From Lytechinus pictus (taxonomy: Eukaryota), in NCBI RefSeq assembly GCF_037042905.1, contig NC_087251.1:36582001-36646000 (forward strand): a stretch of 64,000 bases of DNA, given 5' to 3'. The position numbers and the translations under genes are program-made. The notes beneath the pieces are model-generated. The model saw only the letters and a list, made by a program, of their open reading frames with translations, made no database searches and was not told the DNA's origin. Positions 1 to 64,000 of the stretch are shown in pieces (position 1 is the first letter of the stretch; each line of letters begins with the position of its first letter).

Positions 1-3000
1 ACCATCACTCTCTAGGATTCTATAATATGGTGACAGCACTTGTCAAGGATCCATGCACCTCATCAGTGGGTAAGTTTGTCATACGTGACGCCGAAATCTT
101 ACAACTTCCACGTAATGAATATAAAATGCGTGAACGATCGAGTTGAGTGCCTCAGGGTCGTGGCGCCTCGACGTGGTAATTTCATCGGCTTGACTTTCAA
201 AACGTCAACCGAAAGAATAATCTTTTCGGAATTCGTAAATACGGATTTGAAACCTTTTCCCTCACCAATTCATGACGCGTTGGAATGTTGGTAATATACC
301 GGCGAGTGCTATGAATGAATCCTTCATCTTCCAAATAGCCCATGCTTCATTTTTTTTCTTACAAACCATCAGTTGAAACAGGGCTAAACGTTCCGGCAAT
401 CTATCTGATCCCATAGCTTGCCGTGGTCCTGCCGCATCCATCGTCGACAAGCCACACTTGAGAATCGCATGGAATGAGAAAATAACTTCCCATCGTCACC
501 ATCATGCTTCAATACTCTTTCTGGAGTCACCAAATAATTTGGATTCAATACTCTTGGAATATTGGTCATCATCATCACCGAGTCACAGTTTCGTTGGTGA
601 CTTGAAATTCGAGCAAAGCTGTCCCTCCAGGTTTGAATCTCACTGATAGCCAATCTGTTTCGGTTGAGCTGGATAGATGAACGTAGGTATGTGATGCTCT
701 GCCCAATGCTCAGTCACACCGGCAAAATTGACACCAGACAGACCAAAGCGATATTACATTATTCCAGTGGCATACTATCTGTCGGTTTGGAGTTGTTTTT
801 CAAGATGTGACTGCAGCAACTCTCCAAACCGATATTCACTCGTCACGCCCAAAGTAAAATTTATTTAGGGGTGATGAACGCAAGAGAAAATACGTCTATT
901 TGTTCTTGAGTAATAAGAATAGACGCATGGTATTTTTTTTTTTTTTGTTAAATGTTTCTTTGTGTTTGTAAAATTACAAATCGAATTTAAACAAATAAGG
1001 TAAGTAATTAATGGCGTGTTGATGGAAATGGAAATGTTATTTATTTTCTCAATTCGTATTTTGCTTTAATTGTCACCATGCAAGACGACATTTATGGCAT
1101 TATTTGACCATTTTAAACCGTATGTCAAATGGGTTCTAATCTAGCAATGTCTTGGCGGTTCTGGTTTTTAAACGTTTCTGTGTGTTTGTGTTTTATTTCA
1201 AATTTCTCATTTTGTATTTTGTTTAAGAGCATAATTTGAACATCTTTAATGGGTTCTCATCTCGGCGGGTCAGCTTCCGAAAGGTTTCTGTATGTTTGCG
1301 CTTTATTTGACTTTGTTGACTCCGTGGATGGGAAACGTCCCGAGAGTCCATTGAGGAACGAGTTTCTTTTGGTTTTAATGAAGCTCAAATTTACTCGAAA
1401 CGTGTTAATCTCCTCGGTTAATCCACCCCTAACAAAGGCTTTAATACTGTATCAGTTACACTTAAAAGGTTATTGAATCCATATAAGCTGGAGGAAAACT
1501 TGTGTTAGTTTTTGTTCCCGTTTTCTAAAGGACGGCGTCAGCTCTTTGATGTACGAACTTTCATTTAAGAAGGAATGTCGCTTGTTTTTTTAAACTGTTT
1601 TAGTTTGACTCCACGGTCCTATACAGTATCTGAGTCCTTTACGGTTTACAAATAAACATTTCAAAGAAATAAAAAGAGAGGGAACTGGACGTTATATTAA
1701 CTTTAAAAAAATTACACGTATATAACAACTTTATGATCCTCAATGTGGTAATCACCAAAACATCATATTTAGTAGTAAATGGCTGGTTATTTAATTGTCT
1801 GTATTCTTCCCAATTTATTTATTCATCATAAAAAATAGACCCTTTCTCTGTTCTTTTGCGGTATATTTTCCTTTCAGCATTTCATCTGGATTTATTAGAA
1901 CTCTTTGATTAAAAACACAGATCGCCTATGTGAACTAACTGGAGATGTTTAAACGAATATTTTTTCAAGATTAATCTAATGAATCTCATCTGGGTCCCCA
2001 GTAATGTCTCCAGCATGCAAAACAGAGGTGTTAAGACAGGTGATATCTATACCGACCGACGATGTTCGATTTACACAGCCTTCCTGATATTGACCGTTCC
2101 ATTGTACTCATCTTGCCACGGTCCTTTATAAAACCTCAATCACATGCAGTTGTGATACCCATCTTTTGTTCTTTGTGTGCCCTCTTCTATTTCTGACAGA
2201 CCGGGTCCACCACAGGTCGATGATAACCAATACAAATACACGAGCACGTTTGGAGGGAAATTAGAACGAATAAAGATACAGTACAAGCTTAATCTCATCT
2301 ACATCTGCAAAGCAAAGGCAAGGAGAATGTAAGCGCTGTATGAAAGTTATTATTTTCTTGGTCTACTCCAGCCAAATTTGTTGCTGAATGTTATTTTGAC
2401 CAATGGTGCGTATTAAAATGTATCAATTAAGGGAAATTTTAGTCATTGGCTTAATAAAAACTATCGTTTCAGCTCATGGCCCTGGGACACAGGGGTGCTT
2501 CAAAAAACCTTCAGAGGGTCCTATTTCAGCTGATGCTGATGTGAAGGTGTATCGCTTTTCTTGGCCACCTCATCTTCTCTTTTGTTTTGACAAAATCTAT
2601 AATAGAATTAATGCTCATTATTTTGTGCGATATGTATCGTGCAGTGTTACTGAAAGAGGACAGATTAATACTAAATAGTATATGTCTATGTGAGTTTAAG
2701 CATGGACCGAGTAGGTCAATGGTTTAAGCAATATGGTAGGGAGTACAATTATCTAAAAAGGAAATGTGCTATTGATTAGGTCTATGTGAATTGTACGTTA
2801 TGCGGACAGGGCCGTCTTGGGACGCAGTTTTGTGACTAACAATACTATACCATGTGCAAATAAAACAAATAAGTAAACATAAGGAAATGATTTCTCCTTT
2901 CTGATAAATGAATCATACAACAATATGACCATGGACCTCGATGTAATATGCTTTGTAATCTCTGCGGAGTATTTTAGTCCTTATTTTTAAAGTCCACAAG

Positions 3001-6000
3001 CCGGTTTCCCCGTTGAGCCATTCCCCTTTTTTTTCTTTCAACCCCCCGAAGACACCAACACCTCGGAAAAACTCCGCCTGTTGTCACAAGTTGTCCCTAT
3101 TATAGGATTTGAAGACGAGGACAAAGGCGAAGTGTGAACTCTCAAAAGTCGAAGCAGCTAGCAAGTTACATGGTCCGTTGAGCCTGGACAATACTGCTAC
3201 AATCTGCAGCTCACAAGCGACCCTACACTTCTCGCCCCCACCATGCACGGAATAATTCAAAGAAAAAAAAGAGAAAAATCTTCTATTCGGTGCATTTTTC
3301 TATTCCTCACTTTTCTTTCTCTCCAGCATTCATCCGCGCGTCAGAAGTTTTTCCTGTCCGAATTTAAACACACGACGACTCGGGAGCATGTTCCTTTTCT
3401 GTTCCCTTTTCTCAATCAGTAGATTTTCTTGTGCAAACGCCACCGGGCGCGACTAATTTCTGCTTTTCAAAGCGCCGGGATTATGAAGCTGTCACAACAT
3501 TTGATGCTTATTATCAAAGGGAGTGCTCCGCAGGCGCAAGAAACAGGACTGAACAGAAACGGACCATGTCATGCTGAAAATATTCTCTAGAAAAGAAAAG
3601 TTAGTCCGAACTTGACATTTTCTTTCCTCTGCCTCCACATCGAGAATACTGTATAGTTGTTTACTTTCTACACCTGGTAATCGTGATACACTGATTCACT
3701 GAAGTGCCATTTCACTTCTGAACGTGACGCATACCCTTTTAATATTACCCAGTGCTCATTATTGGGTATCAAGATAGTTCCAATGGTGAATAGGGTAGAC
3801 ATAATAATAGTAATAACAATGACGATTTAAAAATCATTATTTTAAATTCAACTTTTATTATGAATTTGGATTTGGATGGCTGGAACTTTGGGGCACTGGT
3901 AACCCCCCGCCATCCCCGAAGTTCCAGGACCAAGAAAATAAAAGGGTAAGGGAATGGGTAGAAAGGAGAGTAGAAGGGGCTGAAAACTATGTCAAAATTA
4001 GATTTTCATTAAAAAGGGCCAATTTTTTTTCGCTCGCTCGCGACTTTTAAAAAATGTATTTTGCCCCTAGCTTACACCACTGCCCCTTAACAAATTTTAT
4101 TTTTTGTTCTCATTAATCAGAGGTCCCAATGGGATCTATCAGGAGGGAATGATCACTGCAAAAAAAAAATGTGCGTGTAATTTAGGAGATCTAGGCTCAG
4201 TCACAGTTGACCCTTCTCCCCGCTGTGTGAGTAAACCATATGGATTCAACTAACTGAACAAGAAACTGTTGCAACATATATTCCCTGTATCTTATTGGGA
4301 ACACCTGTTGAATAATTAGAGTAATTATATTCCAAAATTTTACCAACTACAGTAATACTTTAGAATTGAGTGTGAATTAGACAAAATTGAAACACAGCAG
4401 GTAATAAGGGCGATCATAATCACGATCGAATGGTTTATGATATACTCTATGCCAATTTAAACCATATGTATGATTTTTGAATAAAATATATATAGGCCTA
4501 TATAATATAAGTTCATTAATAAAGGTATAATTAATGACTTTACTTATGGCATCCTTTCGCCAAATTGTCTTATTTTTGTGTTTCAAAGTTTGCCTTTTAT
4601 ATTATGGAACTCGACAATGAGATTTTGATTATACTATGTTTCTGATTTATTTATTTGCATTACTAAATTAAGACTTCGTGTCTGGCACGCGAGCCTTGGT
4701 TGTTATTCAAATGATTTGATATGTCGGCCCTTTATCTTCTGATTTCAAATTTATTTTCAATTGAGTTCAAACTACTTTAAAAAATGAAAAATAGTCATGA
4801 TAATGTAGGCACGACTTCACTGCGTCATTTATATATAGGCATTTATACAATACATGACTTTATCTTTCAAATAAATCATATAACCATTTTATCCCCTCTC
4901 ACATCATAAGACTTGCTTATCATACTCAACGACATTATTGTGAAGTATATAAAACTGGAGATATAATGGGATGGGTTCATTATATGCAAAATTCACGCAC
5001 GTGGTGGAATATACACGTGTCATGAGGGCTTACTCATAATGTGTCCTTTAAGAATTTGTAATAAACTTATTTCATATAAAGGTATTTCCAATAATTTCTT
5101 TCCTCAATATATCACAAACTGTCTAATAGTGCTTGCGTATACTTAACCCCCCCCCCCTATGATCAAAGAATAAAAAGGTATTCAACAGTAAAAAGGTGAT
5201 GACGTATACAAAGGGCAGATCAGCTAGGGCAGATTTTGAAATATATTTTGATTTATTGACGAGATATCTTCGGGGATATTTTCAAGAATGTTTAACTTAT
5301 TTGTGACTAGATAACAATGTATAGTTGGTTTTTCATGATTATTTTTGTCCATTTATACACTCATTGGGTGTTTTCCTGTGAATAGTGAGGCACATCGTAC
5401 CATTTATTATGTATCATTTATTATGCCCTATGTGGATATACTATCACGGATCACTCGCCTGCGACAACACGAGATAAACAGATTGTACTGAGAGAGTATA
5501 CAGTACAACCCAGACAAAAATAAGAAACTGAAAAGTATTGATATTTTATAATAATTTTATCAAAGAATTTTCCCCTCTTTATGCCTCTCCTTGTCATTCA
5601 TTTTCACCCACGACTCTGTAGTACAACTTCCGTGCTCGTGTCTCGTGGCGCCTTCATTTTCTTCCAGACCATCAACACGCCATTAAGTAGTGATCACGTG
5701 ACATTTATTCTTGAATGACAGTGCAACCAATTAACAGAAGTTGTGGAATGTAGTTTTGATTCATTACTTTACTAATTTGTACAACGTGTTTTCTATTATT
5801 ATTTATTTTTGTATCTTGGTGGACCCGGGCATGTAGGTTAGGGGTAAATCTTTTGTTCTCTCCCATTGTTAAAATCCCCTTAACGTAGATTCGGTATACC
5901 TTAAAGCTACCTGCCCTGTTGTTTTACGGAATAAATCGAATCGTTGCCCCCCCCCCCCTTCCAACGTCGAGTCACCTTTGGTATACATGTAGCTTTTGGG

Positions 6001-8300
6001 CAGATATACAGAATAATATGCTGTCATATATTATATCAAGTATATTGATATAGTCCTATATACCTAGGCCTATATGTATATATACATATATGTATAGTTA
6101 TCTTTATTGGTATAAATTGGTTTTCATCTAAGTTCGACTCATGATTAGTCCTATATGAATCGCAAGTTATCCCCTACTTGTGATTTTCCTGACGGGTCGA
6201 ATATTATTCATCTATATCCATACTTTGCAATTTCGCAACCATATTCCACATTTATCTGTATGTAGGTCGGACTCGAATAAAATTTTGTGAATCTTGGTGA
6301 TCTCCATTAAAATAAGTAAAGCAATACAGAACAAAACATCGAAGAAGAAGGCCATAATTTTAACATACAATAATATTGACTATATAGCCGCGTTACACTG
6401 CCACTGGAAAATATTGCATGAGCTCTCAATGTACCGTTTGATGTACCCCTTTAAAAGGAAAATGATTGACATAGAACGCCACAGTCAAGGCTGGCATCCA
6501 TCAAACCTAGGCCGAGTAATTTCAAATTTTCCTGTCGCCCCTACTCCATTATCTGTATGGAATCCATCCATTGTATACAAACATACTCGCTAATGGGCAT
6601 CTCAAAGAAGCGAACCCTTAGAAAATCAAAATTAATAGTGAGCGATCGGTGGCGTCGCGTCGGAGAGCACGTTCAATTCTCATCGCGCGATGCCGATCCG
6701 TCGGTCAACAGATTTGGCGGCACCCCGGCGGTCAGGCAGGGCGGCATTCATGCATTCGATGACAAAAAACAATTGGTGCGAGAGTGTGGCAAATGAACGA
6801 AGTCGTTTTTTTTTAATTCCCAATTGGTCTAACTCGTCCTTGATTTTAAACATTTCACTCTTTTGCGTTCCCACATTTCACGTTTTTGTGTTCTCTAGCA
6901 GTTTAACGGTTTCTAATCGATATGCGCCAATAATGTCATTCAAAATTGTGAGGTAGCTGATACAATGCAAATGCAATGTAGAATTTGTTCGGTAGGCATT
7001 AATATCATTACTGGTTGAAAAATTCCACTTTTTGTTGATTCCTTGTGATTGCCTTCTAAAACGGTCGGACTTGGGGTAACGTTTGTTAAAGTATTCTTGC
7101 CCGAAATATTTCATTTCACTTCTACATCTTAATGTTCCTCAGCTATCTCGTGTCCCACATTCTGATACATAGATATTAAATCTTATCTTATTTAATTAAG
7201 ATCAATAATTTAGTTACATTTCAACAGAACAAAATACAGTTTTGATATTTCAAGGAAGAAGTAGAAAGTTCCTGAAAAGCAAGAACGCATTTTGACTGTT
7301 TATAATGAATATTGTTTACAGAACGCCACTATTTCCTGCGAAATTTCAATCACATCCGAAAGGTCGTGTATTTCTAGAAAGCTATGAACTCTACTCACAA
7401 GCCAATAACAATAATATATACGCTGAGCCACGATCCAATATCAAATACACCCCCCCCCCCACCCTTTAAGAGATACTTAAGTGCATCAACTTCCCATCTC
7501 TATTATTGCATGACGAATGGGATAAATATTTACGTGTTGGACATGATAACACCGTTTACTTTCACTATTCACTGTTCCAATATTATCAAGAGCCTAATAT
7601 TGATGGTCAATGTCATCTTGAAAAAGCCCATATTTTATACGTCAAGTGCTCGTAAAAGCTTACTTGATTCATCATTCATGGGGGTATTTGAGTATAGTTT
7701 CAGGGGCAAAGATTTACAACTATAATAACTTTGCTATTATGACAACGACTGTGAGGGCTCAAAATCCAATTCAAGTCCCCCCTCCCCTGGTCTTGGAACT
7801 CTTTTATTAATTTTTTTCGGGGGGGGGGTGTCAAGTGCCCCCAAGCCACCCTATATATACGACATGTATAGTATAGTATTATAGTATAGTATAGGGCCTA
7901 TACAAACGTACTTGAACATTGATGAGGATGAACATTTTCGTCTTAAAACACAGCTGCAAACGATGCATGATCTCGCGCCCTCTTTAGATGAAATGCAAGA
8001 CAACTTTAAAAATTGCAGATAAGATTTCTTCATGTCTACTTCCAGCATGGACCTTCCACTCTGAGTAGTAGGTCCGTGCTCCCAGGATAGAAACATTTCC
8101 AGTATTTAAAAACAAAATAATAATACAGGATCCACAAAGATATTTTCCAGAACAAGAGACAACGTTAAAAGGGCATTTCAATTGTCTCCGATTGTTGAAA
8201 TGCCATTACTGACGATATTTTTAGTGTAATGATGATACATATTTTGTTTATTGTATTGACTTAATTCTTTTGACCACACTGTACTTTTATGATTAGTATT

Positions 8301-8732
8301 TTGGCAATGCGACCAAGATCTATGATGTCACAGATGAACAACTCTCCCCTTTTGGACACTGAAAATATACCCCAAAACATCTCTTTTTGCTCATTCTAAT
8401 CATATGACAAACGATTCATCAATTATATAATGTTGTGAAACCTCTGTACTTGTCCTCTCATAAAGAGAACACCTCACCTTGTGATAGACTCTATAAAAGT
8501 GAGAATATAAGTGAAATAAGTACTAAAGTAATGAGGGAGTTGTACGTGTGTGACATCACAGATCTTGGTCGCATTGCCAATGGGAGGATCTACATGACAT
8601 TAGTGATCTCAATATTCAAATGATCACAACTTTCTTATTATTCATTCAATCTTCCTCAAACTTTCAACAATATGTTTCTTTGATTTTTCTCTTTGATATG
8701 GATTCAGCTGGTTTCAAGGGTTTCATTCTCCT
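8301..8732. mobile_element. Left-truncated second copy of the 11157-11738 TTAA element
   Basis: Near-identical to ~11307-11738, ending ttcattctcct|TTAA. Confidence 0.9.
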
Positions 8733-9025
8733 TTAAAGTTTGTGCAGAACACGAATGTCAAAAATGGCAAAAAGGTAGCTCCAAACATACATGTATATAG
8801 GCATATACCTAGTTATGTAGATTTTAAAGAGTCATGGAAACGGTTTGGAAGCAAATTCAACGTTATAAAAATGATCTGCAACATTTCCAAATCCTAAAGA
8901 AACATTAATTTTATGAATTTCTGATGTAAATGTAAGATCTTGCGATTTTTTTCGGCATTGCCATCCGTCCAACATGTTCGCATGGTCGTGAAAACTCAAT
9001 TTTAAAGTAAGGTTGGATGTATTAC

Positions 9026-9439
9026 ATGCTACTCAGTCACAACAACGAAACCGACTACAACCCGATCAATTATATGTCATTCGAAATAATGTATCAGCTT
9101 TGATCGGTTTGAAGTCGGTTTTGTTGATGTGACCGTCCGTCACCCAAATCGCCTCAGAGAACTCAACACCATAATTTAGGTCAAGCGTCGCAAAAGCATG
9201 CGTGTAATCTGCGCTATTTAACACCGCATAACGAGTATGGGGCGTGTCGGGGAAAATGAGCACTTGAACCGACATCAAAAGGGTCCGCCGTGGAGAACGA
9301 CACGGCCAACGAGGAGGTCGCCATGGTGCCACAGTGTCACCGGTGAAACCGACTCCAAACCGACCGATGGTATGTCATTGGAAATAACGTAAAATCTTTG
9401 ATCGGGCTGGAGTCGATTTTGCCAGTGTGACTGTAGCAT
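9026..9439. mobile_element. MITE with ~45-bp imperfect TIRs and internal repeats of the TIR motif
   Basis: atgctactcagtcacaacaacgaaaccgactacaacccgatcaa is inverted relative to ttgatcgggctggagtcgattttgccagtgtgactgtagcat. Shorter relatives occur at ~18643-18736, ~20282-20353 and their duplicates. Confidence 0.7.
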
Positions 9440-10195
9440 TAAGAACTATTCCCTTCAAAATATCTTCCAGTTTGGTAATAAGGGTCGGTTCAATGAGTGA
9501 ATAGGCAATTAAACCGATTCACTTTTACTCGGTTACTGCTGAGTGCACAGGCTGTCATTATCCCGGGTATATAAGATTCGAACTTCTGATTTGAGAGATA
9601 ATTGTATTTGTGTCCATGATGATAAGCGTTATTCAATGTTGCAGTATTGTTTACAGAACTCCTATGAAACATGCTTTTTCATCAAATCAAATGTTATCCT
9701 TTTCATAGAGCAATTATCATTTTGCGAAGTAATATTTTATTCTTCTTTTCTCTTTCAGGTTCTTCTGAAGAGTTCAGTTCCTCTTAAGAGTTCACTTTCG
9801 TCATCCCTTTTTGCTGGCAATTGGAGCGGTGTCTCCATGTAAAGGAAAGCAGACGGTTCGCCGTGTAGGAACATCCTAGTGATGGTGACGAATATTTTCC
9901 TTCTCTATGCACAACAAAGATCTTCGTCGGGATTACAGAGGAATGGAAAATAAACCACAATTTCAACTTGTCACTGTTTATTATATAGAAATGAAATATC
10001 ACGACAAAGGATTCCTCATTCGTAACCACAAGCATTTATAATCCAGCATAGCATTTAACTTTGAAAGTTAGTCATAATTTTTGGAAAAATTATCGGAATA
10101 ACTTCCCCAGTGGCCGTGGGCGATTGTACGACACGCATTGTATGGAGAATGGTGGTGATTACATCAAACTGTGATGCAACGTCGGGCAAGTGATT

Positions 10196-10300
10196 ATGGC
10201 GATGAACATTGCGTCCTCATGGCCGTACCTACTCCCTCTAGCCATCTTTGTAATGACCTGCTGGGCCATAGTGATCCCGGGACTAGTCGCTCCTTTGCAG
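10196..10300 (+). CDS. ISM1: Isthmin-like gene, coding exon 1 (signal peptide MAMNIASSWPYLLPLAIFVMTCWAIVIPGLVAPLQ). The exon probably starts at the acceptor 9757-9758, giving a long 5' UTR.
   Basis: ATG at 10196 opens 35 hydrophobic codons ending at a strong donor CAG|GTAAGA. Phase 0 matches the acceptor at 11969. The upstream acceptor is tcttttctctttcag|g at 9758. Confidence 0.8.
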
Positions 10301-10363
10301 GTAAGATAAACCATGATGATGAACATTCAAACAAGAAGGCGAAAAGGCCTTTCAAAAAGTTAA

Positions 10364-10755
10364 GGCCATATTTCACCAAAAAATACATCTCTGCAGCGCC
10401 TCAGAGACTACGGTTGCGGAGACGTCTCTGCGGAATCTCAAAGCGGTCTCCGTGTGCTTTATGCATGGTGACAATCACTTTGCCAGACGTCGCGGGGATG
10501 TTGCTGTAAATTCTCAAAGTAGTCGCTGCGACGTCCCGGGAACATCTCTGAGACGTCGTTGCAACAACGAAAAGTCCCCGAGGCGTACAGAGACTAAACA
10601 TCACCACGACTGTCGGGTAAAGTCCTTGTCACCTTGTCTTGAGAAGTGGAGATGCCGCAGAGACTTCTCCTTTGTTCAGACCGAATAAACTTATATGTAG
10701 GAGACGTCTCCGCGATCGTAATCTCTGGCGTAGTATCTTTTGGTGAGATAGGGCC
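10364..10755. mobile_element. PIF/Harbinger (Tourist)-like MITE
   Basis: TIRs ggccatatttcaccaaaaaatac / gtatcttttggtgagatagggcc, flanks TAA/TAG, GC-rich interior with repeated gagacgtc motifs. Confidence 0.7.
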
Positions 10756-11156
10756 TAGAAGAAGAAATCAGAAAAAGATTATGGTAATAAAAAAATCACT
10801 TTGGAGGCTTCGCGATACGTTTTTTTTTTGTGGAAAATAATTATGTTTGGTCCTGAAAAGACGATCTAAACTCGACGTCTCTGCAAGTATGTTTTTGCCT
10901 TTTTCAGGAGAGTGATAACAATAATAACATGTTGTGGATTTCAGTAATATATATTCATGGTCTTCAAAAGGGCCTTACATAATAAGATGTAAAATTTTCT
11001 TCATTCTGGGATTCTGAGCACCTGGCTTGAAAACGGAAGGTTCCATTTCGTTCTTTTCGTCTTGGCGCTCGAACGACTCGGCCAAGAATACAAATTAATT
11101 CTACAAGGAACGATAAGAGAACGTTCTGTTAAAGATTTGTGGAAAAAAACGCTTAA

Positions 11157-11738
11157 AGGAGAATGAAACTCTTGGAGCAAGTTAGCTTTTGTGAAAGCAG
11201 AAAAATCAAAGAATAAGATCAACAAAGGTTTGAGTAAAATAGGACTAGCAATAGAAGAGTTATGAGCATTTGAATGTCGAGATCACTAATGCTATGGAGA
11301 TCCTCTATTGGCAATGCGACCAAGATCTATGATGTCACAGATGAACAACTCTCCCCTTTTGGACACTGAAAATATACCCCAAAACATCTCTTTTTGCTCA
11401 TTCTAATCATATGACAAACGATTCATCAATGATATAATGTTGTGAAACCTCTGTACTTGTCCTCTCATAAAGAGAACACCTCACCTTGTGATAGACTCTA
11501 TAAAAGTGAGAATATAAGTGAAATAAGTATTAAAGTAATGAGGGAGTTGTACGTGTGTGACATCACAGATCTTGGTCGCGTTGCCAATGGAGGATCTACA
11601 TGGCATAAGTGATCTCAATATTCAAATGCTCATAACTTTCTTATTATTCATTCAATCTTCCTCAAACTTTCAACAATATGTTTCTTTGATTTTTCTCTAT
11701 GATATGGATTCAGCCGGTTTCAAGGGTTTCATTCTCCT
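11157..11738. mobile_element. Non-autonomous DNA transposon/MITE with TTAA target site and long imperfect TIRs (Kolobok-like termini AGG...CCT)
   Basis: TTAA|AGGAGAATGAAACTCTTG ... CAAGGGTTTCATTCTCCT|TTAA, with inverted similarity extending ~180 bp inward. It lies in an isthmin intron. Confidence 0.85.
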
Positions 11739-11968
11739 TTAATAACCTCATGTATAATTTGTTTCCACGATTTATTTCCATTAACGCATAAGTGCCGGCT
11801 ATTATAAGTATATTTTGTACATAGAGCTTGCATCAATAGGAAAAGAGCTATGAAATTATAATTTCCTTAAGTAATGATTTCCATTCTGTTATTCTATTTT
11901 TTGTGTGAAATATGATTTTAATTTCGTTGGTAACAATTCAAATAAAATCTTTTCTTTTCGTTTTCAAG

Positions 11969-12884
11969 ATTCATCTTCAGAGGAGAGCTGTTCCAGAGAG
12001 CACCACAGACTCGCATTTAAATGTTCGAGACAAAAACCGCGATGCCCAACCCCAAAAGCCCAGGTTAGGTAGCACAGAACGTACGAGAATGGCCACGACA
12101 TTCAGTGATAACTTTTTGTCGGACCACAGCGACAGAACTTCAGGGAAAACCAGTAGAAAATTAAATAGTCAAATCGAAAGGACGAGCACCGTGAAAAATT
12201 TAGTTTTATCTAAACCTGTGAATGACAAAGAGACGAACCGCGAAGCCATTGTGACGCAATCTTACGCGGAAGGGTTCGTGGGATGGGATGACGGGGTCAG
12301 AACAGACGTGCCGTCACAATCAGATCTTTATATTGATATGAATGAATATTATACATATGATTACGATGATTATCCTATGGATGATGACGACGAGGAGGAG
12401 GAGGATGATGAGGAGGAAGACATAGATTTAGTGATGGAGATGCGGAGCAAGAAAGACGCAAATACCATGAGGACAGAGGAGTTGAGATCTCTCCAAAGAT
12501 TAGCTGAGCTTGCGACCCTCTCAAATCCAGACTTGGGATTTGTTAATCTCATCACGCCTAATCCGGACCTCGATATCACCATCGAGGTGGTGACTGACGA
12601 CGACGATGACGAAGCGGCGGCTGAGATCGATAACCGGTTACCGGGTGACGATCGCCCATCGAGACCACGGCCACCTCCTCCTTCGCCCCAGCCTGAGCAT
12701 CGAGGGAGAGACTCGGGGAGGAGGAAGGGCAAGGGGCGAAAGAATAATCAAAATCGGAACAATAACCGTGGAAATCAGAAGCCGTCACGTCCATCGGAAA
12801 ATACCAATAGCAATACCTCAAGTTCGTTTGATATGACGCTCTTTCACCTTATCAGACACACTGGATATCTGGACGGCGAAAATG
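11969..12884 (+). CDS. ISM1: Isthmin-like gene, coding exon 2 (acidic/Tyr-rich, Pro-rich and basic low-complexity region; conserved NPDLDITIEVV motif)
   Basis: Acceptor ttttcgttttcaag|ATT, 916-nt open frame, donor AATG|GTATGA (phase 1). NPDLDITIEVV resembles the NPNIQVTIEVV motif I recall from vertebrate isthmin-1. Confidence 0.85.
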
Positions 12885-15800
12885 GTATGATTTTTATTTA
12901 GATTGAAACCTTGAGAGAAAACAGATATTTTGTTTAAATTGGAAATCTTAAAGTGGAAAAACGTTGGGAATATAATATAAAAGACGGTTTAGCAGAAATT
13001 CGTTAAAGAATAAATGGATTATGATTTTTTTATATTTTGGGTTCTTTAAGCCAAATTCTTAGAAAATCATTTAAACGCGTACCAACTCATAAATCAATAC
13101 TTGCTTCTATGATAAAGTCATTTTTAGTCATCTTTCCAAGTTTCGGAACGACATTTCTTTATATAAAAATCGATTTATTTTATTGTCCTCCTGCATATTT
13201 TTTTTTTAATCCTGCAGACTGGACAAGCGATGTTTTTTATGCAGGTTTCCTCATTAAATTGTCTTTGAATTCAAATCGAAGTATTATTTAATTTAGATGA
13301 ATGATGCCGTATTTATATACCATGTTGAATCTTCTGATGTTATATTGTTTTTGTATTATGTTCCCATGTGAAATACGTAAAATAAAGTCAAATTCAAATA
13401 AAAAAGGGGGAGTTTATGTTATTCACGTTGGACAGCGTATCACATGCGACGTTACAAATTCATAATTCTCGTATTCTTTGACGGAATTTTATCAAATGTT
13501 CACCTTTATTTTTCTCACTTTTTGTTCTGATTTTATTAAAACGAACTTGTCAGTAGGATAGACATCCCTTTCAAACGGTATACTCATGTTTTGATAATTT
13601 TCATCCGTATAATAAGGATCCGGTAAAGAAATACTTCCCAAAATGTCTGAATTTCATGCGACTGATTTTACAAAAGGAATTTTACTGAATCCAAAATCAT
13701 AGCGGTAGCACACTTGGTAAATTGGATACTTTGAAACTAATGGTATATGATACATTTGTGACATATCAAGGACGTGTTTCTAATGACTGATTGAAATATT
13801 AATCAATAAAAAACTTAATGAAAGTTTTGTACATTCGCTACATGAACAAGAACACACAGGACACAATATCGAGAATGCCCTTTTTTCCTTCTGTCAAAGC
13901 AAAATTTGAAGGTTTTTTCTGGTTTCCTCAGCCAAACAGCAACTTCCGACAAGACAAGCTTCTCCCGTTTGCTGTACTACTTATTTTCATTATAATCAAT
14001 TTGTTGTTTAGTGTGTAAACAGCCATACTGTTCTCTGTGGTTTTGGCATTGAATTGAGGCGTCATTTTTACATTCCTTCGTCACCCGACGTTTCCTGTCT
14101 GAAATTTCAAAGTAGAGCACATGCGTATAATTTTTAGTAAGATTTTGTTAGATTTTGATTCCTAACGAATTCACCTCTTCTAAATAGAAAAAAAAATCGT
14201 GATTTAGGCCAGAAACAAGTTTCCTTGTGATCCGAAAATGTCTTTATTTGCTAATGCTACTTAACTCCGAGTAGAAATGGCACTCCCACCTACATACTCT
14301 TAAAATAAGCACGTGATTGTATTTTTTAATTACAAATCAGTTTCGTCGCTTTATACGTCCTTTTTTGTAGGATAATTTTCAAGTTTCATTCGACAACTAT
14401 TTTGAAATAATTCAATTTTACAAAATGATTTGACAAAAGAAAACCGAGGGCATTTTAATTTAAGATTACACTCTCGTATCACGATAAGAACGGGATATAA
14501 ATTATTATGCCCTGAAAACAAATTGATATTTGATTGAAAAAAAAACCCAGAATACCAAAAATATGGTTCAACTTTGCACTTGTCTTAAAGGTGCCCTTAA
14601 TTGATATTTTTGAAGGCGTGAACTTGAACTTTCTTAAACACTATATAGCCGATTTTGGTAGAATTGGCCGTGTGGGTGCCCAGTGAAAATATGTGTAATA
14701 TTCACAAAATTCTAAGTAACTTTTAGTATAATGAACTTCAAAGTGTGTCAGTTGGTGTCGCGGTCATTTGAGGTGGAATTCTTGACATAGCAATAGTTTG
14801 CTTGAAGCCTTAGGCACATCAGTGGTAACGATATCTTTCACTGTGACCTGATAAGGACATGCACACTTCGGCGATATTTTTAGTACCTTCAGAGGATATT
14901 TTACACTTTGTCAGATAAAAATGGTTCAATTTACTTCATATCATCTAATGATATGAACTACGTGGTGTTGGTCCAAATTTATATTTGATAAAATGGGGTA
15001 ATGGGAAAATAAGACAAAATGGGACATTGGTTAAATGGCAATTATACTTAATTGTTAGTAGAAGAATTGTTTGTAGACTTACTGAGGGTTAGACCATGTG
15101 CGATGATACCAAACGAAATTACTATAGAAATATCTAACTGGTTCTTCGACCTCTAACATCGAAATATATTTTAATATTGAGTCGCTTGCATTATCTTCAT
15201 GATTGAATTAAAAAGATCCAACTATATGAGTTACGTCACATATTTATATGTCTTATGCATCTTTGATCAACACTTACTGAGATATCCTACCCATTTTATT
15301 TATTTAAAATCTAAAGGTGGTATATAGCTGTCGAATTTTTTTCAGTCGCCGATTCTTCCTGAACAAGTTATATCTTCACTTCTAAACTATGCAGCGCCAT
15401 CTCTTTGTATTTGTTTCTTTAAAAAGTGTCCCTTCTTTGTATTTATTTCTTAAAAGGTGCTACTTGAGCACATATCTTACAAATTAAGGGATTAAAAATC
15501 AGAGAGTTACATATCTAATCTTGAATTACAATGATGGCATGCAATTTCGGGGGCTCTACCATCAAGGCTACCTACTCGTCGCATGCAAACACATTCTGTA
15601 TCGTAGGATAACTGTAAATATTTGTTTACTTTGCTTTGAACCCAACAGAATCTCAGGGGCTCTCTTTTTAAGACAACGAGGGCGACTCATTAATAAAGAA
15701 ATAGGCACAGTTGTCCATTGCTCACCGATGTTTATTTCCCCTACTCCTCTGCATACTTTTCACGAGCACTTTAATGAAATGAGTTGGGGTACGACGACTA

Positions 15801-15962
15801 CAGCCCACAACTGACGAATACACCAACACCTTTGTTTTATGACCTACATGTACCACCTGCACCTACACCATTCCTTCACCCTTGATTCTTGATAAGGTTC
15901 ATTCGTAATCTAATACCACTCCATTATAATTTCTTTGGTATTTCCCATTACCATGGTTACAG

Positions 15963-16112
15963 GTGAGTCTTCAGCAGCTGGGTTAGGTGAGTGGAGCTCG
16001 TGGTCATCGTGCTCCTCACCATGCGGCGGAGGAAAACGAGAACGAACTCGACCTTGTGGGTTGCAGTGCCGTACTACAGAAAGACAGGAGTGCAATAAAC
16101 ACATATGCTCTG
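15963..16112 (+). CDS. ISM1: Isthmin-like gene, coding exon 3 (thrombospondin type-1 repeat)
   Basis: [39 protein letters not shown] is a canonical TSP1 repeat. 150-nt phase 1-1 exon, acceptor ttacag, donor G|GTAGGT. Confidence 0.92.
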
Positions 16113-16431
16113 GTAGGTTGATGGGTATTCAATTCGTGAGCTGGTGTGATTGGGCTGCTGCCCCCCCCCCCCCACACACACACACACACACGTACAAAAA
16201 GTTCGCTTTTTTGTATTATTATTAGTAGGGGGTTTATATTTATTTAGATGATTTTTTTATTGTTAAATGAAATACATGTTAATTTTGTATCAATCAATCA
16301 ATAAATCTTACGCTCATCTACAATTTGTGCAGTATTAGCTCTAACTCGTGTAATATTCCTGGTATCCCATTCTGAGCCATTCAGCATGTCCAGTGTTTAA
16401 ATGACATTTTGAATTTTTCTTCACTTTGCAG

Positions 16432-16581
16432 GGTCCTCCATGACGTCAGAATCAGAGAACGATTTCGACGCGAGCGACCTCCCCAGTGCAACAAGGTCCA
16501 ATCAGGGATTCGTCATCAACCAGGGTTTCACCATCGATGTCGTTGACGAGATCGCCGACTCCATCGACAGTTCTGACTTCG
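16432..16581 (+). CDS. ISM1: Isthmin-like gene, coding exon 4 (acidic linker between TSP1 and AMOP)
   Basis: Acceptor ttcttcactttgcag, 150-nt open phase 1-1 exon, donor G|GTAAGC. It joins exons 3 and 5 in frame. Confidence 0.85.
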
Positions 16582-17767
16582 GTAAGCTTGCAAAAATAAC
16601 AGATTATTATTGCTTTATATTTCATATAGTCCAATTTCCATTGAGATAAATATCATTTTTCTTATCTTGAAGTCCCGCCGGCATATTTGTTCTCTTCCAA
16701 CCCGTTTGTCCCGTTTTCTTTCCACAAATAACCAAAAAACCTTGAAAAATCTGCAAATTGAAGTCTTGCAAATATATACATTCGAACACGTAACTTTGTC
16801 TGTTTGTCATTGTGAACGCAAGGATTACCCACATTGTGCCACGGTGACGAGAAGCTCGAGTCGTTGTATATTCCATTTCGTGTAAAATAAAGCTTATTTT
16901 GACAACGGGGAAAATTTAAGAAAAAAAATAAAATACTTATTAAAGAAAAAAACAGCGTCCGTCCTTGAATGAGTATTTCTTACTACTGCACATAAGGTCC
17001 GATTTACGAGTTGAGTCCCTTAATGATATCTAAAGTTTTACGAATTTTTAGAGTTCATTTACATCCGCCTCGCTTATTTTTCTTCGAATCTGTCCTCGGT
17101 CGAGCCGAATATTCCATGTCTGAACATGGTAATGAGTTTTAATCGGCTGTAATACATTTCCCCTGAGTTCATTGCTTCATTTGAGCTAGAGCGGCCGAAA
17201 TATATCAAGGGGTTGCTGGTCGCCCGAAGGAATCATAAATAAACCGTCGAATTTGGGTCAAAAGAAATACAAACGGATGTTTTTGTTGCGAGGGAAATTG
17301 GGCTAAGGACCGCAGGTAGCAAAAAATATGTCGAGGGGAGATTTGAAGTTCAATGACTGAGACTGCTTAGCGGGATGGTAAAGGGGTATTAATTTTGGTT
17401 CTTCGTTGTGTACTTGGTTTTGATTTCAGTCTACTGCGCAATGAGGTATAACTGAAAGTGTTCATTGACCTTTCAAAATGACGGTATAGGCCTGAACTGA
17501 TGCAGGCTTTTCACCATAGCCCATTCTATTTGATCTGTGATTATGCAATGTACCCTTGTCTAAAATTGTTTCTTTTTAGAACGGTAATTATTTGACCTCA
17601 AATTTCAAATAAGGTACGTGTGTGGGTGAGTGGGTGCACTTGTGTGTGGGTTGGGTGTGTGTAGTTTGGCATTTTACAGATTGTCATATGAATTATGTAC
17701 GCTTATTGGAGCGACCCTTAACCTTACCGTAATTCCGAAAGTTTGGGGATATGCCTAAGTCTATTGC

Positions 17768-17853
17768 TGAGGATCGAACCCCTGACTCTAAATAGTCGGC
17801 ACCTCTTTAGTCCGGCAGTGAAGTGTGAGTTAGGCCACTCGACGGCGGTACCT
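17768..17853 (-). mobile_element. Degenerate tRNA-derived SINE head
   Basis: The minus strand reads ...gccgtcgagtggcctaa...caggggttcgatcctcag (A-box-like and B-box-like). It does not form a full cloverleaf. Confidence 0.4.
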
Positions 17854-17856
17854 CTA

Positions 17857-18054
17857 CACTCTTAAAAAAGATTGGTCAGAGTATCCAATCTATTGGTGAA
17901 TATGTGTCTGAACGATAAAAATTGTCAATATCAACAACAATTCTGGTAGATTTTAACCAATAAATGAGCGATTTTGACCCTTTTTTTAGGTCTGGCACGT
18001 AGGCCCTATATTCACCAACACATTGGTTATTATGACCAATCCTTTTTAAGAGTA
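17857..18054. mobile_element. CACT-terminated MITE
   Basis: TIRs cactcttaaaaaagattggtca / tgaccaatcctttttaagagta. Confidence 0.75.
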
Positions 18055-18822
18055 CACATGTCAAATAACGTGTTATGTATGAGGCTACTAGCCTCATACA
18101 TGGACTTTGCTCTGTTTCTCTCTTGATATCTGATAGAATGCATGGTCAATGTTTAACTCCGAACCGATACCCCATGATCTTGTAATGGATTTATCAGACC
18201 AACTCCCTGATCAGAAACAACTCCACAATCCTGTGTTATGGTAATCGGTAGTTAATAGCGATTTTTTCACTCAGCATCCTACAGAGGATTCAAGAACGCA
18301 GTAAAAGTAAATGTATTGCATATGCCCGTCAAATGACAAAGAACACCTGGGACTCGAGTCTATATCGAAAATTTGAGAACCGGAACAGCAGACTCGTCTA
18401 AAGACTCTAAAGTTTCGGACTAAAAATCGCAAATAAAAACTATGTCGTTTTTCCAGATTCAAGGACTGAACTGCTCTTTTGATTCCCAAATTTTCGACAA
18501 TGACTTCTTGCTTATTCTTTGTCATGACTGGCATTTGACAATTAATACATTGACATTGAATCGTCCGAACGTCGCTTTGCAAAACTGCGTAATGACCGAG
18601 TCCAAGGATGTTCTGGAGCAGGTAGCCTATAGAATTTTCGTAATGCTATTCACACCGGCAAAACCGTCTCCAGACCGGATGTCATCATTACCATTAAAAC
18701 CTTCGGAGTTGGTTTCTTTGGTGTGACTGAATCATAAGACCACGACATAAGCCAATGCTAATGAAGATCCAGTCTTTCTGCAATTGATGATAGTTGGTTT
18801 TCTTTATCTTTGGTTATTTCAG

Positions 18823-19316
18823 ATAGCTGCGAAGAATGGATGCAGTGTCGTAGTGAGAAGCTGGTGTCCTACCTGTCCCGTCTGGATGACCTTCCGAGCT
18901 GTCCCTGCCACTTCCCAACCAACAACGCCATCGTGGATCCTCAGCAAGGCCGCGAGTTCCATTGGATTCAACAAGACCCTGAGGCATCCCGACTGGATAT
19001 CTACAAGCCGACCGCCAGTAGCTGTATCCAATCGGTACGCTCCTATCGCAGTACGTCGCTCGCCTCGCAGCAGTGCTGCTACGACGCCAATCAGCGGTTG
19101 ATCACCAGAGGCCAAGGGGCTGGTACGCCTCAGCTCATCACGGCACAGATTTCTCGAGAGCTGCATTACAAGATCGACATCCTGCCCTGGATCATATGCA
19201 AAGGAGACTGGACCAAGTACAATCGGATCAGGCAGCCTAATAACGGCAGAGAATGCGAAGAGATTCCAGATTTGCAGACATTTCTTTCTCAGGTTGAAGA
19301 AGCGCGGGACTTCTGA
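18823..19316 (+). CDS. ISM1: Isthmin-like gene, terminal coding exon 5 (AMOP domain), proximal copy
   Basis: DSCEEWMQC...DLPSCPC...IYKPTASSCIQS...QQCCYD...LITRGQGAGTPQLI...ELHYKIDILPWIICKGDWTKYN...PNNG closely matches the isthmin AMOP domain. Acceptor ggttatttcag, phase 1, stop TGA ending 19316. Confidence 0.95.
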
Positions 19317-22300
19317 ACAAGGAAGTTGTTTTGTCCTACTACATTCTCTTTGGGAGAGAAACAGGAATGGGACCAAGAAATTCGTAAGAAATTACTCGTC
19401 CTGGACAAACTTTCTGTTTGGTGATTTAGTATGCATTGCCAGCTAACGAACGTGGTGTATATCACCTGTAAAACAAATGGGGGCTGTTTTTTTTTTTTTT
19501 GGGGGGGGGGGACTTGGTTGAAATCTCTTTTCACTGATTGGCCTTTCCTGTCGCCGAGTGGTTTTGAAAGTGTGAGTGGATTGGGCGGGGCTGACCTTGT
19601 AAAAAATCTCAATCCGATGGTAATTATTAAGTTTTTGTACACATTTATTGATAAAACGTGGGGGAGTCAATACCCCCCCCCCCCCCCCACGGTTCTGGGG
19701 ATCATGTTTCTCTCTGTCTTTCATATTCTTTCTCCATTTTCTTTTCTCTTTTGTCATTCCCTGATAGCACTTAAACACATTTCAACATTTTCCCTTGAAT
19801 ACTTAAAATGAGCAGGTTGATTGATATTACCAAAATACATGTATCAAGTTCGTTTGAAGCAATCTGAATTTTGTTGAAACTCTTTGTTTTAGAGAGTGTC
19901 ATATCAATTATTATTTATTAAGAAGAATGACATGTTATAACCAGTTAACATATTGTTGTCCAGTTACGTCAAAATATGTCTATACTCATTTATATATCTG
20001 ACCATATAGATTTCATTATAATGAACGCAAAACCAATTTGATACTGGTTGAAAAAATACAATAATGATATTTCTTTTTTTAATTGGTAGTTATATGATGA
20101 TTATTGGGTGTGAATAAGGTATTTTTTCCTGTCAGGAGTTGATATAATGATGCTGTTAACGATATTCACTTTTTGAAAATGATAACTACCTCGAATGATA
20201 ATGTCATTGTTTGTATTATATACCTGTGAGTATATAGGCTAATGATTAGAAATTTTCGTTTCAGTCACACAACGAAACCGATAGGAAACCGATCGCTGAG
20301 TACTGTACGTCATTGCTTTGGCCGGTCTGGGTTTGGCTTCGCTGATGTGACTGACATTAGTCTACACATTGACATTCAATCGATATATGTAGAGGCGTAC
20401 CTGTTAAGGTCTACTTTTAAATTATTTTTGTACTGAAATAGTCACGGGTTTGTACTGTATATACTTATTGCTAGAATTGTGATTCTAGTATTTAAAACAG
20501 AACAGAATAGGATCACCCATTATCTCCTAACTGATTGGATTTGTGTTTGTACAATCATTTCAACTTGATATTTCAATCGCATGAATTGGACTTTTCTGCT
20601 TATGGAGGTAGATTTCAAACTGCGATTAAATATCAATTTAAGAGAAGAAACCATAGAATTTAAAGTAAAAACGGCGTGTTCGTTATAACGTTCTGTACAT
20701 TCTCTCATTTCAAATTTTGTGTGGTTGAAAACACCGATAATAACAATATCGTTTCTTATTTGCAGTCAATAAATTCCTGCAAATACTTCATTTGTTATAT
20801 TTTTTAAATCTCTATGGCAATCAAAAATAACATTAACGTTCTTTTTAAGTCACCAGTTTATTATTTTATGATTGCTCATGCTGTACAGTAGTCCTTTATA
20901 AATAAAACTGCATTTAAGAGATTATAGAGACATAATGTGTTTCTCAGGGAATTTGTATAATATATATGATGGTATGCATAATTATGTTGCCGAAAAATAG
21001 TTTTTTTTTTTTAAATATTGTAAGAATTCACCTAGTCAACCTATAATGTGTTGTGAACGAGGATGGTTCGATGTTGACCATTATTTTGAATGAATGTTTC
21101 TGAACGAACGTATATATCAACGTTCGAACTTTAACGTATCGATAAATTACATTTCCCTTTGTTTCTTTGTTATTTTTAACTTACTTGTTATTTTTCGTTG
21201 GCAATTTTTATCACATTATTCATTAATTAATTGACTTATTGATTTATTTTTCGGGGGGGGGGGGTAATGTATGACAGCGAAGGTGTGATTGAAAAGGGTC
21301 ATTTCAACGGAATTCGTTTTATTTCTTTTTTTTTTCATTTGGAACTTGTCTTGCCATTGTTCTTAAAAATAATATTCATATTCAAAATACGAATTTCCAC
21401 TATGGTAAGAATGAGAGGCTGAATTATGTTATATATTATTAAACTTGGTATTTCGGTATCAATGTTGTAGAAAATACTAGAAAACACGTAATTATTATGT
21501 TCCATGTTATATTTTTAATCAATATTTAACTTGCATGGAAGGTTATTAGTTCCGATCTAAATGTCTTTCCTGGTACCCAGGGGCGGAGTGGCGCCGTGCT
21601 ATTTTGAAAGGAGTGCAAAATGACCTATTTTAATATTGCATTACCATTACAGAGATAATGAAAGATTCAACGACACATATGTCTCTTTTTTATGCTCTTC
21701 TCTTTGCATCCCCCCTTTTCTTTTTTCCTCTGTTTCCCCCACTACTTGAAAAATCACAGGGGTGGTCGCCCCCGCCCCCGTAGGGCTGCCCCTGCTTGTA
21801 TTAGTTAATCGTTCGCATCTAGACTGATTTTAACATTTGCCGCGCCATTATTAAATTGGCTTTATATAATAATGTTTAAAATGATTTAGAATTCCTGGTA
21901 TCATCGATAAGAATCATATTGATGAGTCATGTGTTAAACGTTTATATTTTTGTTTTCATGTACTCTATTTATTTCATCAGATGATAAAATGTATAAAAAT
22001 TGTATATTATTTTATGTTTAGTTCCACGTTGAAAAACACTTGTATGTGATTAAAACAAATGGAAATAAAAAATTTAATTCCTGTATCATTTGGTTGTTTT
22101 GTATGAGAACAATGGAATATATCGTTTAAAAGTCTTTTAAAATGTGAAAGGTATTCTATCCATTTAGAGAGATGTGTGATTCATTCAATTAAAAAGTAGT
22201 ACCTTATTAAAGAAATAATAGGGCTGTTTCCTAAACAAATCGATAACAAATACAATAAACCGTGTAGAATCCTCGTCAAATGGAGCAGTTCTTGTATAGT

Positions 22301-23951
22301 AGAAGAGATTTTAAGAAAATAATTGTCGTGTTTGACGAGAAAAAAATTGTGAAAATGAGTGGATCATATCAAATGATAATGCTTTTCTTAAAGCATGATT
22401 TCTAATCATCTGACTGAAATTGTTCCAATGTTTTACAAAAAGAGTGTAGTGGTATTTGATAATATCTTAATCATGATCTATTAATAAGATTTGGTTGATC
22501 AAACGCGTCTGACTGAGAATATCTTTTCAAGGTTGGCTCATACTTAAAAATGCTTAGCTCATACCTGGAAAATATATTGATATTGTCCTTGGAGATTAAA
22601 TTCAAATTGTATTAAGAATGATTCAAATTCACTCTACTATAATTATAATACACCTGGACCCCGTCTTACAAAGAGAGATAGCTTCAAATAAAACTTTTGC
22701 AATTGAGCTCAATTTGCGAATGTATTATTAAAGAGATGGAAGTTTAGATCAGCGCAAAAGATGAGAAAGGTGAAAAGCTCAGTTGTATAACAAAACTAAG
22801 AGAGAGAGAGAGGGGGGGGGGTATAAATCTAATAATTTATTGTCGTCCCACAGTTCTCAATTTCATCTTTCTTATTTCGGTGAGAAGTCGCTCAAACCTA
22901 AATGAATTTTAGGTTGTCATTTCTGCAGATTGAAATGCTTTTCAAATTCTGAAGCCTTAAAACCATGACTTATAATATAAAGTGTGGACATTTCATCCAT
23001 AATCTACTTATTTTTGATGGGATATACGGTGATTTTTTTATCATACGAAGTAGAGAATGGCATGAGGAGCGGCGGATTCAAGATTTTATAAATCAAGGGG
23101 CACAGAAAGAACTTGTTCATGATTTCTTCAGAATTTTCTGATTAACCCACCCCCTCCCTGAAAAGATTTAGGGGGGGGGGTGATCACAATTTTTGCATTG
23201 CCTCCTGGATCAGGATCTGTCCTTGAATATGTCACGCTAAAGCGAAAAAATAACTTTCCCTGACTGCATGATTGCGGAAGATCAAATTCCAGGGGTGGTT
23301 CCAAAGGGGGGCATGGGACGAATGTCTCCTCTATCGTCAAAAAAGGAATAAAGAGGGAGAAAGAAGCAAGAAAATTATAAAAGGAGATCTGGACAGACAG
23401 TGCAACTATATAATACCCATTGATTTTTATACGGATCAGTAATTATAATACCCCTATAATTCAAATAAGAACATTAGATGATGTTACCTTTTGTTATCTT
23501 GCCCCCCCCCCCCATTTAATACCCCGCTGCCGCCCCTGATCTATGCAATACTGTATATCTGTTTGCAAAAAGGGGTGTCAGTCATGATCCAGGTGGCAGC
23601 GGTGCGGTGCCTTCTCTTGTATAAAGTGCATATGCTGATCATTTTACAGAGTTGAGGACTGGGATGGGGGAGAGCCCCTTGGCCCCCTGGATTTGCCAAA
23701 GGTCTATGAGTGCCAGTATAGGATTTCATTTTAAATCAGAGCAAAATCATATTAAATATTTATATTCCTGTATTAAAAAAACATACAAATAATATGGAAA
23801 TTGTCAATATGAATATTATTTATAATGAAAATCTCTTATCTCTAAATCGGCAGCAGTTGACTAATATTTGATCACTCGTCTGGTTTATTGGAACAAAGCG
23901 GAAAACACAAACTTCACACTCTCATCAAATACAACCCATGCAATACTAATT

Positions 23952-24645
23952 CTCGCTACCCCAAATAGGAACACAAATCTAATAATGCGCGAGACGAGAT
24001 AATTTTCACTCCGTCGGGTCGTCATCACCACTTCCGGTTCAGAGTCATGCTCGCGCGAGGTTCGCGATACTGATTCCACCACGCTGAAATCGATGCCAAT
24101 CAGCGTAATATGTACAGATTATAATACTTGTTATTTAATTTGGTCATTTTTGATTCCATTTGAATTATAAATAAAAATAAAAAATATATTTTACTTGAAA
24201 AAATGAATATCTTAAAATTTTGCATTTAGTGACCGGCCTGACATCACGATCGTATTCGACTAGACGCTAAATATATCTACAGCATTCATTCCGTTCAATT
24301 TTTCGTCGACCACAAAATGGATAAAAAATCAGTTTCGGAACTTAAACAAATCTTAACTGACAGATATGAGGAATACCGTGCAATGGAAAGCTTCGGGCAG
24401 AATTAGTGACTTTAGCAGAAAAGGCCGTTAAATGGTATCATGAAAGAGAGGGTTGTGATCACGAACTTTCCGAGCGAAAGCGACGTTGTGTTGTTGTGGA
24501 TGACGGCACTGTTGATCTGAATGGCAAAAACAGTGCATTGGACTTCCGAACAGGAAGTTGTAATACCGAAAAGCTATCCCATAATGCAATGCGCGTTACA
24601 GGGATTTTCCCGGATCTCGGCGAAATCGCTATTTGGGGTAGCGAG
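23952..24645 (+). mobile_element. Internally deleted DNA transposon with 17-bp perfect TIRs, apparent ATT target duplication and a SAP-domain ORF remnant
   Basis: ATT|CTCGCTACCCCAAATAG ... CTATTTGGGGTAGCGAG|ATT. It is absent from the paralogous site (~35148) in duplication copy 2. Confidence 0.85.
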
Positions 24646-24744
24646 ATTGGAAGTAATCAATCAATAATATCCTTGATAGTCACAGCTGACGGATGAGTGC
24701 TCTGTACGAATAATATAGTTACGGGTTACATCGCGCGCATGTAA

Positions 24745-24817
24745 GCCACCTTAGCTCAGCGGTTAGAGCACTGGTCTTGTAAACCAGGGGTCGAGAGTTC
24801 TAATCTCTCAGGAGGCT
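24745..24817 (+). tRNA. tRNA-Thr (anticodon UGU), variant and possibly impaired copy
   Basis: Cloverleaf GCCACCT-TA-GCTC..GAGC-A-CTGGT-CTTGTAA-ACCAG-GGGTC-GAGAG-TTCTAAT-CTCTC-AGGAGGC-T. It has an A:A mismatch in the acceptor stem and a TTCTAAT T-loop. A T-run terminator lies ~15 nt downstream. Confidence 0.85.
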
Positions 24818-26778
24818 GGGGCGTGGTTCCTCTTTTTTTTTCTTATAATAATGAAATAGATTCATGAAGAACTATCGTACCAGGGAATGTGTTTGAAGAA
24901 TTCATTGAAAATAAGTCACTATATCACGTTTCGAGAGATTTCTTTTTTAGAAAATTTTTACTCTGTTAATTTGCTGCCAACCCACCCCCCCCCCTTTCCA
25001 CAAAGACAGGTTCAACATTTAGCACAATTTAAATGAAAAACAAATCGATTTTAAAAAAATACAATACCATATCAATATTGCATACACTTAATAAATTGAA
25101 ATTAATATTCATGATTCCAGGCTTAAAATCATGATAAATAGGATTATTGATCATGAATCAAACTTTTATTCAATTTAAATTCTCTTATCTTGATGATTTT
25201 ATCTATTCATAAATTATATCAATTCATATTTTCATTCATCTAATTATTGCCCATAACATCGAATTTGAAAATCATGTCATTTAAGAATCCCTCTTCAAAA
25301 TTACTTATTATGTACGTTTTATGCTTATGTTATCAATTCTTATTTAAATGTTATGCTAGTTTACAACACAATTATGAATGAATTCTTTATATATTTTCAT
25401 AGAGGTGAAATGTTGTAAGCATTCTCATTTCATTCTTTCAGTAGTCAATAATGTATATTGAATTTTGTTATACACGAACTATACGCAAAATCGTTAACTG
25501 AATTAAATCAAACAAATATAAATCATGCAATGTCTTTCTCATTTCCACTTGAGATATCCCGTTAATCTCTTATTTACAAATAGGCCCGTTTACTATTAAA
25601 CATGTCATAAGTGTATGCATACATTTTTAAAACAAATTATGTTCTTGACATTCTGAAAACTTGCATCAAATATCAATTAACGTATGCAAATACTTAATTC
25701 ACTTCAACGAATACAAGTTTGCAGGAAAGAAATAGTCATTTAGTATTTATAAGCTTATCGAAATGATATCATCGGAATCAAATAGTTTATTATGACTTGT
25801 TGCTATTGTTGGCAATCCTCTGGGGAGGTTTGAGAATGGACAAACCTTTTGGGATCCTATAATTAGGGTCTTTGGTGAAAGAGGGCACATGAAGCAAGTG
25901 AAATGATGAATGCTACAATCGTCAATGATGTTGAAATAATGACATGGAAAAAGAAAACACGTCATGCATGATCACGCATTCCCTGTAACTCATGACGGTG
26001 GACATAATAGAAGGTGGGGTGTGTGTGTGTGGGGGGGGGGGGGCCGGGGGGGGGGGCTTTGAATAAAGAACAAAAGATCTTTCAACGGATTGTGTTCAAT
26101 TGATTATGCAAGGAACGAGTAAGGTGCTATGTTATTGGGATCCTATAATGATTATAAGGGTCTTTGGTCGAAAAGGGTTATCATCCCCATGGAAGCAATT
26201 GAAATGGTGAATGCTACAATAGTCAATGATGTTATTCGATGAAGACAAATGAAAATGACATGGAAACAGAGAGCCGATCTCAATTTTAAAAAAATATGTA
26301 TATCCTCTGCTATGAAAATGGAGACACGGGACAGATGATATCGTGGCAGTTCAAGTATAAGAGGTAAGGTACAATTATGACATTACTAAAACTCTCATTT
26401 ATATTATTTCGCGTGATGTATATAATTATGATACGTAGCGATTTTACTCCAATTGTTGTGCGTTTGATAAGTAGGCCTTTTTCTCTATATCATCATACTG
26501 TATCATTCAGTGTTCTATGGCTCTTTTACAGAACAAGCATTTATGGGGTAGAGATAGAATATGCCCTATTGATGAGGTTTGCTTTCATGGTTGGTGAATG
26601 TTGATTATAAAATGGTACGGCAAGAGTGAGAATGTTAAGTCGGGCAAGCGGAACGGAACCGAAATCTGTTTACTCGAAAGAATGTAATTTGAATATGAAA
26701 AGACTCATTTATTGGTTTATATTCATTTGGTCCAATGCCAATTCGTCCAATAGCCATTTAGTCCATGTACCATTTCTA

Positions 26779-27020
26779 CACTGCAAAAACTCCGGTGTTG
26801 ATTTAACACCAGCCCGGAATCTATATATGTCCACACCAGAGAAGTATTGAAACAACACCAGTTTGGAATCAAACCGATGCTGTTTTAATAATTGGTGTTG
26901 TATAAACAACTATCTGGTCTTAGACCAAAAGGAAACTGGTGTTGTTTAACACTTCTCTGGTGTGGACATAATATATAGATTCTGGGCTGGTGTTAAATCA
27001 ACACCTGAGTCTTTGCAGTG
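26779..27020. mobile_element. Palindromic CACTG MITE with TA target duplication
   Basis: TA|CACTGCAAAAACTCCGGTGTTGATTTAACACCAGCCC ... GGGCTGGTGTTAAATCAACACCTGAGTCTTTGCAGTG|TA, almost fully fold-back. It is absent in copy 2 (~37157). Confidence 0.9.
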
Positions 27021-29691
27021 TAATAAGACTAAGTGTTAATTGGGCAAAATGAATGAAAATAAAACGAATATTAGACCAACTGGTTATTGGACAAAATGGT
27101 TGTTAGACGAAATGTTGATGGACGGAATTGCGGTGGACTAAATGGAGGTAGACTATGTCGTGAGTGGACGAGTTGGCAGTGGACGAATTGACAATTTACC
27201 CATCCATTGAGTATGATGTAATCAATAATCATTGTACCATTCCTTTGCATAGAGACTGAGCACGTGCTGTAAACCAATAACGAGGGGGAGGGGCTTCCAA
27301 GGATAATCAAAATCTATTTCAAGTGTTGTGCATGAATCAAGTGCGTTGCTATGTCAGTAAAAAAAAATCGTTTGTTATGCATATTGAAGACCCCAAACAA
27401 TTCGACTTCAGAGCCCTATCACTTTGGATGCTACAACAGGGGGGGGGGGGTGAGCGATTGGCTTTCAAGGGAGAACAAATGATCTTGCAATGAATAATGC
27501 AATAAACCGGAATCCGATGTGTTGTTGCTATGTAAGGAAAAAATAATCTTATATAAGGCGATAAAAATCTTTTTTTTAAACAAGTTCATATGGACAATTT
27601 TCATTTCAGTTGATATTCCTAGGTTTTTTTTTAAAGAGGTTTTATGCATATTCATATTTTCTTGCATGTGTCCGAGTCATATAAAACTTTTAAACAAATT
27701 GGACCTTCTGCCTTCTAGTCAGGCGCTCGACTTATTTTAAGATTTGAACACATTTGTAGTAAGTAGATTAAAAATGTGGGATACTGAATTTGCCGAAAAG
27801 CCATGGCCCTGGGAAGCACCCTTCAGCACCCACAAAAATTTCCTTGGGGGTGTTGTGTGTGTTATTCTCCAAAGGCAGCATCCCAGGTATTCTGGAAAAT
27901 GGAAAATGTAACGGAAACGACCTTCATTTTGACATGAAACACTTTTTCTGTTGTTGCTTCTGAAAATTCTCGAGACCAATTTGACCTCCATTTGTAGCGA
28001 AAACTTTCTTTTTGTTGCTTTTTTTCTTTTAAAATTTACATCAGCACCCCCATTAAAAAAAATCGTTCCCGGGGCCCTGATAAAAGCCGGTCCTTCCTGA
28101 TAGAAGCTTGGAATAAGGTAGTCTATAATTGGCGCAAATCAGTATATTTTTCAAACCTGAAAAGAATTATGAATATTACCTTGTTTCAAGCTTCCATATT
28201 TATAGTAAATTTAATCGCCAGTTGCATTTCTATTACCGTCTGATTGTGCTTTATGGTGGTTGCACTGCATTCTGCTTTCTTTCCTCATGGAGTGGTCCCA
28301 GTTCTGTCAGGTTCTTTAGACGTAATTGCAAAAGTCATTTCCGAAAGTGAAACTGCAAACTCTTGTGGCTTCGCGTCGCAGCATGTAAAATCAGTGACTT
28401 TGCTAGTAAAATAACACCAGTAAAAAAGAGAAATGTGGAATAAGGGGGGAAATGTATATTTGGCCTTACAAATTTGTTGAGAATGAAAATTGATGACCAC
28501 CCGCCACCTCGTAGTACATCGCTAAGCAGGGGCGGATCCTGGATTGTCCACTGGGGGCGGCAAAATGTTCATCGTATTTTTGTTTTCTGATTAGCTGCCC
28601 AAAGAGCCAAAGTCGTTTGAGGATGGACCGGGGGGGGGGGGTATAGTCATACAAGGCGAAGTTTAAGTAATTTTTAGCTTTGTTAAAAAAAAAATAGGTC
28701 TCGTAATCTTCAAGTAATGATGCGAACTTTTTTCTCCTTCACCTCTTTCTTTTTTATCACCTCCAATTGTATATTTTAACCTGTGAAAAATGTCTTCGTG
28801 CATTGTAATTTTTGTAACATATGAAAAATGAAGACGCTGTCATAAAACATCAAAGTGAGCTGATTACTTTTATAGTCCAATGTAAAGCAACATTGTGATT
28901 GCACAGTATGCTGACATTTTTTTGTTTTGTTTTAAATCGTCTTTGAAACTCCGTGGAAAACCCAAAAGTTATTGCTATTTAGGACTGGATAAAGACCACC
29001 CAAATATATTATTTTAACCCCCTTTTGTTTGACAAAAAACAGATACGATATGTCACTAAATTCGCGGGAAGCTGTATAGAGGCAAATATATGCATGGTTG
29101 TCTAACAGCCAATTGGGAAAATTAAGGTATGATCAAAGGGTGATGACGTGGGTGAAGCGGTAGAATACCAATCGTATTGGGACATCCCTCATTCACAACA
29201 TCGCTCTTCATTAAAACCATATTGTTATCATGAGCTAATTATCAGGGGCGGCGACAGGGTATTGGAGAACCGGAACAGCAGTTTCGTCTAAATTATGTCG
29301 TTTTTCCAGATTCAAGGACTAAACTGCTCTTTTGATTCCCAAATTTTCCACAAAGACTTCTTGCTTATTCTTTGTCATGACTGGCATTTGAAAATTAACA
29401 CATTGATCTTGAATCGTCCGAACGTCGCTTTGCAAAACTGCGTAATGACCGACTCCGAGGATGTTCTGGAGCAGGTAGCCTACTGGGGTACCTATGTATT
29501 TTCGTAATGCTATTCACACCGGCAAAACCGTCTCCAGACCGGATGTCATCATTACCATTAACAGACCTTTGGAGTCGGCTTCTTTTGTATGACTGTAGCA
29601 TAATAAGGCCATGACATAGCTCACTGCTAATGAAGATCCAGTCTTTCTGCAATTGATGATAGTTGGTTTTCTTTATCTTTGGTTATTTCAG

Positions 29692-30185
29692 ATAGCTGCG
29701 AAGAATGGATGCTGTGTCGTAGTGAGAAGCTGGTGTCCTACCTGTCCCGTCTGGATGACCTTCCGAGCTGTCCCTGCCACTTCCCAACCAACAACGCCAT
29801 CGTGGATCCTCAGCAAGGCCGGGAGTTCCATTGGATTCAACAAGATCCTGAGGCAGCCCGACTGGATATCTACAAGCCGACCGCCAGTAGCTGTATCCAA
29901 TCGGTACGTTCCTACCGCAGTACGTCGCTCGCCTCGCAGCAGTGCTGCTACGACGCCAATCAGAGGTTGATCACCAGAGGCCAAGGGGCTGGTACGCCTC
30001 AGCTCATCACGGCACAGATCTCTCGGGAGCTGCATTACAAGATCGACATCTTGCCCTGGATCATATGCAAAGGAGACTGGACCAAGTACAATCGGATCAG
30101 GCAGCCTAATAACGGCAGAGAATGCGAAGAGATTCCAGATTTGCAGACATTCCTTTCTCAGGTTGAAGAAGCGCGGGACTTCTGA
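29692..30185 (+). CDS. Duplicated isthmin terminal AMOP exon (distal copy); possible alternative last exon or non-functional partial duplicate
   Basis: Same length, frame, acceptor and stop as 18823-19316. By eye there are 11 substitutions (2 nonsynonymous, Q>L and S>A; 9 synonymous). No upstream exons lie within the duplicated unit. Confidence 0.7.
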
Positions 30186-30248
30186 ACAAGGAAGTTGTTT
30201 TGTCCTACTACATTCTCTTTGGGAGAGAAACGGAAATGGGACCAAGAA

Positions 30249-30574
30249 ATTCGTAAGAAATTTCTCGTCCTTGACAAACTTTCTGTTTGGTGATTCAATA
30301 TGCACTGCCAGCTAACGAACGTGGTGTATATCACCTGTAAAACAAATGGGGGCTGTTTTATATATATATATATTTTTTTTTTTGGGGGGGGGGACTTGGT
30401 TGAAATCTCCTTTTCACTGATTCGTAAGAAATTTCTCGTCCTGGACAAACTTTCTGTTTGGTGATTCAGTATGCACTGCCAGCTAACGAACTTGGTGTAT
30501 ATCACCTGTAAAACAAATGGGGGCTGGTTTTGTTTTTTTGGGGGGGGGACTTGGTTGAAATATCCTTTTCACTG
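30249..30574 (+). repeat. Local ~170-bp tandem duplication in the 3' UTR of the distal AMOP exon
   Basis: The unit attcgtaagaaatttctcgtcc...ttttcactg starts at 30249 and again at 30420. It is single-copy in the proximal 3' UTR. Confidence 0.9.
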
Positions 30575-31475
30575 ATTTGCCTTTCCTGTTGCCGAATGGT
30601 TTTGAAAGTGTGGGTGGATTGGGCGGGGCTGACCTTGTAAAAAATCTCAATCCGATGGTAATTATTAAGTTTTTGTACACATTTATTGATAAAACGTGGG
30701 GGAGTCAGTAACCCCCCCCCCTCCGGTTCTGGGGATTATGTTTCTCTCTGTCTTTCAGATTCTTTCTCCATTTTCTTTTCTCTTTGTCATTCCCTGACAG
30801 CACTTAAACACATTTCAACATTTTCCCTTGAATACTTAAAATGAGCAGGTTGATTGATATTGAAACTCTTGTTCTAGAGAGAGTCATATCAATTATAATT
30901 TATTAAGAAGAATGATTTGGTGTAACCAGTTAACATTTTTTGGCCAGTTACGATAAAATATGGCTATACTCATTTTTATATCTGACTATATAGATTTCAT
31001 CATAATGAACGCAAAACAAATTTTATACTGGTTGGAAAAAAATATGATATTTCCTTTTTAATAGGTGAGTTATATGAATTATGTGAATTTGGTATTTTTA
31101 TCCTGTCAGGAGTTGATGATGTTGTTAACGATATTCACTTTTTGAATATGATAACTACCTCGAATGATAATGTCATTATTTGTATTATATACCTGTGAGT
31201 ATATAGGCTACTGATTAGAAATTTACGCTGCAGTCACACAATGAAACCGATAGGTAACCGATCGCTGAGTACTGTACGTCATTGCTATGGCCGGTCTGGG
31301 TTTGGCTTCGCTGATGTGGCTTTGATTAGACTACACATTGACATTTAATCGATATATATAGAGGCGTACCTGTTAAGGTCTACTTTTAAATTATGTTTGT
31401 ACTGAAATAGTCACGGGTTTGTACTGTATATATACTTATTGCTAGAATTGTGATTCAAGTATTTAAAACAGAACA

Positions 31476-31645
31476 CACTCTAAAAAACGAAGAGCTATAA
31501 TTTAGCTCTTAAAGAGCATGTATAGGCGACTGCGCACTTCGGAGTGCTGATTTTTCTCGCTCAAATTTTAACTCGACAAATCAGCACTCCGAAGTGCAGT
31601 CGACACGCTCTTTAAGAGCTAAATTAGCTCTTCGTTTTTAGAGTG
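31476..31645. mobile_element. Palindromic CACT MITE with 2-bp CA target duplication (EnSpm/CMC-like)
   Basis: CA|CACTCTAAAAAACGAAGAGCTA ... TAGCTCTTCGTTTTTAGAGTG|CA. It is absent in copy 1 (~20503). Confidence 0.9.
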
Positions 31646-34600
31646 CATGCAGAATAGGATCACCCATTATCTCCTAACTGATTGGATTTGTGTTTGTACT
31701 ATCATCTCAACTTGATATTTCAATCGCATGAATTTGATTTTTTTGCTTATGGAGGTAGATTTCAAACTGCGATTAAATATCAATTTAAGAGAAGAAACCA
31801 TAGAATCTAAAGTAAACGGCGTGTTCGTAATAACGTTCTGTGCATTCTCGAATTTCAAATTTTGTGTGGTTGAAAACACTGATTATAACAATATCGTTTC
31901 TTATTTGCAGTCAATAAATTTCTGCAAATACTTCATTTCTTATATTTCTAAAATCTCTATGGCAATCAAAAATAACATTAACGTTCTTTTTAAGTCACTG
32001 GTTTATTATTTTGTATTGTTCCTACTGTACATTAGTCCATTATAAATAAAACTGCATTTAAGAGATTATAGAGACATAATGTGTTTCTCAGGGAATTTGT
32101 ATAATATATATGATGGTATGCATAATTATGTTGCTGAAAATAGTGTTTTTTAATATTTTAAGAAGTCACCTAGCCAACCTTTGATGTGTTGTGAACGAGG
32201 ATGTTTCGAAGTTTACCATTATTTTGAATGAATGTTTTCTGAACGAACGTATATATCAACGTTCGAATTTTAACGTATCGATAAATTACATTTCCCTTTG
32301 TTTCTTTGTTATTTTTAACTTATTTGTTGTTATTTTTCATTCGCCATTTTTAACACATTATTAATTCATTAATTAATTAATTGACTTATTGATTTTTTTT
32401 CTGGGGGGGGGGGTAATGTATGACAGCGAAGGTGTGATTGAAAAGGGTCATTTCAACGGAATTCGTTTTATTTTATTTTTTTTCAAATTTGAACTTTTCT
32501 TGCCATTGTTCTTAAAAATAATATTCATATTCAAAATACGAATTTCCACTATGGTAAGAATGAAAGGCTGAATTATGCTATATATTATTAAACTTTGTAT
32601 TTCGGTATCAATGTTGAAGAAAATACTAGGAAACACGTAATTATTATGTTCCATGTATATTTTAATCAATATTAAACTTGCATGGAAGGTTATTAGTTCC
32701 GATCTAAATGTCTTTCCTGGTACCCAGGGGCGGAGTGGCGCCGTGCTATTTTGAAAGGAGTGCAAAATGACCTATTTTAATATTGCATTACCATTACAGA
32801 GATAATAAAAGATTCAACGACACATACGTCTCTTTTTTATGCTCTTCTCTTTGCATCCCCCCTTTTCTTTTTTCCTCTGTTTCCCCCACTACTTGAAAAT
32901 TCACAGGGGTGGTCGCCCCCGCCCCCGTAGGGATGCCCCTGCTTGTATTAGTTAATCGTTCGCATCTAGACTGATTTTAACATTTGCCGCGCCATTATTA
33001 ATTTGGCTTTATATAATAATGTTTAAAATGATTTAGAATTCCTGGTATCATCGATAAGAATCATATTGATGAGTCATGTGTTAAACGTATATATTTTTGT
33101 TTTCATGTACTCTATTTATTTCATCAGATGATAAAATGCATAAAAATTGTATATGATTTTATGTTTAGTTCCACGTTGAAAAACACTTGTATGTGATTAA
33201 AACAAATGGAAATAAAAATTTTAATTCCTGTATCATTTGGTTGTTTTGTGTGAGAACAATGGAATATGTCGTTTAAAAGTCTTTTAAAATGTGAAAGGTA
33301 TTCTATCCATTTAGAGAGATGTGTGGTTCATTCAATTAAAAAGTAGTACGTTATTAAAGAAATAAAAGTGCTGTTTCCTAAACAAATCAATAACAAATAC
33401 AATAAACCGTGTAGAATCCTCGTCAAATGGAGCAGTTCGTGTAGTAGAAGAGATTTTAAGAAAATTGTCGTGTTTGACGAGAAAAAAAATTGTGAAAATG
33501 AGTGGATCATATAAAAATATAATGCTTTTCTTAAAGCATGATTTCTAGTCATCTGACTGAAATTATTCCAATGTTTTACAAAAAGAGTGTAGTGGTATTT
33601 GATAATATCTTAATCATGATCTATTAATAAGAATTGGTTGATCAAACGTGTCTGACTGAGAATATCTTTTCAAGGTTGGCTCATACTTAAAAATGCTTAG
33701 CTCATTACTGGAAAATATATTGATATTGTCCTTGGAGATTGAATTCAAATTGTATTAAGAATTATTCAAATTCACTCTACTATAATTATGATACACCTGG
33801 ACCCCGTCTTACAAAGAGAGATAGCCTCAAATAAAACTCCTATTGCGATTGAGCTCAATTTGCGAATGCATTATTGAAGAGATGGAAGTTTAGATCAGCG
33901 CAAAAGGTGAGAAAGGTGAAAAGCTCAGTTGTATAACAAAACTAAGAGAGAGAGAGAAGGGGGGGGGGGTATAAATCTCATAATTTATTGTCGTCCCACA
34001 GTTCTCAATTTCATCTTTCTTATTTCGGTTTGAAGTCGCTCAAACCTAAATGAATTTTAGGTTGTCATTTCTGCAGATTGAAATGCTTTTCTAAGTCTGA
34101 GGCCTTAAAACCATGACTTATATAAAGTGTGGACAATTTCATACATAATCTATTTATTTTTGATGGAATATGCGGTGATTTTTTTATCATACGAAGTAGA
34201 GAATGGCATGAGGAGCGGCGGATTCAAGATTTTATCAATCAAGGGGCACAGAAAGAGGTTGTTCATGATTTCTTCAGAATTTCCTGCCTAACCCATCCCC
34301 CTCCCTGAAAAGATTTAGGGGGGTGATCACAATTGCATTGCCTCCTGGATCAGGATCTGTCATTGAATATGTCACGCTAATAAAGCGAAAAATTACTTTT
34401 CCTGCTCTATAATAGCGGAAGATCAAATTCCAGGGGTGGCTAGGGGTGGTTCCAAATGGGGGCAGGGGACGAATGTCTCCTCTATCGTCAAAAAGGAATA
34501 AAGAGGGAGAAATGGGCAAGAAAATTATAAAAGGAGATCTGCAGGACAGACAGTGCAACTATATAATACCCATTGATCTTTATACGGATCGGTAATTATA

Positions 34601-35249
34601 ATACCCCTATAATTCAATCAAGAACATAAGATTGTGTAACCTTTTGTTATCTCCCCCCATCTAAATACCCCGCTGCCGCCCCTGATCTATATACGCAATA
34701 CTGTATATCTGTTTGCAAAAAGGGGCGTCAGTCATGATCCAGTGGGCAGCGGTGCGGTGCCTTCTCTTGTATAAAGTGCATTATGCTGATCATTTACAGA
34801 GGTGAGGACTGGGATGGGGGGGGGGGGAGCCCCTTGGCCCCCTGGATTTGCCAAAGGTCTCTCATATAAGGAAAACTTTACCTATCTATTTTATTCATCA
34901 AAACATCTTTAAGGAATGCCAGTATAGGATTTCATTTTAAATCAGAGCAAAATCATATCAAATATTTCTATTCCTGTATTAAAAAAAACATATGGAAATT
35001 GTCAATATGAATATTATTTATAATAATAATCTCTTACCTCTAAATCGGCAGCAGTTGACTAATATTTGATCACTCGTCTGGTTTATTGGAACAAAGCGGA
35101 AAACCCAAACTTCACACTCTCATCAAATACAACCCATGCAATACTAATTGGTTGGAAGTAATCAATCAATAATATCCTTGATAGTCACAGCTGACGGATG
35201 AGTGCTCTGTACGAATAATAGAGATACGGGATACATTGCGGGCATGTAA

Positions 35250-35322
35250 GCCACCTTAGCTCAGCGGTTAGAGCACTGGTCTTGTAAACCAGGGGTCGAG
35301 AGTTCAAATCTCTCAGGTGGCT
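35250..35322 (+). tRNA. tRNA-Thr (anticodon UGU), intact copy
   Basis: Perfect cloverleaf: acceptor GCCACCT/AGGTGGC, anticodon loop CTTGTAA, T-loop TTCAAAT. Pol III T-run at ~35338-35345. Confidence 0.95.
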
Positions 35323-38300
35323 GGGGCGTCGTTTCTCTTTTTTTTCTTATAATAATGAAATAGATTCATGAAGAACTATCGTACCAGGGAATGTGTTTGA
35401 AGAATTCACTGAAAATAAGGCACTAATTCACGTTTCGAGAGATTTCATTTTTAGAAAATTTTTACTCTGTTAATTTGCTGCCAACTCCCCCCCCCTCCCC
35501 ACAAAGACAGGTTCAACATTTAGCACAATTCAAATGCAAAACAAATCGATTTATAAAAATGCAATACCATATCAATATTGCATACACTTAATAAATTGAA
35601 ATTAATATTCATGATTCCAGGCTAAAAATCATGATAAATAGTATTATTGATCATGAATCAAATTTTGTTGCAATTTAAATTTTCTTATCTTGATGATTTT
35701 ATCTATTCATGAATTCTATCTATTCATATTTTCATTCATCTAATTATTGCCAATAACATCGAATTAAATCGAACATGTCTTTTAAGAACCCCTCTTCAAA
35801 ATTACTTTTGAGAAATTAATGAAGTTATATGTACGTTTTATGCTTATGTTATCCATTCTTAATTGAATAGCATGCTAGTTTACAACCTATGAATGAATTC
35901 TTTATATATATATATTTTCATGGAGGTGAAATGTTGTAAACATTGTCATTTCATTCTTTCAGCAGCCAATAATGTATATTGATTTTTGTTATACACAAAC
36001 TATACGCAAAATCATTAACTGTATAAAATCAAACAAATATAAATCATGAAATGTCTTTCTCATTTTCACTTGAGATATCCCGTTAATCTCTTATTTACAA
36101 ATAGGCCCGTTTACTATTAAACATGTCATAAGTATGCATACTTTTTTTTTAACAAATGATGTTCTTGGCATTCTGAAAACTCTGCAAATACTTAATTAAC
36201 TTCAACGAATACTTGCAGGAAAGAAATATACATGTATTAGTCCGAATCATTTAGAATTTATAAGATTATCAAAATGAAATCATCGGAATCAAAATAGTTT
36301 ATTATTACTTGTTGCTATCGTTGGCCTCTGTGGAGGTTTGAGAATGGACAAGGAGAAATCTTTAAAAAAAAACATGTCATGCATGATACGCATTCAGTGT
36401 AACTCATGACGGTGGACATAATGGGAGGTGCATGGGGTGTGTGTATGTGGTTTGAATAAAGAACAAAAGATCTTTCAATTGATTGTGTTCAATGGATTAT
36501 GCAAGGATCGAGTAAGGTACTATAGCTTAGACGTTTTGGGACCCTATAATGATTAGGGTCTTTGGTGGAAGCAAGTGAAATGGAGAATGCTACAATTGTC
36601 AATGATGTTATTCGATGAAGACAGATGAAAATGACATGAAATAGACAGCCGATCTCAGTTACAAAAAAAATGTATATCCTCTGCTATGAAAATGGAGACA
36701 CGGGACAGATGATATCGTGGCAGTTCAAGTATAAGAGGTAAGGTACAATTATGACATTTGTAAAACTCTCATTAATATTATTTCGCATGATGTATATAAT
36801 TATGATACGTAGCGATTTTACCCCAATTGTTATACGTTTGATAAGTAGGCCTTTTCTCTATATCATCATACTGTATCATTCAGTGTTCTATGGCTCTTTT
36901 ACAGAACAAGCATTTGTGGGGTAGAGATAGAATATGCCCCATTGATGAGGTTAATTTGCTTTCATGGTTGGTGAATGTTGATTATAAAATTGTACGGCAA
37001 GAGTGAGAATGTTAAGTCGGGCAAGCGGAACGGAACGGAAATCTGTTTACTCGAAAGAATGTAATTTGAATATGAAAAGACTCATTCATTTGTTTATTTT
37101 CATTTGGTCCAATGCCAATTTGTCCAATAGCCATTTAGTCCATATACCATTTGGTCTAATTAGACTAAGTGTTAATTGGGCAAAATGAATGAAAATAAAA
37201 CGGATATTAGACCAACTGGTTATTGGACCAAATGGTTGTTAGACGAAATGTTGATGGACGGAAAGGCATAAGACTAAATGGAGGTAGACTATATGTGGTG
37301 AGTGGACGAGTTGACAGTCGACGAATTTGACCTCCATTTTGTAGCGAAAACTTTTTTATTCAAATTTTTTCAAAACTTTTCAAATTTACATCAGCACCCC
37401 CATTAAAATAATCGTTCACAGGGCCCTGATAAAAGCCGGCCCTTCATGATAGAAGCTTGGAATAAGGTATAGTCTTAATTGGCGCAAATCAGTATATTTT
37501 TGAAACCTGAAAAGAATTATGAATATTACCTTGTTTCAAGCTTCCATATTTATAGTAAATCTAATCGCCAGTTGCATTTCTATTACCGTCTGATTGTGCT
37601 TTATGGTGGTTGCAATGCATTCTGCATTCTTTCCTCGTGGAGTGGTCCCAGTTCTGTCGGGTTCTTTAGACGTAATTGCAAAAGTCATTTCCGAAAGTGA
37701 AACTGCAAACTCTTGTGGCTTCGCGTCGCAGCATGTAAAATCAGTGGATTTGCTAGTAAAATAACACCAATAAAAAGAGAAATGTGGAACAAGGAGGGAA
37801 ATGTATATTTGGCCTTACAAAGTTGTTGAGAATGAAAATTGATGACCACCCGTCACCTCGTAGTACATCGCTATGCAGGGGCGGATCCTGGATTGTCCAC
37901 CGGGGGCGGCAAAAATGTTCATCATATTTTTTTTTCTGATTAGCTGCCCAAAGAGCCAAAGTCATTTGAGGATGGACCGGGGGGGGGGGTATCGTCATAA
38001 AAGGCGAAGATTAAGTAATTTTTAGCTTTGTTAAACAAAAATAGGTATCGTAATCCTCAAGTTATGATGCGAACTTTTTTCTCCTTCACCTCTTTCTTTT
38101 TTATCACCTCCAATTGCATATTTTAACCTGTGAAAAATTTCTTCGCGTATTGTAATTTTTGTAACATATGAAAAAAGAAGACATTGTCATAAAACATCAA
38201 AGTGATTTAATTACTTTTAGAACCATATAGTTCAATGTAAAGCAATAGTGTGATTTCATAGTCTGTTTTGTTTTAAATCGTCTTTGAAACTCCATGGAAA

Positions 38301-40883
38301 AACCAAAAGTTATTGCTATTCAGGACTGGATAAAGACCACCCAAATATATTATTGTAACCCCATTTTGTTTGACAAAAAACAGAGACGAAATGTCACTTA
38401 ATTCGGGAAGCTGTACAAAGGCAAATATATGGTTGTCCTAACAGCCAAATTGGAAAATTAAGGTATCTTCAGAGGATGATGACATGCTAGGTGAAGCGGT
38501 AGTATACCAATCGTATTAGGATATCCCTCATTCACAACATCGCTCTTTATTACACCCATATCTTTATCATGAGCTAATTATCAGGGGCGGCGTCAGGGTA
38601 TTTTGATAGGGAGAAGGGTATATAATAAGCCCGAAAAATGGGGGGAAATTTCCCCAAAATCCAATCAAATACTGGTTTAAAAGATTAAGGACATCTATGT
38701 TTCAAACCCTTCTTTCCTTTTCTTCCTCTTTTGTCATGATTTTGTCCACTTCTCGGGAAATCGCAGGGAGTGCCCCGGTCCGTACGTGTGGCGTTTCCCC
38801 TAGCCCCCATCAACAAATAGATGGATCCGGGCAGCGAATTGCTTTGAACTGACCATAATACTTGTCGATACGAACTTTGTAGCCATGCATGCCTTTAATT
38901 ATAGTTAGTACTAACTGGAAAACAGTACTTGGTATCAAGTTCAAATGCATAGTAGACCTCTGTATTCCTTGTTGTTATGGGCGGAAAGTCTCGAGCAAAC
39001 ATTTCGATTGTCTGGAAAATTCGCTTAATTTAACTTGCATAAAATTTGAAAATGTTCCGACGTGCACTTTCTTTGCAAGCCCTTCAGTTTTTGCTGACGA
39101 AAACTACAGTGCTTTAAACCTCAATTCATCTTGAAGGATAGAAAATGTTCACCAACGCTCCTACAAATTGGTATCGACAATCTCAGGATGATGCGCTATT
39201 ATCTTCCCGCAGAGAGACCATTACATTCTGACATTACTCCAGCTGAAATTTATAGGGTTGCATTATAGGCTCGTCCGTCGTTAATACAAAAGGGAATAGG
39301 GAAAATGAACATTTTTTTTTCTTCTGGATAAAGAGAGGTATGAAATAAAGTATCAAGCAGTCGTGGGAGAAAAAATGGGGACGGGCGATTTATTTTTGTT
39401 GGGGGGCAGCAGAACGAGGATTTACTCGAAAAGAGGGTCCATTTTTTTTCCTTGACAAGCAGCATAAAATGGTGTTAGAAGTATGATACAATGATTTAAC
39501 CAGAACAAAATCCTACTGTTTTTATATTTTTTTAGGGATGGGGCAGCCCCTTCCCTTGAACCGAATCAGAATGCTAGGGTGTGTCTCTGGATTGTTTAAT
39601 TTCAATCCAGTATATTAGAATGGATTATGACTATTTTGAAAGACGGGAAAAATAATCTAAGTGAAGGGAAAGTCATGATGTCCAAATGCAATTCTCAAAC
39701 ACACAATAAAATCACCTTGTTTTCACTAACATGATTAAAAACATAGACTATGATAGAAGAATTAAGCATCATCGTAACAGAAATATGAAATAAACATCCT
39801 CTCCAGCCTGTCTGCAAGCCATCCCAAATCACAATTTCCTATCAATCCCTTTAAACCCTCCCACATCTCGCTTGGGGTGTGTAGGGTTAATGAGATTCTC
39901 TACAGGCCTTCCATAAATGCAAACTACTTTGTTATTCCAAGACAATTAACTCTCTAAACACAGAAGGTCAACCCCCATACTCGGTACCATTGTTTATCCA
40001 CCAGTAGGGGGAAGCTGCCGGGGTCTATCACCACCCAGAAGGACGCTGCGGCTCATCATTGCATGGTGCTATCAATTCTTGTGTCAATCTTTCTAAAAAT
40101 GAGGAAATTATGATTGTAAAATAGAGACCCGATGGGCTCCGTCTTACGAAGAGTTGCGACACATTCAAAATCGAATTCAAAGTGCGACTGATCTATTTAC
40201 TATACAATATCAGATCAATTAAAATTTGAGTTTGTTATGAATATATCGAAACTCTTCGTATGATGGGACCATTTCATTAAAAAAATGTCACTGATCTTCG
40301 CAGACTACTTTTATAAGCTACAGAAATCCTTGCATCTGATTGGCTAAGAGTAAAATTGTTAATAAAAGTCAATGATTATTTGTATCATAAAACGCTCCCC
40401 ATGTCGGTTTGGGTGCAGCATTTTTATGGTAACTTTTAACTGCCGGTTCAAGAAGAGTGATTGAAATGGTATTCGGGCTTCCTAAACCCATGTTCAAAGC
40501 TGAATCCCTTCTTAATGTTAAGAGGGGGTTTCGGGGCACTTTTCAGAAAAAGGTCACTTATTAGAGAATATAGCAAGGGGTTTCTTCATGATTTTATTTT
40601 AAAATGTGATTGTTTAAGTGCTCGTTCATCCCGGAATGCCGTTTTCAACCTGTGCTAACCAGTTTAGAGTGGACTTGGGGCACATCTCAGAAAAATCCCT
40701 CAAATATCACTTTATATTAATTAGAGAAAATAACTTTGATAAACTTTTTCCCCCATTTGTTAGAAAATGAAAGATGGGAAAGTGCACCAGAAATGGTGAC
40801 GACCCTACTTTTTTTAAGGGGGTGGGGCGTGTCATATAATTTTTGCCTCTCTTGACGATGTTTTCTAGGTATGCCACTGGGTC

Positions 40884-41422
40884 AATCATCATCGTGACTA
40901 AGACATAATCATCATCACCAGCATAATCACTGTCATCATCACTACCATCATCAGCATCACCATTATCATCATCATAAATGGTTAAGCATAATTACTGTCA
41001 TCACTACTATCATCATCTTTATCGTCATCATCATCACTACCATCAACATCACAATCAACATTTTCACAACTGTCAATATCAGCATCACAGTCATCATCAT
41101 CATCATCACTGGGTGATTTCAAGTCCGGTGTTGGCATTGGTGTTGGAATTTGGATTGCTTCCCCAAGCTCCAAAATCTATTCTGAGTTTGTAAAACTGAT
41201 CCAGATCACATTATTGACATCTCAAAAACTAGTGAGTGACTTTTCAGGACCATCTTCATTTTATGTTTGGCGTTATACTCTTGTAAAAATTGACCAAACA
41301 CCAACCCAATAGGTCATCACTAAACTTGAAATCACTCACTGTCATGACCATCAGCATTACCATCATGACTGTCAATGACACTGACATCATTATCATCAAC
41401 ATCATCATCATCATCATCATCC
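40884..41422. repeat. Degenerate (CAT)n microsatellite, interrupted by a ~230-bp insertion
   Basis: catcatcat runs at ~40884-41109 and ~41341-41422 produce spurious His-rich and Asp-rich ORFs. Confidence 0.85.
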
Positions 41423-42004
41423 ATCAAATCAAATTTAGACCAATATACAAATCTCCAACATGACAACAAATTACTAGATCACAGGACTGAACAAGTGGCT
41501 TCTGTGATTTTGTTTTTCATATTCAATTAGCAATATTTTCAGTACAGGTGGGACACAGAATTTTGTAAATTCACTGGCCTGTAGTCTGAGGCTTGGTTGA
41601 AAGATCCAAGATTTTAGGAGCTAAATGTGAAACAAATCCCTCTCAGTAGAGTTGTTTATTCATTTTTTCATGAATAGTAAAAATGAAAATAATGAGTACA
41701 TTATTGAAGGCCTATCTGAACAATTGGTAAAGGTTCAATGATAAGAAATATAGTTATCTTTCATTTTAATATTCCCATCTTACAGAAGTAGTGGCTGTTA
41801 TATTGTTTCATCTATTGATTGTTTTACAATCTTTTTTAGAATTTAATTTTTATTGTATATGTTACTTTTAAATATTATATTTCAGATCACATCCTTCACC
41901 CAATTTGTGGTTTATGATCCGGATTTCAGTAGCTAATATTAACAAGAACTTGTAAATGCCTAGTGACAATAAGTTTCCTGTACACAGAAATCAGAAGATC
42001 TGGA

Positions 42005-42545
42005 TTTCATTTTCATTTCATTTTCATTTCGTTTATTTCCATTTTCAACAATTACAGTTTGTTTTGTACATTTTGACATATAAATAACAAAACATATTTC
42101 AAGTATCCCTGTACAAAAATTATATTCAAGATTATTACATATCAGGTTGGAAATGGAGGAGGCTGCTAAAAAGCGGAGCTTGTAGAGTGCAGCCTCCTAA
42201 TAAATATTCTTGTAGTTGCATAGCATATAAAAATCAAAATAACAACTTGAGCATGAACCAGTTAAATTAAAAGGAAATAGGGGAAATTAAAATAGAAAAG
42301 AAATAAGAAAAAGAGAGATTAAAGGTCTCCAGAATCCAGCCCCAGCACTCACAGACGGACCTCGCTGATCAACAGGAAAACGAAAGAGATGGAAAAGTGT
42401 ACGTGACATGATAATCACGTTTGATTTTTAAAAAATACAAGATTTTGAGTGATGAAGAGTTAAATTCAATGATTATCTTGGAGAAATTTGTTTAACTTAT
42501 ATTTGAAAGAATTAAGGCTTGGTGATTCTTTGATGTTATGATTTC
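42005..42545 (-). mobile_element. 3' end of a CR1/L2-type LINE
   Basis: The minus strand encodes HNIKESPSLNSFKYKLNKFLQDNH*, a typical ORF2 C-terminus. It is followed by a 3' UTR with a ggaggctgc...gcagcctcc stem and a (GAAAT)n-like tail. Confidence 0.7.
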
Positions 42546-42604
42546 ACATAGTGATATTCCTAATACTGAATTAATTTTCTGTTCCGACTATTCCTATTTA
42601 CCGT

Positions 42605-42952
42605 GGAAGCATCATGGTGTAGCAGTTCTGATTCTCGCCTTAAGATCAAAGGGTCGTGTGTTTGAACCCCGCGGCACCTAGCATCCTTTGGCAAGGCGTC
42701 AATCCACACTCCGCGACTCTCCATCCAGGTGTTAAATGGGTACCGGTAGGATGCGAAAGCCTATGTAGTATGCCTAGCTATTGAGTCTTGGAACTCTTGT
42801 TGGAATGCTCCCCAGGGAGTGGAGAATGTGCATATACTGTGTAGGGGCATGCAAAGGATCAGATGACCGGGGTAATAATATATCTGTAAAGCACTTAGAG
42901 ACATTGTTCTGATGTATTAAGCACTATATAAAAGCAGAGTATTATTATTATT
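42605..42952 (+). mobile_element. tRNA-derived SINE with LINE2-like 3' tail
   Basis: A-box-like tggtgtagcagtt, B-box-like gtttgaacc, central ccatccaggtgttaaatgggtaccggtagg domain, and tail tgtaaagcacttagagac...aagcactatataaa...(TAT)n. Confidence 0.8.
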
Positions 42953-43410
42953 GTACAACGCCTACTTAGCTTGTTGTACGCGAGCAAATGGGAGGCTGAA
43001 TGTCAAACATTCGTACCGTTGCACAAAAGACGTACCATCCAAAATGTACCGTTGCACGGCTTTAGGTGACGTCACAATACGATTTAATTCATTGCGCTCG
43101 GTAAAAATGAACAATACGCGTATAAGCCAGCTGGTTAAATGCACAAGGCTGCCCAAGGTCATGTGCGCTAGTGGGATTTCGCTTTCTGCTTTCGGTATTT
43201 TTGCTCCCTTTTCATAGATTACTATAGGGATAAACTCTTTGTTTTTTCATATTTTCGCTAAATTCCGAGGCGTTGTACAACACAAATAGCGAATATTCTT
43301 ATTCGTGCAAATGGTGCGAGATTTCGCATCACGCCTCATTGAATAGAGCATCTTTCTTTCACCTCATGCGAAATCTCGCACCATCGCACTCATGCCTATT
43401 CGCTATTTGT
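42951..43410. mobile_element. Two adjacent MITEs (42951-43280 with TIR ttgtacaacgcct; ~43283-43410 palindromic acaaatagcgaata...tattcgctatttgt)
   Basis: Inverted repeat pairs visible directly in the sequence. Confidence 0.65.
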
Positions 43411-43590
43411 ATATTATTCCTGAAATAGAAGAAACAGTGCACTAGCTTTATTTGCACTTATTTGCTGAATCCGTTATTTACTTCAATTGTCAGCTGGATT
43501 ATGTGAGCATGCCTCAATGTTCAGTTCACAGCATCATATAACAGTCTTCCTTATTTTGCAAATCCTCCATTCACAGTTGAAAATTTTGCA

Positions 43591-43674
43591 TCACGTTTCT
43601 TCTGAATTTGGGTTGAGTTTCTTCCTCCTGGCTGATTTGGGTGCAAGTAGTGTAGCTGTTCCAGTCATCACAAT
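43591..43674 (-). CDS. HTD2: HTD2-like dehydratase, terminal coding exon 4 (IVMTGTATLLAPKSARRKKLNPNSEET*)
   Basis: Acceptor ttctatttcag, phase 0, VMxGxA terminal strand, TGA stop. AATAAA on the minus strand at 43447-43452. Confidence 0.85.
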   Translation of the reverse strand: MVMTGTATLLAPKSARRKKLNPNSEET

Positions 43675-43949
43675 CTGAAATAGAATATTAAGAAATTAAT
43701 GAGTTAAGTCCAATGTAATTGTTGCATAATATTATCATTATTATTACCGTCATTGTCATTGTTTTTAATATTATTATTATTATCGGTTTTTTTTCGCTCG
43801 CAGTTTTTAGAAATTTTGCCCCATCCTCAACGTCTGGCCCCATCAAAATTTTTGGCTCATTACGCTACTGTCCAGTAGAATACATGCATATAGTAGCTGC
43901 CTTAAATAAATGGAATTATTATTGGCCTTTTACTTCTCATCACTACAAC

Positions 43950-44350
43950 CAGACCTGCCAACCTCTGGGAATGAAAAACTGTATTCTGTGATAAAAAAAA
44001 CTATTTTTCCCAAAAAAGAGTATTTCATAATAAAATGCGTGGCGCACTCGCTCATCGCGGCGCTCAAGCTGCATGCAAGCTAAAATGCGCACTGCTCTTG
44101 CAGATGAAAAAAAACAAAACATTGAAACATGTGTATATCTCATCCTGGTTTTAACAAAATGATTTTTTTTTTTAAAGTTACCTGAAATTACTTTGATCTA
44201 ATAATCATATTTGTGTAAGTTTTATGAAATAGAGACATATAGAGATGATTTTTTTCAATAAATTACGATTTTGTTCAAAAAAAAAATACTGCCGTATTTG
44301 GTTGCAAAAACGCACTAAATACGCCAAAAACGTACTGGTTGGCAGGTCTG
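43950..44350. mobile_element. hAT-like MITE with 6-bp target duplication, in HTD2 intron 3
   Basis: TACAAC|CAGACCTGCCAACC ... GGTTGGCAGGTCTG|TACAAC (14-bp perfect TIR). Confidence 0.88.
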
Positions 44351-44589
44351 TACAACCATGACTCTTTTATCTTTCTGACCCATAATTCCCATATCTACAT
44401 ATTCACTTTAATGTCCTATCCAATATAATCTCAAAATCACATCAGGGAAGCATTTCAGAAAGCAGACAATTGTTATAAGCTACCCCAATTCTTGCATCTG
44501 ATTGGCTCAGAGCAAATCAGTTAGTGGAAAATTAGTCACTGACTACTTGTTTCATGAAAGACTCCCCAGACATGTGTGTCACAGCCTAC

Positions 44590-44690
44590 CTCATCCCTTT
44601 CAGGAACTCGACAAGTGATGGCGCAATTCACTAATAAGCTCCTGACGTCTGTGATTTCCACCTCAGCGATGACCTCCTCACCAATGAATA
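44590..44690 (-). CDS. HTD2: HTD2-like dehydratase, coding exon 3 (LFIGEEVIAEVEITDVRSLLVNCAITCRVPERDE)
   Basis: Acceptor ttcattatag, donor GAG|GTAGGC, 101 nt, phase 1 to 0. Completes the PLFIGEEV hotdog-fold strand. Confidence 0.9.
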
Positions 44691-45285
44691 CTATAATGAA
44701 AACATGAAAAGTAACTTAGGACTAAGGACAATTCAAAAAATGAAAATATGCTACATTGCTACTTTAAATCAATTTTCTTATTTCATAAAACAATGAGAAA
44801 ATAAGAGCTTTGTGAAATACGTCACAGTTAAGTCTGTACTTCCCTCTATGTCCTTTCCCCTACATGTATTCCCTCATGTATACTTTGTAAAAAGAATTAT
44901 CATACATATTAGATTGGAAGCAAGATATTAAATGTTTATCTGAATTGAGTTTTACAGGAAGGTGAGTGGTCACAAATAAAAAGATCTGAAAAGCTGAAGA
45001 GTGTTGAAAAGTCTGAAAGAGCTCCCATACTTTTTGTACAGAGGAAAGCAAAAATAAGCTGAAATTAAGCTGAAAATCAAAACCAACAAAATCTGAACTC
45101 ACACCAAATTGCTTTTTAATGGTGAAGTGCCATTTCATGGCCGTACAGCAAGTCAAAAACAGCCTTTTAGCAATAAACTTGTGATATTTTGTACAAGGTA
45201 TCGAATGACATAAAATTGCTGTTGGCAACTCGCTGTGCGGGCATCGCAGGGGAAATGTGACTGCAGCATGAACAGTGTTACTCAC

Positions 45286-45368
45286 ATGGTTTTGGAAATT
45301 CAGTAGAATGAGATATGACAATGGTTCCAGGTCCAGGTAGTTTGGTTCCCATTACAGCAGATGCCAAA
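45286..45368 (-). CDS. HTD2: HTD2-like dehydratase, coding exon 2 (LASAVMGTKLPGPGTIVISHSTEFPKP)
   Basis: Acceptor gatcatag, donor T|GTGAGT, 83 nt, phase 2 to 1. GTKLPGPG is typical of MaoC/HTD2. Confidence 0.92.
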
Positions 45369-45433
45369 CTATGATCAAGAACAAGATAAGAGTGAGATTA
45401 ATTTCAGAAATTTAAGATGCGGCTCATCTTATT

Positions 45434-45853
45434 GGCCCAATTTCACAAAGATGGTTTTGAAAACTCATTGTTGAGTCCATGGTTTATGCACATTTCCTAT
45501 ATAAATTACGCTTATTTTACCACGTATATAAAAAAATGTCCAATGCTGATGGGTGCTTTTGTCCCAGTGTGCCTAATTGAAATCTGTTGCCGTAGTTATC
45601 CACGTTATTTTATTCACGAGTCCACTAGCTGTTTTGAATTAATGAGTCAACTCTCCAGTGGACTCATGAATAAAATAGCGTATCTAACCATGGTAACAGG
45701 CGTCAATTTGGTGCACTGTGACAAAAGCGCGCATCAGCATCGGATATTTTTTATACATGTGCCCAATACGCACTAAATTGAGCGTAAATTATACAGGAAA
45801 TCTGCATAAACCATGGATTCGATTCAACCGTGGGTTTTCAAAACCACCTTTGT
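45434..45853. mobile_element. Fold-back MITE in HTD2 intron 1
   Basis: acaaagatggttttgaaaactca...ccatggtttatgcacatttcctatataaattacgct is inverted relative to agcgtaaattatacaggaaatctgcataaaccatgg...gggttttcaaaaccacctttgt. Confidence 0.75.
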
Positions 45854-46059
45854 TCTATGGAAAACAACCCCACAAATGCTAATAACGTTACTCGTTAGAC
45901 AATGAAGTATCAGATAGAATTGACACAGATTTTTTTGTCAAGATCTAATCCCAACTTCTTTATTAAATTTGCACTATCAAAATTTCACAAATAATAAAAA
46001 TTATACGGCTGGCTAGCATCAGACTTGCTAGAGAGCATAAGACATAAATCGATCATTAC

Positions 46060-46316
46060 CCATTCAACAAAACTCCATGAACGACAGTCCTGCCAAATCT
46101 CGTCTTAGCAGCATATTCTTCATCGGTATGCAGAGGATTTGTGTCGCCCGAGAGTTCGGCGAAGAGACGCACCTCTTCTCCGCTAAACGTCCTGGAGAGA
46201 GCGGCTTTATCTCCCTTTTGAAACCACAGCAAGACACTTGATCCTGACGCGTACATTCTTGAAAACATGATACTGCATCTTTGGATAGATTTGAAAGGGT
46301 GGAGAAGATGAGACAT
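46060..46316 (-). CDS. HTD2: MaoC-like hydroxyacyl-thioester dehydratase type 2 (mitochondrial), coding exon 1
   Basis: GDKAALSRTFSGEEVRLFAELSGDTNPLHTDEEYAAKTRFGRTVVHGVLLNG contains the hydratase-2 motif SGDxNPLH...HG. The N-terminus is transit-peptide-like. Donor GG|GTAATG, phase 2. Confidence 0.9.
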
Positions 46317-47465
46317 GTTCCCTATAAAAGACTAAATTAACGCAGAAAACCTCAATTTAATCCGGCTCGAACTCAGATTGCAGACACAACTCGTTTCTGC
46401 GCAGACTGCCCTCTGTTGACTGATTCCGTGAATTCTAAGGGGAATTCCCGTTCCGACGCCGATCAATTATAATCAATGGTTGGAATGATGAGTTAATGTG
46501 AGAAATACAGAGATATGATAAACGAAGAGAGATTCCCACTAAATAAGTAGAAGAACGGCTTTTGTTTATGTGTGTAGATGGAAATGCCCCTGTGAAATTG
46601 CAAACAAAGATACTCGTACAGGGTACAGTCCATCATAAAGGAAAATGTTCGATATAGACTAGAGTTCTGATTGATATACTTGTGATGGAAACTAAGTTCA
46701 TGAAAACAAGGCGTCCAGAAATAAAGTGTGACTATAAAATGAATCTCGATTTAATAATAAAAGAAAATTGGGAAAATCAATTTTTATATATATTTTCTCA
46801 TTCTTGACGAAATTTAACCTTCAAAGGAAAATCAAATCTTTCAAATACTTATTTACAGGATATATGGATAAGTATTTCAACAACGAGAGATGTTTAGCGT
46901 CAGTATGAAGTAGAATTTTATAATTTGATATTGATTGCTATACCCAGAGACGATCAGCGAACTGTCACATACACTAAAAAAAGAATTAATCAACAAACAC
47001 AGAGAATATCCGGAATTTTGTTTAAAATAGATATATTCGTTGAGTCCATATAGATGGTTCACATAAATCGGAAAGATTGAATAGATTGAAAATAATTATT
47101 CAATTAGGTATGAATTGTTTAACTTGTAAAACGTATTGATGATGAAATTTTGAATTGATTAATTACTATATTCCACAAATTACTGACTAAAAATACTGAT
47201 TCATTAAACTCTAGTGACAATAAATATCAATTCAAAGAAAACAATAAATTTTTCCTTGTGTAGTTGCAAAATGAGTTGATAATGAAAATTAATCGTCATA
47301 TTTTTCTCAATTAAATTATAGGGACATTAGAAGATTTTAGTATAAATCATATTTATTTATTTTTTGCGAATGTGATTATATTAAAACGACATGTACGAAG
47401 GCAATCATGGTAAACCATTAACAAAACGACGAATGTCTACCCACAATAGCCCATTGTAATGCACT

Positions 47466-47504
47466 GGGGCGGAAACGAGCACACAATGGCGGGAAAATTT
47501 GAAT
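47466..47504 (+). promoter_or_regulatory. Candidate cell-cycle promoter: GC box plus composite E2F/CDE-CHR element
   Basis: GGGGCGG at 47466 and TGGCGGGAAAATTTGAAT at 47487-47504 (E2F GGCGGGAAA abutting CHR TTTGAA), in a locally CpG-rich patch. Confidence 0.5.
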
Positions 47505-48015
47505 AGCTGATGAGCAGAAGAGTTTGAATGGATTTTCCCAACTGGAATGCAAGTAGTGTCTTTGGCAATAACAATTTCCAACCTAAGCGCCACGCAGCAG
47601 AATCTAAACCGACGGCGAGGTGCTCTCAAATAAAACGGGACATCAGACAGATTTTATTTTCCTAAACTGCATATATGGTAGGAAAGGATTGAAACTTCAG
47701 AAGGTGATTTCAAACATTAGCAGTTTGCTGATAACCAGGTCAGTGAAATGATTTATCTTAATGTTCAAATAGGTATTTTCTTTAGGAACGTTTTAAAAAT
47801 GTCGCAAATAAACAGATGTTTACAAGGGTAGAGTACAATGAAGTCAGAGCATAAAAAAGTGTGTTTTTCGAGATTAACTGAAAGTTTACTTGTCAGTTCT
47901 TTACTTTATGGGGAAATTATGAGAAAAATCAAAAGAAAACAAACGTTTCTAACAAATTAGAGAGCCCCACCCTAGATATCAACCTATGAGTCATCTAGCA
48001 GAGTCTGTCCTAACT

Positions 48016-48272
48016 TCCCCTGCACCCCCTCTCCCTTTCCTCTATTCTTTTGCTTCTCTTTTTTTCTCTCTTAATTCCCCTCTTCATTCATTTCCCTCTC
48101 CACTTGCTGCTCTTTCTATCTCTCTTTCCCCTTCCTTTCATTTCTACCTTCGTTCCATATTTTACTTCTCTCTCTTTTCCCTTCCTTTCTTTCCTCTCTC
48201 CATTTCCCCTTTTCTCTTCCCTTCATTTCTTTCCCCTCTTCGTTTGCACCCTTTCCTCCTTTTTCTCTCTTC
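48016..48272. repeat. Polypyrimidine (C/T) low-complexity tract
   Basis: ~255 bp almost entirely C/T on the + strand; source of the F/L/S/P-rich and K/G/E/R-rich spurious ORFs. Confidence 0.9.
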
Positions 48273-48612
48273 GTCGGTAATAGGTACCGATATTTGTCGG
48301 TAATCAGGGCCTCCACCCCCCCCCCCCCGGAAAAGGCCTCGCGACGCCCTTGTCTGAAGTTGGTATATTTTCAACGAATAGTGGTCCAGTGGTCATTTCA
48401 TAACTTATATGCACATCGTGCTTTGTATGCAAATGAGGGAACAGATGACGTCACCCACTCATTATTTCTTTTACAATTATGAAATATTTAATTTCAGTCC
48501 TCATTGTAATGTGAAACAAGGTTTTATTCCTCCATAAACACGTGAAATTGAATTACCATCAATGCAACATAATGTGATTCAATGATTAGTTTCCTTATTG
48601 TTAAATCTGCAT

Positions 48613-48843
48613 CGGGGGGGGGGGGGCACATACATTGACGAGTGGATACCATGCGCGACCCAAAAAAAAAACACGTAAAAAGGATGTCTTTTTCAAGATA
48701 GGGCACGTTACAGTAACGTAACGTAATACTTGTTACGGGGTACTTTTTCAGAAAATGGAAATACTTGTTTAGGGTGCTTTTCGAGACCCCATGGTCGCGC
48801 ATGGTATCCACTCGTCTATGGACGTGCCCCCCCCCCCCCCGGG
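48613..48843. mobile_element. MITE with poly-G/poly-C-led TIRs
   Basis: c(G)n-cacatacattgacgagtggataccatgcgcgacc is inverted relative to ggtcgcgcatggtatccactcgtctatggacgtg-(C)n-ggg. Confidence 0.85.
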
Positions 48844-51800
48844 ATCTGCACAAATTAAAATATTTCACAATTCATGTAGTAAATGTAGAAGAACTATAGA
48901 AAGTGTGTGTTATCATCAACTTATCAGTTGCAAATGACTAGATTGTGTATTTAGTAACGTTTTGTGAAAATGAACGAAATTAAAAAAAGGAACTTTATTA
49001 TTCCGTCCAATGTGATGATAATTTCAGCGTTGTGCCTATTTAATTTTTTTTTTATTCAGATAAACTTTTTGTTGGGGAGGACTTTCCTTCGACAAAAGCT
49101 CCAGGAGCCCGTAACACAAAGCTTAATCAGCAATCATCATAGAATATTTTTTTACGATTAATTCCATTGACTACAGCTATGCTGTCATTGTCCATTGTAA
49201 TTTGTAAGTAAGTCACGTTGACTCCCGGCGTTGACTCTGATGACGACTGACGTCACTGCAGGGTTGAGATCTGGAACGTTTTTTTAGGGAAAGGAGTTTA
49301 ACAAATTGAAAAATATTCTTTTTATGAATTATTATAAAAATTAGTCGATAAGTTTATGCAAGACGTATATTCCGCACTGTGCATCAATAGAAATCAACTT
49401 AAATTGGGTTGCAGGGATCCCCCAAATTGATACGAGACATCAGATAAAAAGAAAATCAGTTACAAATATGTTTGCTTTGATTATTCCAACTATCATGGAA
49501 AACTATTGTGATCGGCTCCCGAGCCCCTTACCATAGAGGTAGCTAATTTTGAAACTGGGCAATATAATGATGAGAATCATGATCTGTTACATTATTGTAT
49601 AGAAAAGAAAAGGAGCAGGTATATGTTTAAGACTGTTTCACTTGTTTTCTTTACGTTTCTGACTTTCAGCGCAAGAATGAACCTGGAGTCAACCAATACT
49701 TCTATCCCATTGAAAAAGATCGCCTATAGAGATAGTGATCATGGTGATAGTGCATATACATCCTGAGCCACGACTGGAATTTGATGTAGCCTGGTCAGTC
49801 AGCGAGGAATGGAGCAGGTTTTCATCAGGGGTTGAGGTGATGGCGGGTACAGGTGGATAGGAAAATGTTCTTTGGAAGGCATCTGTATCATTACTTTACG
49901 GTGAGATGAGGTCCGACGTCGCTTTTGACCAGCCAATCCGAGAGGACCCATCGGTTTTACCAGGACAGTAGGATGTAGATGGTGGACTTCAATCGATGAA
50001 TATACCAAGTCGTTTCTATGGTTTGAAAGTTCATCCGATGCAGTCTCATCATGGTGAGGGGTGATCCCGGGGAGTGATCAAGGATCCAGTTGGTCTTCAG
50101 CCGGCCCGAGACCGAAGACTTTTGTTACATGCCGGAAACCCCAACAAACATAATTGAAAGAAAAGAGGAAAATCAAACGAGCAGAACTATGAAAACTTCA
50201 TCAACATCGGATGTAAAATAAGAAAGTTATCACAAAACATTTATCGACCAATCACTATTTCTTTTGTTATGATTTTATTTCATGAAATATGACATGTCTT
50301 AATTTCTCATACTGTGAATCAAGGCTTGATTCCTCCTTGAAAATGAGGGATTTTCATAATTAAATTGTAATTCATTAAGACAATTTCTTGGCAAATCTGC
50401 ACAATTTGAAATATTCAATATTTCATTTCATAAAACACAAAAGAAATAGTGAGTGGGTGAAGTGGCCTACATCACTGATTCTCTTATTTGCATATCACTT
50501 TGTTGTGCAATGAATGCATTTTTTTTTCTAAAATAAGCATCATTATGCTCGTTTGATATTTCTCTTTATTAAAATCCACTTTTTATTTGGGGTGGACTTA
50601 TCCTTTGAATATTACAATATGATTCGTTGGAACAAAACAGGCCTATTTCAAAAGAAATATTTGCACGCGTTAACTTGAGCGGGGTGCAGAAAACGAAAAA
50701 AAATATATATATAAAGGAGGAAAGCAAGAAAAATCCGAATGCCGAAAGTAAAGCATAAGAAATGAAGCTTTGAGAGTTTAAAATTCAACATTATTTTAGC
50801 ACAGTCGCCTTGCTCTCTCGCAAGATTTTTCCTTTCAGGATCTCAAAAGATTTTACAGGAATTGTGGGTTAAGATTTAATCTATAACTTTGATAAAGTGT
50901 AGGCCTCTATTATTTGCCAGTTTCTGCTCCGTATATCTGTTAAAATAATAATGAAAAATACAGAACAAAGAGTTTTTGACAATCTCTACCTCTTAATTTC
51001 AATGTTTTACTTATCTATTGCTCTTTGCGCATAAAGCACAGGAAATTGCGTTTCGTGGATAAAAATTTGAATTATCCCCTGATATACAGTAAGCTTTACG
51101 TTGTCAAAAAGAAATCTTTCAAAGAAATTGCGCGTCGAGTTCGAAAAACAAAATTGTTTCAATGTTTTGCGTGTAATGGTATCTCACACAGCCTTAGTTA
51201 AGAATGAAATATGGGAGGCATATTTTCTAAAATGCGATTTCTGTTAATTCGAATTGGTATAAGTTCCTCAGCAAATGATATTTGGGTTATATTTGTGAAT
51301 TCATTATTTTGCCTGGGAGCCATTTCATAAGCCGTTCCTGAGTTACGGATGACTTTACACAAGACTGTTGACCTTTTCTTGTGCAAATGGTTGATCCCTA
51401 GGAAGCTGACTTGGCACTTGAAAACATGTTCCAGTCTTTTGTAAAATCGTGCGTAACTTACAAACAGCTTTATGAAACGACACCCAGGACCATTGATTAG
51501 TAAATTATCGTGTTACACCTTCTTTTGTGTATTTGTATTTATTCTCGTACCGGTTTCATGTAAAACTTGTTCCCCCCTCTCGATCTCCCTCATAATTGTT
51601 GTATTTCCATGATCACTAAACTTTGTAATTTCCCATTATATTCTATATTGCTGAAGATATCTCTCTATCTCTCCACCTCTACCCATCTACTTGTCACTGC
51701 TAATTTGCATTTATCATTTTAATGCTTTCCTTCTTGGTAAATCCTCTCAACTTTCTTTCACGACCGATTACAACTGCCCCCTCACTCCTTCGTGTTATAT

Positions 51801-54738
51801 GAATTTCCTTTCAACCCCTTCTTCATTTTTCTATCTATCATTAATATAAAACGCAAACCTTATTGCATTATCCCCCTCAAAATTAACCCCTCATCAAGTA
51901 TTCACCCTCTATCCCTCTTCACATTCAAATCCACCTTGAACGCCCCATTTCATATCTCATCCCCTTTCTCATTCTTGACGGATTTTCAGCGATCTTTCAG
52001 CTCTTCTCATTTTAATTCACTTTTTAAATATTCTTAGTCTTTTGATATTTGTCTATAACTCTGGCTCAATCACATCCAACCGGACCCACGACTCGGTCAT
52101 TCTACTTGGTTAAACAATCTTATCATCCCATACCTTCTCTGTGACAACTTTTCTCTATTTTCCATTCCCTCTCTCCCTCTAACTCCCCTCTCTAGTCTCT
52201 ACCCCCATTTTCACTGACCTCTTGGAAAATGAGTGAATTTCACGAAATGCATTGATAAATCTGATCTAATAATCACTTCAGCAATAGAACTAAACAAACT
52301 TCCGATTATCCTTTTGAAAACTTTGAAGAAGACTAACCTTAAGCAGCGCCAATTTGAAATATTTATTCTTGCTTTGTGAATTCCATACTATGTTCCATAT
52401 GTATTGTGTCATTCAATGCATTGATTACTATTACAAAATACAAATTGAATCTGTGATGAAATATGCAGCACATTTTCGGAAAATACTATTCAAGTAAATC
52501 TAAACTGGTATCGATTTCAAAATATTTTCAAAAAAATTATTTTCATTTTCTGAAGTTCACTCTTGTAAAATAAAATAAAATAAAACCTGGAATGTTGCAA
52601 AGTGCATTGTTATTGAGGTGTTCACTAATACTAAACAATTTACTCATGATTTTTCTTTTGGATTTATGGACAAAAAGTGGATTTTACCAAGTTTACTTTC
52701 ATTTGTGTTGATAATGAATATTTACTCTCAAAATGACATAATGCAGTATTTACAGTGATTATAATTATCTTTTTTTAAGGACACATTGTCCATCAATTCC
52801 AATCCATTTTGCAACATTTTACCAAGACTAGAATCTGGGAGGAGTCTGTGTGTGTGTGTGTGTGTGGGGGGGGGGGGGCTAGTTGAAGGTTATTTGGCTT
52901 GTACAGTGCAAAAAAGAGTAATCCAAATCATGAGGGTCTATGACACAGAAAAGAAATCCCTTGGTGTATATTGATAGTGATCACTATGTTAAGGCATAAA
53001 TTTAAATTTAATCATGGCCTTTCTTCTCAAAACTCAAAAGATGAATATTGTACCAGGAAAATATAGGCCTACTTAGAAATTTCCTTCGAAAAAAAGGAAT
53101 TATACGATAAACAATTAAAATATACATTAGCCTTCTAAATTTGGTTTACGTTCTGCACACTGTACAGTAGCCATGACAACCTAAAAGCTGATATTCTGAA
53201 AATCATGTTATGTTTTGTATTACATTTTCTGTATTCTGGATTAACTGCCATGAATTCAAAAATTGGATTTTATGGTTACTTAAAAAAATCACTATGTCAG
53301 CCAATAACAAACATGCTAGCAAAGATACAAACGTTAAGATAACACAATTTTTAGAATACCAGCCCTGGGCCCTGTTGCATAAAAATTAATATAAAATAGT
53401 GATACGGATCCTTAGAAGATGATTGGCTCAACAAATCTATCACATGACCAGTTACACAATTTAGCTAATAAGAAAAATTGCTAGTGGTATTGGTATTGAG
53501 ACAGTATCACAAGGCACCCGGGGCGATGGGCGATTTTGCCCCTGAAATGTTCAAAAGGGCCCATTAACTGCACTGTGAAAGCGTTCAGTATCCAATATTG
53601 CAGATTTATGCAGTTGTGAAAATAGCCCCTAAAAATTAAAAATAATTTTGCCTGTATTGAAATGAGGAAGATTTATAAAAAAATAGGGATCCACATCTCT
53701 ATTTTATATAAAACATAATACACATCAATTTGCTTGGGCATAAGAATAATTACCTTGTAATTTGTTACCTTTGAGACAGTCCAAATGCCCTCAGCTCCGC
53801 CTCGGGCATGTTAGAACTGTTCCGAAGGTATCTTGTGTGTGTAATTCCTATTAATGCCCTTGATGTGTAATGTATACTATTTAAGTGATTTTGCCATCCA
53901 ATGGTATACCATGGACCCCCCAAAAAAAACCCAAAGAAAATGGAAAGGGAGATATATATTACAAAGGTAAAAACTTCATCATCTTGGGCTTGTTGCACCA
54001 CCAAATGGATGGCAAAATTACTTTAATACAATGGGGCCCACCATGGGGGATTAAGGAACAAAGCCAAATTTTGCACGGGGGGGGGGGTGTATGTTCAGGG
54101 TTTATAATAGATTAAAAGGGGGCAGGTAAGAGGATGATATTCACAGGGGACAGAATAAGCATAATTGAAAAGCAATTTTCATTTTCAAAAACCTTTTATT
54201 AAAGATTTAAAAAAAGCCAATAAAAAAAATGACCAGCAGTCCAGAAGATTCATTCAAGTATACAAGATACCATAGCAGCTAATGACCTCTTAATTCAATG
54301 GGGCAAACCCTACCCCCTCACAAAATGACCAGCAGCCTAGTCTGAGCTTGGAGTCTTCTTGTCAAAATCACACAATATGTGACATCACTACGGAGAGACT
54401 CATGTTTCAGTGTGTACCAGAGAGGGACACTGAATACTGTTGTGCATGGTATACAACTTTCCACAATGAAAGTGCTTTAATAATGATTTCAATGATCTTT
54501 TGTGTAGCCAAGAGTATGAAAGACAATGCATCGACTTTCCAAGTGATAATGTTGCTGGGGGCAACAGTTAATTTTTTAGGGGAAACATTTATTCATAAAA
54601 AGAAATTTCCTTTACCAACCCCCCATCTTTCCCAACTACTCCCTCTTCCTGCCATAATAATTAATCTCCTTTGTAGTTTTTCATTCACCCTTGAACAAAA
54701 CCACCACCTTATTTCCTTTAATCTGCTCCCTTCCTTAC

Positions 54739-54898
54739 CAGGGGCCACGGAACGGTTTTCAAAGTGGGGGGGGGCTGACCATGCAAAAAATCACAATCGT
54801 ATGGTCATTTTGACGTTTTTGTACATGGTTTTGGAAAAAAGTGGGGGGGCTGAAGCCCCCCCAGCCCCCCCCCCCCCCCCCCGCTTCTGTGGCCCCTG
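54739..54898. mobile_element. Short hAT-like MITE with 5-bp target duplication
   Basis: CTTAC|CAGGGGCCACGGAA ... TTCTGTGGCCCCTG|CTTAC. A decayed relative lies in the isthmin 3' UTR (~19585-19700 and its duplicate). Confidence 0.8.
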
Positions 54899-56214
54899 CT
54901 TACAACCATCTCCCCTTCCCCTCCACTGATTGTGCTCTCTTCCCATACCTCCCTGTACTATCCATCCAGGGAAGCATTTCATGAAGATTTTGGTCAGTGA
55001 TAATCACTAACAAAACTCATCATGAAATGCTCCATGTATCTGCCCATTTCAATCATTTCACATCTTTTAAACATTAACAATTCATGACTGACACTAAAAT
55101 GTTCTAATTTTCAAATTAATATTTTTGAGTACTATTACTAATAATTTTTCACATTTCATATTTTTATCAAACAATTCAATTTATATCACATTAAAAAAAT
55201 TGTTAATTGGCTATTTTTTTTTTGGGGGGGTGGGCTTTTCTTTTCAAGAGCAAATATTACGATTTTGCTAATATATATACCTTTTCTGTACATGATGCAA
55301 TTAATTTCAATGAACATTGCATTTTTATCCAAAAAAAAACCAACAGAAAATTATTTTTTTCCTTTCAAGCTAATTTATTCATTCACCATCATACAAGAAC
55401 CAAATGTTTGCTTGCATACTGTATCCATCACATAACCATGAACTCTGAGAGATCAGGCGAGGCACCGACAATGAAAGATAGATCTAATAAGTTAGGACCT
55501 CAACATAGGCTTGTCCTGAGGGAGTACACTTCATATCCCACAATGGTTTATAATCCCCCATCAATTATTACAATACAATGCATGAAACCTAGTAGTGAAG
55601 CAAAATGTCAAATTTCAGAGACGGCACCCAAGGGTAAAAAAAACTATTTCTTCAGCTGGATGGTCATCAAGAACCAAAGGCAACTCCCACAGACAGAACC
55701 CAATAAAATTGCCCAAACTTGTTGCAGACTGGTTGGAAGAAACCGCTTCTTTAACCAAATGGAGTGTTAGAACAATCTTCTAAAACATGCAATGTCAAAT
55801 CTGACAGACAGCACCCAACAAAATTTCCCAAACTTGATCCACATTGGACATAGGAAACCATTTCTTTAGCCAAAGGGACAGACACTGCTGTAAAAATCTA
55901 CCAATCACTGCCCTACCCAAAGACTGGAAGATGGATGAATGAACAGCCTAGCATCACTTTATGTCAAGCTTCAGGACCTGGCTGAGAAACTTCTCTGACA
56001 TGATCAAAGGAACTATAAGCAAGAAGAAGGAAATAATTCTATGATGGTCTGCAAATTATGCATTGTATGATCATTGCAAAGAAGTGAAAGACTCACAAGT
56101 TCCCATGAAAGATTTTTAGATGTCACAAGATCAGAAACAAATTGAATCATTGAGTGGAGGACCTCCAAATATAACTGGCGATGGTAAGCAGGAAGCAGGT
56201 ACATGCTTACATGC

Positions 56215-57319
56215 ATATTGTACTGAAATTTGGAGTTTACCAACGCTCTTACGTGAAGATAAAGAAATAGAAAAACTGTATAAATCATTTCTTCCTGAAA
56301 AGATACATAACCAATACTTGAAAACGGTTCTTGGTGTTCATAGATCACCAACTAATAGTGATATTTTGGCCGAGTTTGGGCGATATCCCTTATATATCTC
56401 AGCTTTAAAACATAGCATCGGATACTGGCATCACGTAATTTCAATAAAAGATAACAGTCTTGTAAAAAGAGCATATGATGTGCCGCTTTATTTCAATAAC
56501 GGGTTCCAAAATTACATACGAATATTATCAAAACAAATCGGTTTTCTTCATGTGTGGGAAAACCAGGGAACCTTCTCAAAAAGAGCACTTCTGAAAGCAA
56601 TTATGGACAAACTCGATGATCGTTATATAATATCATGGAAAAACAGTCTCAATGATAACACCCAATATTCCCATGACCAATGCAATAAACTAAGAACCTA
56701 TAAAACATTTAAAAAAGATTATAAGATTGAAAATTACCTACTATTAGATATTGAAAAGACGCACATCACTAATTTTGCAAAGTTAAGAATAAGCAATAGT
56801 AACCTTATGACAGAACAAGGTAGATATAATAGGATTGCAGTAACCTAAACGATAGAATAAGCCCTGTTTGTTCGACTTATGTAGAGGATGACATTTCTCT
56901 GTACACTGTAAGGCCCTTGAAGAACCCCGAAATAAATTATTTAACAAGTTAAAGGAGGTGCTGCTGGATTTTATAAGAATAACTAACAAAAACAAATTCC
57001 AAATGATATTAGGTAGCAATGACATGGATATCAGCAAAATATGTGTTATAGGAATAAGTTATATATACGTGGAGAGACTGAGGATGCTTAAAAGAAAAAG
57101 ATAATATTATGTTTATATATTTGTATAGGTATGGGTGTATTATGTTTAGGTATATTATGTATATGTGTGTACTATATTTATGCATTGATATGTATCTCGC
57201 ATCTAACATGCTATCCAAGTTATCCGTTATTATGTTACATTTTTTTCTTCTGATGTTTCTTTGTTTTTGATGATGATCCTTCAATGTCAGGATTTTATAT
57301 CAATAAACTTTTGAATTTG
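56215..57319 (+). mobile_element. 5'-truncated non-LTR retrotransposon (RTE-X-like ORF2 C-terminal region), degenerate
   Basis: Encodes EKIHNQYLKTVLGVHRSPTNSDILAEFGRYPLYI...NKLRTYKTFKKDYKIENYLL...AKLRISNSNLMTEQGRY. This is followed by a frameshifted VED..HF..HC zinc-knuckle remnant and an AT-rich 3' UTR ending caataaacttttgaatttg. Confidence 0.85.
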
Positions 57320-57329
57320 CATACCTTAA

Positions 57330-57339
57330 CCCTATCCAG

Positions 57340-57374
<35 letters not shown>

Positions 57375-57444
57375 CGGTGGCTAAAAAACAAAACATCCCC
57401 CTCCCTGGTCTTTGTAATTTTAAAATAGCCTGGGCTATATAGGG
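57330..57444. mobile_element. Tiny piggyBac-like MITE containing a ~35-nt poly-G run
   Basis: TTAA|CCCTATCCAGC ... GCTATATAGGG|TTAA. Confidence 0.75.
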
Positions 57445-60400
57445 TTAAACACTAACTTCCCCTCACTTTAAGGGATTATATTTCTGAATACCTCAAATGT
57501 GATGTTTCCTCTGAACAGGAAAATCTATTCAAACTTCATTCCAAAGAAAGAGCATTTCCTCCTGGACACAGAATATGAATGTTGACAAAGACTTCAAGAA
57601 TCTGCCTTATTAGAATTCAAACAAGTGCCATGTGGTTTAATAAGTAGAGTTACAGACTAAGCCAGAAAATGTATCAGATGTAAGTAGCTTCCCTTTTGGT
57701 GACAAGATCGGCATGCATGAGGAGAACAAAATCCAATAAACACAACACACCAAATGGCTAAGACAAAAATGACAAACTGGAACTAGATCCACTGAGAATT
57801 CCTCTAATGCCACACAAAGATGCCAACACTCTCACAAGAAATGCAGCATTTTTTAGTCCAAGAAGCATGTGACTTGCACGAGGTTTTAAAGAGCTCTGGA
57901 TATCATGCGTAAGCTGAAAGGAACACCATTCCTTGTGGTCAGACAGTACTTGAAGATTATCGCAGCATAACCAGATTCCAAACACCAAATATAAAGTCAC
58001 ATGCAACTGAAACAAATTTCTGGAAGTCAGCAGCACTCTCTCCGAACATACGTCACTAGTTCCTCTCTCTTCTCTTTGTGCAGAACAAATGGTTACCTGC
58101 GTCGATTTGGAGTGCAAACCAATTTTTGATCGATCTTGATCAATGTCACAGAGCTCCAAAGCCATATTGGCTAAACTGCAAAGTCAATATTTCAAATATC
58201 TAAATGGGTCAACTTGAAACACTACACTGGCAAGGCTCTAGAAATCAAAATTTGACATTGCACTTCTGAATCAAGATTCCAGACTTATATATATTGCTCT
58301 GATTGAAGAAGCATTTTTTTTACACATTGTGGAAAAACCATTGAAGTGCACAACCCTCATAAAAATGGATGAAAAATTTATATCCGAAGATGAAGATTTG
58401 GGCAGACAAACCTATTTTGAGAATCTACCTTGATCATCACATATCTTAACATTCGTGCAGTCCACATTATCTCTTCACATTCTGTGAATACATTATGGAC
58501 ACACACTCAGCAAACATGAGGTCTATGTACGTACATGGTGAAATGACCTTGATAAAGTTTGAAATATTTATTCAAATTAGTCTGACCAAAAAAAGAACAC
58601 ATACAGAAAAGGAGAATATATATATTGCAAAATAATTCACATTGCTCTATTATTGCTGTGCAATTAAAAAAATGAGATCAATGTCTGTATATATAAATTT
58701 CTAATAAAAATTGTTTATCTTTTAGCACATTATTAAATCAGTCATGGCAAATATAATGTTGTAACAATGTGAAACAAAGATAAAGTCAGAGCAACATCTA
58801 GAACAAATAGTACTGGGAGGAATTTAAAGAAAGACTATAATCATTGGATTGATTTGGCACAGCTAACAAAAGGATACAGAAATGGGAAGAAATACCAGTG
58901 AAGGTAAAGAGTAGGGATTACAGTCATTAAAATAAGAGAAATTCCTGATATGGGGAAAATTGCAACCCAACATTTTCACAAAGGTTATTGCCCTCAGTAC
59001 ATAATTACTGGAAAACTGATTGCATTGTCTCACATACTTTCGGCTACACAAAATATCATTGAAATCATTATTAAAGCACTTACATTGTGGCAAGTTGTCT
59101 ATCATGCACAACTGTGTCCAGTGCCCACTGCACACTGAAAAATATATCTCTTGGTACTGATGTCACTAATTGTGTGATTTTGGCAGGAAGAACCCAGCTC
59201 AAACCAGACAGGAAGCCATGTTTGTGAGGATGAGGGCCTACCATCATTGATCAACGAGGTCAACTGCTATGGTCCTGCAACTTGAATAAATCTTCTGGGC
59301 TGCTGGTCTTACAATTCATTTTTTCAACAAAGAAAAAAAAATACACTTCATGAATACAAAGCAAGTATTGTATATAGCACAGACAATTGTACACTGTAGG
59401 GCAGGTCCAAGCTATCTGACATTGATGTAAAGGTCACCGCACACCTTTTGATTGGCCTGCGAACCTATTATTAAAGGAGTATTTGTGAACATAGAGACAT
59501 GTCACATCTTGCTGTGTAAAATTCTAAATCATCCAATGAATATACTCATATTGAAATCTGTGACTATGCTAGCATCATCATTTGAATAAAAGCAAAATGA
59601 CAATCTAGTCAAAAAGACGTCATAGCAATCGTATGATTGGTTACAATCAAAAACCAACTTGGCCTTTACTAAATAAATTAAAGGCTTAAAATCATCCAAA
59701 ATTATTTAGTATACTCAGTTAATTCAAGTCTCGAAAAAAGATAGTAGTCGATCACATTTCAGAAAATTAGCAAAATGTCATTTGTTCCAAAATCAGATCG
59801 TGGACCACTCGCAAGGTGTGCAGACTAATTAAAGAAGTGTTTCACAAAAAATTAAATGTGATTAAATAGCTACTTGCTTGTGGAAAATAACAGATCAATA
59901 GATTGTTTGAATCACTCTCAAAGGACGCGCTCTAATGCAAATGAATTGATCAGACTGTGTATCAAAGATTATGAGCGTGTTAATGCTTTCAACATGACTG
60001 GTCAGATTTCTTTTTTCTTTTGATGAAACACTTCCCAGAATTGTATTGCTAGTTTGATATACTTATAAAAAAGGTAAAATATCCAATAATATGAAAGCAC
60101 TTTCTAACACAGTAACACCATCTGACCTATCTACTAGTACCATGGATTTTTGTCTTAACCTGGGTTGAGTGTGGCACAATGTGGGTAAGTTTCTTGTTGA
60201 AGGAAAACACAGATCGAAAGACAAGATTTGATCTCTTCAGTTATAGAGAGAACAAATTATTTCAATATAGATTATTTTACAACTAGGGGTGTACCAAGCT
60301 GTCTCATTTGACTAAAAAAATTGTTTGTTTTTCCTAATTTTTCTGAGTTTTAAAGAAGTGAAATTATATTTTTTTTTAGTTGTGAGAGGCATAATGTCAC

Positions 60401-61870
60401 CCACTTATTTTTTCTATGAAGGGTTAATCTTTGATTACTTGTTCTGTTGATCACCTATTTGTTAGATTTTTTTTTTTTTTGGGGGGAGGACACATTTAGA
60501 AAAAAAATGGATTTTAAACAGACATTGGAACATTAGAGGGCACCCATCAATGTTTCGCATAATGTTTTCAAAACAAAACTTCTCCCGCATCTTTAAAGAC
60601 TAAAATTTGCTCAAAAACATGATTTTGTATGCAATTTCAATACAAATTGTGCTTTCAACCACATATGAATAACTGAATATATTTGTTGTCATTACTATAT
60701 TTTATGCTGTTTGCAATCTTTTAAGTATCACTAGAGAATTTCATGAAAAAACTATTAAATGAAATGCAAGAAGTCGAAAAGAAATAAATACATAGGAAAT
60801 CGTAAAAACAAAATAATACATAAGAATTTGGCCTGATATTGCAGTTTTTCCAAGAACATTTGACAAGACCACCACAAATACTTTCTGCACCAAAAATTAG
60901 GACATTTGGAGCTTTATTTTGGAAGCAAAAAGCATGATTTTGCATACTTATTACAAATATATTAGCAAAATCAATTTATAGCAATTTTCATGAAGTATAT
61001 ACCAATGATTTTGTAGATTAGGTCCAAGGCAATGTGCATGCCAGCTATCGGTGCAATGGCAGTCGATGACTAAGATTTCAAGGGAACCCCCACCCTCTTG
61101 TTAGGGTTAATTCTAAGCCTCACAACACCTACATAGTATGCATGCAATAATGACACAACAGACAATTCAGATACAATCAAACATCAGCAAAGAGATAATA
61201 GCTTGGACCTGCTGATTGGAGCTATGTAAAAGTCACCATAAAACACATTAAAATGGGTTCATGAGGGAAAATGAATGTAAAAGTCACATTTGATAACAAA
61301 AAAGTTTTGGATTAATTGATATAAAAGTTTAAACTGATAACAGGTTTGATAAATTTGATCTACCCGATCACTTAAAAAAAAACAGAAGATCATTTTAAGA
61401 TTGGTGCCACGTCCTTGTCTCTGATAGACTATCTCTATCATTTATGCTTGGTAAATGGTTCACATCAGATAGGGGGTGTATCCATGATGCACATTGAGTG
61501 ACACGACTGCGGGTGTAAAGTGAAAGAAATAATATTATATTATTAAAAACAACATTTCTTTTTCAAAAAGTTTGCATTGGGAAAAATGCACTTCTGGTAT
61601 TTATCACAATCATACAGGAATTTCAACAAATTTTTATTTGATGAAATCATTATATGTACATAGATCGACAAAAACACTTTAAAAATTCACTCGCTTATTT
61701 AGTATTTTAAATGGGATATCTTTTAGAAAAGATGTCTGAATATTGCAATTTCAGGTGCAATGTATACTTGCAATTTCTGAGACTCACTGTGAAGGGGACT
61801 TAGCAGTGCATTAAAAATGTTTATTTTGGTATACATGAATTATCTGTGTCAACAATCGTAAAAAGTGCAC

Positions 61871-62710
61871 TGCACAACTTACCACTAGTTCTGGTGGCAT
61901 ATTGCTGGGTATTCTCTTGATCATTGACCCGCGTTTGTTGACTTCATCTTCCTGCATGACACCAACTTTTCCTAATCTACCTCCATATACAGCAGCCTTT
62001 TCTGCTAGTAGAACCCTTCATTCCAGTGCTCTGCTCTCTTGAATAGCACTCTATACCTTCTGTATACAGAAACATAAATTTAAGATAAAAATTAGTTCTT
62101 GGTTCTGAAGTGGAATGACTCAAACAATCTTATCTGCTTCACACAAATCAATATACATAGGATTGATGACTTTGTGATATTGAAATATCAAGTATTTTCT
62201 TTTTTTACATTACCTGTTGATTATACAATGTAAGAATCAAAGGCCACGGAGGGATATTGCACAACTTACCACTGGTTCTGGTGGCCTATTGCTGGGTATT
62301 TATTTGACCATTGACCCGAGTTTGTCGAGTTCATCCCTCAGCATGACAACAAATTCTTCTTAATCAAGCTCCATATTCTCTGCTTTCAGTTGGACCACTT
62401 CTGCCAGATAAACCCTTGATTCCAGGGATGTGCTCTCGTGGATAGCACTCTGTGCTTGCTTGAGAGAGTAATGAAAATAGAAGATAAAATTTAGTTCTCG
62501 GTTCTGAAGTGGAATGACTCTGGCAGTCACGCCTGCATCACACAAATCATGCACAGGATTGATGACTTTGTGGTGTTGAAATATCAAACATTTCTCTTTT
62601 CCATTGAATGTACAATGGAATAATCTAAGGCTTTGAAAGGCAAATGTTCTGGATACCCCGTTGACTGGCCTCACTGTCCATCTTATTGTCCTTGGAATAA
62701 TTGATGCCAT
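61871..62710 (-). pseudogene. Tandemly duplicated, decayed exon-like segment (~390-bp period) of an unidentified gene
   Basis: Both copies end at the donor GTG|GTAAGTTGTGCA. The upstream copy reads MASIIPRTIRW...ENMELD*EEFVVMLRDELDKLGSMVK*IPSNRPPEPV with in-frame stops. The downstream copy is more degenerate. Confidence 0.45.
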
Positions 62711-64000
62711 TTTTAATCTTCCCTATTTAATATGTGATGTAATAAAAAATGATAGTGATCATGATATTGACACAACATGGTCATAGTTAGTTCATTGACA
62801 ACAAATGACTTTTGACCATGACCATTTCATATGAAACTCATGCCACATGATCAGCAACACTTAATTACCCTTATGTCCTACTTTTACACAACAGGTCAAT
62901 TGTGAAGACATTTCAGAAACTTTAAACCTAAGATTTCAATATTCAATAGTATAAACAGAGACGTGATCTGATTCTATTATTTCAATCACAAACTTTATAC
63001 TTTTCAACCATTATCATAATTAATTATCATCATTATTATAATTACTACCATCATCATAATTTTCAATATCCTTACCTCTGATGCCAGTTGTCTTTTCCGT
63101 GTCTTTGGTTTGAGGTGTCAGGCCCTGTAAATCATCTTGACCCAGCTGAGGAGTTTAATTCCCTGAACCGTACTGCATTTCTTTTACGAAAGATAAAATC
63201 ATTTAAGTTTATTATTTCATCAATAATTATTATTAATTACAAATTACCATTAATAGAGAGAAACATGGTGGCATCTTGTTATCTTAAATTTGTTGCACAA
63301 AAAAAAACCCGACTAGTATCAACTGTCTAGGATGGGAGCAAACTGAATTTTTATAGGATAGATATGTCTTTCCAAACCTTACCATAGGTCTGTGATCCGA
63401 TTTTTTCATTAAACTTGGTAAAATTTGATGCATTTGATATTATGGAACATCTTAAAGTTCTAAATCATCATACAAGTACGTATGTTGCTACATGTAACAT
63501 CCTTAATAGAATAAGACTGAATTGAATATCTAGTCGCAATGACGTCAGAACAACGGTATGATTGGCTACGATTTGAAACCAATTTGACCTTTACTCCAAA
63601 ATAAAGGCTTGCAATTATCAAACATTGTGTCATGTATTAGTATTCTTACAATTAATTTGAACCTGAAATAAAATCATACTTAAGGACGATGTCCCAGTTG
63701 TATAAGATACAAGACAAGTGCAGATAGGGCGGGATATCGGGACTTTGGATGTGTAAATAGAGTTCTAGAAGGGAAGACAGTGCATGTGTGTGAATACAGT
63801 ACCACAACATATTACGGGAAAGAAGGAAAGGTGTTCCAAGAGCATAGAGAATGGCGGTACAAGAGTGACAGTGCAGCAGAACCACAAGGAATCAATAGAA
63901 CAAAACAAGGGAAGTACACATATACACAGAGTCAATGAGGCTGCTAAAGTAGGGACCTTGTTATCAGACAAGGAACTGGAGGCAACGTGTGCAGGGAAAG

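Follow-up and report, generated by a model that had tools for sequence, protein, structure and literature searches.

A tandem duplication at the Lytechinus pictus isthmin locus with two intact AMOP terminal exons, possibly two alleles joined head to tail

In the window, the 64,000-nucleotide stretch of Lytechinus pictus DNA analyzed here, the isthmin gene runs into a tandem duplication whose two copies, A and B, each carry an AMOP terminal exon. The duplication is genuinely present in the assembly; it is not a product of chance and is of an ordinary kind. We tentatively favor, over an assembly artifact and over a working alternative last exon, the reading that A and B are preexisting isthmin 3' alleles that were joined by a real interallelic duplication. 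An allelic origin of the two copies, taken jointly over this reading and the artifact, is likely in our judgment, and the junction between them is, on balance, probably real.

Structure of the duplicated isthmin 3' end

The isthmin model on the forward strand consists of five exons (10196-10300, 11969-12884, 15963-16112, 16432-16581, and 18823-19316) encoding 604 residues, and it was identical letter for letter to L. pictus record P0027. Coding exon 1 is present as a single copy, exon 3 codes for the TSP1 domain (Pfam TSP_1), and the phase-1 donor of exon 4 is compatible with either AMOP exon. In the assembly (G000), exon 2 was matched once and the AMOP exon twice. Pfam placed one TSP1 domain (TSP_1, residues 349 to 387) followed by one C-terminal AMOP domain (441 to 566) in P0027, and one AMOP stretch was found in all 12 isthmin proteins scanned. 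By eye the N terminus is hydrophobic, a putative signal peptide. A 436-base repeat with internal inverted structure occurs both upstream of the gene (8301-8736) and in the first intron (11153-11742), the two occurrences being 97.7% identical.

Terminal exon A (coding part, 18823-19316) is the annotated last exon in P0027 and encodes Q448 and S496; terminal exon B (coding part, 29692-30185, same strand) has L and A at these variable sites, lacks upstream exons of its own, and resembles orphan record P0029. Both match Pfam AMOP, and each is 494 nucleotides long, with identical acceptor context, phase, and TGA stop. Exon B is intact in acceptor, frame, stop, and poly(A) signals. Our recount of the 11 differences between the exons agreed with the original prediction of 9 synonymous and 2 nonsynonymous changes, the latter being Q/L at 18844/29713 and S/A at 18987/29856 (pS 0.085, pN 0.0052, pN/pS 0.06; Fisher p = 3e-5). 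Across 27 homologues, 10 residue types occur in the Q/L column and 6 in the S/A column; to judge from these sequences, both changes fall in unconserved, freely varying columns. Relative to L. variegatus, one residue is derived on A and one on B. Had exon B long been silent, about 10.5 nonsynonymous changes would be expected on it, of which 1 was observed, without any frameshift (Poisson p = 3e-4). This count upholds the purifying selection that had been proposed for both copies. As for its timing, selection while the copies were still alleles fits better than selection after the duplication, the other option offered. Allelic depth seems to reach the distance between A and B, and the synonymous bias requires no postduplication selection.

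By self-comparison, with approximate boundaries, copy A extends over 10.9 kb (18374-29263) and copy B over 9.3 kb (29264-38602), head to tail on the forward strand. The start had been placed inside the last isthmin intron, where we located it at about position 18374. The unit is far larger than one exon and exceeds the first description: each copy begins with the end of the intron and the AMOP exon and continues through the entire 3' untranslated region (UTR) and roughly 7 kb of intergenic sequence, which includes a tRNA-Thr(TGT) gene. The 3' UTR of copy A spans 19317-22080 (end approximate; contig depth stops in the bin before 22079, and an AATAAA lies at 22064), and its homologue in copy B, placed by alignment and represented by B-type letters in RNA contigs, spans 30186-33230 (end approximate; AATAAA at 33211). 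The junction (29261-29264) contains neither N letters nor inserted bases and has 3 shared bases, or 5 to 6 together with a 7-base loss. As a clue to mechanism this microhomology was set aside, being too short to separate repair from chance.

Over 8820 aligned columns the copies differ by 537 substitutions; the alignment also contains 86 gaps, of which 13 are at least 20 bases long. A 48-base indel separates the UTRs at 19829. Away from gaps, the intron was 5.2% diverged, the exon 2.2%, the UTR 5.1%, and intergenic DNA 5.8%. Poor sequence at contig ends was considered as a cause of the divergence and dropped, the substitution frequencies of 8.7% in the final 360 bases of copy A versus 6.0% at its start being undecisive. 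No N letters occur in the window or across the surrounding 864 kb of contig C7. A survey of these 864 kb by unique words, a method that misses pairs built of repeats, found 5 duplicate pairs, of which only A/B was both adjacent and about 6% diverged; by the same method, no second tandem like it was found in the other 800 kb surveyed. The region of the left breakpoint (18306-18505) lies within a repeated element that attracts many foreign RNA contigs and reads (depth 125 to 196), and 37 bases of this repeat are missing from copy B just behind the junction. The proximal UTR of copy B (30249-30577) contains a local tandem repeat of about 160 bases, which is absent from copy A.

The tRNA-Thr(TGT) genes of copy A (24744-24818) and copy B (35249-35323), both on the forward strand, differ at two places by eye. 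The copy A gene has an unpaired acceptor-stem position and a T-loop base that departs from the consensus, and the copy B gene looks canonical; the difference could mean that the copy A allele is weak or that complementary decay has begun. Terminal inverted repeats, 18, 11, and 15 bases long, bound three inserts that are each specific to one copy. One of them, a 0.7-kb insert private to copy A and located just upstream of the tRNA gene (23951-24646), has perfect 18-base repeats, lacks further copies in the 864 kb surveyed, and is likely a nonautonomous DNA transposon. Two small MITE-like inverted-repeat inserts are found at 26777-27022 (copy A only, with relatives nearby on C7) and at about 31474-31650 (UTR of copy B only). 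Elsewhere on the contig, a 3.7-kb unit occurs three times head to tail at 95 to 99.6% identity (G000:C7:36326832-36337970), and a satellite with a repeat length of roughly 186 bases, its units about 90% alike, forms long arrays with hints of higher-order repeats at about 36209000-36237000 and 36683000-36746000.

Sequence types in RNA and in database records

RNA was mapped to positions 11900-22400, covering exons 2 to 4 and copy A, so that B-type reads appear as differences. The mapping covered 4 of 23 runs and 40 of the 175 variants listed, with a raw depth of 1 to 6 reads from about 6% of each run. X1 and X4 are contig sets from two studies, taken as RNA by guess and from their splice joints; X21 and X23 are raw reads from a third study. 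Contigs of both X1 and X4 contained the joints between exons 2, 3, and 4, and one X4 contig held a joint from exon 4 to an AMOP exon, assigned to neither A nor B. In each set, a UTR stretch without a single difference from A (19799-20239) was accompanied by a B-type path that carries the 48-base deletion; the depths were 8.0 versus 11.2 in X1 and 12.3 versus 7.5 in X4, which corresponds to a B share of about 58% and 38 to 41%, respectively. B letters were present at 27 of the 30 listed differences inside the duplication. B-type sequence is real, and some animals very likely transcribe it, with a share of roughly one half. Such a share suits heterozygotes, and use of both copies from one chromosome would also give it.

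In the upstream exons, X1 differed from the window at 4 sites, 2 of them nonsynonymous, and X4 was identical to it in the three pieces shown. Depth over the upstream exons versus exon 5 was 7.4 versus 13.5 in X4 and 11.2 versus 22.2 in X1, a comparison confounded by 3' bias and bubble removal. The X1 exon contig had 4 differences from A over 13 A/B sites, 3 of them shown as B letters. That it represents a recombinant allele was considered and set aside, as a bubble-removing assembler would give the same mix from a pool of A and B. This contig aligns from 18821 with 27 further letters, and the end of exon 4 (16513-16581) is not covered by any X1 contig. In X4, a contig breaks within 18821-18875, directly behind the Q/L site, and a second path with a depth of about 5 presumably branches off there. 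The pattern in the two sets may reflect a different exon-4 allele or a different upstream exon.

In the raw reads of X21 and X23, the B letter was absent at 20318 (0/4 and 0/2, 0/6 together), at 20350-20361 (0/3 and 0/2, 0/5 together), at 20426 (0/2 and 0/2), at 19670 (0/1 and 0/3, 0/4 together), and at 19283 (0/2). At a B share of 40%, the chance of finding 0 of 6 B reads is 0.047, and stage or tissue could differ. The B letter was, on the other hand, present at 20389 in all 5 reads (3/3 in X21 and 2/2 in X23), the cleanest of which had no other difference. In X21, it was also found in 2/3 reads at 20377 and in 1/2 at 20273 and 20286, accompanied by 8 and 11 further differences. A third UTR type, roughly as distant from A as B is, is indicated by two reads; A and B differ at 10 sites across the span concerned. 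In these few raw reads, B letters occur in a mosaic with A letters. No third genomic copy that could be the source of the third type was found in G000, where the copy count is a lower bound.

The noncoding divergence of 5 to 6% between A and B stands beside heterozygosities of 2.9% in L. variegatus, 4 to 5% in S. purpuratus, and 4.4% in Echinometra, figures that are genome-wide and come from other species (PMC9557091). The older record P0001 has an A-type AMOP domain and differs from the model upstream at 3 of 604 residues, at which L. variegatus agrees with P0001. The older record set comprises this A-type gene and a 158-residue B-type orphan without upstream exons and with one extra change, the latter present only in the nr source. 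No full-length B-type protein was found among 4 database cluster members, and 24 candidates (3 hits) included no record with AMOP alone from another named sea urchin genome. The isthmin records of L. variegatus and S. purpuratus are single, in a collection that may be incomplete. A literature search found no report of a duplicated isthmin last exon, and the papers retrieved on isthmin, AMOP, and alternative splicing included no echinoderm study by title or abstract start.

Origin of the two copies

A joining of two alleles, the reading we prefer, would involve a presumably young unequal exchange between homologous chromosomes, by which the end of an A-type segment was connected to a site within the last isthmin intron on a B-type homologue, setting the two head to tail. 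Copy A would have stayed the working exon. Exon B would mostly be skipped, as the acceptor and poly(A) signal of A are identical to its own and are transcribed about 11 kb sooner; it would persist as an orphan, still intact because of its youth. The B-type RNA of X1 and X4 would then derive from ordinary B-type alleles located where the gene normally lies. An allelic origin is supported by an A/B divergence near urchin heterozygosity, by the third UTR type, and by upstream exons that vary as much. For a real junction speak the absence of N letters in 864 kb, the resolution of the nearby triple tandem, and the older record with a B-type orphan. Two observations count against the joining of alleles: A-identical and B-identical UTR sequences occur together in both X1 and X4, for which one chromosome expressing both needs fewer assumptions, and the neighboring triple tandem, with its lowest identity at 95%, is unlike A/B at about 6% divergence. 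Most fresh tandem duplications copy one chromosome and are nearly identical at the start.

It is possible, if on the doubtful side, that an A/B heterozygote at a single-copy locus had both haplotypes written in tandem, i.e., a heterotype false duplication with false exon gain. In the account given in PMC9516828, heterotype errors are common and form the main class of false duplications; the copies usually lie on either side of a gap but are sometimes connected by unsupported sequence, and 61 to 92% of false duplications in newer assemblies lie on the same scaffold, some without an N gap. The same account also includes a true allele-specific tandem duplication within one contig (PMC9516828). 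At the isthmin locus, an error of this type would explain why divergence is at allele level and alike over coding, UTR, and intergenic DNA, why each contig set holds at most two types per site at about 40 to 60%, why a third type appears in other animals, and why no B-type isoform is annotated. However, the sides of the junction are nonhomologous, and overlap alone would therefore not join them; the remaining 800 kb of the survey contained no similar case, and near-identical tandems were resolved; and the older record set likewise pairs an A-type gene with a B-type orphan without upstream exons.

The original prediction had exon 4 splicing to either terminal exon of a real, common tandem, giving two near-identical proteins with different 3' UTRs. 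We consider such a switch unlikely, although its structural basis stood: both exons have an intact acceptor, a phase matching exon 4, a stop, and a poly(A) signal, exon B is not decaying, and X1 and X4 both contain transcribed B-type UTR next to a stretch identical to A. The identity of the X4 upstream exons with those of the window and the contig break behind the Q/L site, with its putative second path, would suit a switch as well. Several points speak against its functional part. In a collection of records that may be incomplete, the two isoforms are neither both annotated nor kept in relatives, as seen from the missing full-length B protein and the single records of L. variegatus and S. purpuratus; the few raw reads included no B-type read; the two distinguishing residues are unconserved; and a B share of 40 to 60% would demand frequent skipping of an identical proximal acceptor together with poly(A) read-through. 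Quite unlikely, too, is a combined course of events, in which a still-segregating duplication caught two old terminal-exon alleles and exon 4 splices to both near-equally, amounting to permanent heterozygosity of one exon; if true, such splicing would represent an alternative last exon at birth from allelic variation. We regard as very improbable that B is transcribed from an upstream exon or promoter of its own in the spacer, as a short AMOP-only gene. An older annotation did call a 158-residue stand-alone protein from the B-type exon, and the extra letters of the X1 exon contig suggest, by their coordinates, an upstream neighbor ending unlike exon 4 of the window; yet the product would lack a signal peptide, its record is confined to the nr source, and the contig is explained equally well by another allele in which exon 4 ends differently. 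An old duplication in which exon B has been silent and drifting ever since could account for 6% divergence, many indels, and copy-specific transposon-like inserts, but the count of nonsynonymous changes and the lack of a frameshift reject it and leave it practically no probability.

Significance and comparison with known systems

Most likely, little is at stake: either two alleles were partially duplicated or the assembly slipped, in an animal of high heterozygosity. Caution is nevertheless advisable with L. pictus isthmin probes, guides, and 3'-end counts, as the orphan copy will draw B-type reads. If the older A and orphan B records came from another animal, the tandem would be real and shared. 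If both copies are real and used from one chromosome, they would offer an example, testable at low cost, of how standing allelic variation gives rise to a new alternative last exon. Even then, the two proteins would be close to equivalent, because the Q/L and S/A columns are unconserved, and any effect would be exerted through UTR regulation and not through the protein.

Relative to the isthmin family, the window shows the same layout of TSP1 and C-terminal AMOP; a single AMOP domain results from either exon, so that there is no difference at the protein level. Alternative last exons originating from tandem exon duplication are characterized by homologous terminal exons of equal phase, one donor, and separate poly(A) signals, all of which apply to isthmin. 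They differ from the present case in that the records of isthmin relatives are single, the duplicated block is mostly intergenic, and use of the distal exon is here only a candidate. With heterotype false duplications the locus shares adjacent allele-like copies, an exon doubled beside its gene, and annotation of a "-like" orphan; in contrast to the assembly gap typical there, none lies between the isthmin copies; the main criteria used there are half depth and discordant pairs (Ko et al. 2022, PMC9516828). The heterogeneous duplication of mosquito ace-1 (Milesi et al. 2017, PMC6121789) places two alleles of one locus on one chromosome, as the reading favored here would for isthmin; there, the joined units are entire genes whose distinct functions are selected, whereas at isthmin the duplication comprises the last exon and downstream DNA, with two unconserved residues distinguishing the copies.
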